NCBI GenBank assembly: GCA_045613785.1
Contig: JAZLBQ010000001.1
Span: 2,571-66,570 of the forward strand
DNA length: 64,000 nucleotides
Direction of reading: 5' to 3'
Source of the DNA: Candidatus Enterousia sp.
Lineage (GTDB): Bacteria > Pseudomonadota > Alphaproteobacteria > Rs-D84
Positions 1-64,000 of this stretch are shown piece by piece. How positions within the stretch are numbered: the first letter of the stretch is position 1; every line of letters begins with the position of its first letter. Below the pieces are notes generated by a model. That model searched no databases. It saw nothing but the letters and a program-made list of their open reading frames with translations, and was not told where the DNA came from. Made by a program: the position numbers and the translations under genes.

Positions 1-557
1 GTGCATTCTGAAAAAAATCTATTAAAATCAGCATCTTCTGCACAATTTCTGAAATCGGCAGTGCAACGTTGGTCTTGGATTAAACATGATTTAATTTCCG
101 AAGAACAGACCGTTTTAGATTTCTTTTTTGCCATCTTGTCCAGTGTTTGAGACATCTGAATTGATATCCCAGCAGCACGGCAGGACTGTTCAATAAGTTT
201 GTCATATGCTTCAGAAACGTCGTCAGGGGTGCAACCAGAAACTTTCTTGGTGCATTGCGTCGTTGCCCAGGCATAGCGTTCGCCAGGGGCAGATGGGGCA
301 GACTTTAATTCTTTGTCAGAAATGTTGTATTTTGCCGACGTGCCAACCGATACACTGTTCATCTTTTTTGCATTTGATGGTGTGCCAGCGTTCGCAGTGC
401 CGCAATATTGACACCGTGCCGCAGGATTTGATGATACATTTATCGCACATACTGAATCCAGGCAACGGGTCAGATTTGCACGGGAACATGTTGTTGCAGC
501 ATTGGCCGCAGGTGCCGCCAATATCGCAGTTAGTAAAAATATTCTATATGTTTTCAT
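1..557 (-). CDS. secreted cysteine-rich protein, paralogue of the CMDxFC family (N-terminal part only; ORF runs off the window start)
   Basis: ATG at 557 and open with no stop to nt 1, translated by hand. It is missing from the ORF track because no stop lies in the window. Signal peptide MKTYRIFLLTAILAAPAANA. The Cys framework CSRANLTRCLDSVC..RCQYC and ..SCLIQDQRCTADFRNCAED aligns with 9828..11981 and 12004..14508. Confidence 0.7.
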   Translation of the reverse strand, partial: MKTYRIFLLTAILAAPAANAATTCSRANLTRCLDSVCAINVSSNPAARCQYCGTANAGTPSNAKKMNSVSVGTSAKYNISDKELKSAPSAPGERYAWATTQCTKKVSGCTPDDVSEAYDKLIEQSCRAAGISIQMSQTLDKMAKKKSKTVCSSEIKSCLIQDQRCTADFRNCAEDADFNRFFSEC

Positions 558-689
558 TTCTCTCTTGGTTCTTATTATAACAAAAATCAAAAGTGCTAGC
601 AAAAGAAAAAATATTTAATCTTAGTCTTGACAAAATGATATTCTTTGTCTATATTTTGTGTATAAATAACTTTAGAAAAGGATTAAAAA

Positions 690-1511
690 ATGGCAAGAAC
701 AAAAGAATGGTGGTGGATACACGCTTCGGCTGGGGTCGTTTCAGTTCTGTTGTTGGTAGGACTGTGCGGAACATGTAGTTCTGCGAATAATAAAAATGCA
801 GAATTGGAAAAGAAAAATGCAGATTTTAAAGAGGCAATCAATATACTGAAAAAAGCGAATGAAGCAATCGAGGGTTTGAAGTCTGAAAATGCTGTAAAGG
901 ACTCTATTATTGAAAAGCAGAGTGCTTTGTGGGCGGTAGTCGAAACTGAAAAAGGCGTTTTGCGTGATTCTATCACTGTGCTGAATGATTCTATTGATGG
1001 GTTAAACGAAGAATTAAAGCAGGTAAATGCTGATTTGGAAGATTGCAGAAACTCAAAAAAGTCTGCAGTAAAGAAGCCTGCAGTAAAGAAACCAGAACAG
1101 AAGAAAACGACTCCAAAAAAGTCAGAACAAAAGAAATCAGAACAAAAGAAGTCTGAGGAAACAAAGCCAGTGGTTGTGCCTGTTCAGCCAGTCAAGGTGG
1201 TTAAACCAGATACTGTTTATGTCGTTGTGGAACAACCAAGAAAGGATTGTGCAGGCGGTAAGACAAAAATCAATCTGGATAATTCGGATAACAATGGTGC
1301 TGTTGTTGTTGGTAAGCAATGTGTTCAGGATACAGAAATTACATTGCAGAACGGATCTGTCAATAATGGTGCAATTGTCGTAGGTAGCAATAATCACGTT
1401 GTTATTGGTGGAACTCAACAACAGGTGGTAGATACTTTGCGTCGTATTGAAAATGCTAATAAGGCATATGGTTATTACAAGGTAAAACGTGTTGTTCGCC
1501 GTGTAAGATAA
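690..1511 (+). CDS. membrane-anchored coiled-coil protein with Lys-rich tandem repeats (hypothetical)
   Basis: 273-aa ORF with an N-terminal hydrophobic anchor (WWWIHASAGVVSVLLLVGLCG) followed by heptad-like coiled coil. Repeats are KKPAVKKPAVKKPEQKK and KKSEQKKSEQKKSEE, encoded by 15-nt tandem repeats near 1063..1160. A terminator follows. Confidence 0.7.
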   Translation: MARTKEWWWIHASAGVVSVLLLVGLCGTCSSANNKNAELEKKNADFKEAINILKKANEAIEGLKSENAVKDSIIEKQSALWAVVETEKGVLRDSITVLNDSIDGLNEELKQVNADLEDCRNSKKSAVKKPAVKKPEQKKTTPKKSEQKKSEQKKSEETKPVVVPVQPVKVVKPDTVYVVVEQPRKDCAGGKTKINLDNSDNNGAVVVGKQCVQDTEITLQNGSVNNGAIVVGSNNHVVIGGTQQQVVDTLRRIENANKAYGYYKVKRVVRRVR

Positions 1512-1530
1512 TGTTGTTGTTTGTTAGTAT

Positions 1531-1559
1531 TCGGTTCGCATGTGCGAACCGATTTTTTT
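1531..1559 (+). terminator. rho-independent terminator
   Basis: Hairpin TCGGTTCGCA-TGTG-CGAACCGA followed by T7. Confidence 0.8.
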
Positions 1560-1629
1560 ATGTGTTTTTTTATCTGGACAGGTAAAATAATCTTGTGCTA
1601 AGATTTATTTGTATATAGAGAGAATAGAT

Positions 1630-4600
1630 ATGAAGTTTATCAGATTTTTAGCGTTTTCTTTGTTCTTTGCTCCGTTCGCAGCAAGTGCAGCAAGCAGTGA
1701 TTTTATGATGGCAGCACAGTTGTTGGCAGCGGCCAAGGCAGCCGATATTCAACAGGTGCAAAGTTTGGTAAATGCTGGTGCTGATATAAACTTTGTTGAT
1801 TCAACAGGGGTTTCTATCGTTTGCACCGCTTTGATGAATAATGATGTGCGTGCGGCACAAATCTTGCAGATGTATGGGGCGGATGCGTCAAAATGTGATC
1901 GTCAGATAAAGCAATTTAATAATCGTAATAAACCCAGGGCCAGTGGAGGGCTGTTTAGCGGACTGTCGTCTGTCCAGGGGATTACGTTAGCGGCGGCGGG
2001 GGCCGCCGTTGTTGTAGGTGGCTTGTTGTTGCTGACTGATGTGTTCGACCCTGGTAATGATAATGATGCTGCATCATCAGATGGTAATCGACCCGACAAT
2101 AATCCAGATGATAATACTGATCAAAGTGCAGTGGCTTATTTGTCTGTGCCGTATAGTCCAGCGTATTTGGGACTTGATGGAAAAATCACAACAAGTGATG
2201 AGACTTATCGTGCAAATTTAACCTTGTGGGATCCAACCGCTGGCAGTGCTTTGCGTCAGGCGGATTTTAATTATTTTAGACCGCAGGTTCAGGCTGAAAA
2301 TAACTATGTTATCGACGGCTTATATTTGCCAATGCAGAATTATCTGTTGATGATGCATGGATATTCAGCCTTTGCTAATGAATATATGGGGCAGGGAATC
2401 TTTCGTGATACGGCAACTCGTAACCCGATATTAGTTGGAAACAGTGCTACTGGAGGGCGTCCTGTGATTGCAGGATTGGTAACAGATAATGGGGTTAGTC
2501 CTGTGGGGGCGTTGGATAGGTCTGGTGGTATAGTGTATGCAATTAGTGCGGCGGCAGATTCGGCAACTTATCTGGTGGATAAATTTACAAACTTTAATAA
2601 TCCAACATCTGATGGATTGGGAACTGAAATTGTTGGTTTTGATTTCTCGGGAAATGGAACTGCGATGAATTTGTTTGCCGATTCGTATGATAATGCACTG
2701 GGGAAAATTGTCGCCGGATGGGAGGCAGGTGGTCGCACAGATGGCGATTTAATCGGTTTTGTTCCAAATGGACGCTTGGGAATTTTTAGAACAGGTGGTG
2801 GTAAATATTGGCAGGATTTGGTTAGTCCACTTGAGGGGGAAGTTCTGGGAACGGTCGTAAATGGTGATGGGGCAGATGAAAATGCGATTGATGTTGGTGA
2901 TACGATAACCTTTGGTGGAAAAACTTATTTGATTTCGTTGGCTGTTGCAGATTCTACAATTGTCAATCCAACGATTACTATCAATGGAACGACCTATAAA
3001 TTGCCAAGTAATAGCACGCTGTTAAAGGGTGTTTGTTCGTCAAGTGTTGAAGGGGAATGTGATGACGTTTCTGATATTGCTATTTATCTTGGGGATGATG
3101 GTGCTTATTATGTAAATACAACAGGTACTAATTCTGTCGATAATGTCTTGATGGTAAATGGTGGTAATATTTATGCAAAAAAAGAATTAGTTGATGCAGA
3201 TTATAAAAATTTTCAGGCTTTATATAATGCACGCACTGTTAGCGATGTCTTGGCAAATGTATCCGTGATTGATGCGGCACGTGGAAATGATTATTTAACG
3301 ATTGCAGACGTGCCGGGCTTGTTCGATTTGACTTCGGCATCCAAGGAAGAAGTTTTTGCCGCACTGATAAATTCTGCGTATGACAAGAATAATTCTGATA
3401 TAAACAGCCAGGGTATGTATGCACACAGAATGTTTAATAATTATACTGCTGGTTCGCCAATTCTGCTTATGCCAGCAGGTGAATTTCAATGGACAGGTGG
3501 GGCAGCAAAATACGCAACATTTGAAAATTATGCTCCGTTGTTATATGACGGTAATTTGGAACATATGTTTATGACAATTGTTGCAGTTCAGCATACAGGT
3601 GGAACTGCAGGGGCTGGGTCTATTGCAGGTTATGGTAATGGCACTGGCGATAGTTATGGCCCGTTGCGTTTGTCTGTCTGGCAGGATTATAATGGAACGT
3701 TAGAAGATGCGTCTGATGATATTGTTTATATGTCCAGAAAATGTGGGGTTGCTGGTGTCGGATTAAATGGAATTGACCCTTGGTGCTTTGCAGCAGCAGG
3801 GCCAACAGCAGAAATGGCGACGGCTGCGGCGGCAGGGGCGGTTGCTTCATTGAAGGGGGCTTTTGATTATATGTCGAATCCTCAGATATTTATTTTGATG
3901 GCACTGACAGCGGACGGGTATTTGTTAGGAACAGATTCTACAGGTGGTGTTTTCACCAAGGATGCTTTGGTCGGATATTTGAAGAATATGTATTCGCTGC
4001 CATCGGAATATTATGAAGATACTTTGACAGGAGATGCATATTTACAGGCTTTTGCAGATGTGTTTGGTTATGGCTTGATAAATCTGGAACGGGCAATGAC
4101 ACCAAACAAGAAAATTTACTTCTTTGATGGAACAAATATTGTTTCCGCAGGCGGCAATGCGTATTGGCGTGCAGCACAAAATACAGTGTTTAGACCGTCA
4201 TCTGTCTTAAATATACGTGGGGCAACAATTCGGGCACCTTTCTTTGATGTTTTGGAAAGCGTTGATGGCAGTATGAGTCTGCCACGTGTTTGGGAAAATG
4301 AGTTTGCTTTTGGCACAAATGACAAGCGTGGTTTGTATATGGGTGATGTGTTGGGTGAATTAAAAACACGTCGTGATACAGAACAACGCACACAGGTTGG
4401 GGCATTGGGTGTTTCTATGCGGTTTTCAGAACGTGCCTATGTTGATAACTTAAATGGTTTGGATAATTTGAATTTGGATTTCCAAAGCGGAAAATGGAAT
4501 TTTGCGGCGTCTTATCAACGTTATTTAACAGATGGGGCGTCTAGATTCGATGGAACTGCTAATCCTGTTTTGGGATTGGTTTCAAATGCAGTCGTTTCCG

Positions 4601-5337
4601 ATGTTGTGTATAAGTCTGGTAATTGGTCTTTTGGTGGACGTGTCTTTTCAGGTGCAATCACAGATGAGGGGCTGTTAGAAAATGATCCGACAATTTCTGC
4701 CCAGTATATGCCTGCAAAGTTAGGATTGATGAACGGTGGACAGTCAACAATTGCATGGGAAAATGAAAAATTCAGTTTTGCAGGTAATTTTGGTGCTGCT
4801 TATGAAACAAATACATTGTTGGGGGCATGGACAGATGGACTGTTGAATTTGGGAAATGGTCAGACAATGTATGTGGATTTTGTTGGACAGTATAATTTTG
4901 CTGATATGGCTGAATTGACAGCACGAGCAACTTTTGCACAGACGATGTCTGATGTTGCCGGTGATTTTGTTTTGGGTATGTCTGATGTTTATTCAAATGC
5001 ATTTGCATTGGGGGTAAATTTTGGTGCCTTTGAATTTGCTGTGTCTCAGCCGTTGGCTATTACACGTGGGAATTTACAATATGCGTATGCTGACTATGAT
5101 GTTGTAGAAGTGGATAAAAACAAATATGAATTAAAGGTTGTTGATGCGTATGTTGCAGATTTAGATCTGCGGCCTGAAAAACGTGAAGTCCGTTTTGCAG
5201 GAACGTATCGTCATAATTTTGGTCAATTTACAGATGCTGCGTTTGGATTTATTTATAGGGTGAATCCAAATAATACAGATGATTTTGGAGATGAATCAAT
5301 ATTTATGATGAAGTTATCACATCGCTTGGGAATATAA
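1630..5337 (+). CDS. autotransporter-like outer-membrane protein: ankyrin repeats + degenerate subtilase (S8)-like domain + C-terminal beta-barrel
   Basis: The ATG at 1630 gives signal peptide MKFIRFLAFSLFFAPFAASAA; the track start at 1609 is TTG. An ankyrin-like segment reads LLAAAKAADIQQVQSLVNAGADINFVDSTG..NNDVRAAQILQMYGADASKCD. The region GPTAEMATAAAAGAVASLKGAFDYMSNPQI..FGYGLINLERAMTP is homologous to the Ser-motif region of the S8 protein at 51467..53332 but lacks the Ser. The last ~350 aa have an alternating beta-strand pattern. Confidence 0.7.
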   Translation: MKFIRFLAFSLFFAPFAASAASSDFMMAAQLLAAAKAADIQQVQSLVNAGADINFVDSTGVSIVCTALMNNDVRAAQILQMYGADASKCDRQIKQFNNRNKPRASGGLFSGLSSVQGITLAAAGAAVVVGGLLLLTDVFDPGNDNDAASSDGNRPDNNPDDNTDQSAVAYLSVPYSPAYLGLDGKITTSDETYRANLTLWDPTAGSALRQADFNYFRPQVQAENNYVIDGLYLPMQNYLLMMHGYSAFANEYMGQGIFRDTATRNPILVGNSATGGRPVIAGLVTDNGVSPVGALDRSGGIVYAISAAADSATYLVDKFTNFNNPTSDGLGTEIVGFDFSGNGTAMNLFADSYDNALGKIVAGWEAGGRTDGDLIGFVPNGRLGIFRTGGGKYWQDLVSPLEGEVLGTVVNGDGADENAIDVGDTITFGGKTYLISLAVADSTIVNPTITINGTTYKLPSNSTLLKGVCSSSVEGECDDVSDIAIYLGDDGAYYVNTTGTNSVDNVLMVNGGNIYAKKELVDADYKNFQALYNARTVSDVLANVSVIDAARGNDYLTIADVPGLFDLTSASKEEVFAALINSAYDKNNSDINSQGMYAHRMFNNYTAGSPILLMPAGEFQWTGGAAKYATFENYAPLLYDGNLEHMFMTIVAVQHTGGTAGAGSIAGYGNGTGDSYGPLRLSVWQDYNGTLEDASDDIVYMSRKCGVAGVGLNGIDPWCFAAAGPTAEMATAAAAGAVASLKGAFDYMSNPQIFILMALTADGYLLGTDSTGGVFTKDALVGYLKNMYSLPSEYYEDTLTGDAYLQAFADVFGYGLINLERAMTPNKKIYFFDGTNIVSAGGNAYWRAAQNTVFRPSSVLNIRGATIRAPFFDVLESVDGSMSLPRVWENEFAFGTNDKRGLYMGDVLGELKTRRDTEQRTQVGALGVSMRFSERAYVDNLNGLDNLNLDFQSGKWNFAASYQRYLTDGASRFDGTANPVLGLVSNAVVSDVVYKSGNWSFGGRVFSGAITDEGLLENDPTISAQYMPAKLGLMNGGQSTIAWENEKFSFAGNFGAAYETNTLLGAWTDGLLNLGNGQTMYVDFVGQYNFADMAELTARATFAQTMSDVAGDFVLGMSDVYSNAFALGVNFGAFEFAVSQPLAITRGNLQYAYADYDVVEVDKNKYELKVVDAYVADLDLRPEKREVRFAGTYRHNFGQFTDAAFGFIYRVNPNNTDDFGDESIFMMKLSHRLGI

Positions 5338-5364
5338 AAAAATCCCCCAAAAGGGGATTTTTTT
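5336..5364 (+). terminator. rho-independent terminator (TCCCC/GGGGA family)
   Basis: AAAAAAATCCCCC-AAAA-GGGGATTTTTTT, immediately after the stop codon. Confidence 0.85.
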
Positions 5365-5419
5365 ATTGATTTTTGTTGTTATCTCTTTACTATTGTTTCG
5401 CAATTAAAGGATAAGAATA

Positions 5420-5848
5420 ATGGATATTAGTTTTAAGACAGTTGTAGAATATGTGAAAAATTTGTTCCCTGGTGCAGCCCCTGTTCAAATTAGCACGAAT
5501 CCAGAGTTGGATGCGGCTACGTTATTAAGAATTTCATCAAATAATTTGTATTTAAAGGCTAGAAATGGTAATCATTATTGGTATTGCTTTGTCGATGATG
5601 ATAATTTGCCAATGGCAAGATATTTGCTGAAAAGTAATGGTGTTAATGTTTCAAAACATTTTAGTCATTATAATCGGCCTTTTTATTCGACGTCAGCACA
5701 ACCGGTTTTACGTGTCAGGGTTTCTATATTGAACAAGAATCCTAAGGCTAAGAATTTTGTTGATTTGGTTATGAAACGCAAGGTGCTGAATTTTTCAGAT
5801 GAATGTGTTATGAAACATATGAATTCTGTAAGGCAAAATATGAAATAA
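5420..5848 (+). CDS. hypothetical basic cytoplasmic protein
   Basis: 142-aa ORF with an AAGGA RBS 7 nt upstream and a terminator directly after. No recognisable motif. Confidence 0.6.
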   Translation: MDISFKTVVEYVKNLFPGAAPVQISTNPELDAATLLRISSNNLYLKARNGNHYWYCFVDDDNLPMARYLLKSNGVNVSKHFSHYNRPFYSTSAQPVLRVRVSILNKNPKAKNFVDLVMKRKVLNFSDECVMKHMNSVRQNMK

Positions 5849-5874
5849 AAAATCCCCAAATCGGGGATTTTTTT
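5847..5874. terminator. bidirectional terminator (TCCCC/GGGGA family)
   Basis: AAAAAATCCCC-AAATC-GGGGATTTTTTT between convergent genes. Both stop codons abut its A and T tracts. Confidence 0.85.
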
Positions 5875-5878
5875 GTTC

Positions 5879-6595
5879 TTATTCAGTTTTGAAATATTGT
5901 TCTTTTTGTTGTTGAGATAGGCGGAACATTTCATCAAAAATTGCGTCGGCATCCGCCATTGTAGTTGGGATGTCTTGTGTGGCATTTTGAATGTCTGTGC
6001 CGTTCAGAACAATTATGCGGGCCGGCAATAAATCACGTCCGCCATTGCAATCAATATAATATTCGTTCGGATTGTAATACTTGCCATAACAGCGACCGTT
6101 TTCAATAGCAATAAATCCGTCGTTTGCCAGAACTTCGCATGTTGGCTGAGTGTCATAGGTTATTTCGCCGTTTGCCAATGTTTCATCAGGTTTGATCAAA
6201 ATACCGTTGCACCATACTGGGACATATTTGCCGTTTACAGATGCCATTGCACCATCTTCGGCAGTTTTACGGCGGCCAAAGCAGTCGCCATCGGCACCCA
6301 GTAAATCTGTGTCAAAGTCAGCGTTTATTCCTGTGCCCTTGGCGATTTCAGCACGCCCCATAGGGACAGCGTCACGACCGCCAGACGTTAGTGCGTCAGG
6401 ACAAATCAGTTTTAAACCACGACAGTTGCTGGTGGCGTCCCACATTTCTGTGTCAAAACCAATGCCCATTGATGAATAGCAGTTCGTTGGACTTAGTCGG
6501 CAAATGGTTGGTTGCAGCCACCATGGTGTCGTGGCAGCATTTCCAGAAGCAATGCTGAATATTGATAATAGTGAAAGTGCCAATATTTTTTTCAT
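5879..6595 (-). CDS. secreted cysteine-rich protein (hypothetical), co-oriented 31 nt downstream of 6627..9344
   Basis: The internal ATG at 6595 gives signal peptide MKKILALSLLSIFSIASGNAA. The mature part has 12 Cys. No known motif. Confidence 0.7.
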   Translation of the reverse strand: MKKILALSLLSIFSIASGNAATTPWWLQPTICRLSPTNCYSSMGIGFDTEMWDATSNCRGLKLICPDALTSGGRDAVPMGRAEIAKGTGINADFDTDLLGADGDCFGRRKTAEDGAMASVNGKYVPVWCNGILIKPDETLANGEITYDTQPTCEVLANDGFIAIENGRCYGKYYNPNEYYIDCNGGRDLLPARIIVLNGTDIQNATQDIPTTMADADAIFDEMFRLSQQQKEQYFKTE

Positions 6596-6626
6596 AGTTC
6601 TCTCTTTTGATTCTATTTTATCAGAT

Positions 6627-9344
6627 TTAATTTGTTGGTTCAACTGTTGAAGTTTCTTCTGTCCATACTGCGTGCAGATTTACAAATGTTGACAAGTTGT
6701 ATATTTCCTCATATTCAAGAGTGTTTTTGATACATTGGCCGTTATTGTTGTAGTATTGGGTTTTATCCCCATTGTTCGGGTTTATGTAGAAATAACCTTG
6801 GAATTTATATGCTTCATCTTCGCACTCAGGAATCTCAACTGTTTCTGGTAGTTCTTCTTGGTGTTTAAGGTTTGCACCTGTGATGTTTACGGCTTTTTTG
6901 ACCGCTTGGCAGGTTTTCTCGTCTGTGTTCACAAAACTAACATTGATTGTGCTGCCTGAATTGTTGCTGGGGGTTGTGATGGTTGTGGTAGTTGTGTCAA
7001 CGGCACAGAATCCCCATTTGGTGTTTGCAGATGTTTCGTCATAGAATTTTTTGAATAATTCTTGACCTGTGGTGTCGTGCGTATCGTCGCCGGTTTTGTC
7101 TGTCCAGACCGTATCAACCCACAGTCCGCCCAGGCGTTCGCATTCGGCAGATAATGTGTTTGCCATTTCTGTGCGGATTTTGTCCATGACAATATTGATG
7201 TCTTGTAAAACGGTTGCGGGCAGGGCGTTTTTGGATTCTGATGGACGGACGCAGGCCTGTATTGCATAGCGTGCAATTTTGTGATACAGACTGCCAATAT
7301 AGTCTGTTCCACATTTGTCATTCTCGGTATCAGTGCTGGAATAAAGTGGTTCTTTGTTGGCTGTTCCGCCTGGACAGTATGAGTCTTTGGGACATGGTGT
7401 GCAGTTGTTGTTTTTCTTTGGTGTGCCGTCATATTCCCCATTTTGGTCTGTCATGTAGTAGCCAGGTTTGCAAGATGTGTATTTTATCAGTTCTGGACAT
7501 GCGTATATCTGTGTGATGTTTGATGTTTGTGTTGTAATGCTTTCAAATGCGGAACCACCACTGTTGATGTTTTGGGTTATCAAGTTGCATTGGTGGATTG
7601 ATGCATACATTTTGTCACCAGGTGCGTATGTTCGACAGGCGTATGGATAGGCGTGCAGGGTGTCGCTGCTGGGGACGGCACACAGGTCATGTGCGTAATC
7701 TTGTAATGTGGCCAGGCATTGGTCGGCAATGCGTTGGCTGGTTATGTCGTGCATCGCGGTAAGCAGTTCTGTCATGCCGTGTGAGCCGCCACCATATAAA
7801 TTACTGCAAGCGTCTAATTTTTCTTGGCACATTTCTTCGGATAATTCCAAACGTTGGCCTAGTAGTAATTGGTCTTTGACGTTGCTAAAATCTTTTAATG
7901 ATTTTGTTTGTTCGTCATAGCATTTTGTGACGATTTCAAAACAGTTGTTTTTTACCTGGCGAACACGTTCTTGTTGATTTTGGTAGATTTCCGCAATCGC
8001 TTGACGCATGAATTCGTCCCAAACTTCGTCCGATAAATCACGGCATGTGTCCAGGGATTGTTCGGCAAATTTTCGTTTGGAATTTAATGTTGCAACAAAT
8101 AGACGGTTTGTTTGGTTGTTTAAAACATCGCCAGATAATGATATTTGTGTTTCAAGTTTGTAAAAGTCAGGACTGTAAATCGGTTCGCCTGTTGTGTAGT
8201 TTAGATAGCGGCCTGTTACGTCAAGACAGTGAACGTAGTTTGGACCGCATGCTAATTCTGATGTTATGTCTGAACGGACGTTGGCGACACAATCATTGAT
8301 TGAAGTGGAATTGTGGTTGTTGTAATTTTCCAAACGTGCCAGGTTCATTTCACGTTCAGCAGCACGAATTGTGCTGTTGGCTGTGTTTAATTTGTCGTCA
8401 AGGTCATTTAATAATATCGAACAATCGTTTTCAATATACATCCCATATGCAGTTGTCACCATTGTCTGGGTGGCTGTGTCGGGGCATTTGTCGATTGTAA
8501 TTTCTGCACATTGGGCGTGAACTGCGTTGTATAAGGCTTCGCCTGTAAGGTTGCTGATGTTTGCACCGCCCATTAAATCGGTTGTTGCCCAGATTGAATT
8601 TATGTCGCCTGCGATATCTAATTTGCCCTGGGTCGATAATGATTGCGATTTCGTTTTTGATAAAACGTCCCTGATGCCAGCAAGTTGTGATGCACTGCCA
8701 GATGTGTCATTGGTAATTGATTGGGTGAATTCGCCAGTCGATGCAGAAAGCATTGCTTTGACTTCGGCCTTGGTTTTGTCAATTACTTCTAGGTTCAGGT
8801 TCTTGAAATCTTGTAATTGGTCGGCGGCTTGGGATAATGCACGTTCTCGTGATTGGATTTCAGGTAATTTTGTCGAACATATACAGCGACGATATGTGTC
8901 GTTGGCTATGCCACAGAACTGATCCATACAGGTAAAGTATGCGTCACGGCATGTGTTGTAGCCAGTGCCAAATGTGTTCGATTGAGTCGTGTTCATCGTA
9001 ATCGTTGCACGAGCAGGACGAATGGCACTGCGTGCAGAATTGGTGCGGTTCGCAGTTGTTCGAATTTTGTTGCCACTGATTGCACTTCGTGCAGTAGATA
9101 CTGTTTTTGTAGTTTGTGCTGTTGTTGCTGTGCGTGAATTACTGCGGTTCGTTGTCGCTGTGCGTGAAACAGTGCGATCAGACGTGGTGCGTGCCGTTGT
9201 TGTTTTTGTTGGGGGTGTTGTTTGAACTTGCGTTCGTGATGTTGTGCTTGTGTTACGGACAGGGCTTTTTTCACTGCGAACAGCGGCGTTGGCAAAACCA
9301 ACACCTAGCAATAGTGCTAGAATTGAAATGTTTATCCTTTTCAT
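6627..9344 (-). CDS. giant secreted Cys-rich/coiled-coil protein, CMDxFC family, with Thr/Arg-rich N-terminal low-complexity region and a CxxCP module
   Basis: Start moved to the ATG at 9344 (MKRINISILALLLGVGFANA signal peptide). The longer track ORF would overlap infA and its terminator. Family box TCRDAYFTCMDQFCGIANDTYRRCICS. Also contains CKPGYYMTDQNGEYDGTPKKNNNCTPCPKDSYCPGG. Confidence 0.8.
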   Translation of the reverse strand: MKRINISILALLLGVGFANAAVRSEKSPVRNTSTTSRTQVQTTPPTKTTTARTTSDRTVSRTATTNRSNSRTATTAQTTKTVSTARSAISGNKIRTTANRTNSARSAIRPARATITMNTTQSNTFGTGYNTCRDAYFTCMDQFCGIANDTYRRCICSTKLPEIQSRERALSQAADQLQDFKNLNLEVIDKTKAEVKAMLSASTGEFTQSITNDTSGSASQLAGIRDVLSKTKSQSLSTQGKLDIAGDINSIWATTDLMGGANISNLTGEALYNAVHAQCAEITIDKCPDTATQTMVTTAYGMYIENDCSILLNDLDDKLNTANSTIRAAEREMNLARLENYNNHNSTSINDCVANVRSDITSELACGPNYVHCLDVTGRYLNYTTGEPIYSPDFYKLETQISLSGDVLNNQTNRLFVATLNSKRKFAEQSLDTCRDLSDEVWDEFMRQAIAEIYQNQQERVRQVKNNCFEIVTKCYDEQTKSLKDFSNVKDQLLLGQRLELSEEMCQEKLDACSNLYGGGSHGMTELLTAMHDITSQRIADQCLATLQDYAHDLCAVPSSDTLHAYPYACRTYAPGDKMYASIHQCNLITQNINSGGSAFESITTQTSNITQIYACPELIKYTSCKPGYYMTDQNGEYDGTPKKNNNCTPCPKDSYCPGGTANKEPLYSSTDTENDKCGTDYIGSLYHKIARYAIQACVRPSESKNALPATVLQDINIVMDKIRTEMANTLSAECERLGGLWVDTVWTDKTGDDTHDTTGQELFKKFYDETSANTKWGFCAVDTTTTTITTPSNNSGSTINVSFVNTDEKTCQAVKKAVNITGANLKHQEELPETVEIPECEDEAYKFQGYFYINPNNGDKTQYYNNNGQCIKNTLEYEEIYNLSTFVNLHAVWTEETSTVEPTN

Positions 9345-9414
9345 CCGTATATATTCTGTGTTTATTTTATCAAAAATATGTGCTGATAACAAGCAAAATG
9401 AAATTGTTTTATTA

Positions 9415-9446
9415 AAATAAAAAACCGCCTTTTGGCGGCGTTTTTT
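9415..9446 (-). terminator. rho-independent terminator of infA
   Basis: Minus-strand hairpin CGCCGCC-AAAA-GGCGG followed by a T run. It overlaps the infA stop codon. Confidence 0.8.
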
Positions 9447-9693
9447 ATTGGTTTGTTGTTTCCCCCGTAGGACGATTGCGTTCAACGAATGTTATGCGTC
9501 CTTTGTCCAGGTCGTATGGGGTCATTTCAACACGAACACGTTCGCCAACGTTTACCCAAATGCGAGCCTTACGCATTTTGCCGCATACGGTCGCCAAAAT
9601 TTCATGTCCGTTTTCTAGTTTTACACGGAACATTGTGTTAGGTAATTTGTCTTCGACTGTGCCAGTGAAAACGATTACATCATCTTTTGCCAT
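9445..9693 (-). CDS. infA: translation initiation factor IF-1
   Basis: 82 aa, with [57 protein letters not shown]. This is the canonical IF-1 S1-fold sequence. Confidence 0.95.
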
Positions 9694-9827
9694 TGTGTTT
9701 TATTCCTTGGGTTTTTATGGGGTATATCTTATTGTTTTTTATGGAAAATTGCAAGGAGTTTTTATTTGCTTGTGAATTTGGGGAAGTTTTGATAAAATAA
9801 AAACAAATTATGTAGGGTGGAGAAAAG

Positions 9828-11981
9828 ATGAAAATTAGAGTCTTGACTGCGTTATTGGCGTTGGTTCCAGGTGTGGCAGTGGCTGCAACCCGTGATGAAA
9901 CAGCACGTATTGGTGTAAATCGTGTCGCTGCTGCTGGTGTGCGTGCACCAACAATGGCTGTGAATATGTCGCCAAATATGAGCGTTGATGTTTCTGTGCC
10001 TGCAAAGAAGGAAGATAAAAATAATTCTGTCGTGGTTCAGCCAGGTGGTGATAAGCCAAGTGGTGGTGATGATTCTGGTGAAGGTAAAGAGCCTGTTATA
10101 AATGTAAATTGTCGTGAGGCATATCGGGCTTGTATGGATGAGTTTTGTTTGTTAGATGAGTCCGAAGGTTATCGTTGTGCTTGTTCGTCTAATATCAATA
10201 AGTCGAAAGATTTAATCAAGGAAATCCAAAAAATTCAAGAAGAGGCGGATAAGTTATATACCGAAGGTGTAGAACGGGAAAATTTGGGGGCAAAAGCACG
10301 CTTGGTCTTTGGTGAAAGTGAGGCGGCTAAGAAAAGTTCTCGTGTGTCGGGGCTTAGTTTCTCGGAGTGGTTGAATTCTGGGGCGATAGATGATGAAGCC
10401 TTGGATACTGATAATGATATTGGTGACGGTTTGTATGCGATGGCTTCTGAATTCTGCTCTGCGGAATTAGAGGGGTGTGCTGATAAAGCTGAAATGGAAG
10501 AGATGTTGTATTCTCGTCAGATTGTTGCAGACTGTAAATCATTTAATTCTTATTTGTCAGAACAGAAAATAAATGCCCAGGCAAATAAACGCACTGCAGA
10601 GGCCGCAGTTCGTCAGGCACGTCTGGCGATGCTGGATACGACTGATAAATATAATCGTGGTGAATGTTTGTTGGCGTATCGGTCCTGTATCGCAGACAAA
10701 GGTGGTTGTGGGGCGAATTTTGAAAACTGTTTAGATGCGGATTTGTTGGGGCGTCGCGCGTATGCCTGTGAAAATGTTTTAGATCAGTGTATGGCGGTCA
10801 GAAATTATGTTTTGCAAGACTGGGAAGCAGAATCAGAATCAATCTTGGTAGATGCGGCAAAGTATGCCGATAAATATCGTCGTCAGACTTGTTTAGCACA
10901 AATTCAGGTTTGTTTGGAAGATGGCTGTTCGACAGGAACTAATTCTGCGTGTTTGACTGATGTCAATGTCGCAGCAGGTGTTTGTCCAATTATTGATGAA
11001 TGTAATGCAATAATCCCTGGTTTAAAAAGTGTAGTAAATGACAAATTAGGTTATCTGCGGACACAATTCTGTCAAAACGATGTTGATGCGTGCTTGCGTG
11101 ATAAGTGCGGTGAAAACTTTACTGCACCAGAGTGTGTCGGTAAAAAAACTTCTGAGATAATCGCAATGTGTCCACAGACAATGTTCCCATCATGCAAAAA
11201 TGAAACTCAGTTTGATATTATTGTGTCGGCTGCTGTTTTGCAGATGGATTATCAGATGTTGCAAGGGTGCGTAAATTATTTTGGCGAACAACTGGGTAAG
11301 GTTTGTGGCACGGATATGGCGTGCTTGCCAACTGATGATGTTGTTGCTGGCTTGATGGAAATTCCTGATTCAGAACAGGGAATGGCAGACTTGCGTGTTA
11401 CGGTTCGTGATAATTCTAAGGCGGCGGTTAATGAATTCTTTAAGCAATTTGAAAAAGATATTACTGTTTCCGCTTGTGTAGATGCAAAAAAACCAGCAGG
11501 TCGCAAGAATTTAGGAGAAAATGTATTTAATACTGCAAAGTTGATTGCTGAAATTGGTGCAGAAAATCGTGCAATGCGTGAACTGGAAGCAAAGATTGCA
11601 GAGTTGTCTCGTCAGCAGGATATAGAAGAGGCCGAAGCAAATTGTTATGCGACATATAAGGTGGAAACACCAGATAAGTCGAGTAAAAATTATAGCTATG
11701 TTCGTAGCGTTGCCTTTGAACCAAGTTTAAGAAATTGTCATGTTTGCCGTATGCAGCAGGTCTGTGAAAAGGGTGGTGAATCCAAGGGAGCAGCTGGTCT
11801 GAAAGGTGCAGCAGGTGGATTGTCAGCTGGGGCTGCGGCAGGAACTATGGTTATGCCTGGCTGGGGAACAGCAATCGGTGGTGTCATCGGTGCAGTCGGT
11901 GGATTGTTCGCAGGACGTAGTGGTGCAGGTGAACAAGAGTTCTGTCAGGAAATCGAAAGTTGCGAAGATATAAATATGTAA
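9828..11981 (+). CDS. giant secreted Cys-rich/coiled-coil protein, CMDxFC family (glycine-zipper C-terminal segment)
   Basis: GGAG RBS and signal peptide MKIRVLTALLALVPGVAVAA. Family box NCREAYRACMDEFCLLDESEGYRCACS. More than 40 Cys. C-terminal GWGTAIGGVIGAVGGLFAG, then ..CEDINM. Confidence 0.85.
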   Translation: MKIRVLTALLALVPGVAVAATRDETARIGVNRVAAAGVRAPTMAVNMSPNMSVDVSVPAKKEDKNNSVVVQPGGDKPSGGDDSGEGKEPVINVNCREAYRACMDEFCLLDESEGYRCACSSNINKSKDLIKEIQKIQEEADKLYTEGVERENLGAKARLVFGESEAAKKSSRVSGLSFSEWLNSGAIDDEALDTDNDIGDGLYAMASEFCSAELEGCADKAEMEEMLYSRQIVADCKSFNSYLSEQKINAQANKRTAEAAVRQARLAMLDTTDKYNRGECLLAYRSCIADKGGCGANFENCLDADLLGRRAYACENVLDQCMAVRNYVLQDWEAESESILVDAAKYADKYRRQTCLAQIQVCLEDGCSTGTNSACLTDVNVAAGVCPIIDECNAIIPGLKSVVNDKLGYLRTQFCQNDVDACLRDKCGENFTAPECVGKKTSEIIAMCPQTMFPSCKNETQFDIIVSAAVLQMDYQMLQGCVNYFGEQLGKVCGTDMACLPTDDVVAGLMEIPDSEQGMADLRVTVRDNSKAAVNEFFKQFEKDITVSACVDAKKPAGRKNLGENVFNTAKLIAEIGAENRAMRELEAKIAELSRQQDIEEAEANCYATYKVETPDKSSKNYSYVRSVAFEPSLRNCHVCRMQQVCEKGGESKGAAGLKGAAGGLSAGAAAGTMVMPGWGTAIGGVIGAVGGLFAGRSGAGEQEFCQEIESCEDINM

Positions 11982-12003
11982 TCTGTTTTTACGGAGAGAG
12001 TTT

Positions 12004-14508
12004 ATGAAAAGAAATATGACTGTTTTATGTTCTGTGTTGTGTGCCCTGGCAATGTTGCCAGGGAACAATGCGTTTGGAGCAACCATCAAAAAAACGACAA
12101 AGCAGTCGGCAATTCAAAAGGGAACTACTGTCAGAGCAAAAACTTCTGCGAATGGGTTGTATGATCAGGCGTGTTATGATGCATATTATGGATGTATGGA
12201 TCAATTTTGTATCTCTGAAAATGAATCAGGTGGCAGTTGTGCATGCAGCGATTTAAATCAGGGCTATAATGAACAGTTGTTGGATATTCAAAAAACTTTG
12301 GCCGAGGCAGAACGTGTCGCAACTGAAGAAGTAGAAAAGGTAAAACTTGGGGCAAATGCTGATATTGTATTTACAGGGACACGTAAATATGATGAAAATG
12401 GTAATTTGCTAGATGTTGATGAAATTGAAACTGAAACAGCGTCTAAGGAAAAAAAACGTGCCGATTTAATGGCGTTGTGGGATGCTAATTTAGGCGAAGA
12501 AGATGAAGATGTCTTTGCTAATGATGTGCTAGATATCGCAGATTTAACTGGTGATGCATTGTATGCAGCTGCTGAAGAGATTTGTTTGGCTCAGGTGCCT
12601 GATTCTTGTGCAAAAGATATGACTTTGTTGAAAAATATGTATTCTCGACAAATTGTTTCGGATTGCAAGGGGTTCGAAAATAGTATTGCACAGAAAAAAG
12701 CAGAGGCTGATTCTGCATTGGCACAGGCAAATGCTGATGTAAGAAGTGCATTAAAGGAATCGCTGGATGCGTCAAACAAGTATGATTTAGGGCAGTGTAT
12801 GGTTCAATTTAAGAACTGTATGAAAACAGATGATGCATGTGGTGAAAATTGGGAAAACTGTGTGTTCACTGTTGCGTCTGAAAATATGCAAAATAATATC
12901 GCAAAAAGCACCGCAGGAACAACAATCGCAACTGTGAATAAATATGATATCACAGAATCTACAATGGAAATTCTAAATTCAAAACGCACTATTTGTGAAA
13001 ATATCCTGGGGCAGTGTGTGAAGGTTCGTGATATGGTTTGGCCTGCTTTCCTGCGTGAGGCTGCACCAACAATCAAGGTGGCAGAAAGTGCGGCAGAATC
13101 TAAATTCCGTCAATCTTGTCTGACAAATATTTCTGGCTGTATTCAAAAGGCTTGTCGTGATGATATTGTCGGACGGGGCGTTGATACAATGGACGCTTGT
13201 CTGTCACGACCAGATATGGTGCGTAGTTTCTGTAAGGTTGAAATCGACCCGTGTGAACGTATGGAACCGTTGATTTGGGGGTATGTAAAAGATAAATTAG
13301 CAGCAATGCGTGTTGATGTTTGCACAAATGAAGTAAAAGAGTGTTTTACAGCAGAAACACGTTGTGGTGAAAATTTCCAGAACTGTATTGGTATGGATTA
13401 TGATTATATTCACGATATTTGTCCAATCGATAGTTTGGTTGTTTGCAAGGCTAATAATCCAGAATTTTCAATGGATGATTTGGATTCTATGTTGATGGGG
13501 CTGTATCTGAATATTGATAATTCAGCATTAGATCAATGTCAAGAACTGGTCGATCGCAAGATGGCAGAAATATGTGGTAGCACAACTGACTGTAATCGAT
13601 TTGCTAGCGATGATACAATTGGAACGGGCAGTTTGCGTTCTCAGAAAGACGGCACAGTTTATCGTGTAACTGGTATGATTTCTTTTGGTTCTATTAAGAT
13701 GGGTGATGCATCAGGACGAATGCTTGATGAGGGAAAGGATGATGCCATAAAGTTGGGGCCGGGTGAAATCGGTGTTGCTGAATATTTGCAGCAAATTCGT
13801 GATCGTAATGTAGGCGTTCAAAATGCAGATGGTATTATTTCAAGTATCGAGGAAGAATTGAATAATATCGCAGGAACAATCAATCGGACAATTGAAATGA
13901 TTGAATCTGACCCTGAAATTCAGTTCTGTGTTAGTGGGCGTGATTTGTCGCAAATTACAGGTAAAAAGGGTAAAACGACGGCTCGTTTCCCAAATCTGTT
14001 GAATCAGGTTAAAATGCAGATTGCGATTGCTGCACTGCGTCAGGCCCAGGATAATTATAATGCAAAATTTAATACCGCTGTTGCAGAGGCAACAAAAGAT
14101 GCATCTGCGGATATTGCACAATATATGTGTCATAAGATGGCGGAAGTAGGTGCAACAACGTTGAAAAGTCCAAATGTTGATTTGGCACCACCATATGCAA
14201 TCAGTTATGATGTTGGCACAGGACTTGTGACAGAAGATTTAACAACCGGTGGACATGCTGTTCAGGATCTGGCCAAGGTTAATTTCAAAAATGGTGGATA
14301 TCTGGGTGGTGCAAAAATGGATATGAATTCGGGGACCAAGGAAACCTCGGCTGTGTTTAATCGTGAGACAAGAACTTGTCATGTTTGCACAACAATAGTA
14401 ACACAAAGTTGTAAAACTACAGGCAGTTCGTCGTGGTTCCATAATAGTCGCAAGATTGACTGTAAAACAAATGATCCGATTGAAAAATGTGAAGATATTC
14501 CAATGTAA
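12004..14508 (+). CDS. giant secreted Cys-rich/coiled-coil protein, CMDxFC family (tandem paralogue)
   Basis: Lies 22 nt after the previous gene and has a signal peptide. Family box ACYDAYYGCMDQFCISENESGGSCACS. Colinear with 9828..11981, for example YSRQIVSDCKGF vs YSRQIVADCKSF and CGENWENC vs CGANFENC. Ends ..CEDIPM. Confidence 0.85.
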   Translation: MKRNMTVLCSVLCALAMLPGNNAFGATIKKTTKQSAIQKGTTVRAKTSANGLYDQACYDAYYGCMDQFCISENESGGSCACSDLNQGYNEQLLDIQKTLAEAERVATEEVEKVKLGANADIVFTGTRKYDENGNLLDVDEIETETASKEKKRADLMALWDANLGEEDEDVFANDVLDIADLTGDALYAAAEEICLAQVPDSCAKDMTLLKNMYSRQIVSDCKGFENSIAQKKAEADSALAQANADVRSALKESLDASNKYDLGQCMVQFKNCMKTDDACGENWENCVFTVASENMQNNIAKSTAGTTIATVNKYDITESTMEILNSKRTICENILGQCVKVRDMVWPAFLREAAPTIKVAESAAESKFRQSCLTNISGCIQKACRDDIVGRGVDTMDACLSRPDMVRSFCKVEIDPCERMEPLIWGYVKDKLAAMRVDVCTNEVKECFTAETRCGENFQNCIGMDYDYIHDICPIDSLVVCKANNPEFSMDDLDSMLMGLYLNIDNSALDQCQELVDRKMAEICGSTTDCNRFASDDTIGTGSLRSQKDGTVYRVTGMISFGSIKMGDASGRMLDEGKDDAIKLGPGEIGVAEYLQQIRDRNVGVQNADGIISSIEEELNNIAGTINRTIEMIESDPEIQFCVSGRDLSQITGKKGKTTARFPNLLNQVKMQIAIAALRQAQDNYNAKFNTAVAEATKDASADIAQYMCHKMAEVGATTLKSPNVDLAPPYAISYDVGTGLVTEDLTTGGHAVQDLAKVNFKNGGYLGGAKMDMNSGTKETSAVFNRETRTCHVCTTIVTQSCKTTGSSSWFHNSRKIDCKTNDPIEKCEDIPM

Positions 14509-14510
14509 AT

Positions 14511-14543
14511 AAAAAAGCAGGCCCTTTTGGGTCTGTTTTTTTT
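14511..14543 (+). terminator. rho-independent terminator
   Basis: GCAGGCCC-TTTT-GGGTCTGT followed by T8. Confidence 0.8.
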
Positions 14544-14623
14544 ATGTATTTTTTCCTGGACAATTTTAGATGTTGTTATGTTATAATCGTATTACAAGAA
14601 CGATTTAACCAAAGGGGACGATT

Positions 14624-15010
14624 ATGAAAAAACTTTCAATGGCGGTGTTGGTTGGTGTTATGTCTGTTGGTGCGGCGTTTGCTGAATTTGAAGGGCCAGC
14701 AGCACCTGATGCAGTTGCAACAAATCCTAAGGGTGGTTTTGTTGGCGGTGCAGAAACAATTGTGACGGTAAAGCAAGTAAATGAAATGCGTGATGATGTT
14801 CCTGTGATTGTCAAGGGGCATATTGTTCAGCGTATGGGTGATGAAAAGTATTTGTTTGAGGATTCGACTGGTTCAATTGCTGTGGAAATTGATGAAGATA
14901 ACTGGCGTGGTCAAACGGTAACACCTGCTGATACAGTTAAATTGTATGGCGAGGTTGACCGTGGATTATTCAAAACAGAAATCGATATTGATTATGTTGA
15001 AAAGTTGTAA
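14624..15010 (+). CDS. periplasmic OB-fold stress protein, YgiW/YdeI (BOF) family
   Basis: 128 aa with a signal peptide. GGFVGGAETIVTVKQV..DDVPVIVKGHIVQRMGDEKYLFEDSTGSIAVEIDEDNW..VKLYGEVD is the typical YgiW pattern. Confidence 0.8.
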   Translation: MKKLSMAVLVGVMSVGAAFAEFEGPAAPDAVATNPKGGFVGGAETIVTVKQVNEMRDDVPVIVKGHIVQRMGDEKYLFEDSTGSIAVEIDEDNWRGQTVTPADTVKLYGEVDRGLFKTEIDIDYVEKL

Positions 15011-15040
15011 AAAAAATCCCCCAGTTGGGGGATTTTTTTT
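15009..15040 (+). terminator. rho-independent terminator (TCCCC/GGGGA family)
   Basis: A8-TCCCCC-AGTT-GGGGGA-T8. Confidence 0.85.
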
Positions 15041-15278
15041 CTCTATATGGGGTGCTTTTTTGTATCTTTTGATTTTAACCCCAATCCCCGGGCGGGGGGT
15101 ATTTTTTTATGGGCGGGATAGTTTTGTGCTTGTGACACGATTTGATTATATGGAACGTCAAATAATGATCTGAATTGACTGTAATTTTGGGCAAAATTGC
15201 CCGTTGTGATAATCTTTATCAAATTTTCCTAAGGGCTGGACAGTGTGGGAAAATAGTCGATTTAATGTGTTCGGACTT

Positions 15279-15842
15279 TTATTTGTTTAGGGCGGTGTTG
15301 ATTTCCGCAAAGTTGTCTTTTGCATCGCCAGCAGCATCGATTTCAGAAAACTTTATATCAGGTGCAGTGCGAAGCCATTTTACAGCAGGCATTGTTATTT
15401 TTTGAAAGTTTTCTAATCTGTGTTTGATTATCTTTATTGCAGAGTCATCGGAACGGGTGCTGCCTTCGTTGACACGTTTTTGTATGCGTTTAATCAATGT
15501 TTGTTCGTCTGTATTTAGAAATAATACGTGTATATTGTATTTATTTGCATAATTTTTAACTAGCCATTTTGCTTGACCCAAGGTTCGTGGAAATCCATCT
15601 AAAATGATGTCGGATTTCTTTTTGTCCAGGCGTGGTTGTATTAGCTTGCAGACCAATTCATCTGGAACTAGGTCGCCTCCGGATATCAATTTCCCAATCT
15701 GAGAATTTGCAGGTTCAGCACGCAGCATAGCACCAGCTTCGATATGGTCAAAGTGGCGTTTGGTCATCAGCATTTGTGAAAAAGTTCCCTTGCCAACGCC
15801 GGGGCCACCCATCATAACAATAATTTCTTTCTTTTCAGACAT
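15279..15842 (-). CDS. adk: short-type adenylate kinase / UMP-CMP kinase family protein
   Basis: P-loop GGPGVGKGT, DGFPRTLGQA, and a lid-less RSDDSAIKIIKHRLENF segment as in short AK/UMP-CMP kinases. Lies directly downstream of rpsA. Confidence 0.8.
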   Translation of the reverse strand: MSEKKEIIVMMGGPGVGKGTFSQMLMTKRHFDHIEAGAMLRAEPANSQIGKLISGGDLVPDELVCKLIQPRLDKKKSDIILDGFPRTLGQAKWLVKNYANKYNIHVLFLNTDEQTLIKRIQKRVNEGSTRSDDSAIKIIKHRLENFQKITMPAVKWLRTAPDIKFSEIDAAGDAKDNFAEINTALNK

Positions 15843-15914
15843 AGTGTAATTGTATCATAAAAAACACGGTCGGGCAAGGTTGCACGACCGTGAAACAATT
15901 CATAAATATACAAA

Positions 15915-17630
15915 TTATTTTTTGCTGTTTTCAATCGCAGCACCCAAGATGTCGCCCAAAACAGAACCGCTGTCTGCTTCGTTCGAGAATTCTTTGACTG
16001 CTTGCTTTTCCAGTGTTACCTGCAAAGCACGGATTGACAGTTTAACAGTGTTGTCTTCAACAGATACAACAGATGCTTCGACGCTGTCGCCGATGTTGTA
16101 TTTGCTTGTGTCCTGTTCTGATTTTTCACGAGACAGGTCTGTGCGGCGAATAACGCCACGGATGTCGCCCTGTAATGACAAAATCAATTCGTCTGGTGTG
16201 ATTTCAGATACAGTTCCGCAAACTACTGCACCTTTTTTGATTGCAGCAGCATTGTTTTCGGCACTTTCTGTCAACTGTTTGATGCCCAATGTAACACGTT
16301 CTTTTTCTGGGTTGATGTCCAGAATCTTGGCTGTTACTTCCTGGCCACGAACGAATTTTTTCAATTCTTCTTCGTCCAGTTTGTTCCATGACAAGTCAGA
16401 AATGTGAACCATACCGTCTAATTCTGATGTCAAGGCAACGAACAAGCCAAATTCAGTTGTGTTCTTGATTGGACCTGTGATTACATCGCCAACATTGTGT
16501 GTTTCTGCAAACTGTTTCCATGGATTTGGTTGCAGTTGTTTATAACCCAATGAAATACGACGTTTGTCTTGGTCAATGCCCAATACAACAACGTTTACAT
16601 CCTGACCGTTTTGCAAAACTTTGCTTGGGTGGATGTTCTTGTTTGTCCATGACAATTCTGACATGTGAACCAAACCTTCGATGTTGTTGCCCAAGTCAAT
16701 GAATGCACCGTAATCTGTCAAAGACGATACCTTGCCAGAAACTGTGTCGCCAACGTTGAATGCACGTGATGCTGTTTCCCATGGGTCTTCTTCCAGTTGT
16801 TTCATACCCAATGAGATACGATGTGATTCTGCGTCGAATTGGATAACTTTGACCTGAATCTTTTCGCCAACATGAACCAATTCACGTGGGTGATTTACAC
16901 GCTTCCATGACAGGTCTGTGACGTGCAACAAGCCGTCAATGCCGCCTAAGTCAACGAATACACCATAATCTGTGATGTTTTTAACAGTTCCTTCCAGAAC
17001 TGCACCCAATGAAATGTTCTTCATTGCTTCACGTTGTGCAGCAGCGATTGTGTCAGACTGGATTGCACGGCGTGATACGATGGCGTTTGTGCGTAATGCG
17101 TCCATCTTTAGAACACGGAATTTGTCCTTTAAGCCAATCAAAGATTTTGCATCACGGATTGGTTTATGGTCAACCTGAGATGATGGCATAAATGCAAATA
17201 CGCCATTGATGTCAACTGTAAAGCCACCACGGACAACGTCAATAATTGTTCCTTCTGGATCAATACCTTCGGCAACTGTCTTTTCCAAGTCTTTCCATGC
17301 TTTTTCTGCACGTGCCTTGGTGTATGACAGAACTGCTGTGCCTTCACGAGATTCATAACGTTCAACAAAAACGTCGATGATATCGCCAATGCTTGGAACA
17401 GATGCACCAAATTCTTTTAATGGAACCCGGCCTTCGGATTTCAAGCCAACGTCAACCATTGCGAAATCGCCACGGATATCCTTGACTGTGCCTTTGGTTG
17501 CATAGCCTTGCAATGTTTCCTGAGAGCCATAGTTTGTGTTAAACATCTGGACAAAATCTTCGCCAGATAATGGATTAAATAAATCTTTGGATAAATCTTT
17601 CATAAGAAAATATTCATCAAAGTTTGCCAT
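15915..17630 (-). CDS. rpsA: 30S ribosomal protein S1
   Basis: Six S1 repeats, for example GTVKDIRGDFAMVDVGLKSEGRVPLKEF and GTVKNITDYGVFVDLGGIDGLLHVTDLSW. Start set at the ATG at 17630 (MANFDEYF..), giving 571 aa, the typical alphaproteobacterial length. Confidence 0.95.
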   Translation of the reverse strand: MANFDEYFLMKDLSKDLFNPLSGEDFVQMFNTNYGSQETLQGYATKGTVKDIRGDFAMVDVGLKSEGRVPLKEFGASVPSIGDIIDVFVERYESREGTAVLSYTKARAEKAWKDLEKTVAEGIDPEGTIIDVVRGGFTVDINGVFAFMPSSQVDHKPIRDAKSLIGLKDKFRVLKMDALRTNAIVSRRAIQSDTIAAAQREAMKNISLGAVLEGTVKNITDYGVFVDLGGIDGLLHVTDLSWKRVNHPRELVHVGEKIQVKVIQFDAESHRISLGMKQLEEDPWETASRAFNVGDTVSGKVSSLTDYGAFIDLGNNIEGLVHMSELSWTNKNIHPSKVLQNGQDVNVVVLGIDQDKRRISLGYKQLQPNPWKQFAETHNVGDVITGPIKNTTEFGLFVALTSELDGMVHISDLSWNKLDEEELKKFVRGQEVTAKILDINPEKERVTLGIKQLTESAENNAAAIKKGAVVCGTVSEITPDELILSLQGDIRGVIRRTDLSREKSEQDTSKYNIGDSVEASVVSVEDNTVKLSIRALQVTLEKQAVKEFSNEADSGSVLGDILGAAIENSKK

Positions 17631-17750
17631 CGCCAAATCTTTGTTTTTTATAGCGAGGACTTGTGGGGTTAGTCGGATTGATTCTGTGCCCACCCACAAA
17701 ATCAGTGTAATTATATATAACTTTATGATTTTTGCAAGTTTTTATTGGAT

Positions 17751-17775
17751 AAAAAAATCCCCGCAGGTGCGGGGA
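17751..17775 (-). terminator. rho-independent terminator
   Basis: Minus strand: TCCCCGCA-CC-TGCGGGGA followed by T7, just after the stop of 17780..18859. Confidence 0.8.
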
Positions 17776-17779
17776 AGGA

Positions 17780-18859
17780 TTAGTCTATTTTGACAGGAAC
17801 TATCGTTTGCTTCTTGGCTGTGTCCAGTGAGTGATATTGGAACGGAACAGATGCAAAATTTATCTCTTTCATGTCCAGACTGCGGACTGTGCGATTATAC
17901 ATCGTATGATAGTATATAACCATATCTTTTAGGTCTGTGGCAACAGTCCACTGGGTGGCCGAAGGCATATTGTTTGGGGCAGTACCTACTGCAAACTGAA
18001 CGCCCAGGGGAACGTCAAAGTTGTTCAGGATATGAAAGGCCTGTTGAATTGTGTCGTATGCATTATCTTGCTGTAAAGAGTAGGTTTTTAAGAATGCTGC
18101 ACGGACAAAGCGTGATGGTGGTGTAAAGTCGCCTGGCAAGCCCAAGAATCCAGAACCAGAACCGAATGAACGCAGTTTAATTGGACCGAACTCGGTTGGG
18201 CCAGCACCACCAGGATGCAGGTTTACATAGTTGTTCAGGTTCGTTAGTTGCCATTGGAATCCTGGGGAATTGGTCAGGACGCCGACTTCGTTTTCGTAAA
18301 AGTTTGGAATGCCATTTACAATTTCCAAGACAACTTGGCGACCATTGGGTTCGGTTATTCGCCAATGGACCGTGCCGGCATTTGGATCAACGTTTATGAT
18401 ACGGACATCATTGATGGCTGCTTTGACTTGGTCGATTGTGGCAAAGCGTGATAATATCCAAGATACAACCTGGAAATCAGCCAAGGATATGTCTTTGTTG
18501 GCTTCGTTATATGGTTCGTAACTGCCGTAGTTTGGAAAGTAAAACAGGGCGGCAGACAGACCGGCTTCGTTTGTGCCGTCGATTATAAATTCAGGCTGTT
18601 CGGTTGCGATGCCGGCATATCCATAGAGTGATGTAAATGACAGGCCGTTCATTGTGCCGTCTGGCAGTAATGATTGGGCAGCATGCCCACGTGGAACAAT
18701 GACATACATATTGTTGTTTTCAGAACCTGACCAGTCCATTGTTCGGGCAACAACAGTTGTGTTGTCTAGTGATTTTAATGTGATGCCTGTGCAGGCGTTT
18801 GATGATTGAATCAGTGCAAGGCACATGGTTAGTGTGGATAAAAATAGTAAATGTTTCAT
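17780..18859 (-). CDS. choloylglycine hydrolase family protein (bile-salt hydrolase / penicillin V acylase-like Ntn hydrolase), secreted
   Basis: Signal peptide ending ..IQSSNA, followed by the nucleophile Cys (CTGITLKS..VVARTMDW). The length and motifs are typical of linear amide C-N hydrolases. Confidence 0.85.
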   Translation of the reverse strand: MKHLLFLSTLTMCLALIQSSNACTGITLKSLDNTTVVARTMDWSGSENNNMYVIVPRGHAAQSLLPDGTMNGLSFTSLYGYAGIATEQPEFIIDGTNEAGLSAALFYFPNYGSYEPYNEANKDISLADFQVVSWILSRFATIDQVKAAINDVRIINVDPNAGTVHWRITEPNGRQVVLEIVNGIPNFYENEVGVLTNSPGFQWQLTNLNNYVNLHPGGAGPTEFGPIKLRSFGSGSGFLGLPGDFTPPSRFVRAAFLKTYSLQQDNAYDTIQQAFHILNNFDVPLGVQFAVGTAPNNMPSATQWTVATDLKDMVIYYHTMYNRTVRSLDMKEINFASVPFQYHSLDTAKKQTIVPVKID

Positions 18860-18931
18860 TTGTTTCCCCCTTTGACAGAATTATTTATGTTTTAGTGGGG
18901 GTAGGGCAATAGGAAGCATTGCCAGGGGATT

Positions 18932-19468
18932 TTAGGCGTTTAGCACAGGTCGCCAAATTTCCATAACAGCATCATGGTTGGCATAGGTGTCCAGGAATTG
19001 AATAAGATTGTTTATCAAATCAATTTGGTGTGATGACCAGTTGTATTTGGGGTTCTTTAAGATAACATTGTCAAAGTATTTTTGGACAGTATAGTCGTGT
19101 TTATCTTCGTGGGTGATAAAGCGTTGTTCAAAACTGGCACTGTGCCAATCACATACCATTTCGACAAGTGTTATGTCGTTGATTTTACTGACGTCGCAAT
19201 AGTGTTCTAAGTGATGTGGTTGCATGCGGTGATGTTCGGCGTGCATTTGGCGGAATAGGTCCAGATTGGCTTTTGGGATATTGTATTCGGGGTGATAACG
19301 GAAATAAATTCTGAATGCGTATGCGGTTTGCATTGGACCAGACATTTTGTCGTTATCATGTTCGGGAAAGTGGTATCCCAACAGGCCTGCAAAATAATTC
19401 AGGCTATTTATGTGTGCGCTGGTTCTGATTTTATGAAATTCGTAAATTGTGTCGATTGATATTTGCAT
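18932..19468 (-). CDS. hypothetical His-rich protein
   Basis: 178-aa ORF with His clusters (HFPEHDND, MHAEHHRMQPHHLEHY, CDWHS). It may bind metal. I cannot name a family with confidence. Confidence 0.6.
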   Translation of the reverse strand: MQISIDTIYEFHKIRTSAHINSLNYFAGLLGYHFPEHDNDKMSGPMQTAYAFRIYFRYHPEYNIPKANLDLFRQMHAEHHRMQPHHLEHYCDVSKINDITLVEMVCDWHSASFEQRFITHEDKHDYTVQKYFDNVILKNPKYNWSSHQIDLINNLIQFLDTYANHDAVMEIWRPVLNA

Positions 19469-19526
19469 AACTGGTATTTTATCATATTTTTTTGTGTTTT
19501 TTATGTGAAAAAATTTCTACTTGCAT

Positions 19527-19563
19527 TGGGGCATAGTTTAACGGTAGAACTCCGGACTCTGAC
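19527..19563 (+). pseudogene. tRNA-Gln 5' half (truncated in the anticodon loop)
   Basis: The 38 nt at 19526..19563 are identical to 24431..24468, covering the acceptor 5' strand, D arm, anticodon 5' stem and loop CTCTGAC. The sequence then diverges. Upstream TTTCTACTTGCATTGG matches the -35 region of the intact gene, but the 33 nt carrying the -10 box are absent. Confidence 0.85.
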
Positions 19564-19756
19564 AACCTATATGCTACACAACAAAAAATCCCAGATTCCC
19601 GCATATTACAGATTGAATCACGGGCAAAATGGCCGTTTAACATTTGTGCATATCACTGCATACAGGCTGGTTTAAGTTGGTTTGTATATGGTTTCAGTTT
19701 TACATATTTTTTACACAGGAAAAGTGTTGCAAAAGCATATCAATGTGTTCAGAAAT

Positions 19757-19783
19757 TAAACCCGCCAATCGGTGGGTGTTTTT
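19757..19783 (-). terminator. probable terminator of the 24039->19784 gene set
   Basis: Hairpin ACCCACC-GATT-GGCGGGT on the minus strand, followed by a weak T-rich run. Confidence 0.5.
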
Positions 19784-22700
19784 TTATTTTCGCATAAATT
19801 CAAAATATTTAGGATCTTCTTTAAATACCTGAACATCAAATATGCCTGTTCGCATTAGCGTTTTGGCGACATCTTCATAACCTTCCTTTTCTGTATTAAG
19901 CAAGAAGCTTACCGATTTATTTTGATCAAGCAAATCGGCCGCTAGGCTATTCACATTGGCATAGGAAGAAAATTTCCCAGTTACTCTGTCATATGGCACT
20001 GCACCCTGTCTTTGGACAGCAAGCATTAAAGCCTCTCCAACGTCAGTATAGTCTTCATAAGAATTCACCACAGATGCAACGTCCCCGATCCTATACGCAG
20101 TCTGTTCTGCTGGCGTTGCACGATACGCATCATCTGATGCACCATACAAGTCTTTAGTGGCATCATATAACTGTGCCCCTAATGCATTTGCGTTTGGGTT
20201 AAGTTCATCAATTGCATGTCCGCCATTTTCATGTGCCAAGGTATTTATAAAACGTTCATAATTTTGTTGCTCATCAAAATCTATGCGGGTTTTGTTTGTC
20301 TTGGGGTAATATGCTCCGACAGTATTATCTGTGAATTTGTGAGCTTCTATAGTCGGTGCACGGTGGCGTGGAATTCCGTTCATTTCAAGCAATTTATTAG
20401 AAATTTCTTGGGCAAATATCGTTTTTTGATCTGTTGTTAGGCTGTACCAATTTTGCTTCATTGATTTTAGCCATTCGTCAGATTCAATTATATCGTGTAT
20501 TTGGTCCGCACGTAATAATGCAATTTCATCTAGTCGTTCTATTTGAACAGTATTTCCCACATCAAGTAAAACTTTGTCTGTGGTTAATTTTCTGATTCGT
20601 TCAGATCCTGCTCTTTTTGCTTTTTTGGCTTCATCGGCTGTTGTTTCCCCTTTTTCAACTAGCTTGTTTTGATAGTCTTCTACCTGTGAATATCTGGCTT
20701 TATATTCATCTATATGCTCTTGCGCGGTTCTTTTTATTTGTCGTACATCACGATTAAATGTAGAATAATTACCGGTAAAACCGTGATTTAGGACATGTTC
20801 ATAACTGATCATTTTGGAGCGTAAAACTTCTATTTTTGGATATTGTCTGGCAAATTCTGTTGGGTTGTCTAGATATAAATCAAATACTTCATCGGGGGCA
20901 GTCCGCCAAAAATCATCCAATTCTTTTTTTACTTGGGGCAAATTTGTTCTTGCTTCATTCATTATTGCTTTCATGCTTTCATCATTCAATGGGGCATCCC
21001 AAGAAACCCAATTCTTTGACATTTGTTGCATCTTTGATAAATCATTGTCTGCCATCGCTTTGAAATCATCCAACGACTGGTTGCGTGGGGCGTATTTTCT
21101 GTGAAGTTCACGCCAAACCGCTTCAACATCATCCAAATTGTCGGTGGCACGCATTTGTGGAATTTTACGTTTTAATATCAGCCAGTTGCCAGTAAGGCTA
21201 TCTTTTTGAGCCCGTTCTACAATATCTATTATGGCGTCGAATTTCTGTTTTATTGCGGCGGTACTTTTGGCTATGCGACTGGATTTTGAAATCGCCCATT
21301 TGGTAATACCGGTTATCACCGATGCCAATTGCAGGCCAATACCAACCGCACGCCATACCTGTTCCGGTTCCCAAGATTCCCAGAACCCTGCTTTGTTATC
21401 CGCCATGTCGGTACCATTTACCAACATGGTTGCCCAGATTTCGTCATCGTCTGGTATCAGGTTTGCCAGGCGGGCCAGTTCACTGTCAACTGCGTCCGCC
21501 TCGGCATCGGTCATGTCATTTTGGACATTTGCCATGCGTTGCAAGTTTTCGGCCAGCATTTTCTTGGCACACGTTGCGTTTTTACATTTATTACTTTCCA
21601 CCAAGAAATTGTCTGCAATGCCGTTTATTTTTAGTTGACTGGTTATTTCAATACCGGCACCAACGGTTTCAATGGCGGTAAATGCAATTGCAGACTTGGT
21701 CGCTGTGGCCGTGCCAGCAACAGCGGCGGTGGCGGTCCCGACGGTCGCAACAGTGATAACAATCCCAACAATTGCACCACCAACAATCATTGTAATGTTT
21801 ATACCCCTTTGCAGGTTTTGTGCAGATGCAGATGATGGCAATACGCAACTTTGTGTTTTATCGTCCCATTTTGCAGCCTTGCATTCTGGACATTCTTTCA
21901 GGTTTGATTTTCGCAAGACTTCGCATTGTTGTTCGCCCAAGCCGATACAACGTTTGCCGCTGTATGTGCCGCCTGTGACGATACAGGACATTCCCTGAAC
22001 ACCACCGGCAACAGTCTTTTTCCATTTTTCATTTATATCATTAAAAACAAAGTCTATTTGATTGTCACCAACACGACATGTTTTTATGTCGTCTTTGAAA
22101 TCGGTTATGCCATTTCTTGCACAGCCCGTGCCGGTATATGTATTAAACCCAGAATCACATTTGACCGATGATTCCGATACACCCGCACGTTCGGCAACAT
22201 ATTGTTTCAGATATGTTTCAACATTGGGCGCATTTGTAACCTGAATGCCGTGACAGAATACAAAGTTATCAATGCCGTATGCTGTTTTTAGGTCTTTTTG
22301 TTTGGTGACTGTATTAAAGTTTATTTCGCATTTTCCATTTTTATATTCTGCTATATACCCAAATTTGGCCATGGATTGGTTTATTTTTGCACATTTTGCA
22401 CTGTCTGCCGCACAGGATGCAGACCAACATGTGGCGGTGCCACTGACATTTGTGCCGCCGCCCGCACAGCCGGCCGTGGTTGGTTTTGCATCATACATAC
22501 GACAGATTGCGTTTTGAATGCTGTTCTTTATGATTTGGTCTTTTGGTTCTTCTAAATCGTCAAACACGAATTCATAGTATGCGTTTTGGTTATGTGATGT
22601 GCACATTAACGTGTAGTCTAAGGTGCCTTTATCAAAGTTGCCTTTGCATTGTCCTGTTGTGTCGTTGTGTTTTAATCGTGCGTATTCCTTGGCTAATGTT

Positions 22701-23110
22701 TGGCCTGGGGTCAAATTGACCTGGGTTCCGCCATAGATTTTGTTTGTAAAGAAATCATCAACGCATATATAGCCGGCTTTGCCTTTGTATTGTTTGTCGC
22801 ATGCGTGATAAAATTTTATATTTGCTTTTTTAACCAGCGTATTTACAAATTTTTGACATTGTGATTTGCCGTCCGATTTTTTGATGTCCCAGCCAGCAAT
22901 TGCACAAATATTCCATAATTTTTGGGCGGATATACCAGTGCCATTGGATTGCTTTATTTGATTGTTATATTCGCTGATTACAGAAAATTGTTTTTCGGCT
23001 GGCACGAATTCTTTTACAACAGATTCCACCGTAGATGGATTTATGTGAATGTTTGCCAAACATGGTGTAATAAAAAACAGCGATAATAATGTCAGGGCTA
23101 TTTTTTTCAT
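19784..23110 (-). CDS. large membrane-spanning protein: Cys-rich ectodomain, Gly/Ala/Thr-rich TM region, ~500-aa C-terminal domain (hypothetical)
   Basis: The ATG at 23110 overlaps the upstream stop (ATGA) and gives signal peptide MKKIALTLLSLFFITPCLA. About 430 aa with >30 Cys come first. Next is ITMIVGGAIVGIVITVATVGTATAAVAGTA and a second hydrophobic segment. The long charged C-terminal domain contains the HENGGH motif. Confidence 0.75.
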   Translation of the reverse strand: MKKIALTLLSLFFITPCLANIHINPSTVESVVKEFVPAEKQFSVISEYNNQIKQSNGTGISAQKLWNICAIAGWDIKKSDGKSQCQKFVNTLVKKANIKFYHACDKQYKGKAGYICVDDFFTNKIYGGTQVNLTPGQTLAKEYARLKHNDTTGQCKGNFDKGTLDYTLMCTSHNQNAYYEFVFDDLEEPKDQIIKNSIQNAICRMYDAKPTTAGCAGGGTNVSGTATCWSASCAADSAKCAKINQSMAKFGYIAEYKNGKCEINFNTVTKQKDLKTAYGIDNFVFCHGIQVTNAPNVETYLKQYVAERAGVSESSVKCDSGFNTYTGTGCARNGITDFKDDIKTCRVGDNQIDFVFNDINEKWKKTVAGGVQGMSCIVTGGTYSGKRCIGLGEQQCEVLRKSNLKECPECKAAKWDDKTQSCVLPSSASAQNLQRGINITMIVGGAIVGIVITVATVGTATAAVAGTATATKSAIAFTAIETVGAGIEITSQLKINGIADNFLVESNKCKNATCAKKMLAENLQRMANVQNDMTDAEADAVDSELARLANLIPDDDEIWATMLVNGTDMADNKAGFWESWEPEQVWRAVGIGLQLASVITGITKWAISKSSRIAKSTAAIKQKFDAIIDIVERAQKDSLTGNWLILKRKIPQMRATDNLDDVEAVWRELHRKYAPRNQSLDDFKAMADNDLSKMQQMSKNWVSWDAPLNDESMKAIMNEARTNLPQVKKELDDFWRTAPDEVFDLYLDNPTEFARQYPKIEVLRSKMISYEHVLNHGFTGNYSTFNRDVRQIKRTAQEHIDEYKARYSQVEDYQNKLVEKGETTADEAKKAKRAGSERIRKLTTDKVLLDVGNTVQIERLDEIALLRADQIHDIIESDEWLKSMKQNWYSLTTDQKTIFAQEISNKLLEMNGIPRHRAPTIEAHKFTDNTVGAYYPKTNKTRIDFDEQQNYERFINTLAHENGGHAIDELNPNANALGAQLYDATKDLYGASDDAYRATPAEQTAYRIGDVASVVNSYEDYTDVGEALMLAVQRQGAVPYDRVTGKFSSYANVNSLAADLLDQNKSVSFLLNTEKEGYEDVAKTLMRTGIFDVQVFKEDPKYFEFMRK

Positions 23111-24039
23111 TTCAATACCCCCGTACATTTTTCGGCAACCGTTGCTACTTTTTTGATTGCACTGATTTGCGTTGCATTGAACACAGTTGCCATGGCGGAT
23201 GCCGCCGTTGTCCCAATTGCCAATGTGTTTGCCGCAGTATTTAGATTTTTTTCTTTTTGCTTGCCAGATTCTGTATTATCGTTGCGTGTTTTGTCTGTGT
23301 TTGCGGTGGCGGATATGATTGTTCCGGTCAGCCCAGTTGCGGCACCAACGGTAGATGATATCATTGCACCCTTGGCACGATTGTTGATTTTTGATATGTC
23401 AACATACTCGTATTCGCCACAGGCTGTGGCAATAGATTGTGCCTCAGTAATATCCTCGCCATTTATTCGTGCCTGTATTATGGATTTTTGCAAGGTTTTG
23501 ACACTGCTGATACAGTTATTGATTTGTGTTTGCAGGTCAGCATCTACTTTGTTCGTGCCGGCAATAATTGCACCGGCCACATTGGTTGCTGTGCTACCCG
23601 CCATTAAACCAGTACGCCAGTTGCCCAGTTTTTTGGATTGTTTGGTTAATTTATCTAACTCGGCCTGTGCGCCATCTATATCTTTGATTGCAATGTCATA
23701 GGATTGTTCAAACTCCGTCAGAAACGCCTGTTGTTCGGCATCGGTGGGATAGATTGCGTTTTTCTCTAATTATTCCAGCTCTTTGATAAGTTTTTCTAAT
23801 TCTTCGGCTTGATTGTCTTTGGATTGTTTTACGAACCCCGTGACCGTTGCACCAATGCCGGCCGCCGTTCCAACAGATGTAATTGCGGTGTTTATGCCGG
23901 CCATTGTTTTCAACTCACTCAATTCATCATCAATTCCCACACATGTAGCGTATGTGGCACGTAACGCATCATCCAACGGCAATATATTTGCCGATGCCAC
24001 AAATGGGAAAATTATAAAAAACAAGGTAATATATCGCAT
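23107..24039 (-). pseudogene. secreted Gly/Ala/Thr-rich repeat protein interrupted by a single in-frame TAA (23770..23772)
   Basis: Track ORFs 23770..24087 and 23107..23604 are in the same frame (483 nt apart). The 165 nt between them have no further stop and no ATG/GTG/TTG until 23604. The ATG at 24039 gives signal peptide MRYITLFFIIFPFVASA. Four similar G/A/T-rich hydrophobic modules span both halves. Confidence 0.55.
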
Positions 24040-24392
24040 GACTACATTCGTGTGAATTGTATCATATATTTGCATGGATTTATACACAATTTTTACATGC
24101 GTAGGCTTGTGGTGTAATGGGAAGAGAAATGTGAAAATATATTCAAAAATTATTTCAAAATGCCCCGGTTTTACATAGGAAGTAGTGGTTTTTTGTGCGT
24201 TTTTCAGATCAGCGGACTAGCGGAACAATGGTCTGGAAAAATTAAAAGTGGCGGGAATATGGTGTTTTTAATGTAAAATCAAGGTGATGGTTATTGTTTA
24301 GGGGTGTATTAGATACATATTTTATATGTATAAAAGTGCTTTCATTTTGCAAAAATTTTTACATATTTTTTACATGGGGATTAACTTTCTGC

Positions 24393-24421
24393 TTGCATTG
24401 GAAATAAAAAAGCCTTATAAT
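24393..24421 (+). promoter_or_regulatory. sigma70-type promoter of tRNA-Gln
   Basis: TTGCAT-N17-TATAAT. The -10 box ends 10 nt before the mature tRNA 5' end. Confidence 0.7.
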
Positions 24422-24431
24422 CCGCCGTGCT

Positions 24432-24505
24432 TGGGGCATAGTTTAACGGTAGAACTCCGGACTCTGACTCCGTCAGTGTTGGTTCGAATCCAGCTGCCCC
24501 AACCA
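24432..24505 (+). tRNA. tRNA-Gln (anticodon CUG)
   Basis: 74-nt cloverleaf folded by hand. Acceptor TGGGGCA/TGCCCCA, D arm GTTT/GAAC, anticodon loop CTCTGAC, T arm GTTGG-TTCGAAT-CCAGC, encoded CCA. Close to E. coli tRNA-Gln. One C-U mismatch at 27-43. Confidence 0.9.
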
Positions 24506-24650
24506 AGATTCTATTGTCCCCTTTTTGGGGGCGTTTTTTTATTAGATAGGGATAGGAATAAAAGAATAATTTTATTGATTATTTATTCTGATGTGCTATG
24601 AATTGTTTATCTGTAATTTTCAGAAATTTGTTTTTAGAAAAGGAGAGCTC

Positions 24651-27600
24651 ATGTCCAATACAAAACATTTGGCGGATTTTTTGAAAGTCTGCAGTTTATT
24701 GCCAGCATTGGCGATTATGCCTGCAATGGCGGAAACTGAGATTATTGAAGAACGATTGAATTTGACGGCTGATAAAATTTATCAAACAGATGTTTTGGCG
24801 GATGGGGTAGTTGGTTCGCAAGGTGGCGTTTTCTATGTCGGTAAGGATGTTGGACTGGTCTTTCAAGATGACGCGACGTTTAAAAATAATGTTGCACAGG
24901 GAAAAAATGTCCATGGTGGGGCAATCTATAATGAAGGTCGGGTTGATTTCGCAGATGATGCAACTTTTTCTGGCAACAAGACTTATTCTGGCGGTGGTGC
25001 AATTAGAAACTTGGCATCAGGATTGATGACTTTTAATGGTGATGCAGAATTTGATGGAAATTTGGTTCTGTATTCCAAAGACAATAGCGTTGGTGGCAGT
25101 GGAGCTGCAATAAATAATAACGGTAAAATCGTTTTTAATGGTGAAGCAACTTTTAAAAATAACAGTGCCTTAGATAGAAAAGATAGCTATTCACAGGGTG
25201 GGGCGATTTACAATGGTGGTGAATTAGTATTTAACGGCACTGCAAAATTTACAGGAAATGCTAGTTATAACAAAGGTAGTGTAATAGAAAATACTGCTGC
25301 TGGTAAAATAACTTTTAATAAGGGCCTTGTTGTAAATGGTAATGGAACAGATTTAAAAGGAAATTCTTCGAACGGTATAAATAATTCAGGAACCATGAAT
25401 ATCTCTGGTGGTGATGTAATTATTACAAACAATAATACTGGCGGAATTGCTGGGATTTCAACTGGTGCTGTGTTGAATATTGATGCAGGTGATTCCGGTA
25501 AGATTTTATTTGAAAATAATACAACACGGGATTCTATTGTTGGGTTGTATTCTTCAGGCAGTGAAACAACATTGTTAGCTGATTTAATCTCGTTTAAAAA
25601 TAATGTTCAGACAAGTAATACTGCCAAGGTTTATGGTGGTGCAGTTTATAATGGTGGGTCTGGTTCAGATCAGGGTGTGCTGAAACTGTTGGCGAAAAAT
25701 ATTGTCTTTGAAGGAAATACTTTGAACGGTTTCCAGGACGGGCATAAAAAAATTGGCGGTGCAGCACTGTATAATCGTGGTGGTGGCGATTCTGCTAGTG
25801 TGACAGAAACATTTGTTGGTTTGGCAGACGGAACAAGCACGATCTTGTTCAAAAACAATTCTTCGGCACAGCATGGAGGGGCGATTTTTGGGCGAACAGA
25901 TGACGGAACTGGTTTTGATGCACAGTTGACTTTGACTGGTAATGTTGAATTTTCTGGAAATAGTGCCGGTGAAAACGGTGGTGCTATTATGAACTGGACC
26001 GATGGTCGTGGTGGATTGACTGATATCAATATTGTTGGAAATGTTTCTTTTGAAAATAATATCGCTGGTAAAAGTGGAGGGGCTATTTTCAATAGCGGAA
26101 CAGTTGATTTAAGCAAAGCTGTTGCTGAATTTGAAGGAAATATCGCCAAAGGTAATTATGGTGGGGCAATTTATAATGCCGCTTCTGGTAAGTTCGTAAA
26201 TTTGACAGCAGAGTTTGAAGAGAACAAGGTTCAAAATGATGATTTCGCTGCCGGTGGTGCAATTGCAAATATTGGAAAGATTGCTGAACTGACTGGGGAA
26301 TTTGAAGAAAATTCTGTTCTTGCAACAACTGATAATGTTATAACATCCGCAAAAGGTGGTGCGATTTATACGTTTGCTGGTTCAACAATTGACTCAATCG
26401 TTGCTGACTTTGATGGTAATTTTGCTATCAGTGGTGGTGAAGCAATGGGTGGTGCAATCGTTAATGATGGTAAAATCGGAAAACTGCATCAGTTAAAAGA
26501 TGGTTTTGTAAATAATAAGGTTGATGCCAAGGTTTATGCCTGGGCAGGTGCGTTGTATAACAGTCAAGGGGCAACAATTGATGAATTAAAGGCGGACTTT
26601 ACTGCTAATTCTGTTAAAGGGGCATTGTGGTCCGTTGGTGGTGCGGTATTGAATTATGGCACTGTTGGCACATTGACTGGTAATTTTACAAATAATTCTG
26701 TAGTGGCAACTGAACAAGATGGGTCAGCATTGGGGGGGGCAATATTGAACTTTGATACTATCCAGGCATTGAGTGGTAATTTCATTGGAAATACAGCGTC
26801 AGCTGCAACAGCAGAGTATGCAATGGGGGGGGCAATTGAAAACTATTCCGGGACAATCAATGTCGTTGGGGATAATTTGTTCCACAAGAATATGGCTGAT
26901 TATGGTGGGGCAATTGACAACAATGATGTGCTGAATTTGACAGGTAAAAACGTATTTACTGGCAACAAGGCAAATTATGATGGTGGGGCAATTTATAATG
27001 CTGGCACGTTGAATTTGGCTGGGGAAATCATCTTCGCTGATAACGTTCATGGAAAATATAATGCTGCCAATGACATCGTAAATGAAGGTGCTTTGAATAT
27101 TACAGCAGGAACAACAACCTTTGGTGGTGGTGTCAAGGGAACTGGTGATTTGGTATTGGCCGAAGGGGCAATATTAAATATTGGCACAACTACAATTCAT
27201 CAGGGGACTATCAATTTACAGGGAACTGTTATCGCTTCGCTGGTAAATAATCAGCGTGGAAATGGATATGGTCGTTTCGTTGGTGATATCACAGTCGGGG
27301 CAAATGCAATGTTTGAATTGAACGTTGGTGCCGTTGGAACATATAATATCTGGGATGGTAATGTGATTAGTAAAGATCAGATTATTGTCGGTGATATATA
27401 TGAAATTGCAAATATTGATACCAATGGTGTTCAAATTGTGACTAAATCTGTCGAAAAGGTTGCACAAGATGTTGGACTTTCAACCCAGGCGGCGGGTGCG
27501 GTTGTAAGTATGGCAAATTCAAATATTGGTAAATCGCATCAGATTTCTTTGGCGTTGCAAAATGCGTTGAACAGTGGCGATGCAGAATATGTCGAGGCAG

Positions 27601-28514
27601 AAACCAAGAAATTAAACCCAACAGATAAACCTGTTACCCAGGCGGCTGCGGCTTCAATGCAAAATCAGATTTTGTCGCTGGCATCAGGACGTATGTCTGG
27701 CGGAATGGCAATGGGACGTGCCGGTGGTGACGAGGCAACCCAGGAAAATGGTTTCTGGATTCAAGGATTGTTTAACAAGTCTAAGTTCGCAGATAAATTC
27801 CATGGATATACACGTGGTGTTGCACTGGGGGCAGATACATTGCTTGAAAAGACTTGGACATTGGGTGGCGGTTTGGCATTTAATAATTCTGATGTTCATG
27901 CTGATGGTTTACATACAAATATCGACAGCAGAACCGTGTTCTTGTATGGTCAGTATAAGCCGGGCAAATGGTTTGTAAATTCGACTTTGACATATAACAT
28001 GTCTGAATATACAGACGATAAAACTGTTGCTGCAATCAAGTTGTCAAATACATACGATGTCGATTCGTATGGTGCCCAGATTATGACTGGCTTCGATTTT
28101 GCAACAGGTATCACGACCGAGGCTGGATTGCGTTATCTGCATATTGCACAGGAAGGCTATACAGATGAATTGGGTAATCCTGTTAGTGAAATGGACAACA
28201 GTTTCTTGTCTGGTGTTGCGGGCGTAAAGTATGCGTTTGAAATTGAAAACGATTGGTCCATTCAGTTGCGTCCAGAATTGCGTGCTGCAATGACATACGA
28301 TTTTGTCAGTGATGATGCGGTTGCAACGGTTGTCTTGCCGGGGGTTGCATCATACGAGGTTGCGACAGATCGTTTGAGTCGTTTGGGTGGTGAATTCGGT
28401 ATCGGATTGACTGCACTATATAAAGGTATGGAAATTTCCGTGATGTATGATTTAGATTTACACCAAGATTATACATCTCAGACGGGTATGATAAAGTTCC
28501 GTGGAAAGTTCTGA
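24651..28514 (+). CDS. autotransporter with polymorphic-membrane-protein (Pmp-type GGAI / FxxN) repeats
   Basis: The ATG at 24651 follows AAAGGAG and gives a signal peptide ..LLPALAIMPAMA. There are more than 20 GGAI[YFV]N / FxxN repeat units. The C-terminal ~280 aa are an autotransporter beta-domain ending ..MIKFRGKF. Confidence 0.85.
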   Translation: MSNTKHLADFLKVCSLLPALAIMPAMAETEIIEERLNLTADKIYQTDVLADGVVGSQGGVFYVGKDVGLVFQDDATFKNNVAQGKNVHGGAIYNEGRVDFADDATFSGNKTYSGGGAIRNLASGLMTFNGDAEFDGNLVLYSKDNSVGGSGAAINNNGKIVFNGEATFKNNSALDRKDSYSQGGAIYNGGELVFNGTAKFTGNASYNKGSVIENTAAGKITFNKGLVVNGNGTDLKGNSSNGINNSGTMNISGGDVIITNNNTGGIAGISTGAVLNIDAGDSGKILFENNTTRDSIVGLYSSGSETTLLADLISFKNNVQTSNTAKVYGGAVYNGGSGSDQGVLKLLAKNIVFEGNTLNGFQDGHKKIGGAALYNRGGGDSASVTETFVGLADGTSTILFKNNSSAQHGGAIFGRTDDGTGFDAQLTLTGNVEFSGNSAGENGGAIMNWTDGRGGLTDINIVGNVSFENNIAGKSGGAIFNSGTVDLSKAVAEFEGNIAKGNYGGAIYNAASGKFVNLTAEFEENKVQNDDFAAGGAIANIGKIAELTGEFEENSVLATTDNVITSAKGGAIYTFAGSTIDSIVADFDGNFAISGGEAMGGAIVNDGKIGKLHQLKDGFVNNKVDAKVYAWAGALYNSQGATIDELKADFTANSVKGALWSVGGAVLNYGTVGTLTGNFTNNSVVATEQDGSALGGAILNFDTIQALSGNFIGNTASAATAEYAMGGAIENYSGTINVVGDNLFHKNMADYGGAIDNNDVLNLTGKNVFTGNKANYDGGAIYNAGTLNLAGEIIFADNVHGKYNAANDIVNEGALNITAGTTTFGGGVKGTGDLVLAEGAILNIGTTTIHQGTINLQGTVIASLVNNQRGNGYGRFVGDITVGANAMFELNVGAVGTYNIWDGNVISKDQIIVGDIYEIANIDTNGVQIVTKSVEKVAQDVGLSTQAAGAVVSMANSNIGKSHQISLALQNALNSGDAEYVEAETKKLNPTDKPVTQAAAASMQNQILSLASGRMSGGMAMGRAGGDEATQENGFWIQGLFNKSKFADKFHGYTRGVALGADTLLEKTWTLGGGLAFNNSDVHADGLHTNIDSRTVFLYGQYKPGKWFVNSTLTYNMSEYTDDKTVAAIKLSNTYDVDSYGAQIMTGFDFATGITTEAGLRYLHIAQEGYTDELGNPVSEMDNSFLSGVAGVKYAFEIENDWSIQLRPELRAAMTYDFVSDDAVATVVLPGVASYEVATDRLSRLGGEFGIGLTALYKGMEISVMYDLDLHQDYTSQTGMIKFRGKF
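26732..26739 (+). repeat. G8 homopolymer inside the Pmp autotransporter CDS
   Basis: TGGGGGGGGC, encoding part of a GGAI repeat. Confidence 0.95.
26825..26832 (+). repeat. G8 homopolymer inside the Pmp autotransporter CDS
   Basis: ATGGGGGGGGC, a second tract 93 nt downstream of the first. Confidence 0.95.
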
Positions 28515-28518
28515 TTGT

Positions 28519-28546
28519 AAAAATCCCCCAAATGGGGGATTTTTTT
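28519..28546. terminator. bidirectional terminator (TCCCC/GGGGA family)
   Basis: AAAAATCCCCC-AAAT-GGGGGATTTTTT between convergent genes. The T tract contains the stop of 28545..29192. Confidence 0.85.
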
Positions 28547-29192
28547 AGCGAGAACGAATAACACCAAAATCGTTTATAACCCAGTCGCATAATTTATGTT
28601 TTAAACATTCGTCTGCGTCCAAGAAACCTTCTTCGTTTGATTGCAGTTTATTTAACATTTTTGGCGTTAAAGCAGTGTGTTGCAGATACATGTTTTTTTT
28701 CATGTTTGTTTGTTTCTTTATTCTGCTGGCAGCCATGTCGATTTCTGATTCTTTTTCAATGCTGGTGAGATGGCGACCAAAGTGAACAAAGTGATAGGCC
28801 TGGCTGAACATGATGCGAAAACCTGGGGTGCCAGTGATTGCTAGCAGGCTGCCACAACTGGATGCACGACCTAGGACAGTTGTGCGGATAATTGCACCTT
28901 TGGATTTTGCAATACTCAATAATGTGACGATTGAATCAAGTATTTTGCCGTCGCCACCAGTGGAATTTATGTAAACATCAATGACTGGATTCTTTATTGT
29001 TTGGTCATAAGGTGTTGTGATTTCATAGTCCGCTTGAGGTACTGGTTCAGTTGGGATGTTTGATACCAGGTCTGATAAATTTCCAATCAGTTCGTTGCTT
29101 GTTCTTGATGAAAATTCATCAAGAATAAAAATTTTGTTTTCCAGAATATAGTTTCCTGATTTTGATTCATTTATTATTTTGCTTTGTGCCAT
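28545..29192 (-). CDS. ClpP/S14-family serine protease-like protein (orphan)
   Basis: YINSTGGDG, GRASSCGSLLAITG (Ser position of the ClpP GxxASMG motif) and AYHFVHFG (His position). No clpX or clpA nearby. Confidence 0.65.
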   Translation of the reverse strand: MAQSKIINESKSGNYILENKIFILDEFSSRTSNELIGNLSDLVSNIPTEPVPQADYEITTPYDQTIKNPVIDVYINSTGGDGKILDSIVTLLSIAKSKGAIIRTTVLGRASSCGSLLAITGTPGFRIMFSQAYHFVHFGRHLTSIEKESEIDMAASRIKKQTNMKKNMYLQHTALTPKMLNKLQSNEEGFLDADECLKHKLCDWVINDFGVIRSR

Positions 29193-29295
29193 TATTAGTT
29201 CCTTGGGTAATTTTTGAAATTATTATATTGTACAAAAACAATAAATGTCAAGTTTTGAATGTGCTTTTTTGGGGGTAGGAGTCGCTAGGGTAATA

Positions 29296-29321
29296 AGAAA
29301 TCCCCCATTTGGGGGATTTTT
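29296..29321 (-). terminator. rho-independent terminator (TCCCC/GGGGA family)
   Basis: ATCCCCC-AAAT-GGGGGAT with flanking A/T tracts, 11 nt after the small ORF stop. Confidence 0.7.
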
Positions 29322-29332
29322 AAAGGAATACA

Positions 29333-29497
29333 CTATTTTTCATTGCCAGTGATGTCTGTCGGCCTTGGCATACTTGGACCAAAGGTAACGCCACGTGCCT
29401 GAAAAATCGCCGCCAGGTTTAGTGGTTCAAGATTTTTTCTGGGTCTTTGATTTACTGCTTCGCAACCCATATTCAATTTACTTACTATACTTGTCAT
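29333..29497 (-). CDS. possible small protein (54 aa), below the ORF-track size cut-off
   Basis: Hand translation gives MTSIVSKLNMGCEAVNQRPRKNLEPLNLAAIFQARGVTFGPSMPRPTDITGNEK. AAGAGG lies 8 nt upstream. There is an upstream TTGACA-N17-ATATAT promoter-like sequence, and a terminator right after the stop. Confidence 0.4.
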   Translation of the reverse strand: MTSIVSKLNMGCEAVNQRPRKNLEPLNLAAIFQARGVTFGPSMPRPTDITGNEK

Positions 29498-29585
29498 TTT
29501 TTAATGCCTCTTGTCAAAACATCTCTCTGACGCCAGTCAATATATATTACAAAAAACTTTTTGTCAAGTATTTTTGTTTTATATT

Positions 29586-31277
29586 TTACTGATCGCAACC
29601 ATACTCACCGCATGTTCCAGCTGAATATTCCTGGACATCGATTTCAACAGGAACTGGACGTGGATTTTCGGTGTAATGTGTTTCTTTGACAACACGAACA
29701 CGGCGGTTGGCGGCGTTTGGTGTGTTGTCAGGTGTTGGAACAGCCAAGTCTTCTTCGCCGGCAGATACTGCAACAATCTGGCTGGCTGGGATTCCGTATT
29801 GAATCAACATTTTCTGAACAGCTTCGGCACGGCGACCACCCAATGCATAATTGTAGTTCGTTGTGCCGGTTGTGTCTGTGTGACCAACAACAGAAATCTT
29901 GATGTTTTTGTTTTCCTGGGTGGCAGCCACCAATTGTTTAATCAATTCTTGGTATTCTGGTTTGATGATTGCCTTGTTGAAATCAAAACGTATTTCAAAG
30001 ACTTCTTCCATGACGTGTTGAGTTGGTTCTAGTGGAATCTGTTGAACCTTTATCATTGTTTTTTCGCCCTGGGCAGCTTGAATTTGATCCAGACGTGAAT
30101 TGATGGCGGCTAATTCTGCACGCATTGCCATCATCATGTTGATGAATTCTTCACGTGTGACCAATTCGTCGCTTATCATCGGAATTGGTTCTGGGCATGC
30201 CTGACATTCTGGACATGTTGGACATTCTGCACAGGCTGGACATTTTTGCTCTTTTTCTGTTACCACAACTGCAAATGATGGAGATGCAGGACAGTCTTTC
30301 TGACCATGTTGGCAGTTATGTTCATGCTCATGTGTTGCAGGAGCGGGGCAATTTGTTGCACCACTTGGGCATTCACTTGCACTTAGTGTGTTGTTGCTGT
30401 TGCGGATGCTGTTGTCGTTTGCACTTTTTGTAATTGATTTGTCGCCACCGTAAATATTCTGGTTGAATACCATTGGCTGAACTGGTTCTGGTTTAATCAG
30501 GTGTTCAGGAACATTTACATTGTTTACGATAATCACACCTTCACGGTTCTGAGATGCATTACGCATTGCAGCGGTGTTGCGTGTGTCTGGATAGTATTTC
30601 CCAGCAGTGCGTTCAACAGCAGTTTCAACGGTTGTTTGGCCGTTTGTTTTGATTGTTTCAGTAATTTTTTCTTGCTGTTCTAATTTTACCTTTTGTGCCA
30701 AGCTTTGGACGACTTTGCCACCATGGCAATCACGCAAGGCGACCATCGTTTTGTTAAAGCGGTCACGGCACTGATTGGCGGTTGCAATTTGACCACTTGC
30801 TGATGCAGATAGCCAGCAATCAAATTTAGCTTGGGCTTCGGCAGCCAACTGTGGATTGGTGTATGACGCATCATTTTTCAACTGTTCCATCAGTTCATTG
30901 TATGCATTATATAATTCAAATGCTTCTTGTTCGTTTTCAACAGGCCAATTTTCCAAACTTTCTGGGAAAGGAACTTCGCCACTGAATGCGGCAATAGCCT
31001 TGTTGGCGAATAATTCACCCATGTCCGCATAGCCACTGGTGCGGGCATTATATATTGCATAAGAACGATAGTTCATCGCCAGCTGGTTTAGAAATGAATC
31101 CTTGTGTGGGGCAGAATATACGTCCAGCGATTCAACATAGTCAACCGTTGGAGTTGATATAGGACCTTCATAGTTCGCATCGCCACCAGTATTTGCACAC
31201 GCAGTCAATGCAACTGCACTAACGATTGTCAGTATGCGTGAAATAACCCATGTTGCCACACAAGATTTATTTTTCAT
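29586..31277 (-). CDS. OmpA-family peptidoglycan-binding lipoprotein with central Cys/His-rich insert
   Basis: Lipobox ..AVALTAC. The C-terminal OmpA domain reads FDFNKAIIKPEY..VVGHTDTTGTTNYNYALGGRRAEAV..NRRVRVV. The insert is CPSGATNCPAPATHEHEHNCQHGQKDCP..KCPACAECPTCPECQACPEP. Confidence 0.85.
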   Translation of the reverse strand: MKNKSCVATWVISRILTIVSAVALTACANTGGDANYEGPISTPTVDYVESLDVYSAPHKDSFLNQLAMNYRSYAIYNARTSGYADMGELFANKAIAAFSGEVPFPESLENWPVENEQEAFELYNAYNELMEQLKNDASYTNPQLAAEAQAKFDCWLSASASGQIATANQCRDRFNKTMVALRDCHGGKVVQSLAQKVKLEQQEKITETIKTNGQTTVETAVERTAGKYYPDTRNTAAMRNASQNREGVIIVNNVNVPEHLIKPEPVQPMVFNQNIYGGDKSITKSANDNSIRNSNNTLSASECPSGATNCPAPATHEHEHNCQHGQKDCPASPSFAVVVTEKEQKCPACAECPTCPECQACPEPIPMISDELVTREEFINMMMAMRAELAAINSRLDQIQAAQGEKTMIKVQQIPLEPTQHVMEEVFEIRFDFNKAIIKPEYQELIKQLVAATQENKNIKISVVGHTDTTGTTNYNYALGGRRAEAVQKMLIQYGIPASQIVAVSAGEEDLAVPTPDNTPNAANRRVRVVKETHYTENPRPVPVEIDVQEYSAGTCGEYGCDQ

Positions 31278-31339
31278 AATATTCCCTTCTTTCTTTAATC
31301 TTTATTATTATACGTTTTTTTAAGGGGTTAGTAAAGCAT

Positions 31340-31365
31340 AAAAAAAACGCCCGAAGGCGTTTTTT
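31340..31365 (-). terminator. rho-independent terminator
   Basis: Minus strand: ACGCC-TTCG-GGCGT followed by T7, right after the MotB-like stop. Confidence 0.85.
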
Positions 31366-32476
31366 ATCGATTTGTTAGCTGTAATTCGATTCGACGATTC
31401 TTTTGCAGTGCCTTTGCGTCATTGCCCAGTTCGACAGGATGCATGTCGCCAAAGCCACTTGGGACAAGGCGACGCTTGGATACGCCTGCGTTGGCAAGCT
31501 CGTTAGCAACGGCAGTTGCACGCAATAGCGACAATTCTGTGTTGTTTTTATATCCCGGTGTGCCTGCAATTACTTGCTTTTTATCGGTATGACCGTCAAC
31601 ACGGATAATCCAGTTTATGTCTGTTGGAATTTTTTCTTCCATGTCTTTGATTACATTTGCTATCAGGTGTAGTTGTTTTTTGCCTTCGGGTGACAATTTG
31701 TATGAGCCACTTGGGAATAAAATGTCACTGTTGACAATAAAACGGTCGCCATCAGTCTGAATTGTGGTGCGGTCGCCCAGTGCTAGTTTTATAGCCTTGT
31801 AGAAATCAGATTGATATTTTGAAACATCTTTTAGTTCGGCAACCTTGTCGGCCAGAGCCTTGTTTAGGCGGTTTGACATTTCAACGTATTGGATTTCTTG
31901 GTTCCTAGATTTTTCTTCGGCAGCATCTAAGGCAGCTTGCAGTTTTTCTAGTTGCTGGGCCAATTCGGCACGTTGAGCTTCCATTTCTTGTTGTAGCTGT
32001 CGGCGTTCTTGTTCCAATTGTGCCGTTTTTTCTTTGTCCAGGGTTGCCTGGTTTAATTGTTGGGTTAGTGCGGAAACCTGTTCCTGCATATTTAGGCCTT
32101 GGCTTTGTAAATCAAGTATTTTAACCTCGTATGCGGTAATAAGGTCAGAAATGCTGTCGTCTATCTGATTTAGTTCGTCAGTCAGAACGGCGTTGTTTTT
32201 TTCTAAAGTTTCCAGCTCGTTTCGTGCCAAAATCAGCAGGCGTTTTGCTTCTTGCTCGTCGGCCAGCATTTGCTGAATCGTTTGAGTTTGTTCAGCGTTT
32301 GTTGCCTTTAAATCGTCAAGTGATTTTGTGTTGCCAACCTTGTTGAATACACTGGTCGTAGTCCACAAAAAGACAAATACAATCATTAAAAATATCAGTA
32401 TAATTACAAGATTCGAAAATAAATCTACGAATCCTGGCCATGCATTTGTATGTGTGCGATAACGAATGTTCATCAT
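31364..32476 (-). CDS. MotB-like protein: N-terminal TM with conserved Asp, long coiled coil, OmpA/MotB peptidoglycan-binding domain
   Basis: WPGFVDLFSNLVIILIFLMIVF matches the MotB/ExbD-type plug-TM region. About 170 aa of heptad-rich sequence follow. C-terminal FPSGSYKLSPEGK..RVDGHTD..NTELSLLRATAVANEL..NRRIEL. Confidence 0.8.
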   Translation of the reverse strand: MMNIRYRTHTNAWPGFVDLFSNLVIILIFLMIVFVFLWTTTSVFNKVGNTKSLDDLKATNAEQTQTIQQMLADEQEAKRLLILARNELETLEKNNAVLTDELNQIDDSISDLITAYEVKILDLQSQGLNMQEQVSALTQQLNQATLDKEKTAQLEQERRQLQQEMEAQRAELAQQLEKLQAALDAAEEKSRNQEIQYVEMSNRLNKALADKVAELKDVSKYQSDFYKAIKLALGDRTTIQTDGDRFIVNSDILFPSGSYKLSPEGKKQLHLIANVIKDMEEKIPTDINWIIRVDGHTDKKQVIAGTPGYKNNTELSLLRATAVANELANAGVSKRRLVPSGFGDMHPVELGNDAKALQKNRRIELQLTNR

Positions 32477-32504
32477 TGGTGTTTCTCTCTCTTGTTTTGT
32501 TTTT

Positions 32505-33278
32505 TTATTTGTCTAAGACAGATTGCTCTAGATTTTGGACGGATTGTGTCAATTCCCGTGTGGCTAAATTGATTTTTGGTAAAATCTTGGCAACGTCATC
32601 GGATACGGCAACATGTGTGTGAGCTGCCAGATAATCTTCTAGTTCGTGATAGATTGTATTCTGGGCAGATTGAATTTGTAACCCAAGAAAACCAATTGTA
32701 AGGCTGCCCCCCAGACCAAGCAAAGAACTGGTAAATGCAGTCGCCATCCCAGCCAGTGGGCGGGTTAGTCCAGCCTGCATAGATGTTAAAACTGTTTCGT
32801 CTGAAAAGTTTAATCCACCAATCAGTTCAGCAAAACCACCAACTGTTAAAATCAAACCCCAGAATGTTCCAAGCAGACCTAAAAAAATCAAAGTGTTGGT
32901 TATATAACGGATGGATTCACGTGAATCTTCGAAACGCATCAATATCATATCCATAAAACCGTTTAATGTCGCAGCAGAAATGCGACGTGGACGAGATGCC
33001 AACATTGATGCGACAGGACGCAATAGATACGGTGGTAATGCCAAATTACGGCGACCAGTTGTGTAGCCGTGTAACCATTTATATTCGGGTAATAATTGGA
33101 ATATTTGCACAAAACAAAGACCAATTCCAAACAAGGTTGTGCCAATAATCACGCCGTTTAACCATATGTTGGCGATTGATATTTGTATGAATTCAGCCCA
33201 AAAATACATCACGCCCGCAAACAAAAATGCGGTAAACAATGTCATGCGATTTAGTGCACTGTGAAAATGTCTAGTCAT
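32505..33278 (-). CDS. MotA/TolQ/ExbB proton-channel family protein
   Basis: 257 aa with four predicted TM segments. Signature region IFLGLLGTFWGLILTVGG...LAGMATAFTSSLLGLGGSL. GAGGGG RBS. Confidence 0.8.
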   Translation of the reverse strand: MTRHFHSALNRMTLFTAFLFAGVMYFWAEFIQISIANIWLNGVIIGTTLFGIGLCFVQIFQLLPEYKWLHGYTTGRRNLALPPYLLRPVASMLASRPRRISAATLNGFMDMILMRFEDSRESIRYITNTLIFLGLLGTFWGLILTVGGFAELIGGLNFSDETVLTSMQAGLTRPLAGMATAFTSSLLGLGGSLTIGFLGLQIQSAQNTIYHELEDYLAAHTHVAVSDDVAKILPKINLATRELTQSVQNLEQSVLDK

Positions 33279-33351
33279 GTGTCTGAACCCCTCGCTTAAA
33301 CATAGAATAGTAAATTTTTGAAATCTGTGTCAATAGGGATTTGATTGAATC

Positions 33352-34344
33352 TTATATTTTATAAATTCTGATAAATGATATTTCGGATGTGCCAGTTGAA
33401 CCAGAACCACCGTCGCCACCATTTATGCCTTTTTTATAATTAGATGAAACGGATGCACCGCCACCACCACCACCGTATGTTGTTGCAGTTTGACCACCGC
33501 AGGAATATGAAACTGTTTTGCCACCACGGCCGCCGACTACTGATATCATATTTATCAAATCGTATTCTGTGTATGATGTTACATCGCCACCATTGCCCCC
33601 GGCGTCTGGAGTAGCGTCTTCGCCAGGATTTACAATTACACCTTCGACATTGTTGTTCTTGTTAAATTGCCATTTTGTGCCACCAATTCCTTCTGGTGCA
33701 CCGCCACCACCGCCGCCAATGGAATTTATATATTTGTTGCTGGTTGATGAATATGTACGAGAAAAAGAACGATAGCCGTTTATATGGCCTGCAAGATTTG
33801 TTGTGTTGCCACCAAATCCATTTCCGACTTTGACTGTGGTAGATGCTGGCACTTGATTTGTTGCAGAGCCAGAACTTGCAGAAATGCATGATTTGCCTGC
33901 ACCGCCAGGAGCACGCCATGTGTTGTTGCCTACAACTAGGATACAGTCAACGCCAGATGCACCGCCGCCAAATGAACCCTTGGACGAACCGCTGGTGATA
34001 ACTTGACCAGGGTTGCCGTCGCCACCACGTAATGCATAAACTGTGGTTGGTTCAGAAATTGAAAATAATGCTGATGTGTATGTCGTAAAGTCTGGTTCAA
34101 CATGGTCAAGGCATTCGGGGTTTGGTGCCCCAATGCCACCACTTAATTCTGCACGATAACAGCCAGGTTCTAGTAATATTTCATTACATGTGTTAAAATT
34201 TTCTGCGGTAAATACCAGTTCTTCGGTGCCTTCCATTACACATGCCCCTTGGGGTAATTCGTTAACAGTGTGATATTTTGCACCTGTTGGTGTGGAAAAG
34301 TATAGGGCAGGCGATAATAGTAAAGGTGCGATTATTGGTAGCAT
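33352..34344 (-). CDS. glycine-rich (polyglycine-II / ALK-type Gly-rich-domain-like) protein, copy 2
   Basis: Contains GCYRAELSGGIGA, VYALRGGDGNPG, FGGGASGVDCILVVG, SIGGGGGGAPEG, TTYGGGGGGAS and C-terminal GGDGGSGSTGTSEISFIRIYKI. No convincing Sec signal. The start codon lies 2 nt after the stop of copy 1. Confidence 0.75.
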   Translation of the reverse strand: MLPIIAPLLLSPALYFSTPTGAKYHTVNELPQGACVMEGTEELVFTAENFNTCNEILLEPGCYRAELSGGIGAPNPECLDHVEPDFTTYTSALFSISEPTTVYALRGGDGNPGQVITSGSSKGSFGGGASGVDCILVVGNNTWRAPGGAGKSCISASSGSATNQVPASTTVKVGNGFGGNTTNLAGHINGYRSFSRTYSSTSNKYINSIGGGGGGAPEGIGGTKWQFNKNNNVEGVIVNPGEDATPDAGGNGGDVTSYTEYDLINMISVVGGRGGKTVSYSCGGQTATTYGGGGGGASVSSNYKKGINGGDGGSGSTGTSEISFIRIYKI

Positions 34345-34346
34345 GA

Positions 34347-35360
34347 CTATCCTATCTTGTGAATTCTGACAAAGCTGGTTGATGACGTGCCTGTTGAACC
34401 AGAACCGCCATCGCCGCCGACTTCACATTCATTATTACACCAAGAACCACTGTTGTTGCAAGTAGATGTTATTTTTGTTGTGCAGGTAGCACCACCACCG
34501 CCACCGCCATAGGTTGTGGCGGTTGTTCCGCCACACGAATATGAAATAGTTGCACCGCCATTGCCGCCATGAGCAAAATTTAGTGTGTTGGAATTATTTT
34601 GCAGGTTTGTAACACTGCCACCATTGCCACCATGGGTTGAGGTTGCAAGTGTGCCAGCAGTATTAGATAATTTTGTCGTTGCTTCTGCACCATTTCCAGG
34701 CAGTCCAGTGTTGCTTGGGGTCGAACCTGCACCGCCACCACCGCAGACATAATTAGATTTAACTGTTCCATTTCCGCCGTTGTTGATGTATTTGTCTGTA
34801 TAAAAACCGCCACCACCACCGCCGCATAGTGCAGAGATTCCCTGGCCACCACCAGGATGGGCAGTAATTGAACCGTTCATACAGCGTGAACCAGGAGCGC
34901 CTGTCGCACGAATTACACGGTCTCCAATTACCAAAATACTGTCAACACCAGAAGCACCGCCACCTGATACTTGGTGGCTTGAAATGGTTGGTGCGTTGTT
35001 ACCATCGCCACCACGTAGGGCATAAATCGTTGTAGGACTGTTTGTTTTAAAGAACGAGGACACATAGTTGCCTGGAAAATGTTGCTTGCCAGTTCCAGCG
35101 TTGCAGCGAGAAGGCATTCCGCCAGCACCGCCTTGTAGTTCTACACGGTAAATTCCAGCAGGCAGTTCATAGGATATGCATGTGTTTATAGGGGCAACAT
35201 CAATGATGATGTTCTCGACAGCATCCATAATCTGACCGTCAACAGGAACAAGCATGACATAATAAATTTCCCCGTTGGATTGCTTTATGTGCAGGGCAGG
35301 CGAGGTCATTTGTTGTGTGTGTGCTACTATTTCTATATTATCCAGATGTAATACTGGCAT
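34347..35360 (-). CDS. glycine-rich (polyglycine-II / ALK-type Gly-rich-domain-like) protein, copy 1
   Basis: Contains GIYRVELQGGAGG, IYALRGGDGNN, SGGGASGVDSILVIG, CGGGGGGFY, TTYGGGGGGAT and C-terminal GGDGGSGSTGTSSTSFVRIHKIG. No signal peptide. Confidence 0.75.
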   Translation of the reverse strand: MPVLHLDNIEIVAHTQQMTSPALHIKQSNGEIYYVMLVPVDGQIMDAVENIIIDVAPINTCISYELPAGIYRVELQGGAGGMPSRCNAGTGKQHFPGNYVSSFFKTNSPTTIYALRGGDGNNAPTISSHQVSGGGASGVDSILVIGDRVIRATGAPGSRCMNGSITAHPGGGQGISALCGGGGGGFYTDKYINNGGNGTVKSNYVCGGGGAGSTPSNTGLPGNGAEATTKLSNTAGTLATSTHGGNGGSVTNLQNNSNTLNFAHGGNGGATISYSCGGTTATTYGGGGGGATCTTKITSTCNNSGSWCNNECEVGGDGGSGSTGTSSTSFVRIHKIG

Positions 35361-44936: not shown

Positions 44937-45437
44937 ATGAGATGTCCATATTGCAATTCTACGGATAGCAGGGTGACGGATTCGCGACCAGATATAGAGG
45001 ACGCGATTATTCGTCGTAGGCGTGTTTGTGAACAGTGCGGTGCGAAATATACAACCGTTGAACGTGTTCAAATGCGTGATTTAATGGTGCGAAAAAATAG
45101 TGGTAAGTTAGAGGCTTTTGATAGGGAAAAGCTGCGTCGCAGTATTAAATTAGCATGTAGAAATCGTGATGTCGGCGATGAACAGATTGAACGACTGGTG
45201 ACTTCAATCCATCGCAGATTAGAAACAGAAACCCCAGACGATACGGTCACAAGTGCATTAGTTGGTCAGATGGTTTCGGATTCTTTGTTAAACTTGGATC
45301 CAATTGCTTTTGTGCGTTTCGTTTCAGTGTATCGCAAGTTCTCTCGTGTTTCTGATTTTAAAAAAATTATCGATAAAATACCAGAAGATGATGATGATGC
45401 AGTTGTATGTAAATTGCCGAAAACATCGCTGTTTTGA
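44937..45437 (+). CDS. nrdR: transcriptional repressor NrdR
   Basis: MRCPYCNSTDSRVTDSRP..RRRRVCEQCGAKYTTVERV is a zinc ribbon plus ATP-cone. Start set at the ATG at 44937; the track start is TTG. Confidence 0.95.
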   Translation: MRCPYCNSTDSRVTDSRPDIEDAIIRRRRVCEQCGAKYTTVERVQMRDLMVRKNSGKLEAFDREKLRRSIKLACRNRDVGDEQIERLVTSIHRRLETETPDDTVTSALVGQMVSDSLLNLDPIAFVRFVSVYRKFSRVSDFKKIIDKIPEDDDDAVVCKLPKTSLF

Positions 45438-45446
45438 TGATATAAA

Positions 45447-47171
45447 ATGAAAAAAATTCTGTCTATTTTTATTGGATTGGTTTTGCCGCTGAATTTGTTG
45501 GCGGCGGATTTGCCACAGATTTTGTCTGATGTGGATGCTAGTCTTTATGAACAAATCTTTATGTTGCAGGATAAGGAAAAGATAAACACAGCAATAAATG
45601 TGCAAAACCAAGTCGCAGATAAGTTGTTGATGAACGAAGTTCTATATCAACGCTATATTTCTGATTCTTATCGCACAAAGGGACGTGAAATTGTTGAGTG
45701 GATGGAACGCTATTACGATATGCCAGGAGCAACTCGTATGGAAAAGTTGGCCAAAATAAAGCAGGCAACCGTTCGCAAGGCAAAAGTGCCAAGTATTATG
45801 ACAGGCTCGGAATCAATCGAAACGGCACAATCTGAAACCTGGACCGCAAAAAAATATACGGGTGCGACAGAAAAAAAGATAAATGAATTTAAACGGGCGA
45901 TTCGTAGCGGTTCAACTAAGGTGGCACGTGAAATTTTAGAGACTAGGTCGTTCAAAAAGAAACTTACAGAATCTGATTATGGTCGTTTGGCCGGGCGTTT
46001 AGCGTATATTTATTATACTAATGGTGAAATGGAATTGGCAAAAAAGTGGGGGTTCGTTGCGTCAGATGCAAATTCTGAATACGGTTTGTGGGCGATGGGA
46101 CTGCTGTATTTTAAAGAAGAAAAATATGCCGAGGCTCAAAAGTATTTTAGTCGAATCTTGGATTTGCCACAGATAAATAATGCACGAAAAACCGAAGCCG
46201 CTTTTTGGGCAGGACGTGCCGCAGACTTTAACGGGGATAGAAATACCGCAAGAAAATATTGGCAGGTCGCTGCTGCATATCCAATGGCTTTTTATGGTGC
46301 GTTGTCAGCAACTATGTTAGGACAAAAGCCAGAATATGAATTCTTTGAACAGGAAGTGACCGATGAGGATATCGAAGAACTAAGTGCGTTAAAATATGGT
46401 AAAAAAGCCTTGGCCTTGTTGCAGGTCGGACGCAAGGATAGAGCGGAAGAGTATTTGAAGTATTTAATTACTTCTAAGGCTTCAGATAGAACATTGCATG
46501 CAATAAATGCAGTTGCAACGGCGTATAGTATGCCACGTGTGTCAATTCAGGCGGCCTCTGTTATCAAAGATAGGGGAATTTTAGAAATTGATGATGATAT
46601 TATTTATTCTGCCCAATATCCTTTGCCAGATTGGGAACCAATGGGTGGGTGGTCTATTGACCGGGCGTTGTTGCTGGCAATCACAAAACAAGAAAGTAAT
46701 TTTAGAGTTTCTGCAAAGTCTGGGGCAGGAGCTAATGGTTTAATGCAATTGATGCCAAGCACTGCAAAACGTGTCGCACGGGCAAACAAGGTTGATATTA
46801 CCCAGATGGATATGTCTAATCCTGAACATAATATGTTCTTGGGACAGCAGTATATTGTTGATTTGTTGGCTCATCCAAGTGTTGAGAACAGTATTATTAA
46901 AATGTTGGCGGCTTATAATGCAGGAATGGGGACAATGGTCAAGTTTGAAAAATCGTTCTATACCTATGACCCGTTGTTGTATATCGAGAGTTTCCCAGCC
47001 TATGAAACACGCAGTTATATCAAGCGTGTGATGTCAAATCTGTGGCTGTATCGTGCCAGATTAGGGCAACCATTGACTTCTATGGAAGAATTAGCCGATG
47101 GTAATTGGCCGTTGTATAATAGCGAAGATGCTTATGTGCAACAACAAATTGCAGAACGTATGACGATATAA
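45447..47171 (+). CDS. slt: soluble lytic murein transglycosylase (Slt family)
   Basis: Signal peptide, superhelical N-terminal region, and an SLT domain with LLAITKQESNFRVSAKSGAGANGLMQLMPSTA..AAYNAGMG. Confidence 0.9.
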   Translation: MKKILSIFIGLVLPLNLLAADLPQILSDVDASLYEQIFMLQDKEKINTAINVQNQVADKLLMNEVLYQRYISDSYRTKGREIVEWMERYYDMPGATRMEKLAKIKQATVRKAKVPSIMTGSESIETAQSETWTAKKYTGATEKKINEFKRAIRSGSTKVAREILETRSFKKKLTESDYGRLAGRLAYIYYTNGEMELAKKWGFVASDANSEYGLWAMGLLYFKEEKYAEAQKYFSRILDLPQINNARKTEAAFWAGRAADFNGDRNTARKYWQVAAAYPMAFYGALSATMLGQKPEYEFFEQEVTDEDIEELSALKYGKKALALLQVGRKDRAEEYLKYLITSKASDRTLHAINAVATAYSMPRVSIQAASVIKDRGILEIDDDIIYSAQYPLPDWEPMGGWSIDRALLLAITKQESNFRVSAKSGAGANGLMQLMPSTAKRVARANKVDITQMDMSNPEHNMFLGQQYIVDLLAHPSVENSIIKMLAAYNAGMGTMVKFEKSFYTYDPLLYIESFPAYETRSYIKRVMSNLWLYRARLGQPLTSMEELADGNWPLYNSEDAYVQQQIAERMTI

Positions 47172-47197
47172 AAAAATGCCCGGTTGGGCATTTTTTT
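47170..47197. terminator. bidirectional terminator
   Basis: A7-TGCCC-GGTT-GGGCA-T7 between convergent genes. Confidence 0.85.
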
Positions 47198-47507
47198 ATC
47201 GGGTTTTGTAATAATCGCACAGTTTTGCAATTTCGGCGGCTTTTTTTATTGCGATTTTTTCGGCTTCGTCGTGTAGCCAGGCGCCGTCTTTGCATATTAG
47301 GCGTTGACTTGTTTGTTGGATTTTGCCGTTTGGTAGTTCGTATTCTTCGATGCTGTTTCCGTCGATTGTCGGGCAAAATGATTCTTCGATATGAATGTTG
47401 AAATAAAATCTGACGCCAAATTTACAATGTTTTGCACAGCCGTTACAAAAATTATCATAAGAATTGTTATAATGTGTGTTTATTTTTTGTTTCTGTGTAA
47501 ATGACAT
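47196..47507 (-). CDS. small Cys-containing hypothetical protein (103 aa)
   Basis: ORF with CNGCAKHC..CPTIDG..ICKDG. Ends ..CDYYKTR, sharing an identical 17-nt 3' end with the upstream gene. Confidence 0.55.
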   Translation of the reverse strand: MSFTQKQKINTHYNNSYDNFCNGCAKHCKFGVRFYFNIHIEESFCPTIDGNSIEEYELPNGKIQQTSQRLICKDGAWLHDEAEKIAIKKAAEIAKLCDYYKTR

Positions 47508-47523
47508 CTTGAAACCTTTGTGT

Positions 47524-47835
47524 TTATCGGGTTTTGTAATTGTTATTAAGTTCGTTTTTTAATTTGCGTAGTCGTTGAATACTTGCAAGGCTGTTTTGGG
47601 CACACTGATGATTCATACCTGCAATATATAAATTGTATGCACCAATCAAGGCATCCAAGGCTGCCCAATGATAGTCGCCTTTGATTGCCAGACCAATTGC
47701 GGTGGCCAAGACAATCGTGCCTGCGCCAAAGCATAGGTGGCCGACGGTGGAATTGCGGCGGACATTTTTTGAGTTTTTATTTATGCAATTGTCAATGTCG
47801 TTGGTTATGGTCTTGATTAGTTTGTCGTTTGTCAT
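47524..47835 (-). CDS. small membrane protein (103 aa, hypothetical)
   Basis: Start moved to the ATG at 47835, 4 nt after the upstream stop. TM segment HLCFGAGTIVLATAIGLAI. Ends ..NNYKTR. Confidence 0.55.
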   Translation of the reverse strand: MTNDKLIKTITNDIDNCINKNSKNVRRNSTVGHLCFGAGTIVLATAIGLAIKGDYHWAALDALIGAYNLYIAGMNHQCAQNSLASIQRLRKLKNELNNNYKTR

Positions 47836-47839
47836 CTTT

Positions 47840-48103
47840 TTATCTTTGTTTGTTGTTTTGGTTGTTTTTATTATTTGTGTGAATCTCATATATTCGCTGG
47901 GCGGAATATGTGAAAAGTAACAGATATAACAGAGTTGATGTCATTGTGTTGTTGTCATAGCCGTGCTGAATCATTTGGGTCGTTTGTGCAATAATGCGAC
48001 CTGTTGCTATGCCGTTGACGGTTAAAAAAAGAATAATCCGAAAATTAAAACCAGGTTTTGGTTCGTTTTCTGTGTTTTTGTTAAGGTTATAATTATTATT
48101 CAT
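47840..48103 (-). CDS. small membrane protein (87 aa, hypothetical)
   Basis: ATG at 48103; the track start at 48145 is TTG. Two hydrophobic segments: FRIILFLTVNGIATGRIIA and LLYLLLFTY. Confidence 0.5.
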   Translation of the reverse strand: MNNNYNLNKNTENEPKPGFNFRIILFLTVNGIATGRIIAQTTQMIQHGYDNNTMTSTLLYLLLFTYSAQRIYEIHTNNKNNQNNKQR

Positions 48104-48176
48104 AGTGGTTTTATTGTTTTGCAGAAAAGACGATTTGTCAAGCAAAAACAGTTTTGTTTTTACTTTTTATAATGCT

Positions 48177-48815
48177 ATGCTTATTGGTATGAAGAAAGAT
48201 ATTCCTGATTTTAGTATTGAGGCTGAATCTGGCTTTGCGATGGTCGCTGGCGTTGATGAGGCAGGGCGTGGACCATTGTGTGGGCCTGTTGTTGCGGCGG
48301 CGGTTGTTTTCCAAAATCGTGATGCTGAAATACCGGTTGTTATTCGTGATTCAAAACAGATGACTCAAAAACAACGGCAGGCTGCATTTGAATGGATTTG
48401 CCAAAATACTATATGGGCAGTGGGGCAATGTAGTCCGGCTGAAATTGATGAATTGAATATTTTATGGGCATCCATGTTGGCAATGCAACGTGCAGTTCAA
48501 AATTTGCACTGTAATCCACAATATTGTCTGGTGGACGGGAACAGGTTGCCGAACAATTTGGTTGGAAAAGCAGTTGTGAAAGGTGATGCAAAGTCAATTT
48601 CTGTAGCGGCGGCTTCAATTGTTGCCAAGGAAACCAGGGATAAAATTATGGCAGATTTGGCACGCCAATATCCTGAATATGGGTGGGATAAAAATGCAGG
48701 ATATCCTACAAAATCGCATTTGTGTGCAATTGAAAAGTATGGTATAAATCAGCATTATCGAAAAAGTTTTGGACCAATAAAGGAAAGGATAAAAAATGAA
48801 ACTGCGAACGATTGA
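48177..48815 (+). CDS. rnhB: ribonuclease HII
   Basis: VAGVDEAGRGPLCGPVVAAAVV..DSKQMT..LVDGN..KGDAKS..AAASIVAK. The start is uncertain (ATG at 48177 or 48189; the track start is GTG). Confidence 0.9.
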   Translation: MLIGMKKDIPDFSIEAESGFAMVAGVDEAGRGPLCGPVVAAAVVFQNRDAEIPVVIRDSKQMTQKQRQAAFEWICQNTIWAVGQCSPAEIDELNILWASMLAMQRAVQNLHCNPQYCLVDGNRLPNNLVGKAVVKGDAKSISVAAASIVAKETRDKIMADLARQYPEYGWDKNAGYPTKSHLCAIEKYGINQHYRKSFGPIKERIKNETAND

Positions 48816-49965
48816 AAATATTGATGTCCGGGGTAAATTTGTTTTGTTGCGTGATGACTTTAATGTTCAGATTGTTGATGGGAAAATAACAGATCCGTTC
48901 AGAATCGAGCAAAGTATGCCAACAATAAAGGCGTTGCGTGATGCGGGGGCACGTGTTGCAATTGTTGCACATCGTGGTCGTCCAAAGGGTGAAAGAAATC
49001 CAGAATATTCATTAAAGCCAATCGCAGATTATATGGGAATTAAATTGATTCCTGATTGTCTGGACAAGGATTTTATGAAAGATATGCATGATGGTGATTT
49101 GGTGTTGTTGGAAAATGTTCGTTTTTATGCAGGTGAAGAAAAAAATGACCCTGCATTTGCGGCGGAATTGGCACATGGGTATGATATTTTTATAAATGAT
49201 GCATTTGCTGTTTCGCATCGTGCACATGCCAGCACAGTTGGTGTGGCGGAAATTTTGCCGTCATATGCCGGTAATTTATTGTCGTCCGAGATAGAGCATT
49301 TAAGTGCGGTTATGGAAAATCCGAAACGTCCATTGTTGTCGATTGTTGCAGGCAGCAAGGTTTCAACAAAAATTGGTGTGTTAAAAGCATTGGCAAAATT
49401 GTCAGATACATTGATTATTGGCGGTGCGTTGGGGACAACGTTTAATTATGCAATGGGGGGACGTGTCGGTAATTCGTTGTATGAGGCGGATCAAAAAGAT
49501 ACTGCGTTGGAAATTTTGAAGTATGCCAAGGAAAATAATTGCGAGGTTTTATTGCCGTTGGATAAAGGTGTGGCCAAGGTATTTGAACGTGATGCTGTGC
49601 GGATGAACAAAGATTTTACAGAAATCGAAGAAGATGATGTGATTATTGATGCTGGTGAAAAAACAACCCGGCGTGATGTTGATGCAATTCGAAAAGCTGC
49701 TACAGTTATTTGGAATGGAACTGTTGGTATGGCCGAGTGGATGCCAACATGGTCGTATGGTTCGTTTGCATTGGCAAATGCAATTGCCCAGCAAACAAAA
49801 GCTGGTAAATTGGTAAGTGTTGTTGGTGGGGGAGATACAGTTGCCGCACTGGAAGCGACAGGATTAAAAGACGATATAACATATGTTTCAACAGGCGGTG
49901 GAGCGTTCTTGGAATTTATCGAAGGGCGAATATTACCGGGAATTGCAATTTTGGAAAACAAATAA
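48796..49965 (+). CDS. pgk: phosphoglycerate kinase
   Basis: VLLRDDFNVQI..ITDPFRIEQSMPTIKAL..AHRGRPKG..FINDAFAVSHRAHAS..STGGGAFLEF. Confidence 0.95.
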   Translation: MKLRTIENIDVRGKFVLLRDDFNVQIVDGKITDPFRIEQSMPTIKALRDAGARVAIVAHRGRPKGERNPEYSLKPIADYMGIKLIPDCLDKDFMKDMHDGDLVLLENVRFYAGEEKNDPAFAAELAHGYDIFINDAFAVSHRAHASTVGVAEILPSYAGNLLSSEIEHLSAVMENPKRPLLSIVAGSKVSTKIGVLKALAKLSDTLIIGGALGTTFNYAMGGRVGNSLYEADQKDTALEILKYAKENNCEVLLPLDKGVAKVFERDAVRMNKDFTEIEEDDVIIDAGEKTTRRDVDAIRKAATVIWNGTVGMAEWMPTWSYGSFALANAIAQQTKAGKLVSVVGGGDTVAALEATGLKDDITYVSTGGGAFLEFIEGRILPGIAILENK

Positions 49966-49989
49966 AAATCCCCCAGGTGGGGGATTTTT
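49964..49989. terminator. bidirectional terminator (TCCCC/GGGGA family)
   Basis: AAAAATCCCCC-AGGT-GGGGGATTTTT between convergent genes. Confidence 0.85.
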
Positions 49990-50839
49990 ATTTGTTTGTG
50001 GCATTGCATTTTGTGTTTGTGTCGTCCTTTATTATTTCAAAATATCCTGCGTCGTTTACGTATTGTTGGGGAGGTAGGTAGCATTCACTGAGTTGTGTTG
50101 CACCTGTACCCTCTGTTGTGCCGTTATGTGGGCATTGTGTACAGGTATTGTTAGTTTTGTAAAAAGACTTGTTGCATGAGAAATCTTCGCTGCCATCACA
50201 ACTTGCGTTTGCTGGACATCTAGTGCACTGATTATTGTTTATGAAGCGATCTGATCGACATATGCATGCGTTGGTGGTTTCGGTAAAACCGTTGTTGCAA
50301 GTGAATTTTAGACCGTCACATGTTGCGTGCTCTGGACAGTCGTAACATTCGCCATTGTAGATGAATTGATTATCAGAACACGTGAGACCTTCCTTTACAC
50401 AAATGGTTCCGGTTTCATTTTTTTTATAGCCGTCTTTGCAGGCAAAGGTGCTGTTGTTGCCACCATTGCATTCTGCGTTATCGGGGCATTTTGTGCAGCC
50501 TGTTGATGCTGATGTTGCCGAGCCATAATAACCGGGGGCACATTCGTATGTTGTGCTGATTATTTTACATTCGCATGTGTAACGACCTTCTTGATTTGGA
50601 CAGTTTTCATAAAATGATTTTTTCAATCTTTGTCTAACACCGTTATTGACAATACCGAACGTATCCTCTTTGCATAACTTGCATGCATCGTCGGAGCATG
50701 TTTCATCTGGGGTTATAAAGTCACGATCACCACACTCGGGTCTGAGTTCTTTGATGCAGGTTGTTGTTGTGGTGGTGGCGGCGTTGGAATTTTCAATCAG
50801 GCAGATTGATGTAATGAATATAAATATCAGTTTTTTCAT
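49988..50839 (-). CDS. secreted protein made of CxxCP cysteine repeats (furin-like / ephrin-receptor-like / Giardia-VSP-like)
   Basis: Signal peptide MKKLIFIFITSICLIENSNA. The mature sequence has 42 Cys, with repeated units CAPGYY..CTKCPDNAECNGG, CYDCPEHATCDG, CTRCPANASCDG and CTQCPHNG. Confidence 0.75.
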   Translation of the reverse strand: MKKLIFIFITSICLIENSNAATTTTTTCIKELRPECGDRDFITPDETCSDDACKLCKEDTFGIVNNGVRQRLKKSFYENCPNQEGRYTCECKIISTTYECAPGYYGSATSASTGCTKCPDNAECNGGNNSTFACKDGYKKNETGTICVKEGLTCSDNQFIYNGECYDCPEHATCDGLKFTCNNGFTETTNACICRSDRFINNNQCTRCPANASCDGSEDFSCNKSFYKTNNTCTQCPHNGTTEGTGATQLSECYLPPQQYVNDAGYFEIIKDDTNTKCNATNK

Positions 50840-50902
50840 TTTATTTTCAGGGGTTGTTATTTCAAATGTATAGTATCAGATTTTATGGCGGTTTCCTAGA
50901 AT

Positions 50903-50931
50903 AAAAAAATCCCCAATTTGGGGATTCTTTT
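50903..50931 (-). terminator. rho-independent terminator of ssb (TCCCC/GGGGA family)
   Basis: Minus strand: GAATCCCC-AAAT-TGGGGATT followed by T7. Confidence 0.8.
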
Positions 50932-50933
50932 AT

Positions 50934-51392
50934 TTAAAACGGAATTTCGTCGCCAATGTCCCCAACAGATATATCTTCACGTGGGGCGGCAGTAGGTGCA
51001 GCGGATGCGACATATTCTGATGTTGTGCCGTCAACACCCTTGGCACCAGACAGGATTACCATTTGACCGGCAAATGGGTTCAAGACAACTTCGGTTGTGA
51101 ATACGTCTGCACCAGACTGATTTTGCCATTTGCGAGTTTTTAATGAACCTTCAAGGTATAATTTTGTGCCTTTTTGCAATAGGCGTTCTGCAACTTCTAC
51201 CAAATTAGGGTTGAAAATTACAACACGATGCCATTCGGTTTGTTCTTTCTGTTCGCCAGTCGCACGATCACGCCAACGATCCGATGTCGCCAGTGAAAAA
51301 CTGACTACTTTCTGACCACTGCCCATGGTGCGAACCTGTGGTTCTTGGCCAATGTTGCCAACCAATATTACTTTATTTATGCTGCCTGCCAT
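50934..51392 (-). CDS. ssb: single-stranded DNA-binding protein
   Basis: [30 protein letters not shown].. and an acidic tail ..DIGDEIPF. Confidence 0.95.
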
Positions 51393-51466
51393 ATCACTTC
51401 CTTTGTTTTGTTAAATTCTTTAACCGATTTGAGCAATATTTTAGGCAAATTGCAAGTTTTTTTATA

Positions 51467-53332
51467 TTAAAACTGTATTTTCGTTTTGGCGATTGTATAA
51501 ACTTCGTCCGTGCCGTATGGATTGTCTATAAATCCAACCGTCAGGAATTTGTAAGTTGCATTAAATGCAACAGATGGACGGTCAACCAGATTCAGGTTGT
51601 AGTCTTGGTATTCAATGCTACCATCAATACGACGACCCGTCGGGGTGCGTAAATTCATATGCCCACTGATGATTGTGTCAGGAGTTCCAATGCTGAATGT
51701 CCAATCGTTGTGGCGAACGCCGATTTCAAATGATGCAGTATAGATATCTGAAAAGTGGTTGATTATTGATTCTGGTGATGAACTTGGGTTTGTCGTTCCC
51801 AGCGTTGTGCGGTGAAATAATTCATATTCGCCAATGTTGTATTGGTTGTTGAAACCAACATAGGTTATGATGTTTTCTGAATCTGTGGATAAAAAGCCGT
51901 CGCCAGTGAACATGTTTGTCTTGCGAACGCCAAATTCAATGTTGTTTAACTGAATCTGTGGTGTTTCGCTGTTTATCAGGCGTTCAAAACCAATGCTGCG
52001 GTTCTGGACAGAAATGTTGTCGTTTAGACGTGTGTCAAATGCACGACCATAACTGTCAACAAATGAAAATGTTAAATTCTGGGATTTAATTTGATGACCG
52101 ATTGTGCCGCCAATGTGTGCTGTGCGAAGTGGAACAGTAACATCATCTGATAATGGAACAAGGGCGGCGCCGACTGGACGGGTTGCACGTTCCAGGTCTA
52201 GCATGCCATGACCATAAACACTGTCAATGCCAACATCGCCAATATCACGGGCAGTTTCGAATAATAGTGATGTTATCTGGGGAGATGTCATGTATGGAAA
52301 GGCTTCTTGGATAACGGCGATGGCGGCCGATACGATTGGGGCGGCAAAGCTGGTGCCGTCAAGTGGGGCGGCGGCCATTGTTGAATCAAGACCTGTGCCA
52401 GGGGCAGTAATGCAATAGTTCTGGGTAATGCCACAGGCGTTGCTGAATGTTGCTAGTGTTCCTGTTGTGGTGTCAAATGCAACAACGTTCACAAAGTGGC
52501 CGGATAGTTCAGGAATATGCAGGGGCAGGGCAGATAATGCACTGGATTCGGAATTGTATTCGTTGCCTGCTGCCCAAACAAATATCGCATCGTTTTGTTC
52601 GACAGCATTCTTTAATGAATTGATAAAGTTTGCGTCTGTGTTGCGAATCATCTGTTGGGTGTTGCGGATGTCTGTGGCAGACATATTCTGGGCTGCCCAG
52701 CTGAAATTATAAATGTTTGCACCGTCATTTGTTGCGTTGTTGATGACCTCTCCGATTTCATAGAAAGATTTAAATTCGTTCTGACTGTATGAAACCTGAT
52801 ATGATTTGACTGTTGCGTCAGGGGCAACCTGGGCACCGGCAAGATAGGCAACGTTGCCACCGTGATATGAGTTTTTACCGCCGTCCAAGACTGCAATAGT
52901 TGAATTTTTGCCGGTATAGCCACGTGCTAGTGAATATGCCAGGCGGATTTCATTGTATTGATTTTGATTGCGGCTGTATTCGCCAGCGTTTGTAATTGAT
53001 GCCAGGCTGAGCTGATCAATGTCGCCACCAACCATAGTATATGATGGCAGTGTTGGAATTGTGTGTGGAGTATTGGTTGTTGTGCTGTTAGAATCATTAT
53101 TACTTGATGAAGACAAGCCAACCAAGGCTGCAATGCCACCAATGACAGCGGCTGTGCCACCGACAGCTGTGGCGGTGGTGGCAAATGAAAAACCACTGTT
53201 TTCAGTGTAGTTTGCACACTTGTCAGGATTATAGCGACGGAACATTTCGTTGTCGCAATTGCTTGCAAAAGCAGGGACACAGGTAAGTGTGCCAAACGTA
53301 ATGAACGCCAAAAATGTCTTGTATGCAGCCAT
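51467..53332 (-). CDS. S8 (subtilisin-family) serine protease autotransporter
   Basis: Signal peptide. Intact Asp (IAVLDGG), His (SYHGGNVAYLAGA), Asn (NFSWAA) and Ser (DGTSFAAPIVSAA) motifs. C-terminal beta-barrel ending ..IAKTKIQF. Confidence 0.85.
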   Translation of the reverse strand: MAAYKTFLAFITFGTLTCVPAFASNCDNEMFRRYNPDKCANYTENSGFSFATTATAVGGTAAVIGGIAALVGLSSSSNNDSNSTTTNTPHTIPTLPSYTMVGGDIDQLSLASITNAGEYSRNQNQYNEIRLAYSLARGYTGKNSTIAVLDGGKNSYHGGNVAYLAGAQVAPDATVKSYQVSYSQNEFKSFYEIGEVINNATNDGANIYNFSWAAQNMSATDIRNTQQMIRNTDANFINSLKNAVEQNDAIFVWAAGNEYNSESSALSALPLHIPELSGHFVNVVAFDTTTGTLATFSNACGITQNYCITAPGTGLDSTMAAAPLDGTSFAAPIVSAAIAVIQEAFPYMTSPQITSLLFETARDIGDVGIDSVYGHGMLDLERATRPVGAALVPLSDDVTVPLRTAHIGGTIGHQIKSQNLTFSFVDSYGRAFDTRLNDNISVQNRSIGFERLINSETPQIQLNNIEFGVRKTNMFTGDGFLSTDSENIITYVGFNNQYNIGEYELFHRTTLGTTNPSSSPESIINHFSDIYTASFEIGVRHNDWTFSIGTPDTIISGHMNLRTPTGRRIDGSIEYQDYNLNLVDRPSVAFNATYKFLTVGFIDNPYGTDEVYTIAKTKIQF

Positions 53333-53598
53333 TTTTTCACCTTTGGTTGCGTGCGAGCAACCTCACACTACTTATATAGGACAAAGTGCTTGGTTTGTCA
53401 ATGTTTAATAGGCTTTTTTGCCCAGGGAAAAATTGTGCTCTTTTTTATAATTTTACTTGATTTTTTCTGGTGGATTGGGTATTATCTGGCCACGCACTTT
53501 GTGCGAAGAACACAGCCGTTCTGTAAAAATTGTGTCCAAATCTCTGATTTGGGTGGTCGCAGGCGGTGAGGATAACAACACAAAAAAAGGTAAAAAAT

Positions 53599-54450
53599 AT
53601 GGCATTGCCAACATTTACAATGAAACAGTTGATGGAAGCTGGTGTTCACTTTGGTCACCACACTCGTCGCTGGAATCCATTGATGACACCATATGTTTAT
53701 GGCGTAAAAGATAAAATTCACATTATCAACTTGAATAAAACTGCACCATTATTACACCGTTCTTTGGTCGCATTGGAAGCAATCGCAGCCGCAGGTGGTA
53801 AGGTTCTGTTCGTTGCTACAAAGCATCAGGCAAAAGATATTGTCAAAGATGCAGCAGAACGTTGTGGGCAGTATTATGTCAATAATCGCTGGTTGGGTGG
53901 TATGTTGACAAACTGGACAACAGTTTCACAGTCTATCCGCCGTTTGAAGAAAATGGAAGCCGATATCGAAAACGCTGAAAAATTGGGATTGACCAAGAAA
54001 GAAGTCGGCGTTATGACCAAGGAAGTCGCAAAATTGCGTGATATCTTTGGCGGTATTATGGATATGCACGGTGTTCCACAGGCGATGGTCGTTATCGACG
54101 TGCCTCGTGAAACGAACGCTGTTCGTGAAGCGAAAAATTTGGATATCCCAACAATCGCAATTTGCGATACAAACGCAAATCCAGAAATGGTTGACTATCC
54201 AGTGCCAGGTAATGATGACGCAGCTCGTGCAACACAGTTGTATTGCGACTTGTTCGTAGATGCGATTTTGTCTGGTATCGAAAAACGCTTGGGCGGTGTT
54301 GCCGGTAAAAAGGTTGAATCTGATATGCGTGCAGAAGCCGCTGATGATTTAGAAGATGAAATCAAGGAAAAAGAAGCCAAGATTAAATCAAAAACATCAG
54401 AAGCACGTGCAGAACGCCGTGGCAAAATGGCCGAAAAAGCAGATAAATAA
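53599..54450 (+). CDS. rpsB: 30S ribosomal protein S2
   Basis: The ATG at 53599 gives MALPTFTMKQLMEAGVHFGHHTRRWNP.., the canonical S2 N-terminus. Followed by tsf. Confidence 0.95.
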   Translation: MALPTFTMKQLMEAGVHFGHHTRRWNPLMTPYVYGVKDKIHIINLNKTAPLLHRSLVALEAIAAAGGKVLFVATKHQAKDIVKDAAERCGQYYVNNRWLGGMLTNWTTVSQSIRRLKKMEADIENAEKLGLTKKEVGVMTKEVAKLRDIFGGIMDMHGVPQAMVVIDVPRETNAVREAKNLDIPTIAICDTNANPEMVDYPVPGNDDAARATQLYCDLFVDAILSGIEKRLGGVAGKKVESDMRAEAADDLEDEIKEKEAKIKSKTSEARAERRGKMAEKADK

Positions 54451-54525
54451 TTTATCTGGACTTAAATTGGTGGGGTCACGTTATGACCCCACAGACTTGA
54501 AATTTTTAATACGGGAGATTTTATT

Positions 54526-55395
54526 ATGGCAGAAATTACAGCAAAATTGATTCAGGAACTGCGTGAAAAAACATCTGCAGGGATGATGGATTGTAAAAAA
54601 GCCTTGATGGAAAATGATGGCGATATTCAGGCTGCCGCAGATTGGTTGCGTCAAAAGGGTATTGTAAAGGCCGCTTCAAAAGCTGGTCGTGTCGCAGCAT
54701 CTGGCTTGGTAACTGTGGTTAAATGTGATGATATGGGCTGTGTCGTCGAATTGAATGCAGAAACAGACTTTGTTGCGAAAAACGAAAAGTTCCAGAAGTT
54801 GGTTGCAGATGTTGCAAGCAAAGCAATGGAATTAAAAGGTGATTTCGATGCAACAATGGAAGCTGTAAAAGATGATATCGCAGCAACAATTTCAACAATT
54901 GGTGAAAATATGAACTTGCGTCGTATCGCAAAAGTTCAAGGTGATAAAATCTTTACTTATATTCACAACGCTTTGGTTCCAGGTATGGGACAAATTGGTG
55001 TTGCAGTTGCAATCAATGGAACAGATGCAAAAATCGATGAAATTGGTTCAAAAATCGCAATGCATATCGCTGCAAACAAGCCAGAATTTATGACCGTTGC
55101 AGACGTTGATCCAGTTGCAGTTGAACGTGAAAAGAAAGTTTTCATCGAATCTGGTGCAACAGCAGGTAAACCTGAAAATATCGTCGAAAAGATGGTCGAA
55201 GGTCGTATTAAAAAATACTATGGCGAATCTGTTCTGGAAGAACAGCCTTTCGTTATGGACCCAAGCAAGACAGTAAAAGATGTTATTGCAGAAGCTGGCG
55301 GTAAATTGGCAGGTTTTGCATACTTTGTTTTGGGCGAAGGTATCGAAAAACGTGAAGACAACTTGGCAGATGAAGTTGCTAAAATGTTGGGCTAA
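54526..55395 (+). CDS. tsf: elongation factor Ts
   Basis: MAEITAKLIQELREKTSAGMMDCKKALMENDGDIQAAADWLRQKG.. Confidence 0.95.
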   Translation: MAEITAKLIQELREKTSAGMMDCKKALMENDGDIQAAADWLRQKGIVKAASKAGRVAASGLVTVVKCDDMGCVVELNAETDFVAKNEKFQKLVADVASKAMELKGDFDATMEAVKDDIAATISTIGENMNLRRIAKVQGDKIFTYIHNALVPGMGQIGVAVAINGTDAKIDEIGSKIAMHIAANKPEFMTVADVDPVAVEREKKVFIESGATAGKPENIVEKMVEGRIKKYYGESVLEEQPFVMDPSKTVKDVIAEAGGKLAGFAYFVLGEGIEKREDNLADEVAKMLG

Positions 55396-55409
55396 ATCGT
55401 TGAAGGTAT

Positions 55410-55439
55410 AAAAAATATCCCCCGTTTGGGGGATTTTTT
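55410..55439. terminator. bidirectional terminator (TCCCC/GGGGA family)
   Basis: AAAAAATATCCCCC-GTTT-GGGGGATTTTTT between tsf (+) and grpE (-). Confidence 0.85.
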
Positions 55440-55473
55440 ATTGCTGTTTATCTTTTTTTATTTTTCTTATTTT

Positions 55474-55995
55474 TTATTTTGCGACGATAACCATTGCTGT
55501 GCGTAAAACGGTGTCGCCAAACATATATCCAGATTGCATTTCGTCAATAATGGTATTGGTTTTGTTGTCTGGGGACTCAATAACCTGAATCGCATTATGG
55601 AACATTGGATTTAATGTTTCGCCAACTGATTCTATTTTTGTAATTCCAATTTGAGCAAAGGCAGATTCCAGGGCAAGTGCCATTGATTTTATGCCTGCAT
55701 CATCAGGTGCGTGCTTTTGTGCAGCAATAACTGCATCCATTACAGGTAGAATTTTTTCCGCAACAGACATCGCACGATTGCGGGCACGAGATTCAGCGTC
55801 CAGAGCCGCACGACGACGTGTGTTTTCAAGTTCTGCCGCCAGGCGTAAGTATTTGTCTTTGTATTCTGCCAGTTGTTCGTTCAAGCGTTCTTTTTCAGAT
55901 TTTTCAGAACTTTGTGCCTGTGGTGTGTCGTCGTTCGCTGCAACGTCATCAACAGATACTGTTTCGATTTTTACTTCTTTGCTTTCGTCTTTCAT
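55474..55995 (-). CDS. grpE: nucleotide exchange factor GrpE
   Basis: ..YKDKYLRLAAELENTRRR.. followed by a C-terminal beta domain ..FHNAIQVIES.. Confidence 0.9.
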   Translation of the reverse strand: MKDESKEVKIETVSVDDVAANDDTPQAQSSEKSEKERLNEQLAEYKDKYLRLAAELENTRRRAALDAESRARNRAMSVAEKILPVMDAVIAAQKHAPDDAGIKSMALALESAFAQIGITKIESVGETLNPMFHNAIQVIESPDNKTNTIIDEMQSGYMFGDTVLRTAMVIVAK

Positions 55996-56025
55996 AACTG
56001 TTTTTCCTGTTTATATACTATACAC

Positions 56026-56730
56026 TTATTTGACACTGGTTATTATAGGTATGAAATCATCACTTTTCAAGGATGCACCTCCAACTAAAACGCCATCTAC
56101 GTTTGCTATCGACATTATTTCGGCGGCATTTGATCCTTTGACAGATGCACCGTATAAAATTGGAGTGCCACCCAGACCCATGTCAGTCAATGTGTTCGCA
56201 ATCAACGTGTGAGCGGTGGCAATTTCAGATGGTGTGGGAGTCAGACCTGCACCAATTGCCCAGCGTGGTTCGTATGCTACAATAATCGGTGAGTTTGTGT
56301 CTGATGGAATTGATTCACGAACCCCAGATTCAATGACCGACATTGTCTTGCCTGCTTGCTTCTCGTCCATTGTTTCTCCAACGCAAATAATTGGAATCAG
56401 ACCGTTTTCTATTGCGTTTATTGCCTTGTGACGGACAGTGGAATTTGTATCGCCGTGGTATTGACGGCATTCACTGTGCCCGATAATAACGTATTTCGCT
56501 CCGGTTTCAGCAATCATTTTGGCAGAAACTTCACCAGTATAGGCACCGTGGTCGTGTTGGCTTACATCCTGAGCACCAATGTTCGTTTTTCCAGAATTTA
56601 TACCCAACATTGTATATGGAACACACAAAATAACTGTGTTCTCTGTGGAAATATTTGACAGGTCAGAAATCATTGTTTCTAGTTGCTTGCGTGAACCGTT
56701 CATCTTCCAGTTGCCAGCAATAATTTTCAT
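56026..56730 (-). CDS. tpiA: triose-phosphate isomerase
   Basis: MKIIAGNWKMNGS..IIGHSECR..VAYEPRWAIGAG.. are the catalytic Lys/His/Glu motifs. Confidence 0.95.
   Translation of the reverse strand: MKIIAGNWKMNGSRKQLETMISDLSNISTENTVILCVPYTMLGINSGKTNIGAQDVSQHDHGAYTGEVSAKMIAETGAKYVIIGHSECRQYHGDTNSTVRHKAINAIENGLIPIICVGETMDEKQAGKTMSVIESGVRESIPSDTNSPIIVAYEPRWAIGAGLTPTPSEIATAHTLIANTLTDMGLGGTPILYGASVKGSNAAEIMSIANVDGVLVGGASLKSDDFIPIITSVK
56041..56072 (-). promoter_or_regulatory. promoter for grpE inside the 3' end of tpiA (sigma32-like and/or sigma70-like)
   Basis: The minus strand reads CCTTGAAA-N15-CCTATAAT. This fits the sigma32 pattern CTTGAAA..CCxxAT but also fits TTGAAA-N17-TATAAT for sigma70. 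It lies about 45 nt upstream of the grpE ATG. Confidence 0.5.
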
Positions 56731-56798
56731 TGCTTTTTCCCTTTTTTTAATTGATTTTTATTTGCTCGTTTTGCTATGGTATCGCAAAAGGGGAACAA

Positions 56799-58211
56799 AT
56801 GCTAGAATATTTAAGAAATGCATCAGAAAAACCAGTCGCAAAGTTTTTTATCGCAGTATTGGCTTTTTCGTTCGTGGGTTGGGGCGTCGCTGAGTGGATT
56901 TTTGGCGGTGGCGTCGGTGATAATACAATGGTTCGTGTTGGAAATACTGAAATTTCTGCAAATCAATTTAGTTTGGAAAAATCTCGTGAGTTGGCAAAAC
57001 TGTCCAAAGAGCAGCAACGTGAAATATATACAGATGCCGCCGCTGGAAATGCTTTTGCACAAAAGGTTATGACAAAGTTGGCAACACAGCAAATGGCAGA
57101 AAATCGTGCAGATGATTTGGGGTTTGTCGTTAGTGATAAACGAATCGCACAGGAAATTCGTGAATTCCCTGAATTTCAGGTCAATGGTGAATTTTCTACG
57201 CTGGCATTTGATACGGTGCTGAATAATTCTGGATATTCTGAAGCAGACTTTGCTGAGGTTTTGCGTGGTAATGTTTTGCGGTCTATGGTTTTGGGGGCGG
57301 TGTCTATTGAAGTTCCTGTGCCTCAGTTCGCAGTTCAGGCAATGTATAATGCACGCTATGGCAGTCGTGAAATCGAATATGCAACAGTTGATTATTCTGA
57401 TTTTGCAGCAGAAAAACCGACTGATAAACAGTTGTCTGAATTCTATGCGAAAAATCCAAAGATTATTCCAGAACAGCGTTCGGTTTCTTATGTGTTTATC
57501 CCAGCTGAAATGGCACAGCCTGATAAGTATGAGGTTGGTTATGCAGCAGCAGTCAAGGTTGAAGATGATATTATCGCTGGCGAATCAATGAAGGATGCCG
57601 CTGAAAAGCATAGTGCAAAGTATGTCAATTTGGGCACGTTTGCACGTGATAAACGACCTGTTGATTCTGTGCTGACGGATAAAATAGTCGCAAAGTTGTT
57701 CGATATGGACGAAGGTCTGGAAAGTGAAATGATTGAAACCAAAGATGGGTTCTTGTTCTTGCGTGTTGATAAGGTTTTACCAGCACATACAGCAGAATTT
57801 GATTCTGTAAAGAATTCTTTGGTTGCTGATTGGCAAAAAGATCAAAAAAAGAAGCAGGCATATGTTCGTGCAAATGAAATCTTGGTCAAGTTGAACAAGG
57901 AAAAGGTTTTTGATGGTGCGAAAAAAGCAACTGTCTCACGTGCATCAGGTGCACCATTAGATGTTTTAGTTGCTGCTTTCCGTAATGATATTGAAACAAA
58001 TGCGATTGTTTCAGGATCAGATGCTTTCTATGTGTTGAGAGTGAAGAGTGCAAAGATGCCAACAGTAGATAAAGCAAAAATGGCAGAATTAAAAAAGGAA
58101 ATGCAGAACGTCTCGAAAAACGGAGTTATGGATGACTATAATTCGTTCTTGATGCGTGAGTATCCAATGAAAATAAACGAGAAAGTATTTAACCGTTTCT
58201 TTGGAAACTAA
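56799..58211 (+). CDS. PpiD-like periplasmic chaperone (SurA N-terminal domain protein)
   Basis: The ATG at 56799 follows AAAGGGGA. The N-terminal anchor MLEYLRNASEKPVAKFFIAVLAFSFVGWG is typical of PpiD. The parvulin region appears divergent. Confidence 0.7.
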   Translation: MLEYLRNASEKPVAKFFIAVLAFSFVGWGVAEWIFGGGVGDNTMVRVGNTEISANQFSLEKSRELAKLSKEQQREIYTDAAAGNAFAQKVMTKLATQQMAENRADDLGFVVSDKRIAQEIREFPEFQVNGEFSTLAFDTVLNNSGYSEADFAEVLRGNVLRSMVLGAVSIEVPVPQFAVQAMYNARYGSREIEYATVDYSDFAAEKPTDKQLSEFYAKNPKIIPEQRSVSYVFIPAEMAQPDKYEVGYAAAVKVEDDIIAGESMKDAAEKHSAKYVNLGTFARDKRPVDSVLTDKIVAKLFDMDEGLESEMIETKDGFLFLRVDKVLPAHTAEFDSVKNSLVADWQKDQKKKQAYVRANEILVKLNKEKVFDGAKKATVSRASGAPLDVLVAAFRNDIETNAIVSGSDAFYVLRVKSAKMPTVDKAKMAELKKEMQNVSKNGVMDDYNSFLMREYPMKINEKVFNRFFGN

Positions 58212-58240
58212 AAAAAATCCCCCGTTTGGGGGATTTTTTT
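58210..58240 (+). terminator. rho-independent terminator (TCCCC/GGGGA family)
   Basis: A8-TCCCCC-GTTT-GGGGGA-T7. Confidence 0.85.
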
Positions 58241-58345
58241 GTGGGTAAAATGTTTTGTAGGGTCGGGGTTGTTGCAAGGAATATATATTGTTTTATCTGT
58301 ATGCTGGGTGTATAATAAGTGGGAATAAAATAAAAAGGATTTGTT

Positions 58346-58657
58346 ATGGCGATGATTTATTGTCGTGAATGTGGTGCAAAACATTCTGATAAGGCGGCGT
58401 CCTGCCCAAAATGTGGTTATTCGGCTTGTGCAGAAAAATCAGTGTTGGTTTATGCGTTGTTGGCATTGTTTTTGGGATGCTGGGGCGTGCATAAATTTTA
58501 TGCAGGACATAATGGGGCCGGTGTTGCAATGCTGTTGATGGGAACAATTGGCTGGTTGTTGATTATACCGGGAATTGTGGTATGTATTTGGGCCTTTGTT
58601 GATTTTATTATTGGCTTGATAAATATGAATAATCCTGAAAATATTTTTGCTAAATAA
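58346..58657 (+). CDS. TM2 domain protein with N-terminal zinc ribbon
   Basis: CRECGAKHS..CPKCG is followed by the TM2 signature LFLGCWGVHKFYAGHNGAGVAMLL. Confidence 0.8.
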   Translation: MAMIYCRECGAKHSDKAASCPKCGYSACAEKSVLVYALLALFLGCWGVHKFYAGHNGAGVAMLLMGTIGWLLIIPGIVVCIWAFVDFIIGLINMNNPENIFAK

Positions 58658-58752
58658 TTGAACGCCCGTTTGGGCGTTTAATTATTTTTGTGTTTGTTTT
58701 GTTTGTTGCTGATGCTGCGTTCCGAACCGACGGTTCTTCGTCCGCACAGGGC

Positions 58753-58779
58753 AAAATAAAAATCCCCAAATGGGGATTT
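58753..58779 (-). terminator. terminator downstream of tRNA-Leu (TCCCC/GGGGA family)
   Basis: Minus strand: ATCCCC-ATTT-GGGGAT followed by TTTTATTTT. Confidence 0.7.
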
Positions 58780-58784
58780 AATTC

Positions 58785-58869
58785 TGGTGGCCCTGGTCGG
58801 ACTCGAACCGACACTCATTGCTGAACTTGATTTTGAGTCAAGCGCGTCTACCAATTCCGCCACGGGGCC
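58785..58869 (-). tRNA. tRNA-Leu (anticodon CAA)
   Basis: 85-nt class II tRNA folded by hand. Sequence GGCCCCG-TG-GCGG-AATTGGTA-GAC.., anticodon stem-loop CTTGA-CTCAAAA-TCAAG, long variable arm, T arm GTCGG-TTCGAGT-CCGAC, encoded CCA. One C-A mismatch in the acceptor stem. Confidence 0.9.
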
Positions 58870-58890
58870 GTGGACTCAAGCTGTATCTTA

Positions 58891-59259
58891 TTATGCAGCC
58901 TGTTTCGCTTCAACTTTTTTTACCAAACGTGCACTGCGGTTTGCCTTGTGAACTGGCTTTTTCGCAACAGACGATGGTTTGCCGACTTTCTTTTCAATGG
59001 CTTTTTTGATTGCCGCCATTTCTTCGGTCAAACGTGATACTGGTTTTGATGTTACATAACCGTCTAGACCGCCGTGCTTGGTCAATGTCCGCAAGCCAGC
59101 AGTAGAAATGCGTAATGAAAAATCACGTCCCAAAATATCACTGTGGAACTTTAATGTTTGTAGATTTGGCAAGAAAGTCCGCTTAGTGCGACGATGTGAG
59201 TGGGAAACGTTCATCCCAACTTCTGTTTTCTTACCTGTAACTTTACATACACGTGGCAT
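58891..59259 (-). CDS. rpmB: 50S ribosomal protein L28 (with C-terminal Lys-rich extension)
   Basis: MPRVCKVTGKKTEVGMNVSHSHRRTKRTFLPNLQ.. is the canonical L28 N-terminus. Confidence 0.9.
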   Translation of the reverse strand: MPRVCKVTGKKTEVGMNVSHSHRRTKRTFLPNLQTLKFHSDILGRDFSLRISTAGLRTLTKHGGLDGYVTSKPVSRLTEEMAAIKKAIEKKVGKPSSVAKKPVHKANRSARLVKKVEAKQAA

Positions 59260-59346
59260 AATACTTTACCTTTAATTTATAGCGGATATGAATTTATAAC
59301 AAATTTATACAAATGTCAAGTGATGATTTGTCTTTTTTGTTATTTT

Positions 59347-60753
59347 TTATTGATGCTCTGGTTTTATTAGGTCAGAAATCGTTTTCGCAGGCGTAAATGT
59401 GGATTGTGGTGTTTCAATAAACACGGTATTCCAATGTGCCATAGCACCGTTCCAAAGGCCCGGGCGTTCCATTGCACGTATAGGATGACCTTGGTAAGAT
59501 TTTTCCGAGATAAAGCCAGTGTTTGGATCAATGAATTTACGCAGGTCAAATTTATCTCCCTTAAAATCACGAACAAAGCAGACCAAGTCCACGGGGTTAA
59601 AATATTGACCTTGGGTTAAGATGTCTTGCTGTGATGGGGATATTTGACTGGATTCAACTATTTGTAAAGTTTCGTTGCCGTCGCTGTCAAGTGTCCAGAA
59701 TGGACCACCACCAGGGGCACCTGTGTTGGCAACCATACCACAAACCCTTAACGGGCGGTTCAGAATAGAACGTAGGTCGGCATTTGTGCTTGGGCGGTAG
59801 CCTAAATAAGTTTTTATAAATTCTTTGATTTCGTCTGTGTTGGCGGTGTCGCTATCGATTGCATGAATATAATCAAATATTTTTTGCTGGATAAACAGAC
59901 CGATATTCATTAGTTGACGTTTAGTTCTGATTGTGTCGGCACGTTTATTGTCAGGACAGACGTTGTCGATATTCTTTATAAATATAATGTCTGCATCAAT
60001 GTCGTTTAGGTTTTCAATCAATGCACCGTGGCCTGCCGGACGAAATACAGGTTGACCATTGTCATCATAAAATATGCTGTTGTCTGGATTTACGGCGATT
60101 GTATTAGTTTCTGTTTTTTGTGTTGATAATGAAACTTTGTATTCTAAGCCGAATTTAGAACGATACTCGTCGACAAGTGTTGGGATTAGTTCATTGAATT
60201 TATCAATATGTTCAGGTGAAACTGTGAAATGCAGGTTGACAATACCGTTTGAAGCAGCGTATTTTGCACCTTCGGCAAAGTGTTCTGCCAGGGCAGTGCG
60301 GTTTTCGTTGTCGTATTTATGGAATTTTAGCAGGCCTTTGGGAAGGTGACCGTAATCTAGACCTGGGGCGTTTACAATATAATTTATTATATCGTGTGGT
60401 GTTGCGTTGTCTGGCAGTATTTTCTGTAAGTCTTTGTAAAATGCGAATTTTTCAGGGTTGTCCAAGACAGATTGTGTGGTCTGGTTCATTTGACCAGATG
60501 ATAAAAAATCGAATAAATCACGAAACATACGAGTCGCAGCACCAGATGCTGGAACAAATTTTACTATTTCATAGTTGTCTGTTGAATAATCGGGGGTGTC
60601 AAATGGGGCGGTTATTCCGTTGCCCAGTGTCGCAGCAGATGTGATTTCTGTAAAGGGAAAACCTGATTTGAAATTGTTTATCTGTTTCAGGACTTCATCC
60701 AGTGTTGGGCCGTTTGGATTGTTGTATTCATTGATGAAATTTTTTTCTGTCAT
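59347..60753 (-). CDS. DUF4301-like protein (UGPase-fold nucleotidyltransferase-like, function unknown)
   Basis: 468 aa with motifs FVPASGAATRMF, RPAGHGAL and GLWNGAMAHWNT, which I recall from the DUF4301 family. The assignment is from memory only. Confidence 0.5.
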   Translation of the reverse strand: MTEKNFINEYNNPNGPTLDEVLKQINNFKSGFPFTEITSAATLGNGITAPFDTPDYSTDNYEIVKFVPASGAATRMFRDLFDFLSSGQMNQTTQSVLDNPEKFAFYKDLQKILPDNATPHDIINYIVNAPGLDYGHLPKGLLKFHKYDNENRTALAEHFAEGAKYAASNGIVNLHFTVSPEHIDKFNELIPTLVDEYRSKFGLEYKVSLSTQKTETNTIAVNPDNSIFYDDNGQPVFRPAGHGALIENLNDIDADIIFIKNIDNVCPDNKRADTIRTKRQLMNIGLFIQQKIFDYIHAIDSDTANTDEIKEFIKTYLGYRPSTNADLRSILNRPLRVCGMVANTGAPGGGPFWTLDSDGNETLQIVESSQISPSQQDILTQGQYFNPVDLVCFVRDFKGDKFDLRKFIDPNTGFISEKSYQGHPIRAMERPGLWNGAMAHWNTVFIETPQSTFTPAKTISDLIKPEHQ

Positions 60754-60838
60754 TTGCTGCTTTCCCTTGGTTTGTGATGTTTTCTATATGCTAGCCAAAA
60801 AATGATTCTGGTGCAAGTATGGGGATTTGTTCTTGTAT

Positions 60839-60869
60839 CCTTGAAAGGTGTGATTGTGGCACTATATAT
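60839..60869 (+). promoter_or_regulatory. promoter for clpB (sigma32-like and/or sigma70-like)
   Basis: CCTTGAAA-N15-CTATATAT, with the same -35 octamer and spacing as the grpE promoter. It lies 33 nt upstream of the clpB ATG. Confidence 0.45.
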
Positions 60870-60901
60870 AGTGCAAATAAAACAATTCAAGGAGCATATA
60901 T

Positions 60902-62959
60902 ATGAATCCAGATGATTTAAACGAATCGCCAAAGCAAGCGATTGAAAAATATACTACGGATTTTACAAAGTTGGCGGCTGATGGAAAGTTAGACCCTGTG
61001 ATTGGGCGTGATGAAGAAATTAGACGTGCAATTCAGGTTTTAAGTCGTCGAACCAAGAATAATCCCGTTTTAATTGGTAATCCGGGGGTTGGAAAGACTG
61101 CGATTGTAGAAGGGTTGGCGAATCGCATTGTTTCGGGAGATGTGCCAGAAAATCTGTTGAAAAAGCAGCTGTTGAGCCTGGATATGGGGGCATTGATGGC
61201 GGGTGCGTCATTTCGTGGTCAGTTTGAAGGTCGGTTAAAGGCGATATTAAAGGCGGTCAAAGAAGCCGACGGTAAAATTATTTTGTTTATTGATGAATTG
61301 CACACATTGGTTGGGGCAGGCAAAGGTGAAGGCAGTATGGATGCCGCAAATCTGTTAAAGCCAATGCTGGCACGTGGTGAACTGCACTGCTTGGGGGCGA
61401 CGACACTGGACGAATATCGTCAATATATAGAAAAGGACCCAGCGTTGGCACGTCGTTTCCAGCCAGTTTATGTTGATGAGCCAACGGTTGATGATACTAT
61501 TTCTATCCTGCGTGGGTTAAAAGAAAAATACGAAGGACATCATGGGGTGCGAATCGCTGATGCGGCGTTGGTTTCGGCAGTGAAATTGTCGAATCGGTAT
61601 ATCACAGACAGATTTTTGCCGGATAAGGCCATAGACTTGATTGACGAAGCGGCCGCTCGTGTTCGTATTGAAATTGCTTCAAAGCCAGATAGATTAGATG
61701 AAGTTGATCGCCATTTGATGCAGTTGAAAATAGAACAACAGGCCTTGAAAAAAGAAAAAGATGATGAATCCAAAAAGCGGCTGAAAGATTTGGAAAAAAT
61801 TATCAAGGATGTAGAGCAGGAATCTGCTGTTTTGACCGATAAATGGCGGGCAGAACAACAAAAGATGCGTGGTTTGTCAGATGCAATGGCGGCATTGGAT
61901 GCAGCCAAGGCCGAAGTCGCAACGGCAATGCGTAATGGCGACTATGAAAAGGCATCTGCATTGCAATATGGGAAAATTCCAGAATTAGAAGAACGTATTG
62001 CTAAAATGAATTCAGATGCACGTGAGTATAAAACGGTGTTGCCGGAACATATTGCCGCAGTTGTCAGCAAATGGACAGGTGTTCCAGCGGATAGATTAAA
62101 TGCCGAAGAACAGTCAAAATTGCTGAATATCGAAGATGAATTGCGTAAACGTGTTGTCGGTCAGGATCATGCGTTGGGTGTCGTTGCCCGTGCAATCAGA
62201 CGTAGTCGTGCGGGGCTAAGTGATCCACGCAGACCAATGGGCAGTTTTATGTTCTTGGGGCCAACAGGCGTCGGTAAGACCGAGGTTGCAAAATCATTGG
62301 CAGAATATTTGTTTAATGATGATGCTGCCATGACACGAATCGATATGAGCGAATATATGGAGCCACATTCTGTTTCACGCCTGATTGGCAGTCCCCCAGG
62401 GTATGTCGGGTATGAACAAGGTGGTGTCCTGACAGAAAGTGTTCGACGTCGTCCATATCAGGTTTTGTTGTTTGATGAAATAGAAAAGGCAAATCCAGAT
62501 GTGTTCAATGTTTTCTTGCAGATATTGGACGATGGACGTTTGACTGATGGTCAGGGACATGTGGTGAATTTCACAAACACAATTATCATAATGACCAGCA
62601 ATTTGCCAGATATGGATGCGGTAAAGCGTAATTTCAGACCGGAATTTGTAAATAGAATTGATGAAATTGTGTTCTTTAACCCATTGGGCAAAGATGTGAT
62701 GGCGGGTATTGTGCGGATTCAGTTGCATGGCTTGGAAAAGCGGTTGTCTGAACGCAGGATTGAATTAAATATCACAGACAAGGCTATCAAGTGGCTGGGA
62801 GATAATGGATATGATGCGGTCTTTGGTGCACGTCCGTTAAAACGCCTGATAACATCAGCAGTCGAAGACAAGATTGCTGATTTAATACTGACCGGTTCAA
62901 TCGGTGAGGGCAGCACAGTATATATAGATGTCAAAGGCAAGGATTTGACAGTTGGTTAA
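60902..62959 (+). CDS. clpB: ClpB disaggregase lacking the N-terminal domain
   Basis: Begins ..[32 protein letters not shown], equivalent to about residue 150 of E. coli ClpB. Both Walker A sites ([16 protein letters not shown]) and the coiled-coil middle domain are present. Confidence 0.9.
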
Positions 62960-62988
62960 AAAAAATCCCCGTTTGCGGATTTTTTTTT
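62958..62988 (+). terminator. rho-independent terminator (degenerate TCCCC/GGGGA family)
   Basis: A8-TCCCC-GTTT-GCGGA-T9, with one stem mismatch. Confidence 0.7.
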
Positions 62989-63031
62989 GGCAAAAGTTAG
63001 ATGGTTTTATTTTTTTATTTTTTTTTTGGGA

Positions 63032-63061
63032 TTGACAGAAGGGGGGGGGGTCAGATAAAAT
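63032..63061 (+). promoter_or_regulatory. candidate sigma70 promoter with a G10 tract in the spacer
   Basis: TTGACA (63032..63037), an 18-nt spacer GAA-G10-TCAGA, then TAAAAT (63056..63061). A T10 run lies just upstream, and the downstream gene starts at 63135. Confidence 0.45.
63041..63050 (+). repeat. G10 homopolymer
   Basis: Ten consecutive G. This is the longest G/C run in the window. Confidence 0.95.
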
Positions 63062-63134
63062 AAACCAAAAGGTGTTAAAATTTTTTTTTAGCATTTTATA
63101 GAATGTTTTTGAAAGAAACAGGAGAGGAAATCAG

Positions 63135-64000
63135 ATGAAACGTGTGTTTATCAGGTTGTTTGGCTGTGTCTTGTCTGCAATCGGATTGGGGGCGTCGTAT
63201 GATACGACAATGACGCTTGTGATGGGCAAAGACAAGGCGCCAGGTTCAGCGTGGGCGGCAGCAAATGACAGTTGTTATTATAATTCTGGCTGTATTCCAT
63301 CAGGAATGTATACTAGTTCGTCTGGTATAACAGGTATAACAAGTGAGTGTAATAATGAAGATGGTGGGAAGTATAGCTATCATGTTCTTTTACGGCCTTT
63401 TTATGTTGGTTGGCTTAACAAGAGTTATTCGGGAACACCTATTACTGGAGAGTGGCCGTTGAATTTTGGCGGCAATAGTCGTGTGGATATCGATTATACC
63501 TTTAGTGGGACAGGTGGTATTTATCCACTTCAAGGGTCGTTTTATAAGTGTACTTCCAATACGCCGCAGGCCTCGACCACATTGAGCTTGTGTAGTCGTT
63601 ATGATGGTATTGGATATGGGACATCCACTGGTGTGGGTGATAGTCCAGATAATTTGTCTTTTAGAAACGGTTGTGTTCTAAATAGTGAAGAAGTTGGTGG
63701 AGTAAGTTATGATAACTATTATGCTGGCTCTAAAAGATATGGTGCGGTATATATGTATTCTCCTCAGCCGTTTATAGATTTGGGTTGTTGTTCGTATGGG
63801 GGGGGGTCTGGCTCTTCTGGTTCTACTTCTTCTGGTTCTGGTTCTTCTGGCTCTGGTGCTGCTTCTACTTCTGGAACAACTACGTCATGCAAGTGTTATT
63901 ATGCACAAGCGACACAGGAATATTCTTATTATTATTATAAAACGGCCTCTTCTACAGATACAGCTGGATGGGTTTATACACATACAGTTCCTTTTTATGA
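63135..64000 (+). CDS. secreted Cys-containing protein with Ser/Gly linker (hypothetical; 3' end beyond window)
   Basis: The ATG follows AGGAGAGGAAA. Hand translation gives MKRVFIRLFGCVLSAIGLGA.. and is open to nt 64000, so it is not in the ORF track. Contains CCSYGGGSGSSGSTSSGSGSSGSGAASTSG. Confidence 0.7.
   Translation, partial: MKRVFIRLFGCVLSAIGLGASYDTTMTLVMGKDKAPGSAWAAANDSCYYNSGCIPSGMYTSSSGITGITSECNNEDGGKYSYHVLLRPFYVGWLNKSYSGTPITGEWPLNFGGNSRVDIDYTFSGTGGIYPLQGSFYKCTSNTPQASTTLSLCSRYDGIGYGTSTGVGDSPDNLSFRNGCVLNSEEVGGVSYDNYYAGSKRYGAVYMYSPQPFIDLGCCSYGGGSGSSGSTSSGSGSSGSGAASTSGTTTSCKCYYAQATQEYSYYYYKTASSTDTAGWVYTHTVPFY
63798..63806 (+). repeat. G9 homopolymer inside the 63135.. CDS
   Basis: TATGGGGGGGGGTCT, encoding YGGG at the start of the Ser/Gly linker. 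Confidence 0.95.

Follow-up and report, generated by a model that had tools for sequence, protein, structure and literature searches.

Two adjacent genes, here called A and B, of an uncultured gut alphaproteobacterium with a small genome encode paralogous glycine-rich proteins that are homologous to the tips of phage tail fibers and belong to a multicopy, variable family of narrow range. We give an even chance to the following explanation: the A-B unit, of phage origin, is co-translated and disulfide-stabilized and forms a variable binding module on the cell surface.

A pair of paralogous genes

The window (the whole 64,000-nt stretch of DNA that was analyzed) contains, according to its ORF list, two ORFs exactly where the initial annotation placed them. 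These genes and the expression signals around them are as follows.

34347..35360, minus strand: gene A (A-type, 337 aa), with an N-terminal beta module of ~55 residues, a predicted TNF-like sandwich and a predicted glycine-rich lattice
33352..34344, minus strand: gene B (B-type, 330 aa), an ORF with an AlphaFold2 model (pLDDT 89.0, pTM 0.84) and a BLASTP match to A (E 1e-20)
35393..35421, minus strand: candidate promoter of the A-B unit, of the extended -10 type (TTGCCC and TATAAT separated by 17 nt, TG ahead of TATAAT)
35364..35370, minus strand: Shine-Dalgarno-like AGAGGGA, 3 nt 5' of the ATG of A, read from the sequence
34350..34353, minus strand: AGGA ribosome-binding site for B, within the last codons of A, read from the sequence
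33304..33333, minus strand: separate promoter-like site at the boundary of the unit (TTGACA, 18-nt spacer, TATTCT; consensus scan)

Reading the translations confirmed that every motif quoted in that annotation occurs in both proteins, namely GxYRxELxGGxG, [IV]YALRGGDGN, GGGASGVDxILV[IV]G, SYSCGGxTATTYGGGGGGA and the common C-terminus GGDGGSGSTGTS..F[IV]RI[YH]KI. The proposed paralogy also holds, with BLASTP under compositional adjustment aligning A and B at 34% identity over ~337 residues, far above chance. The 3' ends of the genes are similar at the nucleotide level as well, but modestly so (74% over 66 nt, E 1e-7); this similarity follows from conservation of the protein and does not indicate recent gene conversion. 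B has the same core as A and lacks its first N-terminal hairpin and an insert with four cysteines. A search of the rest of the window found no second family member.

The promoter-like site upstream of A, a candidate from a consensus scan, matches 10 of 12 consensus positions and is the top-scoring site of the region. A longer N-terminus of A is excluded by an in-frame TAG 12 nt upstream of its ATG. Only 2 nt separate the stop codon of A from the ATG of B (5-11 nt in the loci of relatives), which suggests that the two genes are translationally coupled. The separate site at the unit boundary would serve the next gene, a MotA/ExbB-like ORF at 32505..33278; no intrinsic terminator was detected. 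One promoter together with translational coupling would deliver A and B at the same time, probably as a hetero-oligomer.

The probability that these are not real genes, and that glycine-codon-rich, low-complexity DNA is simply open by chance, is close to nil. The compositional bias (about 19-20% Gly in both proteins) is all that speaks for it, and conservation rules it out: in 161 homologues, non-glycine motifs are conserved and certain Cys, Arg, Asp, Tyr and Asn residues do not vary, pN is well under pS at the termini, the structural models are confident, and gene order and start sites are conserved.

Distribution and genomic setting

The family comprises 74 clusters among 1.84 billion proteins, and all of its members come from gut Alphaproteobacteria of the Enterousia type. 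Most genomes of Rs-D84/Enterousia bacteria are smaller than 1 Mb; the lineage lacks flagella and is predicted to depend on partner cells (PMC12306168). An A-type gene is immediately followed by a B-type gene in every locus where the contig permits a view. At least four A-type and three B-type proteins are encoded on what is apparently one contig of 640,797 bp, four loci are present in the metagenome-assembled genome SIG46, and some genomes have at least four or five pairs, each pair accounting for two of ~800-1,200 genes. Protein A is 41% identical to its counterpart in one relative locus (L004), where neighboring lineage-specific proteins are 67-76% identical.

Ribosomal and other housekeeping genes surround the pair, both in the window and in the loci of relatives, and the neighborhoods have no secretion genes in common. 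Of the six relative loci examined, five have no MotA/ExbB-like neighbor beside the pair; in a close relative (L016), a B gene and the MotA/MotB-like pair are 2.4-4.3 kb apart, on opposite strands. Since L001, L004, L007, L008 and L010 lack the MotA/ExbB-like and OmpA/MotB-like genes next to the pair, a functional link with them was discarded as a general feature. The anti-phage system Zorya was rejected as well: the MotA-like protein resembles ZorA in the membrane part alone, with scores far below the cut-offs, and there is no ZorC or ZorD. The window shows neither inverted repeats around the pair nor AGTGAnnn arrays, and an invertible-DNA switch was discarded for this locus. Inverted repeats bracketing whole pairs (L004, L012) and AGTGAnnn arrays occur in some relatives, and a serine recombinase gene lies beside one pair in a relative.

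Predicted fold and relation to ALK/LTK

When the glycine-rich domain of ALK/LTK was solved in 2021, its fold was reportedly described as highly unusual; the counterparts recognized since have come mainly from phage fibers. The initial annotation had likened A and B to this domain, and the likeness stands at the level of the fold. According to the AlphaFold2 models (pLDDT 89.6 for A and 89.0 for B), each protein would be a TNF-like beta-sandwich fused to a rigid polyglycine-II-type lattice, the combination seen in the ALK/LTK ligand-binding region (Pfam PF12810) and in the receptor-binding tips of phage tail fibers. When the A model was searched with Foldseek, the best 19 PDB matches were all ALK/LTK; 138 residues (~40%) superimpose on ALK, with global TM-scores of 0.26-0.30. 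Segments with at least three Gly in five residues number 11 in A and 12 in B (the last two in B overlap), and there are 16 and 15 GG runs, respectively. From residue 115 to the end, 65-68% of the modeled residues are neither helix nor strand, with pLDDT mostly above 90.

The likeness did not extend to the Pfam level. In the HMM search with PF12810 (ALK_LTK_GRD, gathering threshold 24.5 bits), A scored 10.3 bits (E 0.67) and B had no match; one of 49 family members, P0006, which is 54% identical to A, passed the threshold with 25.5 bits. Neither the family profile nor single sequences reached an ALK chain among PDB sequences; the sole PDB sequence match, EspB (E 1.2), was taken as chance. Searches of A and B against Pfam, NCBIfam, PADLOC and PHROGs gave nothing significant.

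A and B differ from ALK and LTK in several respects. These metazoan receptor tyrosine kinases, which bind ALKAL (ALKAL/Augmentor) cytokines, possess a signal peptide, an EGF-like domain, a membrane span and a kinase domain, none of which is present in A or B; the latter are bacterial and stand alone, inspection showing no signal peptide and the Pfam search no other domain. In the ligand-binding TG region of the receptors, which combines TNF-like and glycine-rich parts (PDB 7LRZ, 7NX1, 7LIR), 14 polyglycine-II helices form the lattice. For Bacillus exosporium BclA and C1q/TNF-like fiber heads, the likeness is confined to the sandwich, and there is no glycine lattice. Documented here is a cellular stand-alone version of the ALK/LTK-type fold, always as an A-B pair, and the family offers compact natural scaffolds of ~330 aa for studies of polyglycine-II lattices.

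Homology to phage tail-fiber tips

Sequence comparison beyond the family itself places A and B closest to the distal domains of phage tail fibers, not to ALK. In hhalign, residues 55-159 of A match phage tail-fiber tips with 98.9% probability (E 3e-17, 105 columns), and Foldseek with the A model gave 42 viral matches at E <= 1e-3, among them minor tail, tail fiber and Gly-rich proteins. The closest sequences are the uncharacterized metagenomic phage tail-fiber proteins P0176, P0179, P0181, P0184 and P0188, which have the motifs G-x-YR-x-E, GGDGN and GGGxSG and a C-terminal S-S-G-Y-x-R-I-Y-R in common with the family; the C-terminal motif common to family and phage fibers can be written S-x-S-[FY]-x-R-I-Y-[KR]. 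Judged from these sequences, the family derives from or has common ancestry with phage tail-fiber tips. The phage proteins differ in having long N-terminal fiber shafts. The N-terminal half of P0179, the target of the hhalign match, hits PHROG tail-fiber families (E 3.5e-46), and neither A nor B matches a PHROG family.

In phages, this type of domain recognizes host receptors via variable distal loops (PMC9608196). The fiber protein gp24 of phage Pam3 forms homotrimers, docks to the baseplate through an alpha-helical domain and is phage-encoded beside its dedicated chaperone gp25. A and B resemble it in the homology of their TNF-like and Gly-rich domain to the tail-fiber C-terminal domain and in a conserved Gly-rich stem with hypervariable loops (column entropy, paralogues and pN/pS windows). 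They have no helical shaft or baseplate-attachment domain (~55 residues in A and ~40 in B precede the sandwich), the downstream gene is a paralogue and not a chaperone, and the setting is one of chromosomal housekeeping genes: no phage structural gene module with a fiber chaperone surrounds the pair, whose neighbors, in the window and in the loci of relatives, are rpsF-rpsR-rplI, a MotA/OmpA-like pair, tRNA synthetases and genes of a similar kind. The mycobacteriophage Bxb1 gp33 'tail wing brush' and gp29 spike subdomain (PDB 9D93), like the polyglycine-rich 'brush' antireceptor domains of siphophages, belong to the virion, and no relation to A or B was detectable in sequence (no PHROG match). 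Nor was there a structural similarity to the three-layer polyglycine-II sandwich of T-even gp38-type adhesins (phage S16 gp38, PDB 6F45).

With such relatives, A and B could themselves be fiber-tip proteins of a tailocin, a gene-transfer-agent-like or another phage-derived particle, encoded apart from its main structural cluster, folded in the cytoplasm and released by lysis, which would explain their missing signal peptides. Besides the homology to tail-fiber tips and viral fiber structures, this account can point to the small fiber-like proteins (111-135 aa) with phage-fiber motifs that adjoin family members in relatives. We nevertheless regard it as quite improbable. Around the pair, neither the window nor the relative loci examined showed phage structural, lysis or integration genes, the neighbors being housekeeping genes; several pairs scattered over genomes of this small size would be unusual for one particle; the fiber-like partners and several homologues carry Sec signal peptides, i.e., the mark of cellular export; and A and B fall into no PHROG family.

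N-termini and export

That A has no recognizable signal peptide, as annotated before, is clear, with the highest hydropathy over 11 residues being 1.34 and the stop codon just upstream. For B the statement needs qualification. In B and all B-type relatives, the first 9-13 residues are uncharged and hydrophobic, with a hydropathy of 1.8-2.5 that is similar to that of real signal-peptide cores. This stretch leads directly into a conserved strand ('..ALYFKTxxG..Y') and has neither a basic n-region nor a conserved cleavage motif, and thus it is probably not a cleavable signal peptide. No Sec or Tat signal was recognizable in A or B by sequence inspection. In three distant relatives (P0146, P0148 and P0189), a canonical Sec signal peptide immediately precedes the module with which A begins.

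Since A and B have no Sec or Tat signal and no secretion genes are conserved beside the pair, a location at the surface would require a further export route. Phage fiber proteins, too, fold in the cytoplasm and have no signal peptides, and phage ancestry alone would therefore explain the absence in A and B. A role as RTX/type I secretion substrates was rejected: there is no match at E <= 1 to the Pfam model of the GGxGxDxUx nonapeptide repeats (HemolysinCabind), and the conserved C-terminus is a modeled beta-strand that phage fibers have as well.

In three related genomes, a family member closes an array of genes on one strand that begins with TcpQ and a lipoprotein secretin. These arrays enter into another account, in which A and B are ordinary surface proteins with an atypical signal: the hydrophobic start of B would be a non-canonical signal or anchor, and A would travel bound to B or by a lineage-specific route, for which the TcpQ-secretin array next to family members in a sister lineage is a candidate. 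The composition of all B-type starts is in keeping with this, as is the pLDDT below 50 with which the start of B was modeled. The stretch is too short, however, has no basic n-region or conserved cleavage site, and overlaps a strand that belongs to the mature part of signal-bearing relatives; moreover, Sec moves no passenger proteins, no secretin was found near the pair in the window, and the three secretin loci have such broad synteny that the adjacency may be inherited rather than functional. We consider this account unlikely.

Variability and paired cysteines

Conserved and variable parts of the two proteins map as follows.

35196..35360, minus strand: N-terminal module of A, residues 1-55, with two 'P-x-L-H' strands (model pLDDT 58-72)
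34641..34880, minus strand: hypervariable center of A, residues ~161-240, loops between Gly-rich segments (column entropy)
33625..33894, minus strand: hypervariable center of B, residues ~151-240 (column entropy up to 2.4 bits)
34425..34484, minus strand: A-type-specific insert with C293, C301, C308 and C312, not in B-type

Pairwise comparison of paralogues showed termini that are 97-100% identical (including the first 30 residues of A-type proteins) and centers that are 30-60% identical; among the B paralogues of one relative genome, identity is 30-37% in the center versus 97% at the N-terminus. Column entropy in the center of A is 1.6-2.6 bits, compared with 0.4-0.6 in conserved blocks. In windows along the genes of relatives' paralogues, pN/pS is ~0.05 at the N-terminus, which means strong purifying selection on the N-terminal module of A, and ~1 in the center, a value that fits relaxed constraint equally well as diversifying selection; pS is mosaic. 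The N-terminal module may serve in docking or oligomerization.

Four cysteines are invariant across the family. The four cysteines of the insert occur together in 33 of 33 A-type and in none of 16 B-type proteins, and the other cysteines are gained or lost strictly in pairs (16/16, 13/13 and 27/30), although this pairing is partly confounded by the split into A and B subfamilies. The cysteine total is even in 42 of 49 proteins.

The same cysteines could instead bind metal in cytoplasmic proteins whose glycine lattice has an intracellular role. The four-Cys block of A (C-x7-C-x6-C-x3-C) could be such a site, A and B carry no export signal, and there is a precedent in the Gly-rich polyproline-II bundles of the cytoplasmic Obg and acetophenone carboxylase (PMC12227593). 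Yet cysteines come and go in twos, whereas metal sites need three or four ligands; some homologues have Sec signal peptides; hypervariable loops together with numerous paralogues typically mark proteins that face a partner or host; and all structural relatives are extracellular binding domains. In our judgment, a cytoplasmic role has a low probability.

The many copies, conserved ends, hypervariable center and paired cysteines point to a role in binding or recognition. In the surface-exposed binding module proposed here, a stiff, disulfide-stabilized scaffold would be built from the conserved Gly-rich segments and beta-strands, the hypervariable loops between them would make up the binding surface, and the N-terminal module might dock the assembly on a partner. 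Several pairs per genome, each with a different center, would then constitute a repertoire of binding specificities or antigenic variants, which would suit a partner-dependent gut bacterium with a small genome that needs to attach to other cells or surfaces. More doubtful is a further-reaching version, in which a captured phage receptor-binding tip was duplicated into a heterotypic A and B, amplified as a variable repertoire and exported without a Sec signal, forming an adhesin system not described before, with which the bacterium would recognize and bind partner cells in the manner of a phage recognizing its host. If the pairs do mediate attachment to partner cells, they would open a practical approach to the question of how partner-dependent bacteria find and keep hold of their partners, and would exemplify clearly how a cell can reuse a receptor-binding module of phages.

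As a source of the variability, a diversity-generating retroelement was considered and rejected: one lies ~6 kb from one pair (L007), with its variable repeat in another gene. In some lineages, inverted repeats around whole pairs and the recombinase beside one pair suggest a possible switching of expression or content through DNA rearrangement.

Two adjacent genes encode paralogous glycine-rich proteins

Two minus-strand open reading frames, here termed A and B, are arranged head to tail, with the following signals for A:

34347..35360, minus: A, ORF of 337 aa
33352..34344, minus: B, ORF of 330 aa
35421..35393, minus: promoter-like site of A, sigma-70-like TTGCCC-17-TATAAT with upstream TG, the best of the region in a consensus scan
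Minus: AGAGGGA, ribosome-binding site of A, read from the sequence

An in-frame TAG 12 nt upstream of the A start rules out a longer N-terminus. The stop of A is 2 nt from the ATG of B, AGGA lies within the final codons of A, and the gene after B has its own promoter-like site. The motifs quoted in the initial annotation, which had proposed tandem paralogues resembling the ALK/LTK-type glycine-rich domain, are all found in both translations. The two proteins align end to end with 34% identity (E 1e-20); this was obtained by BLASTP with compositional adjustment, and thus the paralogy is not an artefact of glycine richness. The nucleotide similarity noted at the 3' ends was confirmed, at a modest 74% over 66 nt. 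The whole 64-kb window contains no third copy.

Predicted fold

AlphaFold2 models built from 49-sequence alignments reached a pLDDT of 89.6 and pTM of 0.80 for A and 89.0 and 0.84 for B. From about residue 115 to the C-terminus, helix and strand together account for only a third of the residues, yet pLDDT there mostly exceeds 90, the appearance expected of an ordered glycine lattice. The proposed likeness to ALK/LTK was borne out at the level of predicted structure: the top 19 PDB matches of the A model in Foldseek are ALK/LTK extracellular domains, with a probability of 0.87-1.0 (1.0 for the first 16) and TM-scores of just 0.26-0.30. The AlphaFold2 weights are older than the 2021 ALK/LTK structures; with weights of that age, the match would not be a memorised template. 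Against a viral structure library, the A model gave 42 matches at E <= 1e-3, comprising phage glycine-rich, minor-tail, tail-fibre and virion proteins and giant-virus collagen-like proteins. The Pfam search suggested with the initial annotation gave no support: A scored 10.3 bits against the PF12810 cut-off of 24.5, B had no match, and one homologue only passed. Similarly, sequence methods found no link from the family to ALK in PDB. Neither the fold nor its occurrence in "uncharacterised bacterial and viral proteins" is new.

A lineage-restricted family related to phage fibre tips

A word-indexed search of 5.8 billion proteins identified 161 relatives, all unnamed or "hypothetical", the named ones being from uncultured Alphaproteobacteria MAGs, and when 1.84 billion cluster representatives were searched exhaustively with the profile, only 74 reached E <= 1e-3. 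This is a small family, restricted to one lineage. Hosts found by genome scan are Candidatus Enterousia, uncultured gut Alphaproteobacteria (Hadza, SIG46) and "Rickettsiales" UMGS1304. Their lineage is the order Rs-D84, whose genomes are mostly smaller than 1 Mb and lack flagella and most biosynthesis, and for which dependence on partner cells has been predicted (PMC12306168).

The weakest profile matches (proteins P0176, P0179, P0181, P0184 and P0188) have G-x-YR-x-E, GGDGN, GGGxSG and a C-terminal S-S-G-Y-x-R-I-Y-R in common with the family, and P0179 also matches PHROG tail-fibre families through its N-terminal half (E 3.5e-46). In profile-profile comparison the family matches these phage-fibre proteins over A residues 55-159 (98.9% probability, E 3e-17). 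By sequence, the closest relatives outside the family are phage fibre tips. The two-domain tip of phage Pam3, which has the same architecture as the A/B family, recognises the host via variable distal loops on a conserved glycine-rich stem (PMC9608196), and "brush" domains are viewed as antireceptors (PMC13243795). A rival reading makes A and B components of a phage-like particle, freed by lysis. The window itself is ordinary chromosomal DNA of an organism from this lineage (rpsF-rpsR-rplI, TyrRS, CcrM-like methylase, PGK, TIM, rpsB-tsf).

A and B form a conserved pair

The family alignment separates A-type proteins, with an "MPxxH.." N-terminus and a four-Cys insert, from B-type proteins, whose N-terminus is shorter and hydrophobic and which lack the insert. 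In every locus where the contig permits a view, the B-type gene follows the A-type gene by 5-11 nt. The surroundings vary (after rplS, a BOF-domain gene or RNase E/G; beside rpsF in the window) while the A-B order holds, so the conserved unit is A and B only. Confidence in the fold and in this pairing is high. Genomes carry several pairs: at least four A-type and at least three B-type proteins lie on contigs of a single length, 640,797 bp, which are apparently one and the same, and MAG SIG46 contributes four loci.

Three genes lie directly downstream of B (29586..33278, minus strand). They encode a 257-aa MotA/ExbB-like protein, whose similarity to ZorA is confined to the membrane part and scores far under cut-offs; a 370-aa coiled-coil OmpA/MotB-like protein (NCBIfam PRK09039 type, E 5e-74); and a 563-aa OmpA lipoprotein whose linker is rich in Cys and Pro ("CPxC"). 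Taken together they resemble a stator-like pair, although the lineage is reported to be without flagella. The MotA/ExbB-like and OmpA/MotB-like genes recur in locus L016 at 70-75% identity, 2.4-4.3 kb from a B gene. We rejected these two as members of the unit, which is A and B alone.

Hypervariable centre and paired cysteines

In A, conserved blocks (beta-strands and glycine motifs) alternate with hypervariable stretches at residues of roughly 87-100, 121-130, 161-240 and 291-310. Same-genome paralogues are 97-100% identical in their first and last 30 residues and 30-60% in the centre; pN/pS is ~0.05 at the N-terminus and ~1 in the centre, and uneven pS along the gene suggests mosaic recombination. 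A is 41% identical to its L004 counterpart, compared with 67-76% for neighbouring lineage-specific proteins.

Four cysteines are invariant; the remainder are gained or lost strictly in pairs or as the four-Cys block, and an even cysteine count is seen in 42 of 49 sequences. Paired gain and loss is the usual signature of disulfides and hence of an oxidising compartment, and the pattern observed here would suggest both. A rival explanation is that A and B are cytoplasmic and their cysteines bind metal, a location with which the missing signal peptides (see below) would agree.

Signal peptides and possible export

As initially noted, A has no signal peptide; its N-terminus is not hydrophobic. In B and every other B-type protein the first 9-13 residues are hydrophobic and uncharged, and this segment runs into a strand that signal-bearing relatives conserve in their mature part. 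It contains no basic residue, shows no conserved cleavage motif and is probably not a cleavable signal. Three relatives (P0146, P0148, P0189) have canonical Sec signal peptides directly preceding the "VLHLGG...TTSPAL" module with which A starts. A further rival reading is that A and B are surface proteins with atypical export.

In a sister lineage, signal-less members lie 1-15 nt after a 127-135-aa signal-bearing protein with phage-fibre motifs ("DWxxTD..AP[ND]YI[KL]NKP", end "VFIWFN"), and the two are the last genes of an array, all on one strand, that opens with TcpQ and a lipoprotein secretin, with 1-8 small genes in between. Related contexts are:

L018 4921..9005; L021 1315..8978; L023 2211..8975: TcpQ-secretin arrays, family member last gene
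L022 1..1949 and 3236..3550: collagen-like (GXY) protein ending "..GWVKVYIVP", directly upstream of signal-bearing P0189; also a bAvd-like gene between rpsB and tsf
L011 8740..9075: related 111-aa signal-bearing phage-fibre-like protein, 755 nt downstream of the B gene (Enterousia-type locus)
L011 8002..8604, minus: serine recombinase between these two genes
L011 5096-5223 and 5595-5715: inverted repeats (67 and 63 nt) bracketing ~370 nt, ~290 nt upstream of A

The arrays could be surface-fibre operons and a lead to the export route, and the fibre-like contexts suggest a surface fibre made up of stalk and tip; the window contains none of these. The L011 repeats and recombinase could form a phase-variable switch, an arrangement absent from the window.

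A phage-derived binding module is the best-supported reading. A and B would be its co-expressed paralogous subunits, with an ALK/LTK-like TNF-plus-glycine-lattice architecture and a rigid, probably disulfide-bonded scaffold; the binding surface would consist of the variable loops, assembly or docking may be the task of the conserved N-terminal module, and multiple variable pairs would provide a repertoire. We consider an extracellular binding role about as likely as not, since neither a signal nor a route for export is evident. New here are the cellular, stand-alone, obligately heterotypic pair, the way in which a gut lineage with small genomes has amplified it with a hypervariable centre, and signal peptides that are missing though homologues carry them.

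Other features of the window and related loci

Arrays of 8-nt AGTGAnnn with inverted copies lie beside the pairs in six of 23 loci, always within a few hundred nt (among them L004 7359..10030; L012 5107..8248; L015 1905..2659; L016 730..1502), and in L004 and L012 the whole pair is flanked by inverted repeats with arms of 42 and 127 nt, respectively. The window has neither. P0149 (448 aa) joins the N-terminal half of the family domain (profile positions 1-242) to an unrelated ~200-residue C-terminal domain with a "NACGATS" motif.

L007 contains a genuine diversity-generating retroelement:

17471..20134: whole element, including RVT_1 reverse transcriptase (328 aa) and 108-aa Avd-like ORF
19080-19210 and 19461-19591: template and variable repeats, 86% identical

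Mismatches fall nearly all at adenines of the template copy. We rejected it as the A/B diversifier: its variable repeat belongs to the 3' end of another gene, of 227 aa, and not to A or B.

The window further encodes:

6627..9485 (minus), 9828..11981 (plus), 12004..14508 (plus): three Cys-rich Sec-signal paralogues, 717-952 aa
1609..5337 (plus), 19784..23128 (minus): ORFs of 1242 and 1114 aa, signal-like N-termini
24591..28514, plus: 1307-aa autotransporter with Chlamydia PMP repeats
17780..18859, minus: choloylglycine-hydrolase-family (bile-salt-hydrolase-type) enzyme

The last two are consistent with an animal-gut organism. Neither large ORF has a Pfam match; the 1242-aa protein has a beta-barrel-like C-terminal region. 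A 353-aa protein between rplI and tyrS (36952..38013, plus) has a CxxxCxxC radical-SAM motif and scored 24.8 bits, not reaching the Pfam cut-off of 29.5. The Cys-rich proteins share 27-29% identity with one another and lack Pfam matches; their proximity to A/B pairs recurs, with orthologues (67-76% identical) 2-6 kb upstream of the L004 pair and paralogues 2-4 kb from pairs in L011 and L014.

What the first reader, a model, noticed from the sequence alone, without database searches (positions are those of the whole stretch)
63018..63137. G10 tract inside a promoter spacer: candidate phase-variable switch for a surface protein gene
Upstream of the secreted protein gene starting at 63135 lies a consensus -35 hexamer TTGACA (63032..63037). 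It is followed by GAA-GGGGGGGGGG-TCAGA and then TAAAAT (63056..63061). That makes an 18-nt spacer of which 10 nt are a poly-G run. A T10 run lies immediately upstream (63018..63027). Homopolymer tracts between -35 and -10 are the established mechanism of transcriptional phase variation in Neisseria porA and opc and in Bordetella fim. Losing one G here would give the optimal 17-nt spacing. The same gene also carries a G9 tract in its coding region (63798..63806). G/C runs of 8 or more occur nowhere else in this AT-rich window except in the Pmp autotransporter gene.
Basis: partly seen in the sequence, partly recalled or inferred. Interest (0 to 1): 0.6.

Follow-up and report, generated by a model that had tools for sequence, protein, structure and literature searches.

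The report
Poly-G promoter switch, hypervariable secreted protein
A run of ten G's sits exactly between the two recognition boxes of the promoter of a fast-evolving secreted protein gene in an uncultured small-genome gut bacterium; its length differs (9 or 10) between otherwise identical strains, and in sister species the matching promoter is flipped by DNA inversion, so this is very probably a slippage-driven expression switch of a well-known kind.

Summary

The tracts are statistical outliers. No G run of 7 exists and only two of 6; 0.006-0.13 runs of 10 or more are expected.

The window comes from Candidatus Enterousia, a gut alphaproteobacterium with a reduced genome. The gene belongs to a small lineage-restricted family of Cys-rich secreted proteins with no known domain or fold.

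Three comparative results support a switch:
- Two near-identical contigs from different samples differ over 2.7 kb only by G9 versus G10 plus one SNP.
- Every homologous promoter reads TTGACA-18 nt-TAnnAT, then 72-75 nt to the ATG. G10 therefore gives the family-standard spacing, and G9 gives 17.
- In sister species, including at the same ClpB-linked locus, this promoter lies on an 82-93-bp invertible segment seen in both orientations.

The mature protein evolves with dN/dS of 1.25-1.66, against 0.036 for ClpB.

This is a new member of the known porA/fetA/tp0126-type promoter-spacer switches. No expression or read-level data exist, and both observed lengths lie in the active range.

The parts
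60902..62959 (+). Upstream gene clpB (685 aa, no N-domain). It is the conserved synteny anchor of the locus.
   Evidence: Pfam AAA_2, AAA_lid_9 and ClpB_D2-small. The same gene precedes the family gene in strains L019/L024 and in the sister species L025/L026.
62958..62988 (+). Hairpin A8-UCC...GGA-U9 after clpB. It is the probable intrinsic terminator that isolates the downstream promoter.
   Evidence: RNA fold -11.5 kcal/mol, z = -1.4, which is weak. The orthologue in L019 has a perfect CCCC/GGGG stem.
63018..63027 (+). T10 tract 5-14 nt upstream of the -35 hexamer. Possibly UP-element-like. Its length is polymorphic (T8 in L019/L024).
   Evidence: Function is inferred only. It does not change the -35/-10 spacing.
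63032..63037 (+). -35 hexamer TTGACA.
   Evidence: It is invariant in all homologous promoters.
63041..63050 (+). G10 homopolymer inside the 18-nt spacer (63038-63055). This is the proposed slipped-strand switch.
   Evidence: G9 in L019/L023, G10 in L024 and L007. Homologues have a non-repetitive spacer of the same length.
63056..63061 (+). -10 hexamer TAAAAT.
   Evidence: TCAGATAAAATA is identical in the invertible promoter of L005. The distance to the ATG is 73 nt, against 72-75 nt in homologues.
63075..63104 (+). Weaker second promoter-like site, TTAAAA-18-TAGAAT (9/12), inside the presumed 5' UTR.
   Evidence: The aligned stretch in the invertible-promoter homologues shows no such hexamers to the eye, but their 5' UTRs were not scanned. 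Not excluded.
63120..63127 (+). Ribosome-binding site AGGAGAGG, 7 nt before the ATG.
   Evidence: GGAGAGG is conserved in all family members aligned.
63135..64000 (+). Family gene (P0001, 426 aa; runs off the window, predicted end about 64415). It has an invariant signal-peptide-like N-terminus (codons 1-21, ...GLGAS|YD), a Cys-rich beta-rich body and a Ser/Gly linker.
   Evidence: No Pfam domain. No fold match. The family is limited to 18 clusters among 1.84 billion representatives. dN/dS is 1.25-1.66 after codon 36.
63798..63806 (+). G9 in the coding region (GGG GGG GGG) at the start of the Ser/Gly linker. Potential translational switch.
   Evidence: In silico, G10 or G7 gives a stop at codon 267-268. 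G8 or G11 gives a different frame encoding a hydrophobic LALLVLLLLVLVLLALVLLLLL stretch. The tract is absent from all other family genes, where the longest G run is 6 or less.

Best explanation
The intergenic region after clpB holds the sigma-70-type promoter of a hypervariable secreted protein gene. Its 18-nt spacer contains a G10 tract.

Proposed mechanism: slipped-strand mispairing at replication adds or removes a G. This changes the -35/-10 distance (17, 18, 19 ... nt) and so the strength of the promoter. The result is heritable but reversible expression variants within a population.
- G10 (18 nt) reproduces the spacing of all homologous promoters and is probably a fully active state.
- G9 (17 nt) is also expected to be active.
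- Shorter or longer tracts are expected to be weak or silent.

In this allele a second tract (G9 in the ORF) would add an independent frameshift ON/OFF level.

Shown: the anatomy; that the tract is a statistical outlier; a natural G9/G10 polymorphism; homology to invertible promoters; diversifying evolution of the gene.

Inferred: the transcription start; the effect of tract length on transcription; the reversibility and rate of switching; surface exposure of the protein.
For: - Exact position in an 11/12 consensus promoter. Only 9 such sites exist in the window, with spacers of 17, 18 and once 19 nt.
- The tract is an outlier.
- L023 (sample DRR337754) and L024 (DRR337765) share 2681 nt and differ only by G9/G10 and one A/G substitution. 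The A9, T8 and T8 tracts nearby are identical.
- The window and L007 have G10.
- The alignment from -35 to the ATG has only one or two single-base gaps, none between the hexamers, against L005, L002, L009 and L008. All read TTGACA-18-TAnnAT with 72-75 nt to the ATG.
- Those homologous promoters sit on 82-93-bp segments between AAACGGT and ACCGTTT. The segments occur in both orientations, including at the orthologous clpB-linked locus. The family is therefore under phase-variable control elsewhere.
- dN/dS is 1.25-1.66 and dS is 5-8 times that of clpB in the mature part, while the 5' cassette is identical.
- The mechanism has precedents. [quoted passage not shown] PMC7864442 places the meningococcal porA poly-G and the T. 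pallidum tp0126 poly-G between the -35 and -10 elements.
Against: - Only two lengths are seen, and both (17 and 18 nt) lie in the range of strong promoters in this genome. An OFF state has not been observed.
- Intergenic A/T homopolymers also differ between the window and L019, so some tract variation is general.
- The G9/G10 difference rests on short-read assemblies, which are error-prone at poly-G.
- There is no transcription-start, expression or read-level heterogeneity data.
- A second promoter-like site lies downstream.
- The coding G9 is not conserved.
Confidence: 0.65

Rival explanations
1. The promoter is real but effectively constitutive. The G tract is a mutable yet functionally neutral spacer filler, for example expanded from a G4/C4 seed as seen in homologous spacers. 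G9/G10 variation would be neutral drift, with no adaptive switching.
For: - Both observed lengths give 17-18 nt, and this genome has strong promoters of both spacings.
- Intergenic A/T tracts vary too.
- The paralogue type L008/L010 has a fixed promoter with only GGGG.
Against: - A run of 10 G is far outside the genome's run-length distribution.
- It is the only indel between two otherwise identical contigs.
- Homologous promoters are dedicated switches.
- The gene is under diversifying selection.
Confidence: 0.2
2. The functional promoter is the downstream site TTAAAA-18-TAGAAT (63075-63104). The G tract then lies upstream of the core promoter and does not set the spacing.
For: The consensus scan lists it at 9/12. 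It is conserved in L019, L024 and L007.
Against: - It is much weaker than the 11/12 upstream site.
- In homologues with invertible promoters the aligned stretch between the right repeat and the ATG shows no promoter-like hexamers to the eye, although it was not scanned. The only promoter seen there is the one collinear with the G10 promoter.
- The -10-to-ATG distance of 72-75 nt is conserved across the family.
Confidence: 0.08
3. The G9/G10 difference between contigs is a sequencing or assembly artefact at a poly-G run. The tract is stable.
For: All comparison sequences are short-read metagenome assemblies. L007 breaks exactly at the tract, as expected for error-prone k-mers.
Against: A9 and T8 tracts in the same two contigs agree. 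Consensus assemblies report the majority length. Even if this rival holds, the anatomy and the homology argument remain.
Confidence: 0.07

Closest known systems
Neisseria meningitidis porA (poly-G) and N. gonorrhoeae fetA (poly-C) promoter-spacer tracts (van der Ende 1995 and Carson 2000, as cited in PMC5320596; porA tract position from PMC7864442)
   Same: A G/C homopolymer lies between the -35 and -10 hexamers of an outer-surface protein gene. Tract length differs between strains and sets the hexamer spacing.
   Different: The host is an uncultured, reduced-genome gut alphaproteobacterium. The family-standard spacing is 18 nt. No expression data exist. The protein is unrelated and of unknown function.
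Treponema pallidum tp0126 and tpr/tprL promoter poly-G tracts (PMC7864442)
   Same: The organism was long uncultivable and has a small genome. A poly-G of 7-11 lies inside the promoters of putative outer-membrane protein genes. For tp0126 the tract lies between -35 and -10, with best activity at 17 nt.
   Different: In T. pallidum, length heterogeneity within isolates and reporter effects were measured. Here only between-sample polymorphism is seen.
Mycoplasma hyorhinis vlp genes: poly-A tract in the promoter spacer of a multigene surface lipoprotein family with a conserved 5' region (my own knowledge, not checked here)
   Same: A multigene family with a highly conserved promoter, 5' UTR and signal-peptide cassette and a variable body. 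A homopolymer in the spacer acts as the switch. The host-dependent organism has a reduced genome.
   Different: Poly-A versus poly-G. Lipoproteins with tandem-repeat bodies versus Cys-rich beta-rich proteins. Here only one of the known paralogue types carries the tract.
Invertible promoters (E. coli fimS; Bacteroides and other invertons; PMC11868660, PMC11602134)
   Same: The homologous promoters in sister Enterousia genomes are short (82-93 bp) promoter-bearing segments between inverted repeats, found in both orientations upstream of surface-type genes.
   Different: The window promoter has no such repeats. It is collinear with the ON orientation and carries the G tract instead. No recombinase gene was found in the stretches examined.
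Intragenic poly-G frameshift switches, e.g. Neisseria hmbR/hpuA (PMC3786947) and Chlamydia pneumoniae pmp genes (my own knowledge)
   Same: The G9 in this ORF and the two G8 in the Pmp-like autotransporter ORF are of the length and type that cause frameshift ON/OFF switching.
   Different: No length variant of these coding tracts has been observed. The G9 sits mid-gene at a linker, so a shift truncates or re-tails the protein rather than abolishing it.

Membership tests
Promoter-spacer homopolymer (SSR) transcriptional phase variation (porA/fetA/tp0126 type) | Homopolymer of about 8 nt or more located between recognisable -35 and -10 hexamers | tested here: met
   TTGACA-GAA G10 TCAGA-TAAAAT, an 11/12 consensus match. 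The hexamers and their distance to the ATG are conserved in homologues.
Promoter-spacer homopolymer (SSR) transcriptional phase variation (porA/fetA/tp0126 type) | Tract length varies between closely related strains | tested here: met
   G9 in L019/L023 against G10 in L024, L007 and the window. L023 and L024 are otherwise identical apart from 1 SNP in 2681 nt.
Promoter-spacer homopolymer (SSR) transcriptional phase variation (porA/fetA/tp0126 type) | Length heterogeneity within a clonal population, with high-frequency reversible switching | not testable with these tools
   No reads or cultures are available. The contig break at the tract in L007 is compatible but not diagnostic.
Promoter-spacer homopolymer (SSR) transcriptional phase variation (porA/fetA/tp0126 type) | Tract length changes the transcription level | not testable with these tools
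   Inferred only from the spacing rules of sigma-70 promoters. This genome's strong promoters use 17 and 18 nt.
Promoter-spacer homopolymer (SSR) transcriptional phase variation (porA/fetA/tp0126 type) | The controlled gene encodes a surface or host-interaction determinant | tested here: inconclusive
   There is a signal-peptide-like N-terminus, about 14 invariant Cys and dN/dS of 1.25-1.66. No Pfam domain, a low-confidence model and no fold match.
Intragenic SSR (frameshift) phase variation | A homopolymer in the ORF whose +/-1 change shifts the frame and truncates or alters the product | tested here: met
   G9 at 63798-806. A +1 change gives a stop at codon 268. A -1 change gives an alternative hydrophobic tail.
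Intragenic SSR (frameshift) phase variation | Observed length variation of that tract | not testable with these tools
   No second sequence of this allele was retrieved. Other alleles and paralogues lack the tract.
Invertible promoter (inverton) | Promoter flanked by inverted repeats | tested here: not met
   The window has no AAACGGT...ACCGTTT pair and no conserved left flank. The only flanking inverted repeat, 11 nt at 82%, is A/T-rich and is not conserved in L019.
Invertible promoter (inverton) | Both orientations observed (in relatives) | tested here: met
   This holds in relatives only. L005 copy 1 against copy 2 gives 105-nt arms that are 93% complementary, next to a direct repeat of the 5' UTR. 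L012 is inverted relative to L001/L013-16. At the orthologous clpB locus (L025, L026) the promoter faces away from the gene.
Invertible promoter (inverton) | Dedicated site-specific recombinase | tested here: inconclusive
   None appeared among 34 of the 48 window ORFs of 150 aa or more scanned with Pfam, nor among 10 selected ORFs flanking L001, L002 and L005. The remaining window ORFs and the rest of the genomes were not examined.

The most novel reading that the evidence does not exclude
One and the same promoter (TTGACA-18-TAnnAT, about 73 nt before the ATG of a family of hypervariable secreted proteins) is switched by two unrelated mechanisms in sister lineages of Ca. Enterousia. One is site-specific inversion of an 82-93-bp cassette. 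The other, in the window's species at the orthologous clpB-linked locus, is slippage of a poly-G tract in the spacer of a promoter that is collinear with the ON orientation and has lost, or never had, the inverted repeats. That would be a natural case of one phase-variation mechanism replacing another at an orthologous promoter. In this allele it is combined with a second, intragenic tract whose -1 shift replaces the C-terminal domain by a membrane-anchor-like tail.
Probability: 0.4. Interest if true: 0.7.

Novelty: new member of a known kind. Interest (0 to 1): 0.5.

Why it matters
Ca. Enterousia (order Rs-D84) are uncultured gut alphaproteobacteria with genomes under 1 Mb, and nothing is known about how they interact with hosts or partners (PMC12306168). 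This locus points to a lineage-specific family of rapidly diversifying secreted proteins under stochastic expression control. That is the signature of immune, phage or partner-driven selection seen in Neisseria, Treponema and Mycoplasma.

The comparison with sister species offers a rare chance to see two switch types, an inverton and a homopolymer, acting on homologous promoters. It also gives concrete, cheap tests on public read sets. In practical terms, it explains why assemblies of these genomes break at these loci.

Tried and rejected
- **P0001 contig look-up:** the contig is not on record, so the 3' end of the gene and the rest of the 67-kb contig could not be read.
- **JGI metagenome scans:** two scans, one with protein patterns and one with the 5'-cassette DNA pattern, found nothing.
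- **L019 ClpB look-up:** All 12 contig look-ups were then used, so no further strains could be added.
- **Other copies in the window:** a search for other copies of the family or its 5' cassette found none. A weak hit at 141-350 (-) is a different Cys-rich secreted protein.
- **Inverton repeats in the window:** none. An 11-nt A/T-rich inverted repeat around the promoter was rejected as chance, because it is not conserved in L019.
- **Protein function:** Pfam gave no hit. The AlphaFold model has mean pLDDT 55.6. Foldseek against PDB gave nothing with E below 0.3. A profile search of 1.84 billion representatives found only the family itself.
- **Recombinase genes:** none in the window ORFs scanned or in the scanned flanks of inverton-bearing loci.
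- **Rfam:** only two tRNAs in the window and nothing in the 5' UTR.
- **Contig break of L007 at the tract:** considered as evidence of heterogeneity, then rejected as non-diagnostic.
- **Other G/C runs near family genes in relatives** (L001 G9, L002 G8, L005 C9, L009 C8): considered as further promoter tracts. They lie in intergenic sequence that carries repeated elements, and the L008 C8 is a terminator stem. They were not pursued.

Full report
**Observation.**
- clpB ends at 62959 and is followed by an A8...U9 hairpin at 62958-62988.
- A T10 run lies at 63018-63027.
- TTGACA lies at 63032-63037.
- The spacer GAA-G10-TCAGA is 18 nt, with G10 at 63041-63050.
- TAAAAT lies at 63056-63061.
- A 73-nt leader follows, with AGGAGAGG at 63120-63127, and the ATG is at 63135.
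- The ORF runs off the window and contains G9 at 63798-63806.
- The only other G/C runs of 8 or more are two G8 in the ORF 24591-28514. That ORF has an autotransporter beta-domain and Chlamydia-PMP repeats. The two G8 encode the Gly-Gly of GGA(I/L) motifs.

**Chance.** The window is 41% G+C.
- G runs fall off steeply: 155 of length 4, 38 of length 5, 2 of length 6 and none of length 7. Then come 8, 8, 9 and 10.
- Extension-probability models of order 1-4 expect 0.006-0.13 runs of 10 or more, and 0.03-0.43 runs of 9 or more.
- GGG is the least used Gly codon (171 of 1262). The pair GGG-GGG is used in 2 of 173 Gly-Gly pairs among the long ORFs counted, and both are the autotransporter tracts.
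- Only nine sites in both strands match the sigma-70 consensus at 11/12 or better. The G10 lies inside one of them, and the G9 lies 750 nt downstream in the same gene. This is not a chance arrangement.

**Organism and gene.** The product is P0001 (426 aa).
- It has 18 relatives in 5.8 billion clustered proteins. A profile search of 1.84 billion representatives finds only 18 clusters.
- Genome hits are MAGs named Candidatus Enterousia sp. and 'Alphaproteobacteria bacterium' from animal guts.
- The neighbouring DUF4301 and clpB genes are 92-99% identical to those of the Ca. Enterousia MAG GCA_045637165.1.
- Enterousia (order Rs-D84) are uncultured gut bacteria with genomes under about 1 Mb and very limited biosynthesis (PMC12306168; taxonomy).
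- The family shares an invariant N-terminus, M(K/R)R(A/V)FIRLFGC(V/I)LS(A/T)IGL(G/S)xSYD. This reads as a Sec signal peptide with a small-x-small site before YD. That reading is my inference, as no predictor was available.
- The family also shares about 14 invariant Cys, a beta-rich body and a Ser/Gly linker.
- There is no Pfam domain. The AlphaFold model is of low to moderate confidence, with mean pLDDT 55.6, and Foldseek finds no PDB match.
- 'Secreted, Cys-rich' is supported. 'Surface protein' is plausible but unproven.

**Strain comparison.** Three other sequences of the same locus were recovered.
- L019/L023 (Logan assembly of DRR337754) is 98.7% identical to window 53349-63546 and has G9, which gives a 17-nt spacer.
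- L024 (DRR337765) has G10.
- L007 (SRR32406973) starts with A+G10 at its very first bases.
- L023 and L024 share 2681 nt and differ only by the G9/G10 indel and one A/G substitution. Their A9, T8 and T8 tracts are identical.
- Between the window and L019 there are 108 substitutions and 10 indels. Seven indels are in or next to intergenic homopolymers, including T10 to T8 and G10 to G9. Three are in-frame indels in the family gene.
- Caveat: these are short-read assemblies, and intergenic A/T tracts also vary at 1.3% divergence. Still, at near-zero divergence (L023 versus L024) the G tract is the only indel.

**The gene is hypervariable.**
- Substitutions between the window and L019 run at about 0.7% across 10 kb. 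They rise to about 12% in the gene from about codon 36 onwards. No substitution falls between 63087 and 63241, the stretch covering most of the 5' UTR and the signal peptide.
- Nei-Gojobori estimates for the mature part are dN/dS = 1.25 (against L007, 242 codons) and 1.66 (against L019, 98 codons). dS there is 5-8 times that of clpB. For clpB itself dN/dS = 0.036.
- This pattern, a conserved expression cassette with a diversifying body, is typical of variable surface antigens.

**Homologous promoters and an unexpected finding.** Upstream regions of family genes in other Enterousia genomes share the 5' UTR and, further up, a promoter that aligns with the window's from -35 to the ATG. The alignment has only one or two single-base gaps, none between the hexamers. 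All read TTGACA, 18 nt, TAnnAT, then 72-75 nt to the ATG.
- In L005 the blocks ATTGACA and TCAGATAAAATA are identical to the window. The 13 nt between them read CACCCCGGATTTA where the window has GAAGGGGGGGGGG.
- The 18-nt spacer is therefore the family standard. G10 reproduces it, and G9 gives 17 nt.
- This genome has near-consensus promoters with both 17-nt and 18-nt spacers, so both observed alleles should be active. I expect the tract to work as a level control that falls off at G8 or less and G11 or more. That is inference from the porA, fetA and tp0126 precedents (PMC5320596, PMC7864442).

In those relatives the promoter lies on an 82-93-bp segment bounded by AAACGGT and ACCGTTT. The segment is found in both orientations.
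- The two tandem family genes of L005 carry it in opposite orientation. The arms are 105 nt and 93% complementary, and sit directly next to a 94% direct repeat of the 5' UTR and signal peptide.
- L012 carries the segment of L001/L013-L018 inverted, at 87-88% identity on the opposite strand between forward-aligning flanks.
- In L002, L004, L006 and L009 the promoter faces away from the gene.
- At the orthologous position downstream of clpB in the sister species (L025, which is the contig of L004, and L026) the family gene is preceded by such a segment in the away-facing orientation.
- These are invertible promoters of the fimS/Bacteroides kind (PMC11868660, PMC11602134).

The window has none of the repeats. 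Its promoter corresponds to the gene-facing orientation and has the G tract in place of ordinary spacer sequence. The paralogue type L008/L010, linked to rpsU, has a fixed promoter of the same architecture with only GGGG in the spacer, which suggests a seed for tract expansion. No recombinase gene was found in the window ORFs scanned or in the scanned flanks of the relatives. It may lie elsewhere in those genomes.

**Coding tract.** G9 encodes GGG at the start of the Ser/Gly linker between the two halves of the protein.
- In silico, +1 G stops translation at codon 268.
- In silico, -1 G opens a frame in which the TCT/GGT-rich linker reads LALLVLLLLVLVLLALVLLLLL followed by basic residues. This frame stays open to the window end.
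- The tract is absent from L007 and from all other family genes, where the longest G run is 6 or less. It is therefore allele-specific. No length variant could be examined.

**Mechanism proposed.** Slipped-strand mispairing in G10 changes the -35/-10 spacing and thereby transcription of a secreted, diversifying protein. In this allele a second tract can truncate or re-tail the product.
- Steps shown: the anatomy, the statistical anomaly, natural length polymorphism, homology with dedicated switches, and diversifying selection.
- Steps inferred: the transcription start, the dependence of activity on length, reversibility and rate, and surface exposure.
- My confidence is about 0.65.
- Rivals are a neutral mutable tract in a constitutive promoter (0.2), use of the weaker downstream TTAAAA-18-TAGAAT site (0.08), and an assembly artefact for the length difference (0.07).

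**Comparison with known systems.** It works like the porA, fetA and tp0126 promoter-spacer tracts, and like the poly-A vlp promoters of Mycoplasma hyorhinis. The structural membership criteria and the between-strain criterion are met. The functional ones could not be tested. It is not an inverton, because the repeats were tested and are absent, but its homologues are. I rate it a new member of a known kind.

The more novel reading is that one orthologous promoter is controlled by inversion in one lineage and by a homopolymer in another. The evidence does not exclude this and partly supports it.

**Score.** Interest is 0.5. The mechanism itself is textbook. The setting (an uncharacterised, reduced-genome gut lineage), the evidence of real tract polymorphism, and the inverton/homopolymer pairing at homologous promoters make it worth a targeted read-level follow-up.

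Noticed in passing
L005 3865-3969 and 5530-5634; L001 about 3854-3960; L012 217-323; L025/L026 downstream of clpB: Family genes in sister Enterousia genomes are preceded by 82-93-bp promoter-bearing segments between AAACGGT and ACCGTTT. The segments occur in both orientations. These are invertible promoters, apparently undescribed for this lineage.
   Followed up: yes
window 26732-26739 and 26825-26832 (ORF 24591-28514): Two G8 tracts in the Pmp-like autotransporter gene encode the Gly-Gly of GGA(I/L) motifs with the rare GGG-GGG codon pair (2 of 173 Gly-Gly pairs). They are possible frameshift switches, as reported for Chlamydia pmp genes.
   Followed up: partly
window 63798-64000: A -1 frameshift at the coding G9 converts the Ser/Gly linker into a 22-residue Leu/Val stretch followed by basic residues. 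This would be a membrane-anchor-like alternative C-terminus, and the frame is open to the window end. It may simply be a by-product of TCT/GGT codon use.
   Followed up: partly
L023 and L024 (both end at the same base, codon 136 of the family gene); L003, L006, L007, L022 and L027-L034 ends: Many metagenome contigs stop at or inside the promoter cassette or the variable part of the gene. This is consistent with repeated 5' cassettes, mixed orientations or co-existing alleles breaking the assemblies.
   Followed up: partly
window 62958-63089 versus L019: Almost every intergenic A/T homopolymer of 7 or more around the promoter differs in length between the two strains (A8/A9, T9/T8, T7/T6, T10/T8). 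Homopolymers inside genes do not differ.
   Followed up: yes
window 60902-62959: ClpB is 685 aa and lacks the usual N-terminal domain. The same short form is conserved at 94-100% identity in more than 100 database clusters from gut alphaproteobacteria.
   Followed up: no
window 1-495 (-): Another Cys-rich secreted protein (MKTYRIFLLTAILAAPAANA...) runs off the window start. It has faint similarity to the family around its APG..W motif.
   Followed up: no
window 1609-5337, 6627-9485, 9828-11981, 12004-14508, 19784-23128: Five large ORFs (717-1242 aa) have no Pfam match at all. This is a remarkable share of a reduced genome.
   Followed up: no
L025 4519-5100, L026 4319-4900: The clpB-to-family-gene spacer of the sister species (about 770 nt) is filled with REP/MITE-like G+C-rich hairpin repeats that recur near other family genes. 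G8-G9 and C8-C9 runs occur near or within this kind of repeat-bearing intergenic sequence (L001 5338, L002 1458, L005 5185, L009 4760).
   Followed up: partly
whole window: There is a strong strand bias: G 15367 against C 10968, and T 20271 against A 17394 on the + strand, although genes lie on both strands.
   Followed up: no
window 17780-18859; 41336-42061; 43666-44766: A choloylglycine (bile-salt) hydrolase family gene, a Fic-domain gene, and a CcrM-like N6/N4 DNA methyltransferase with a RAMA domain.
   Followed up: no
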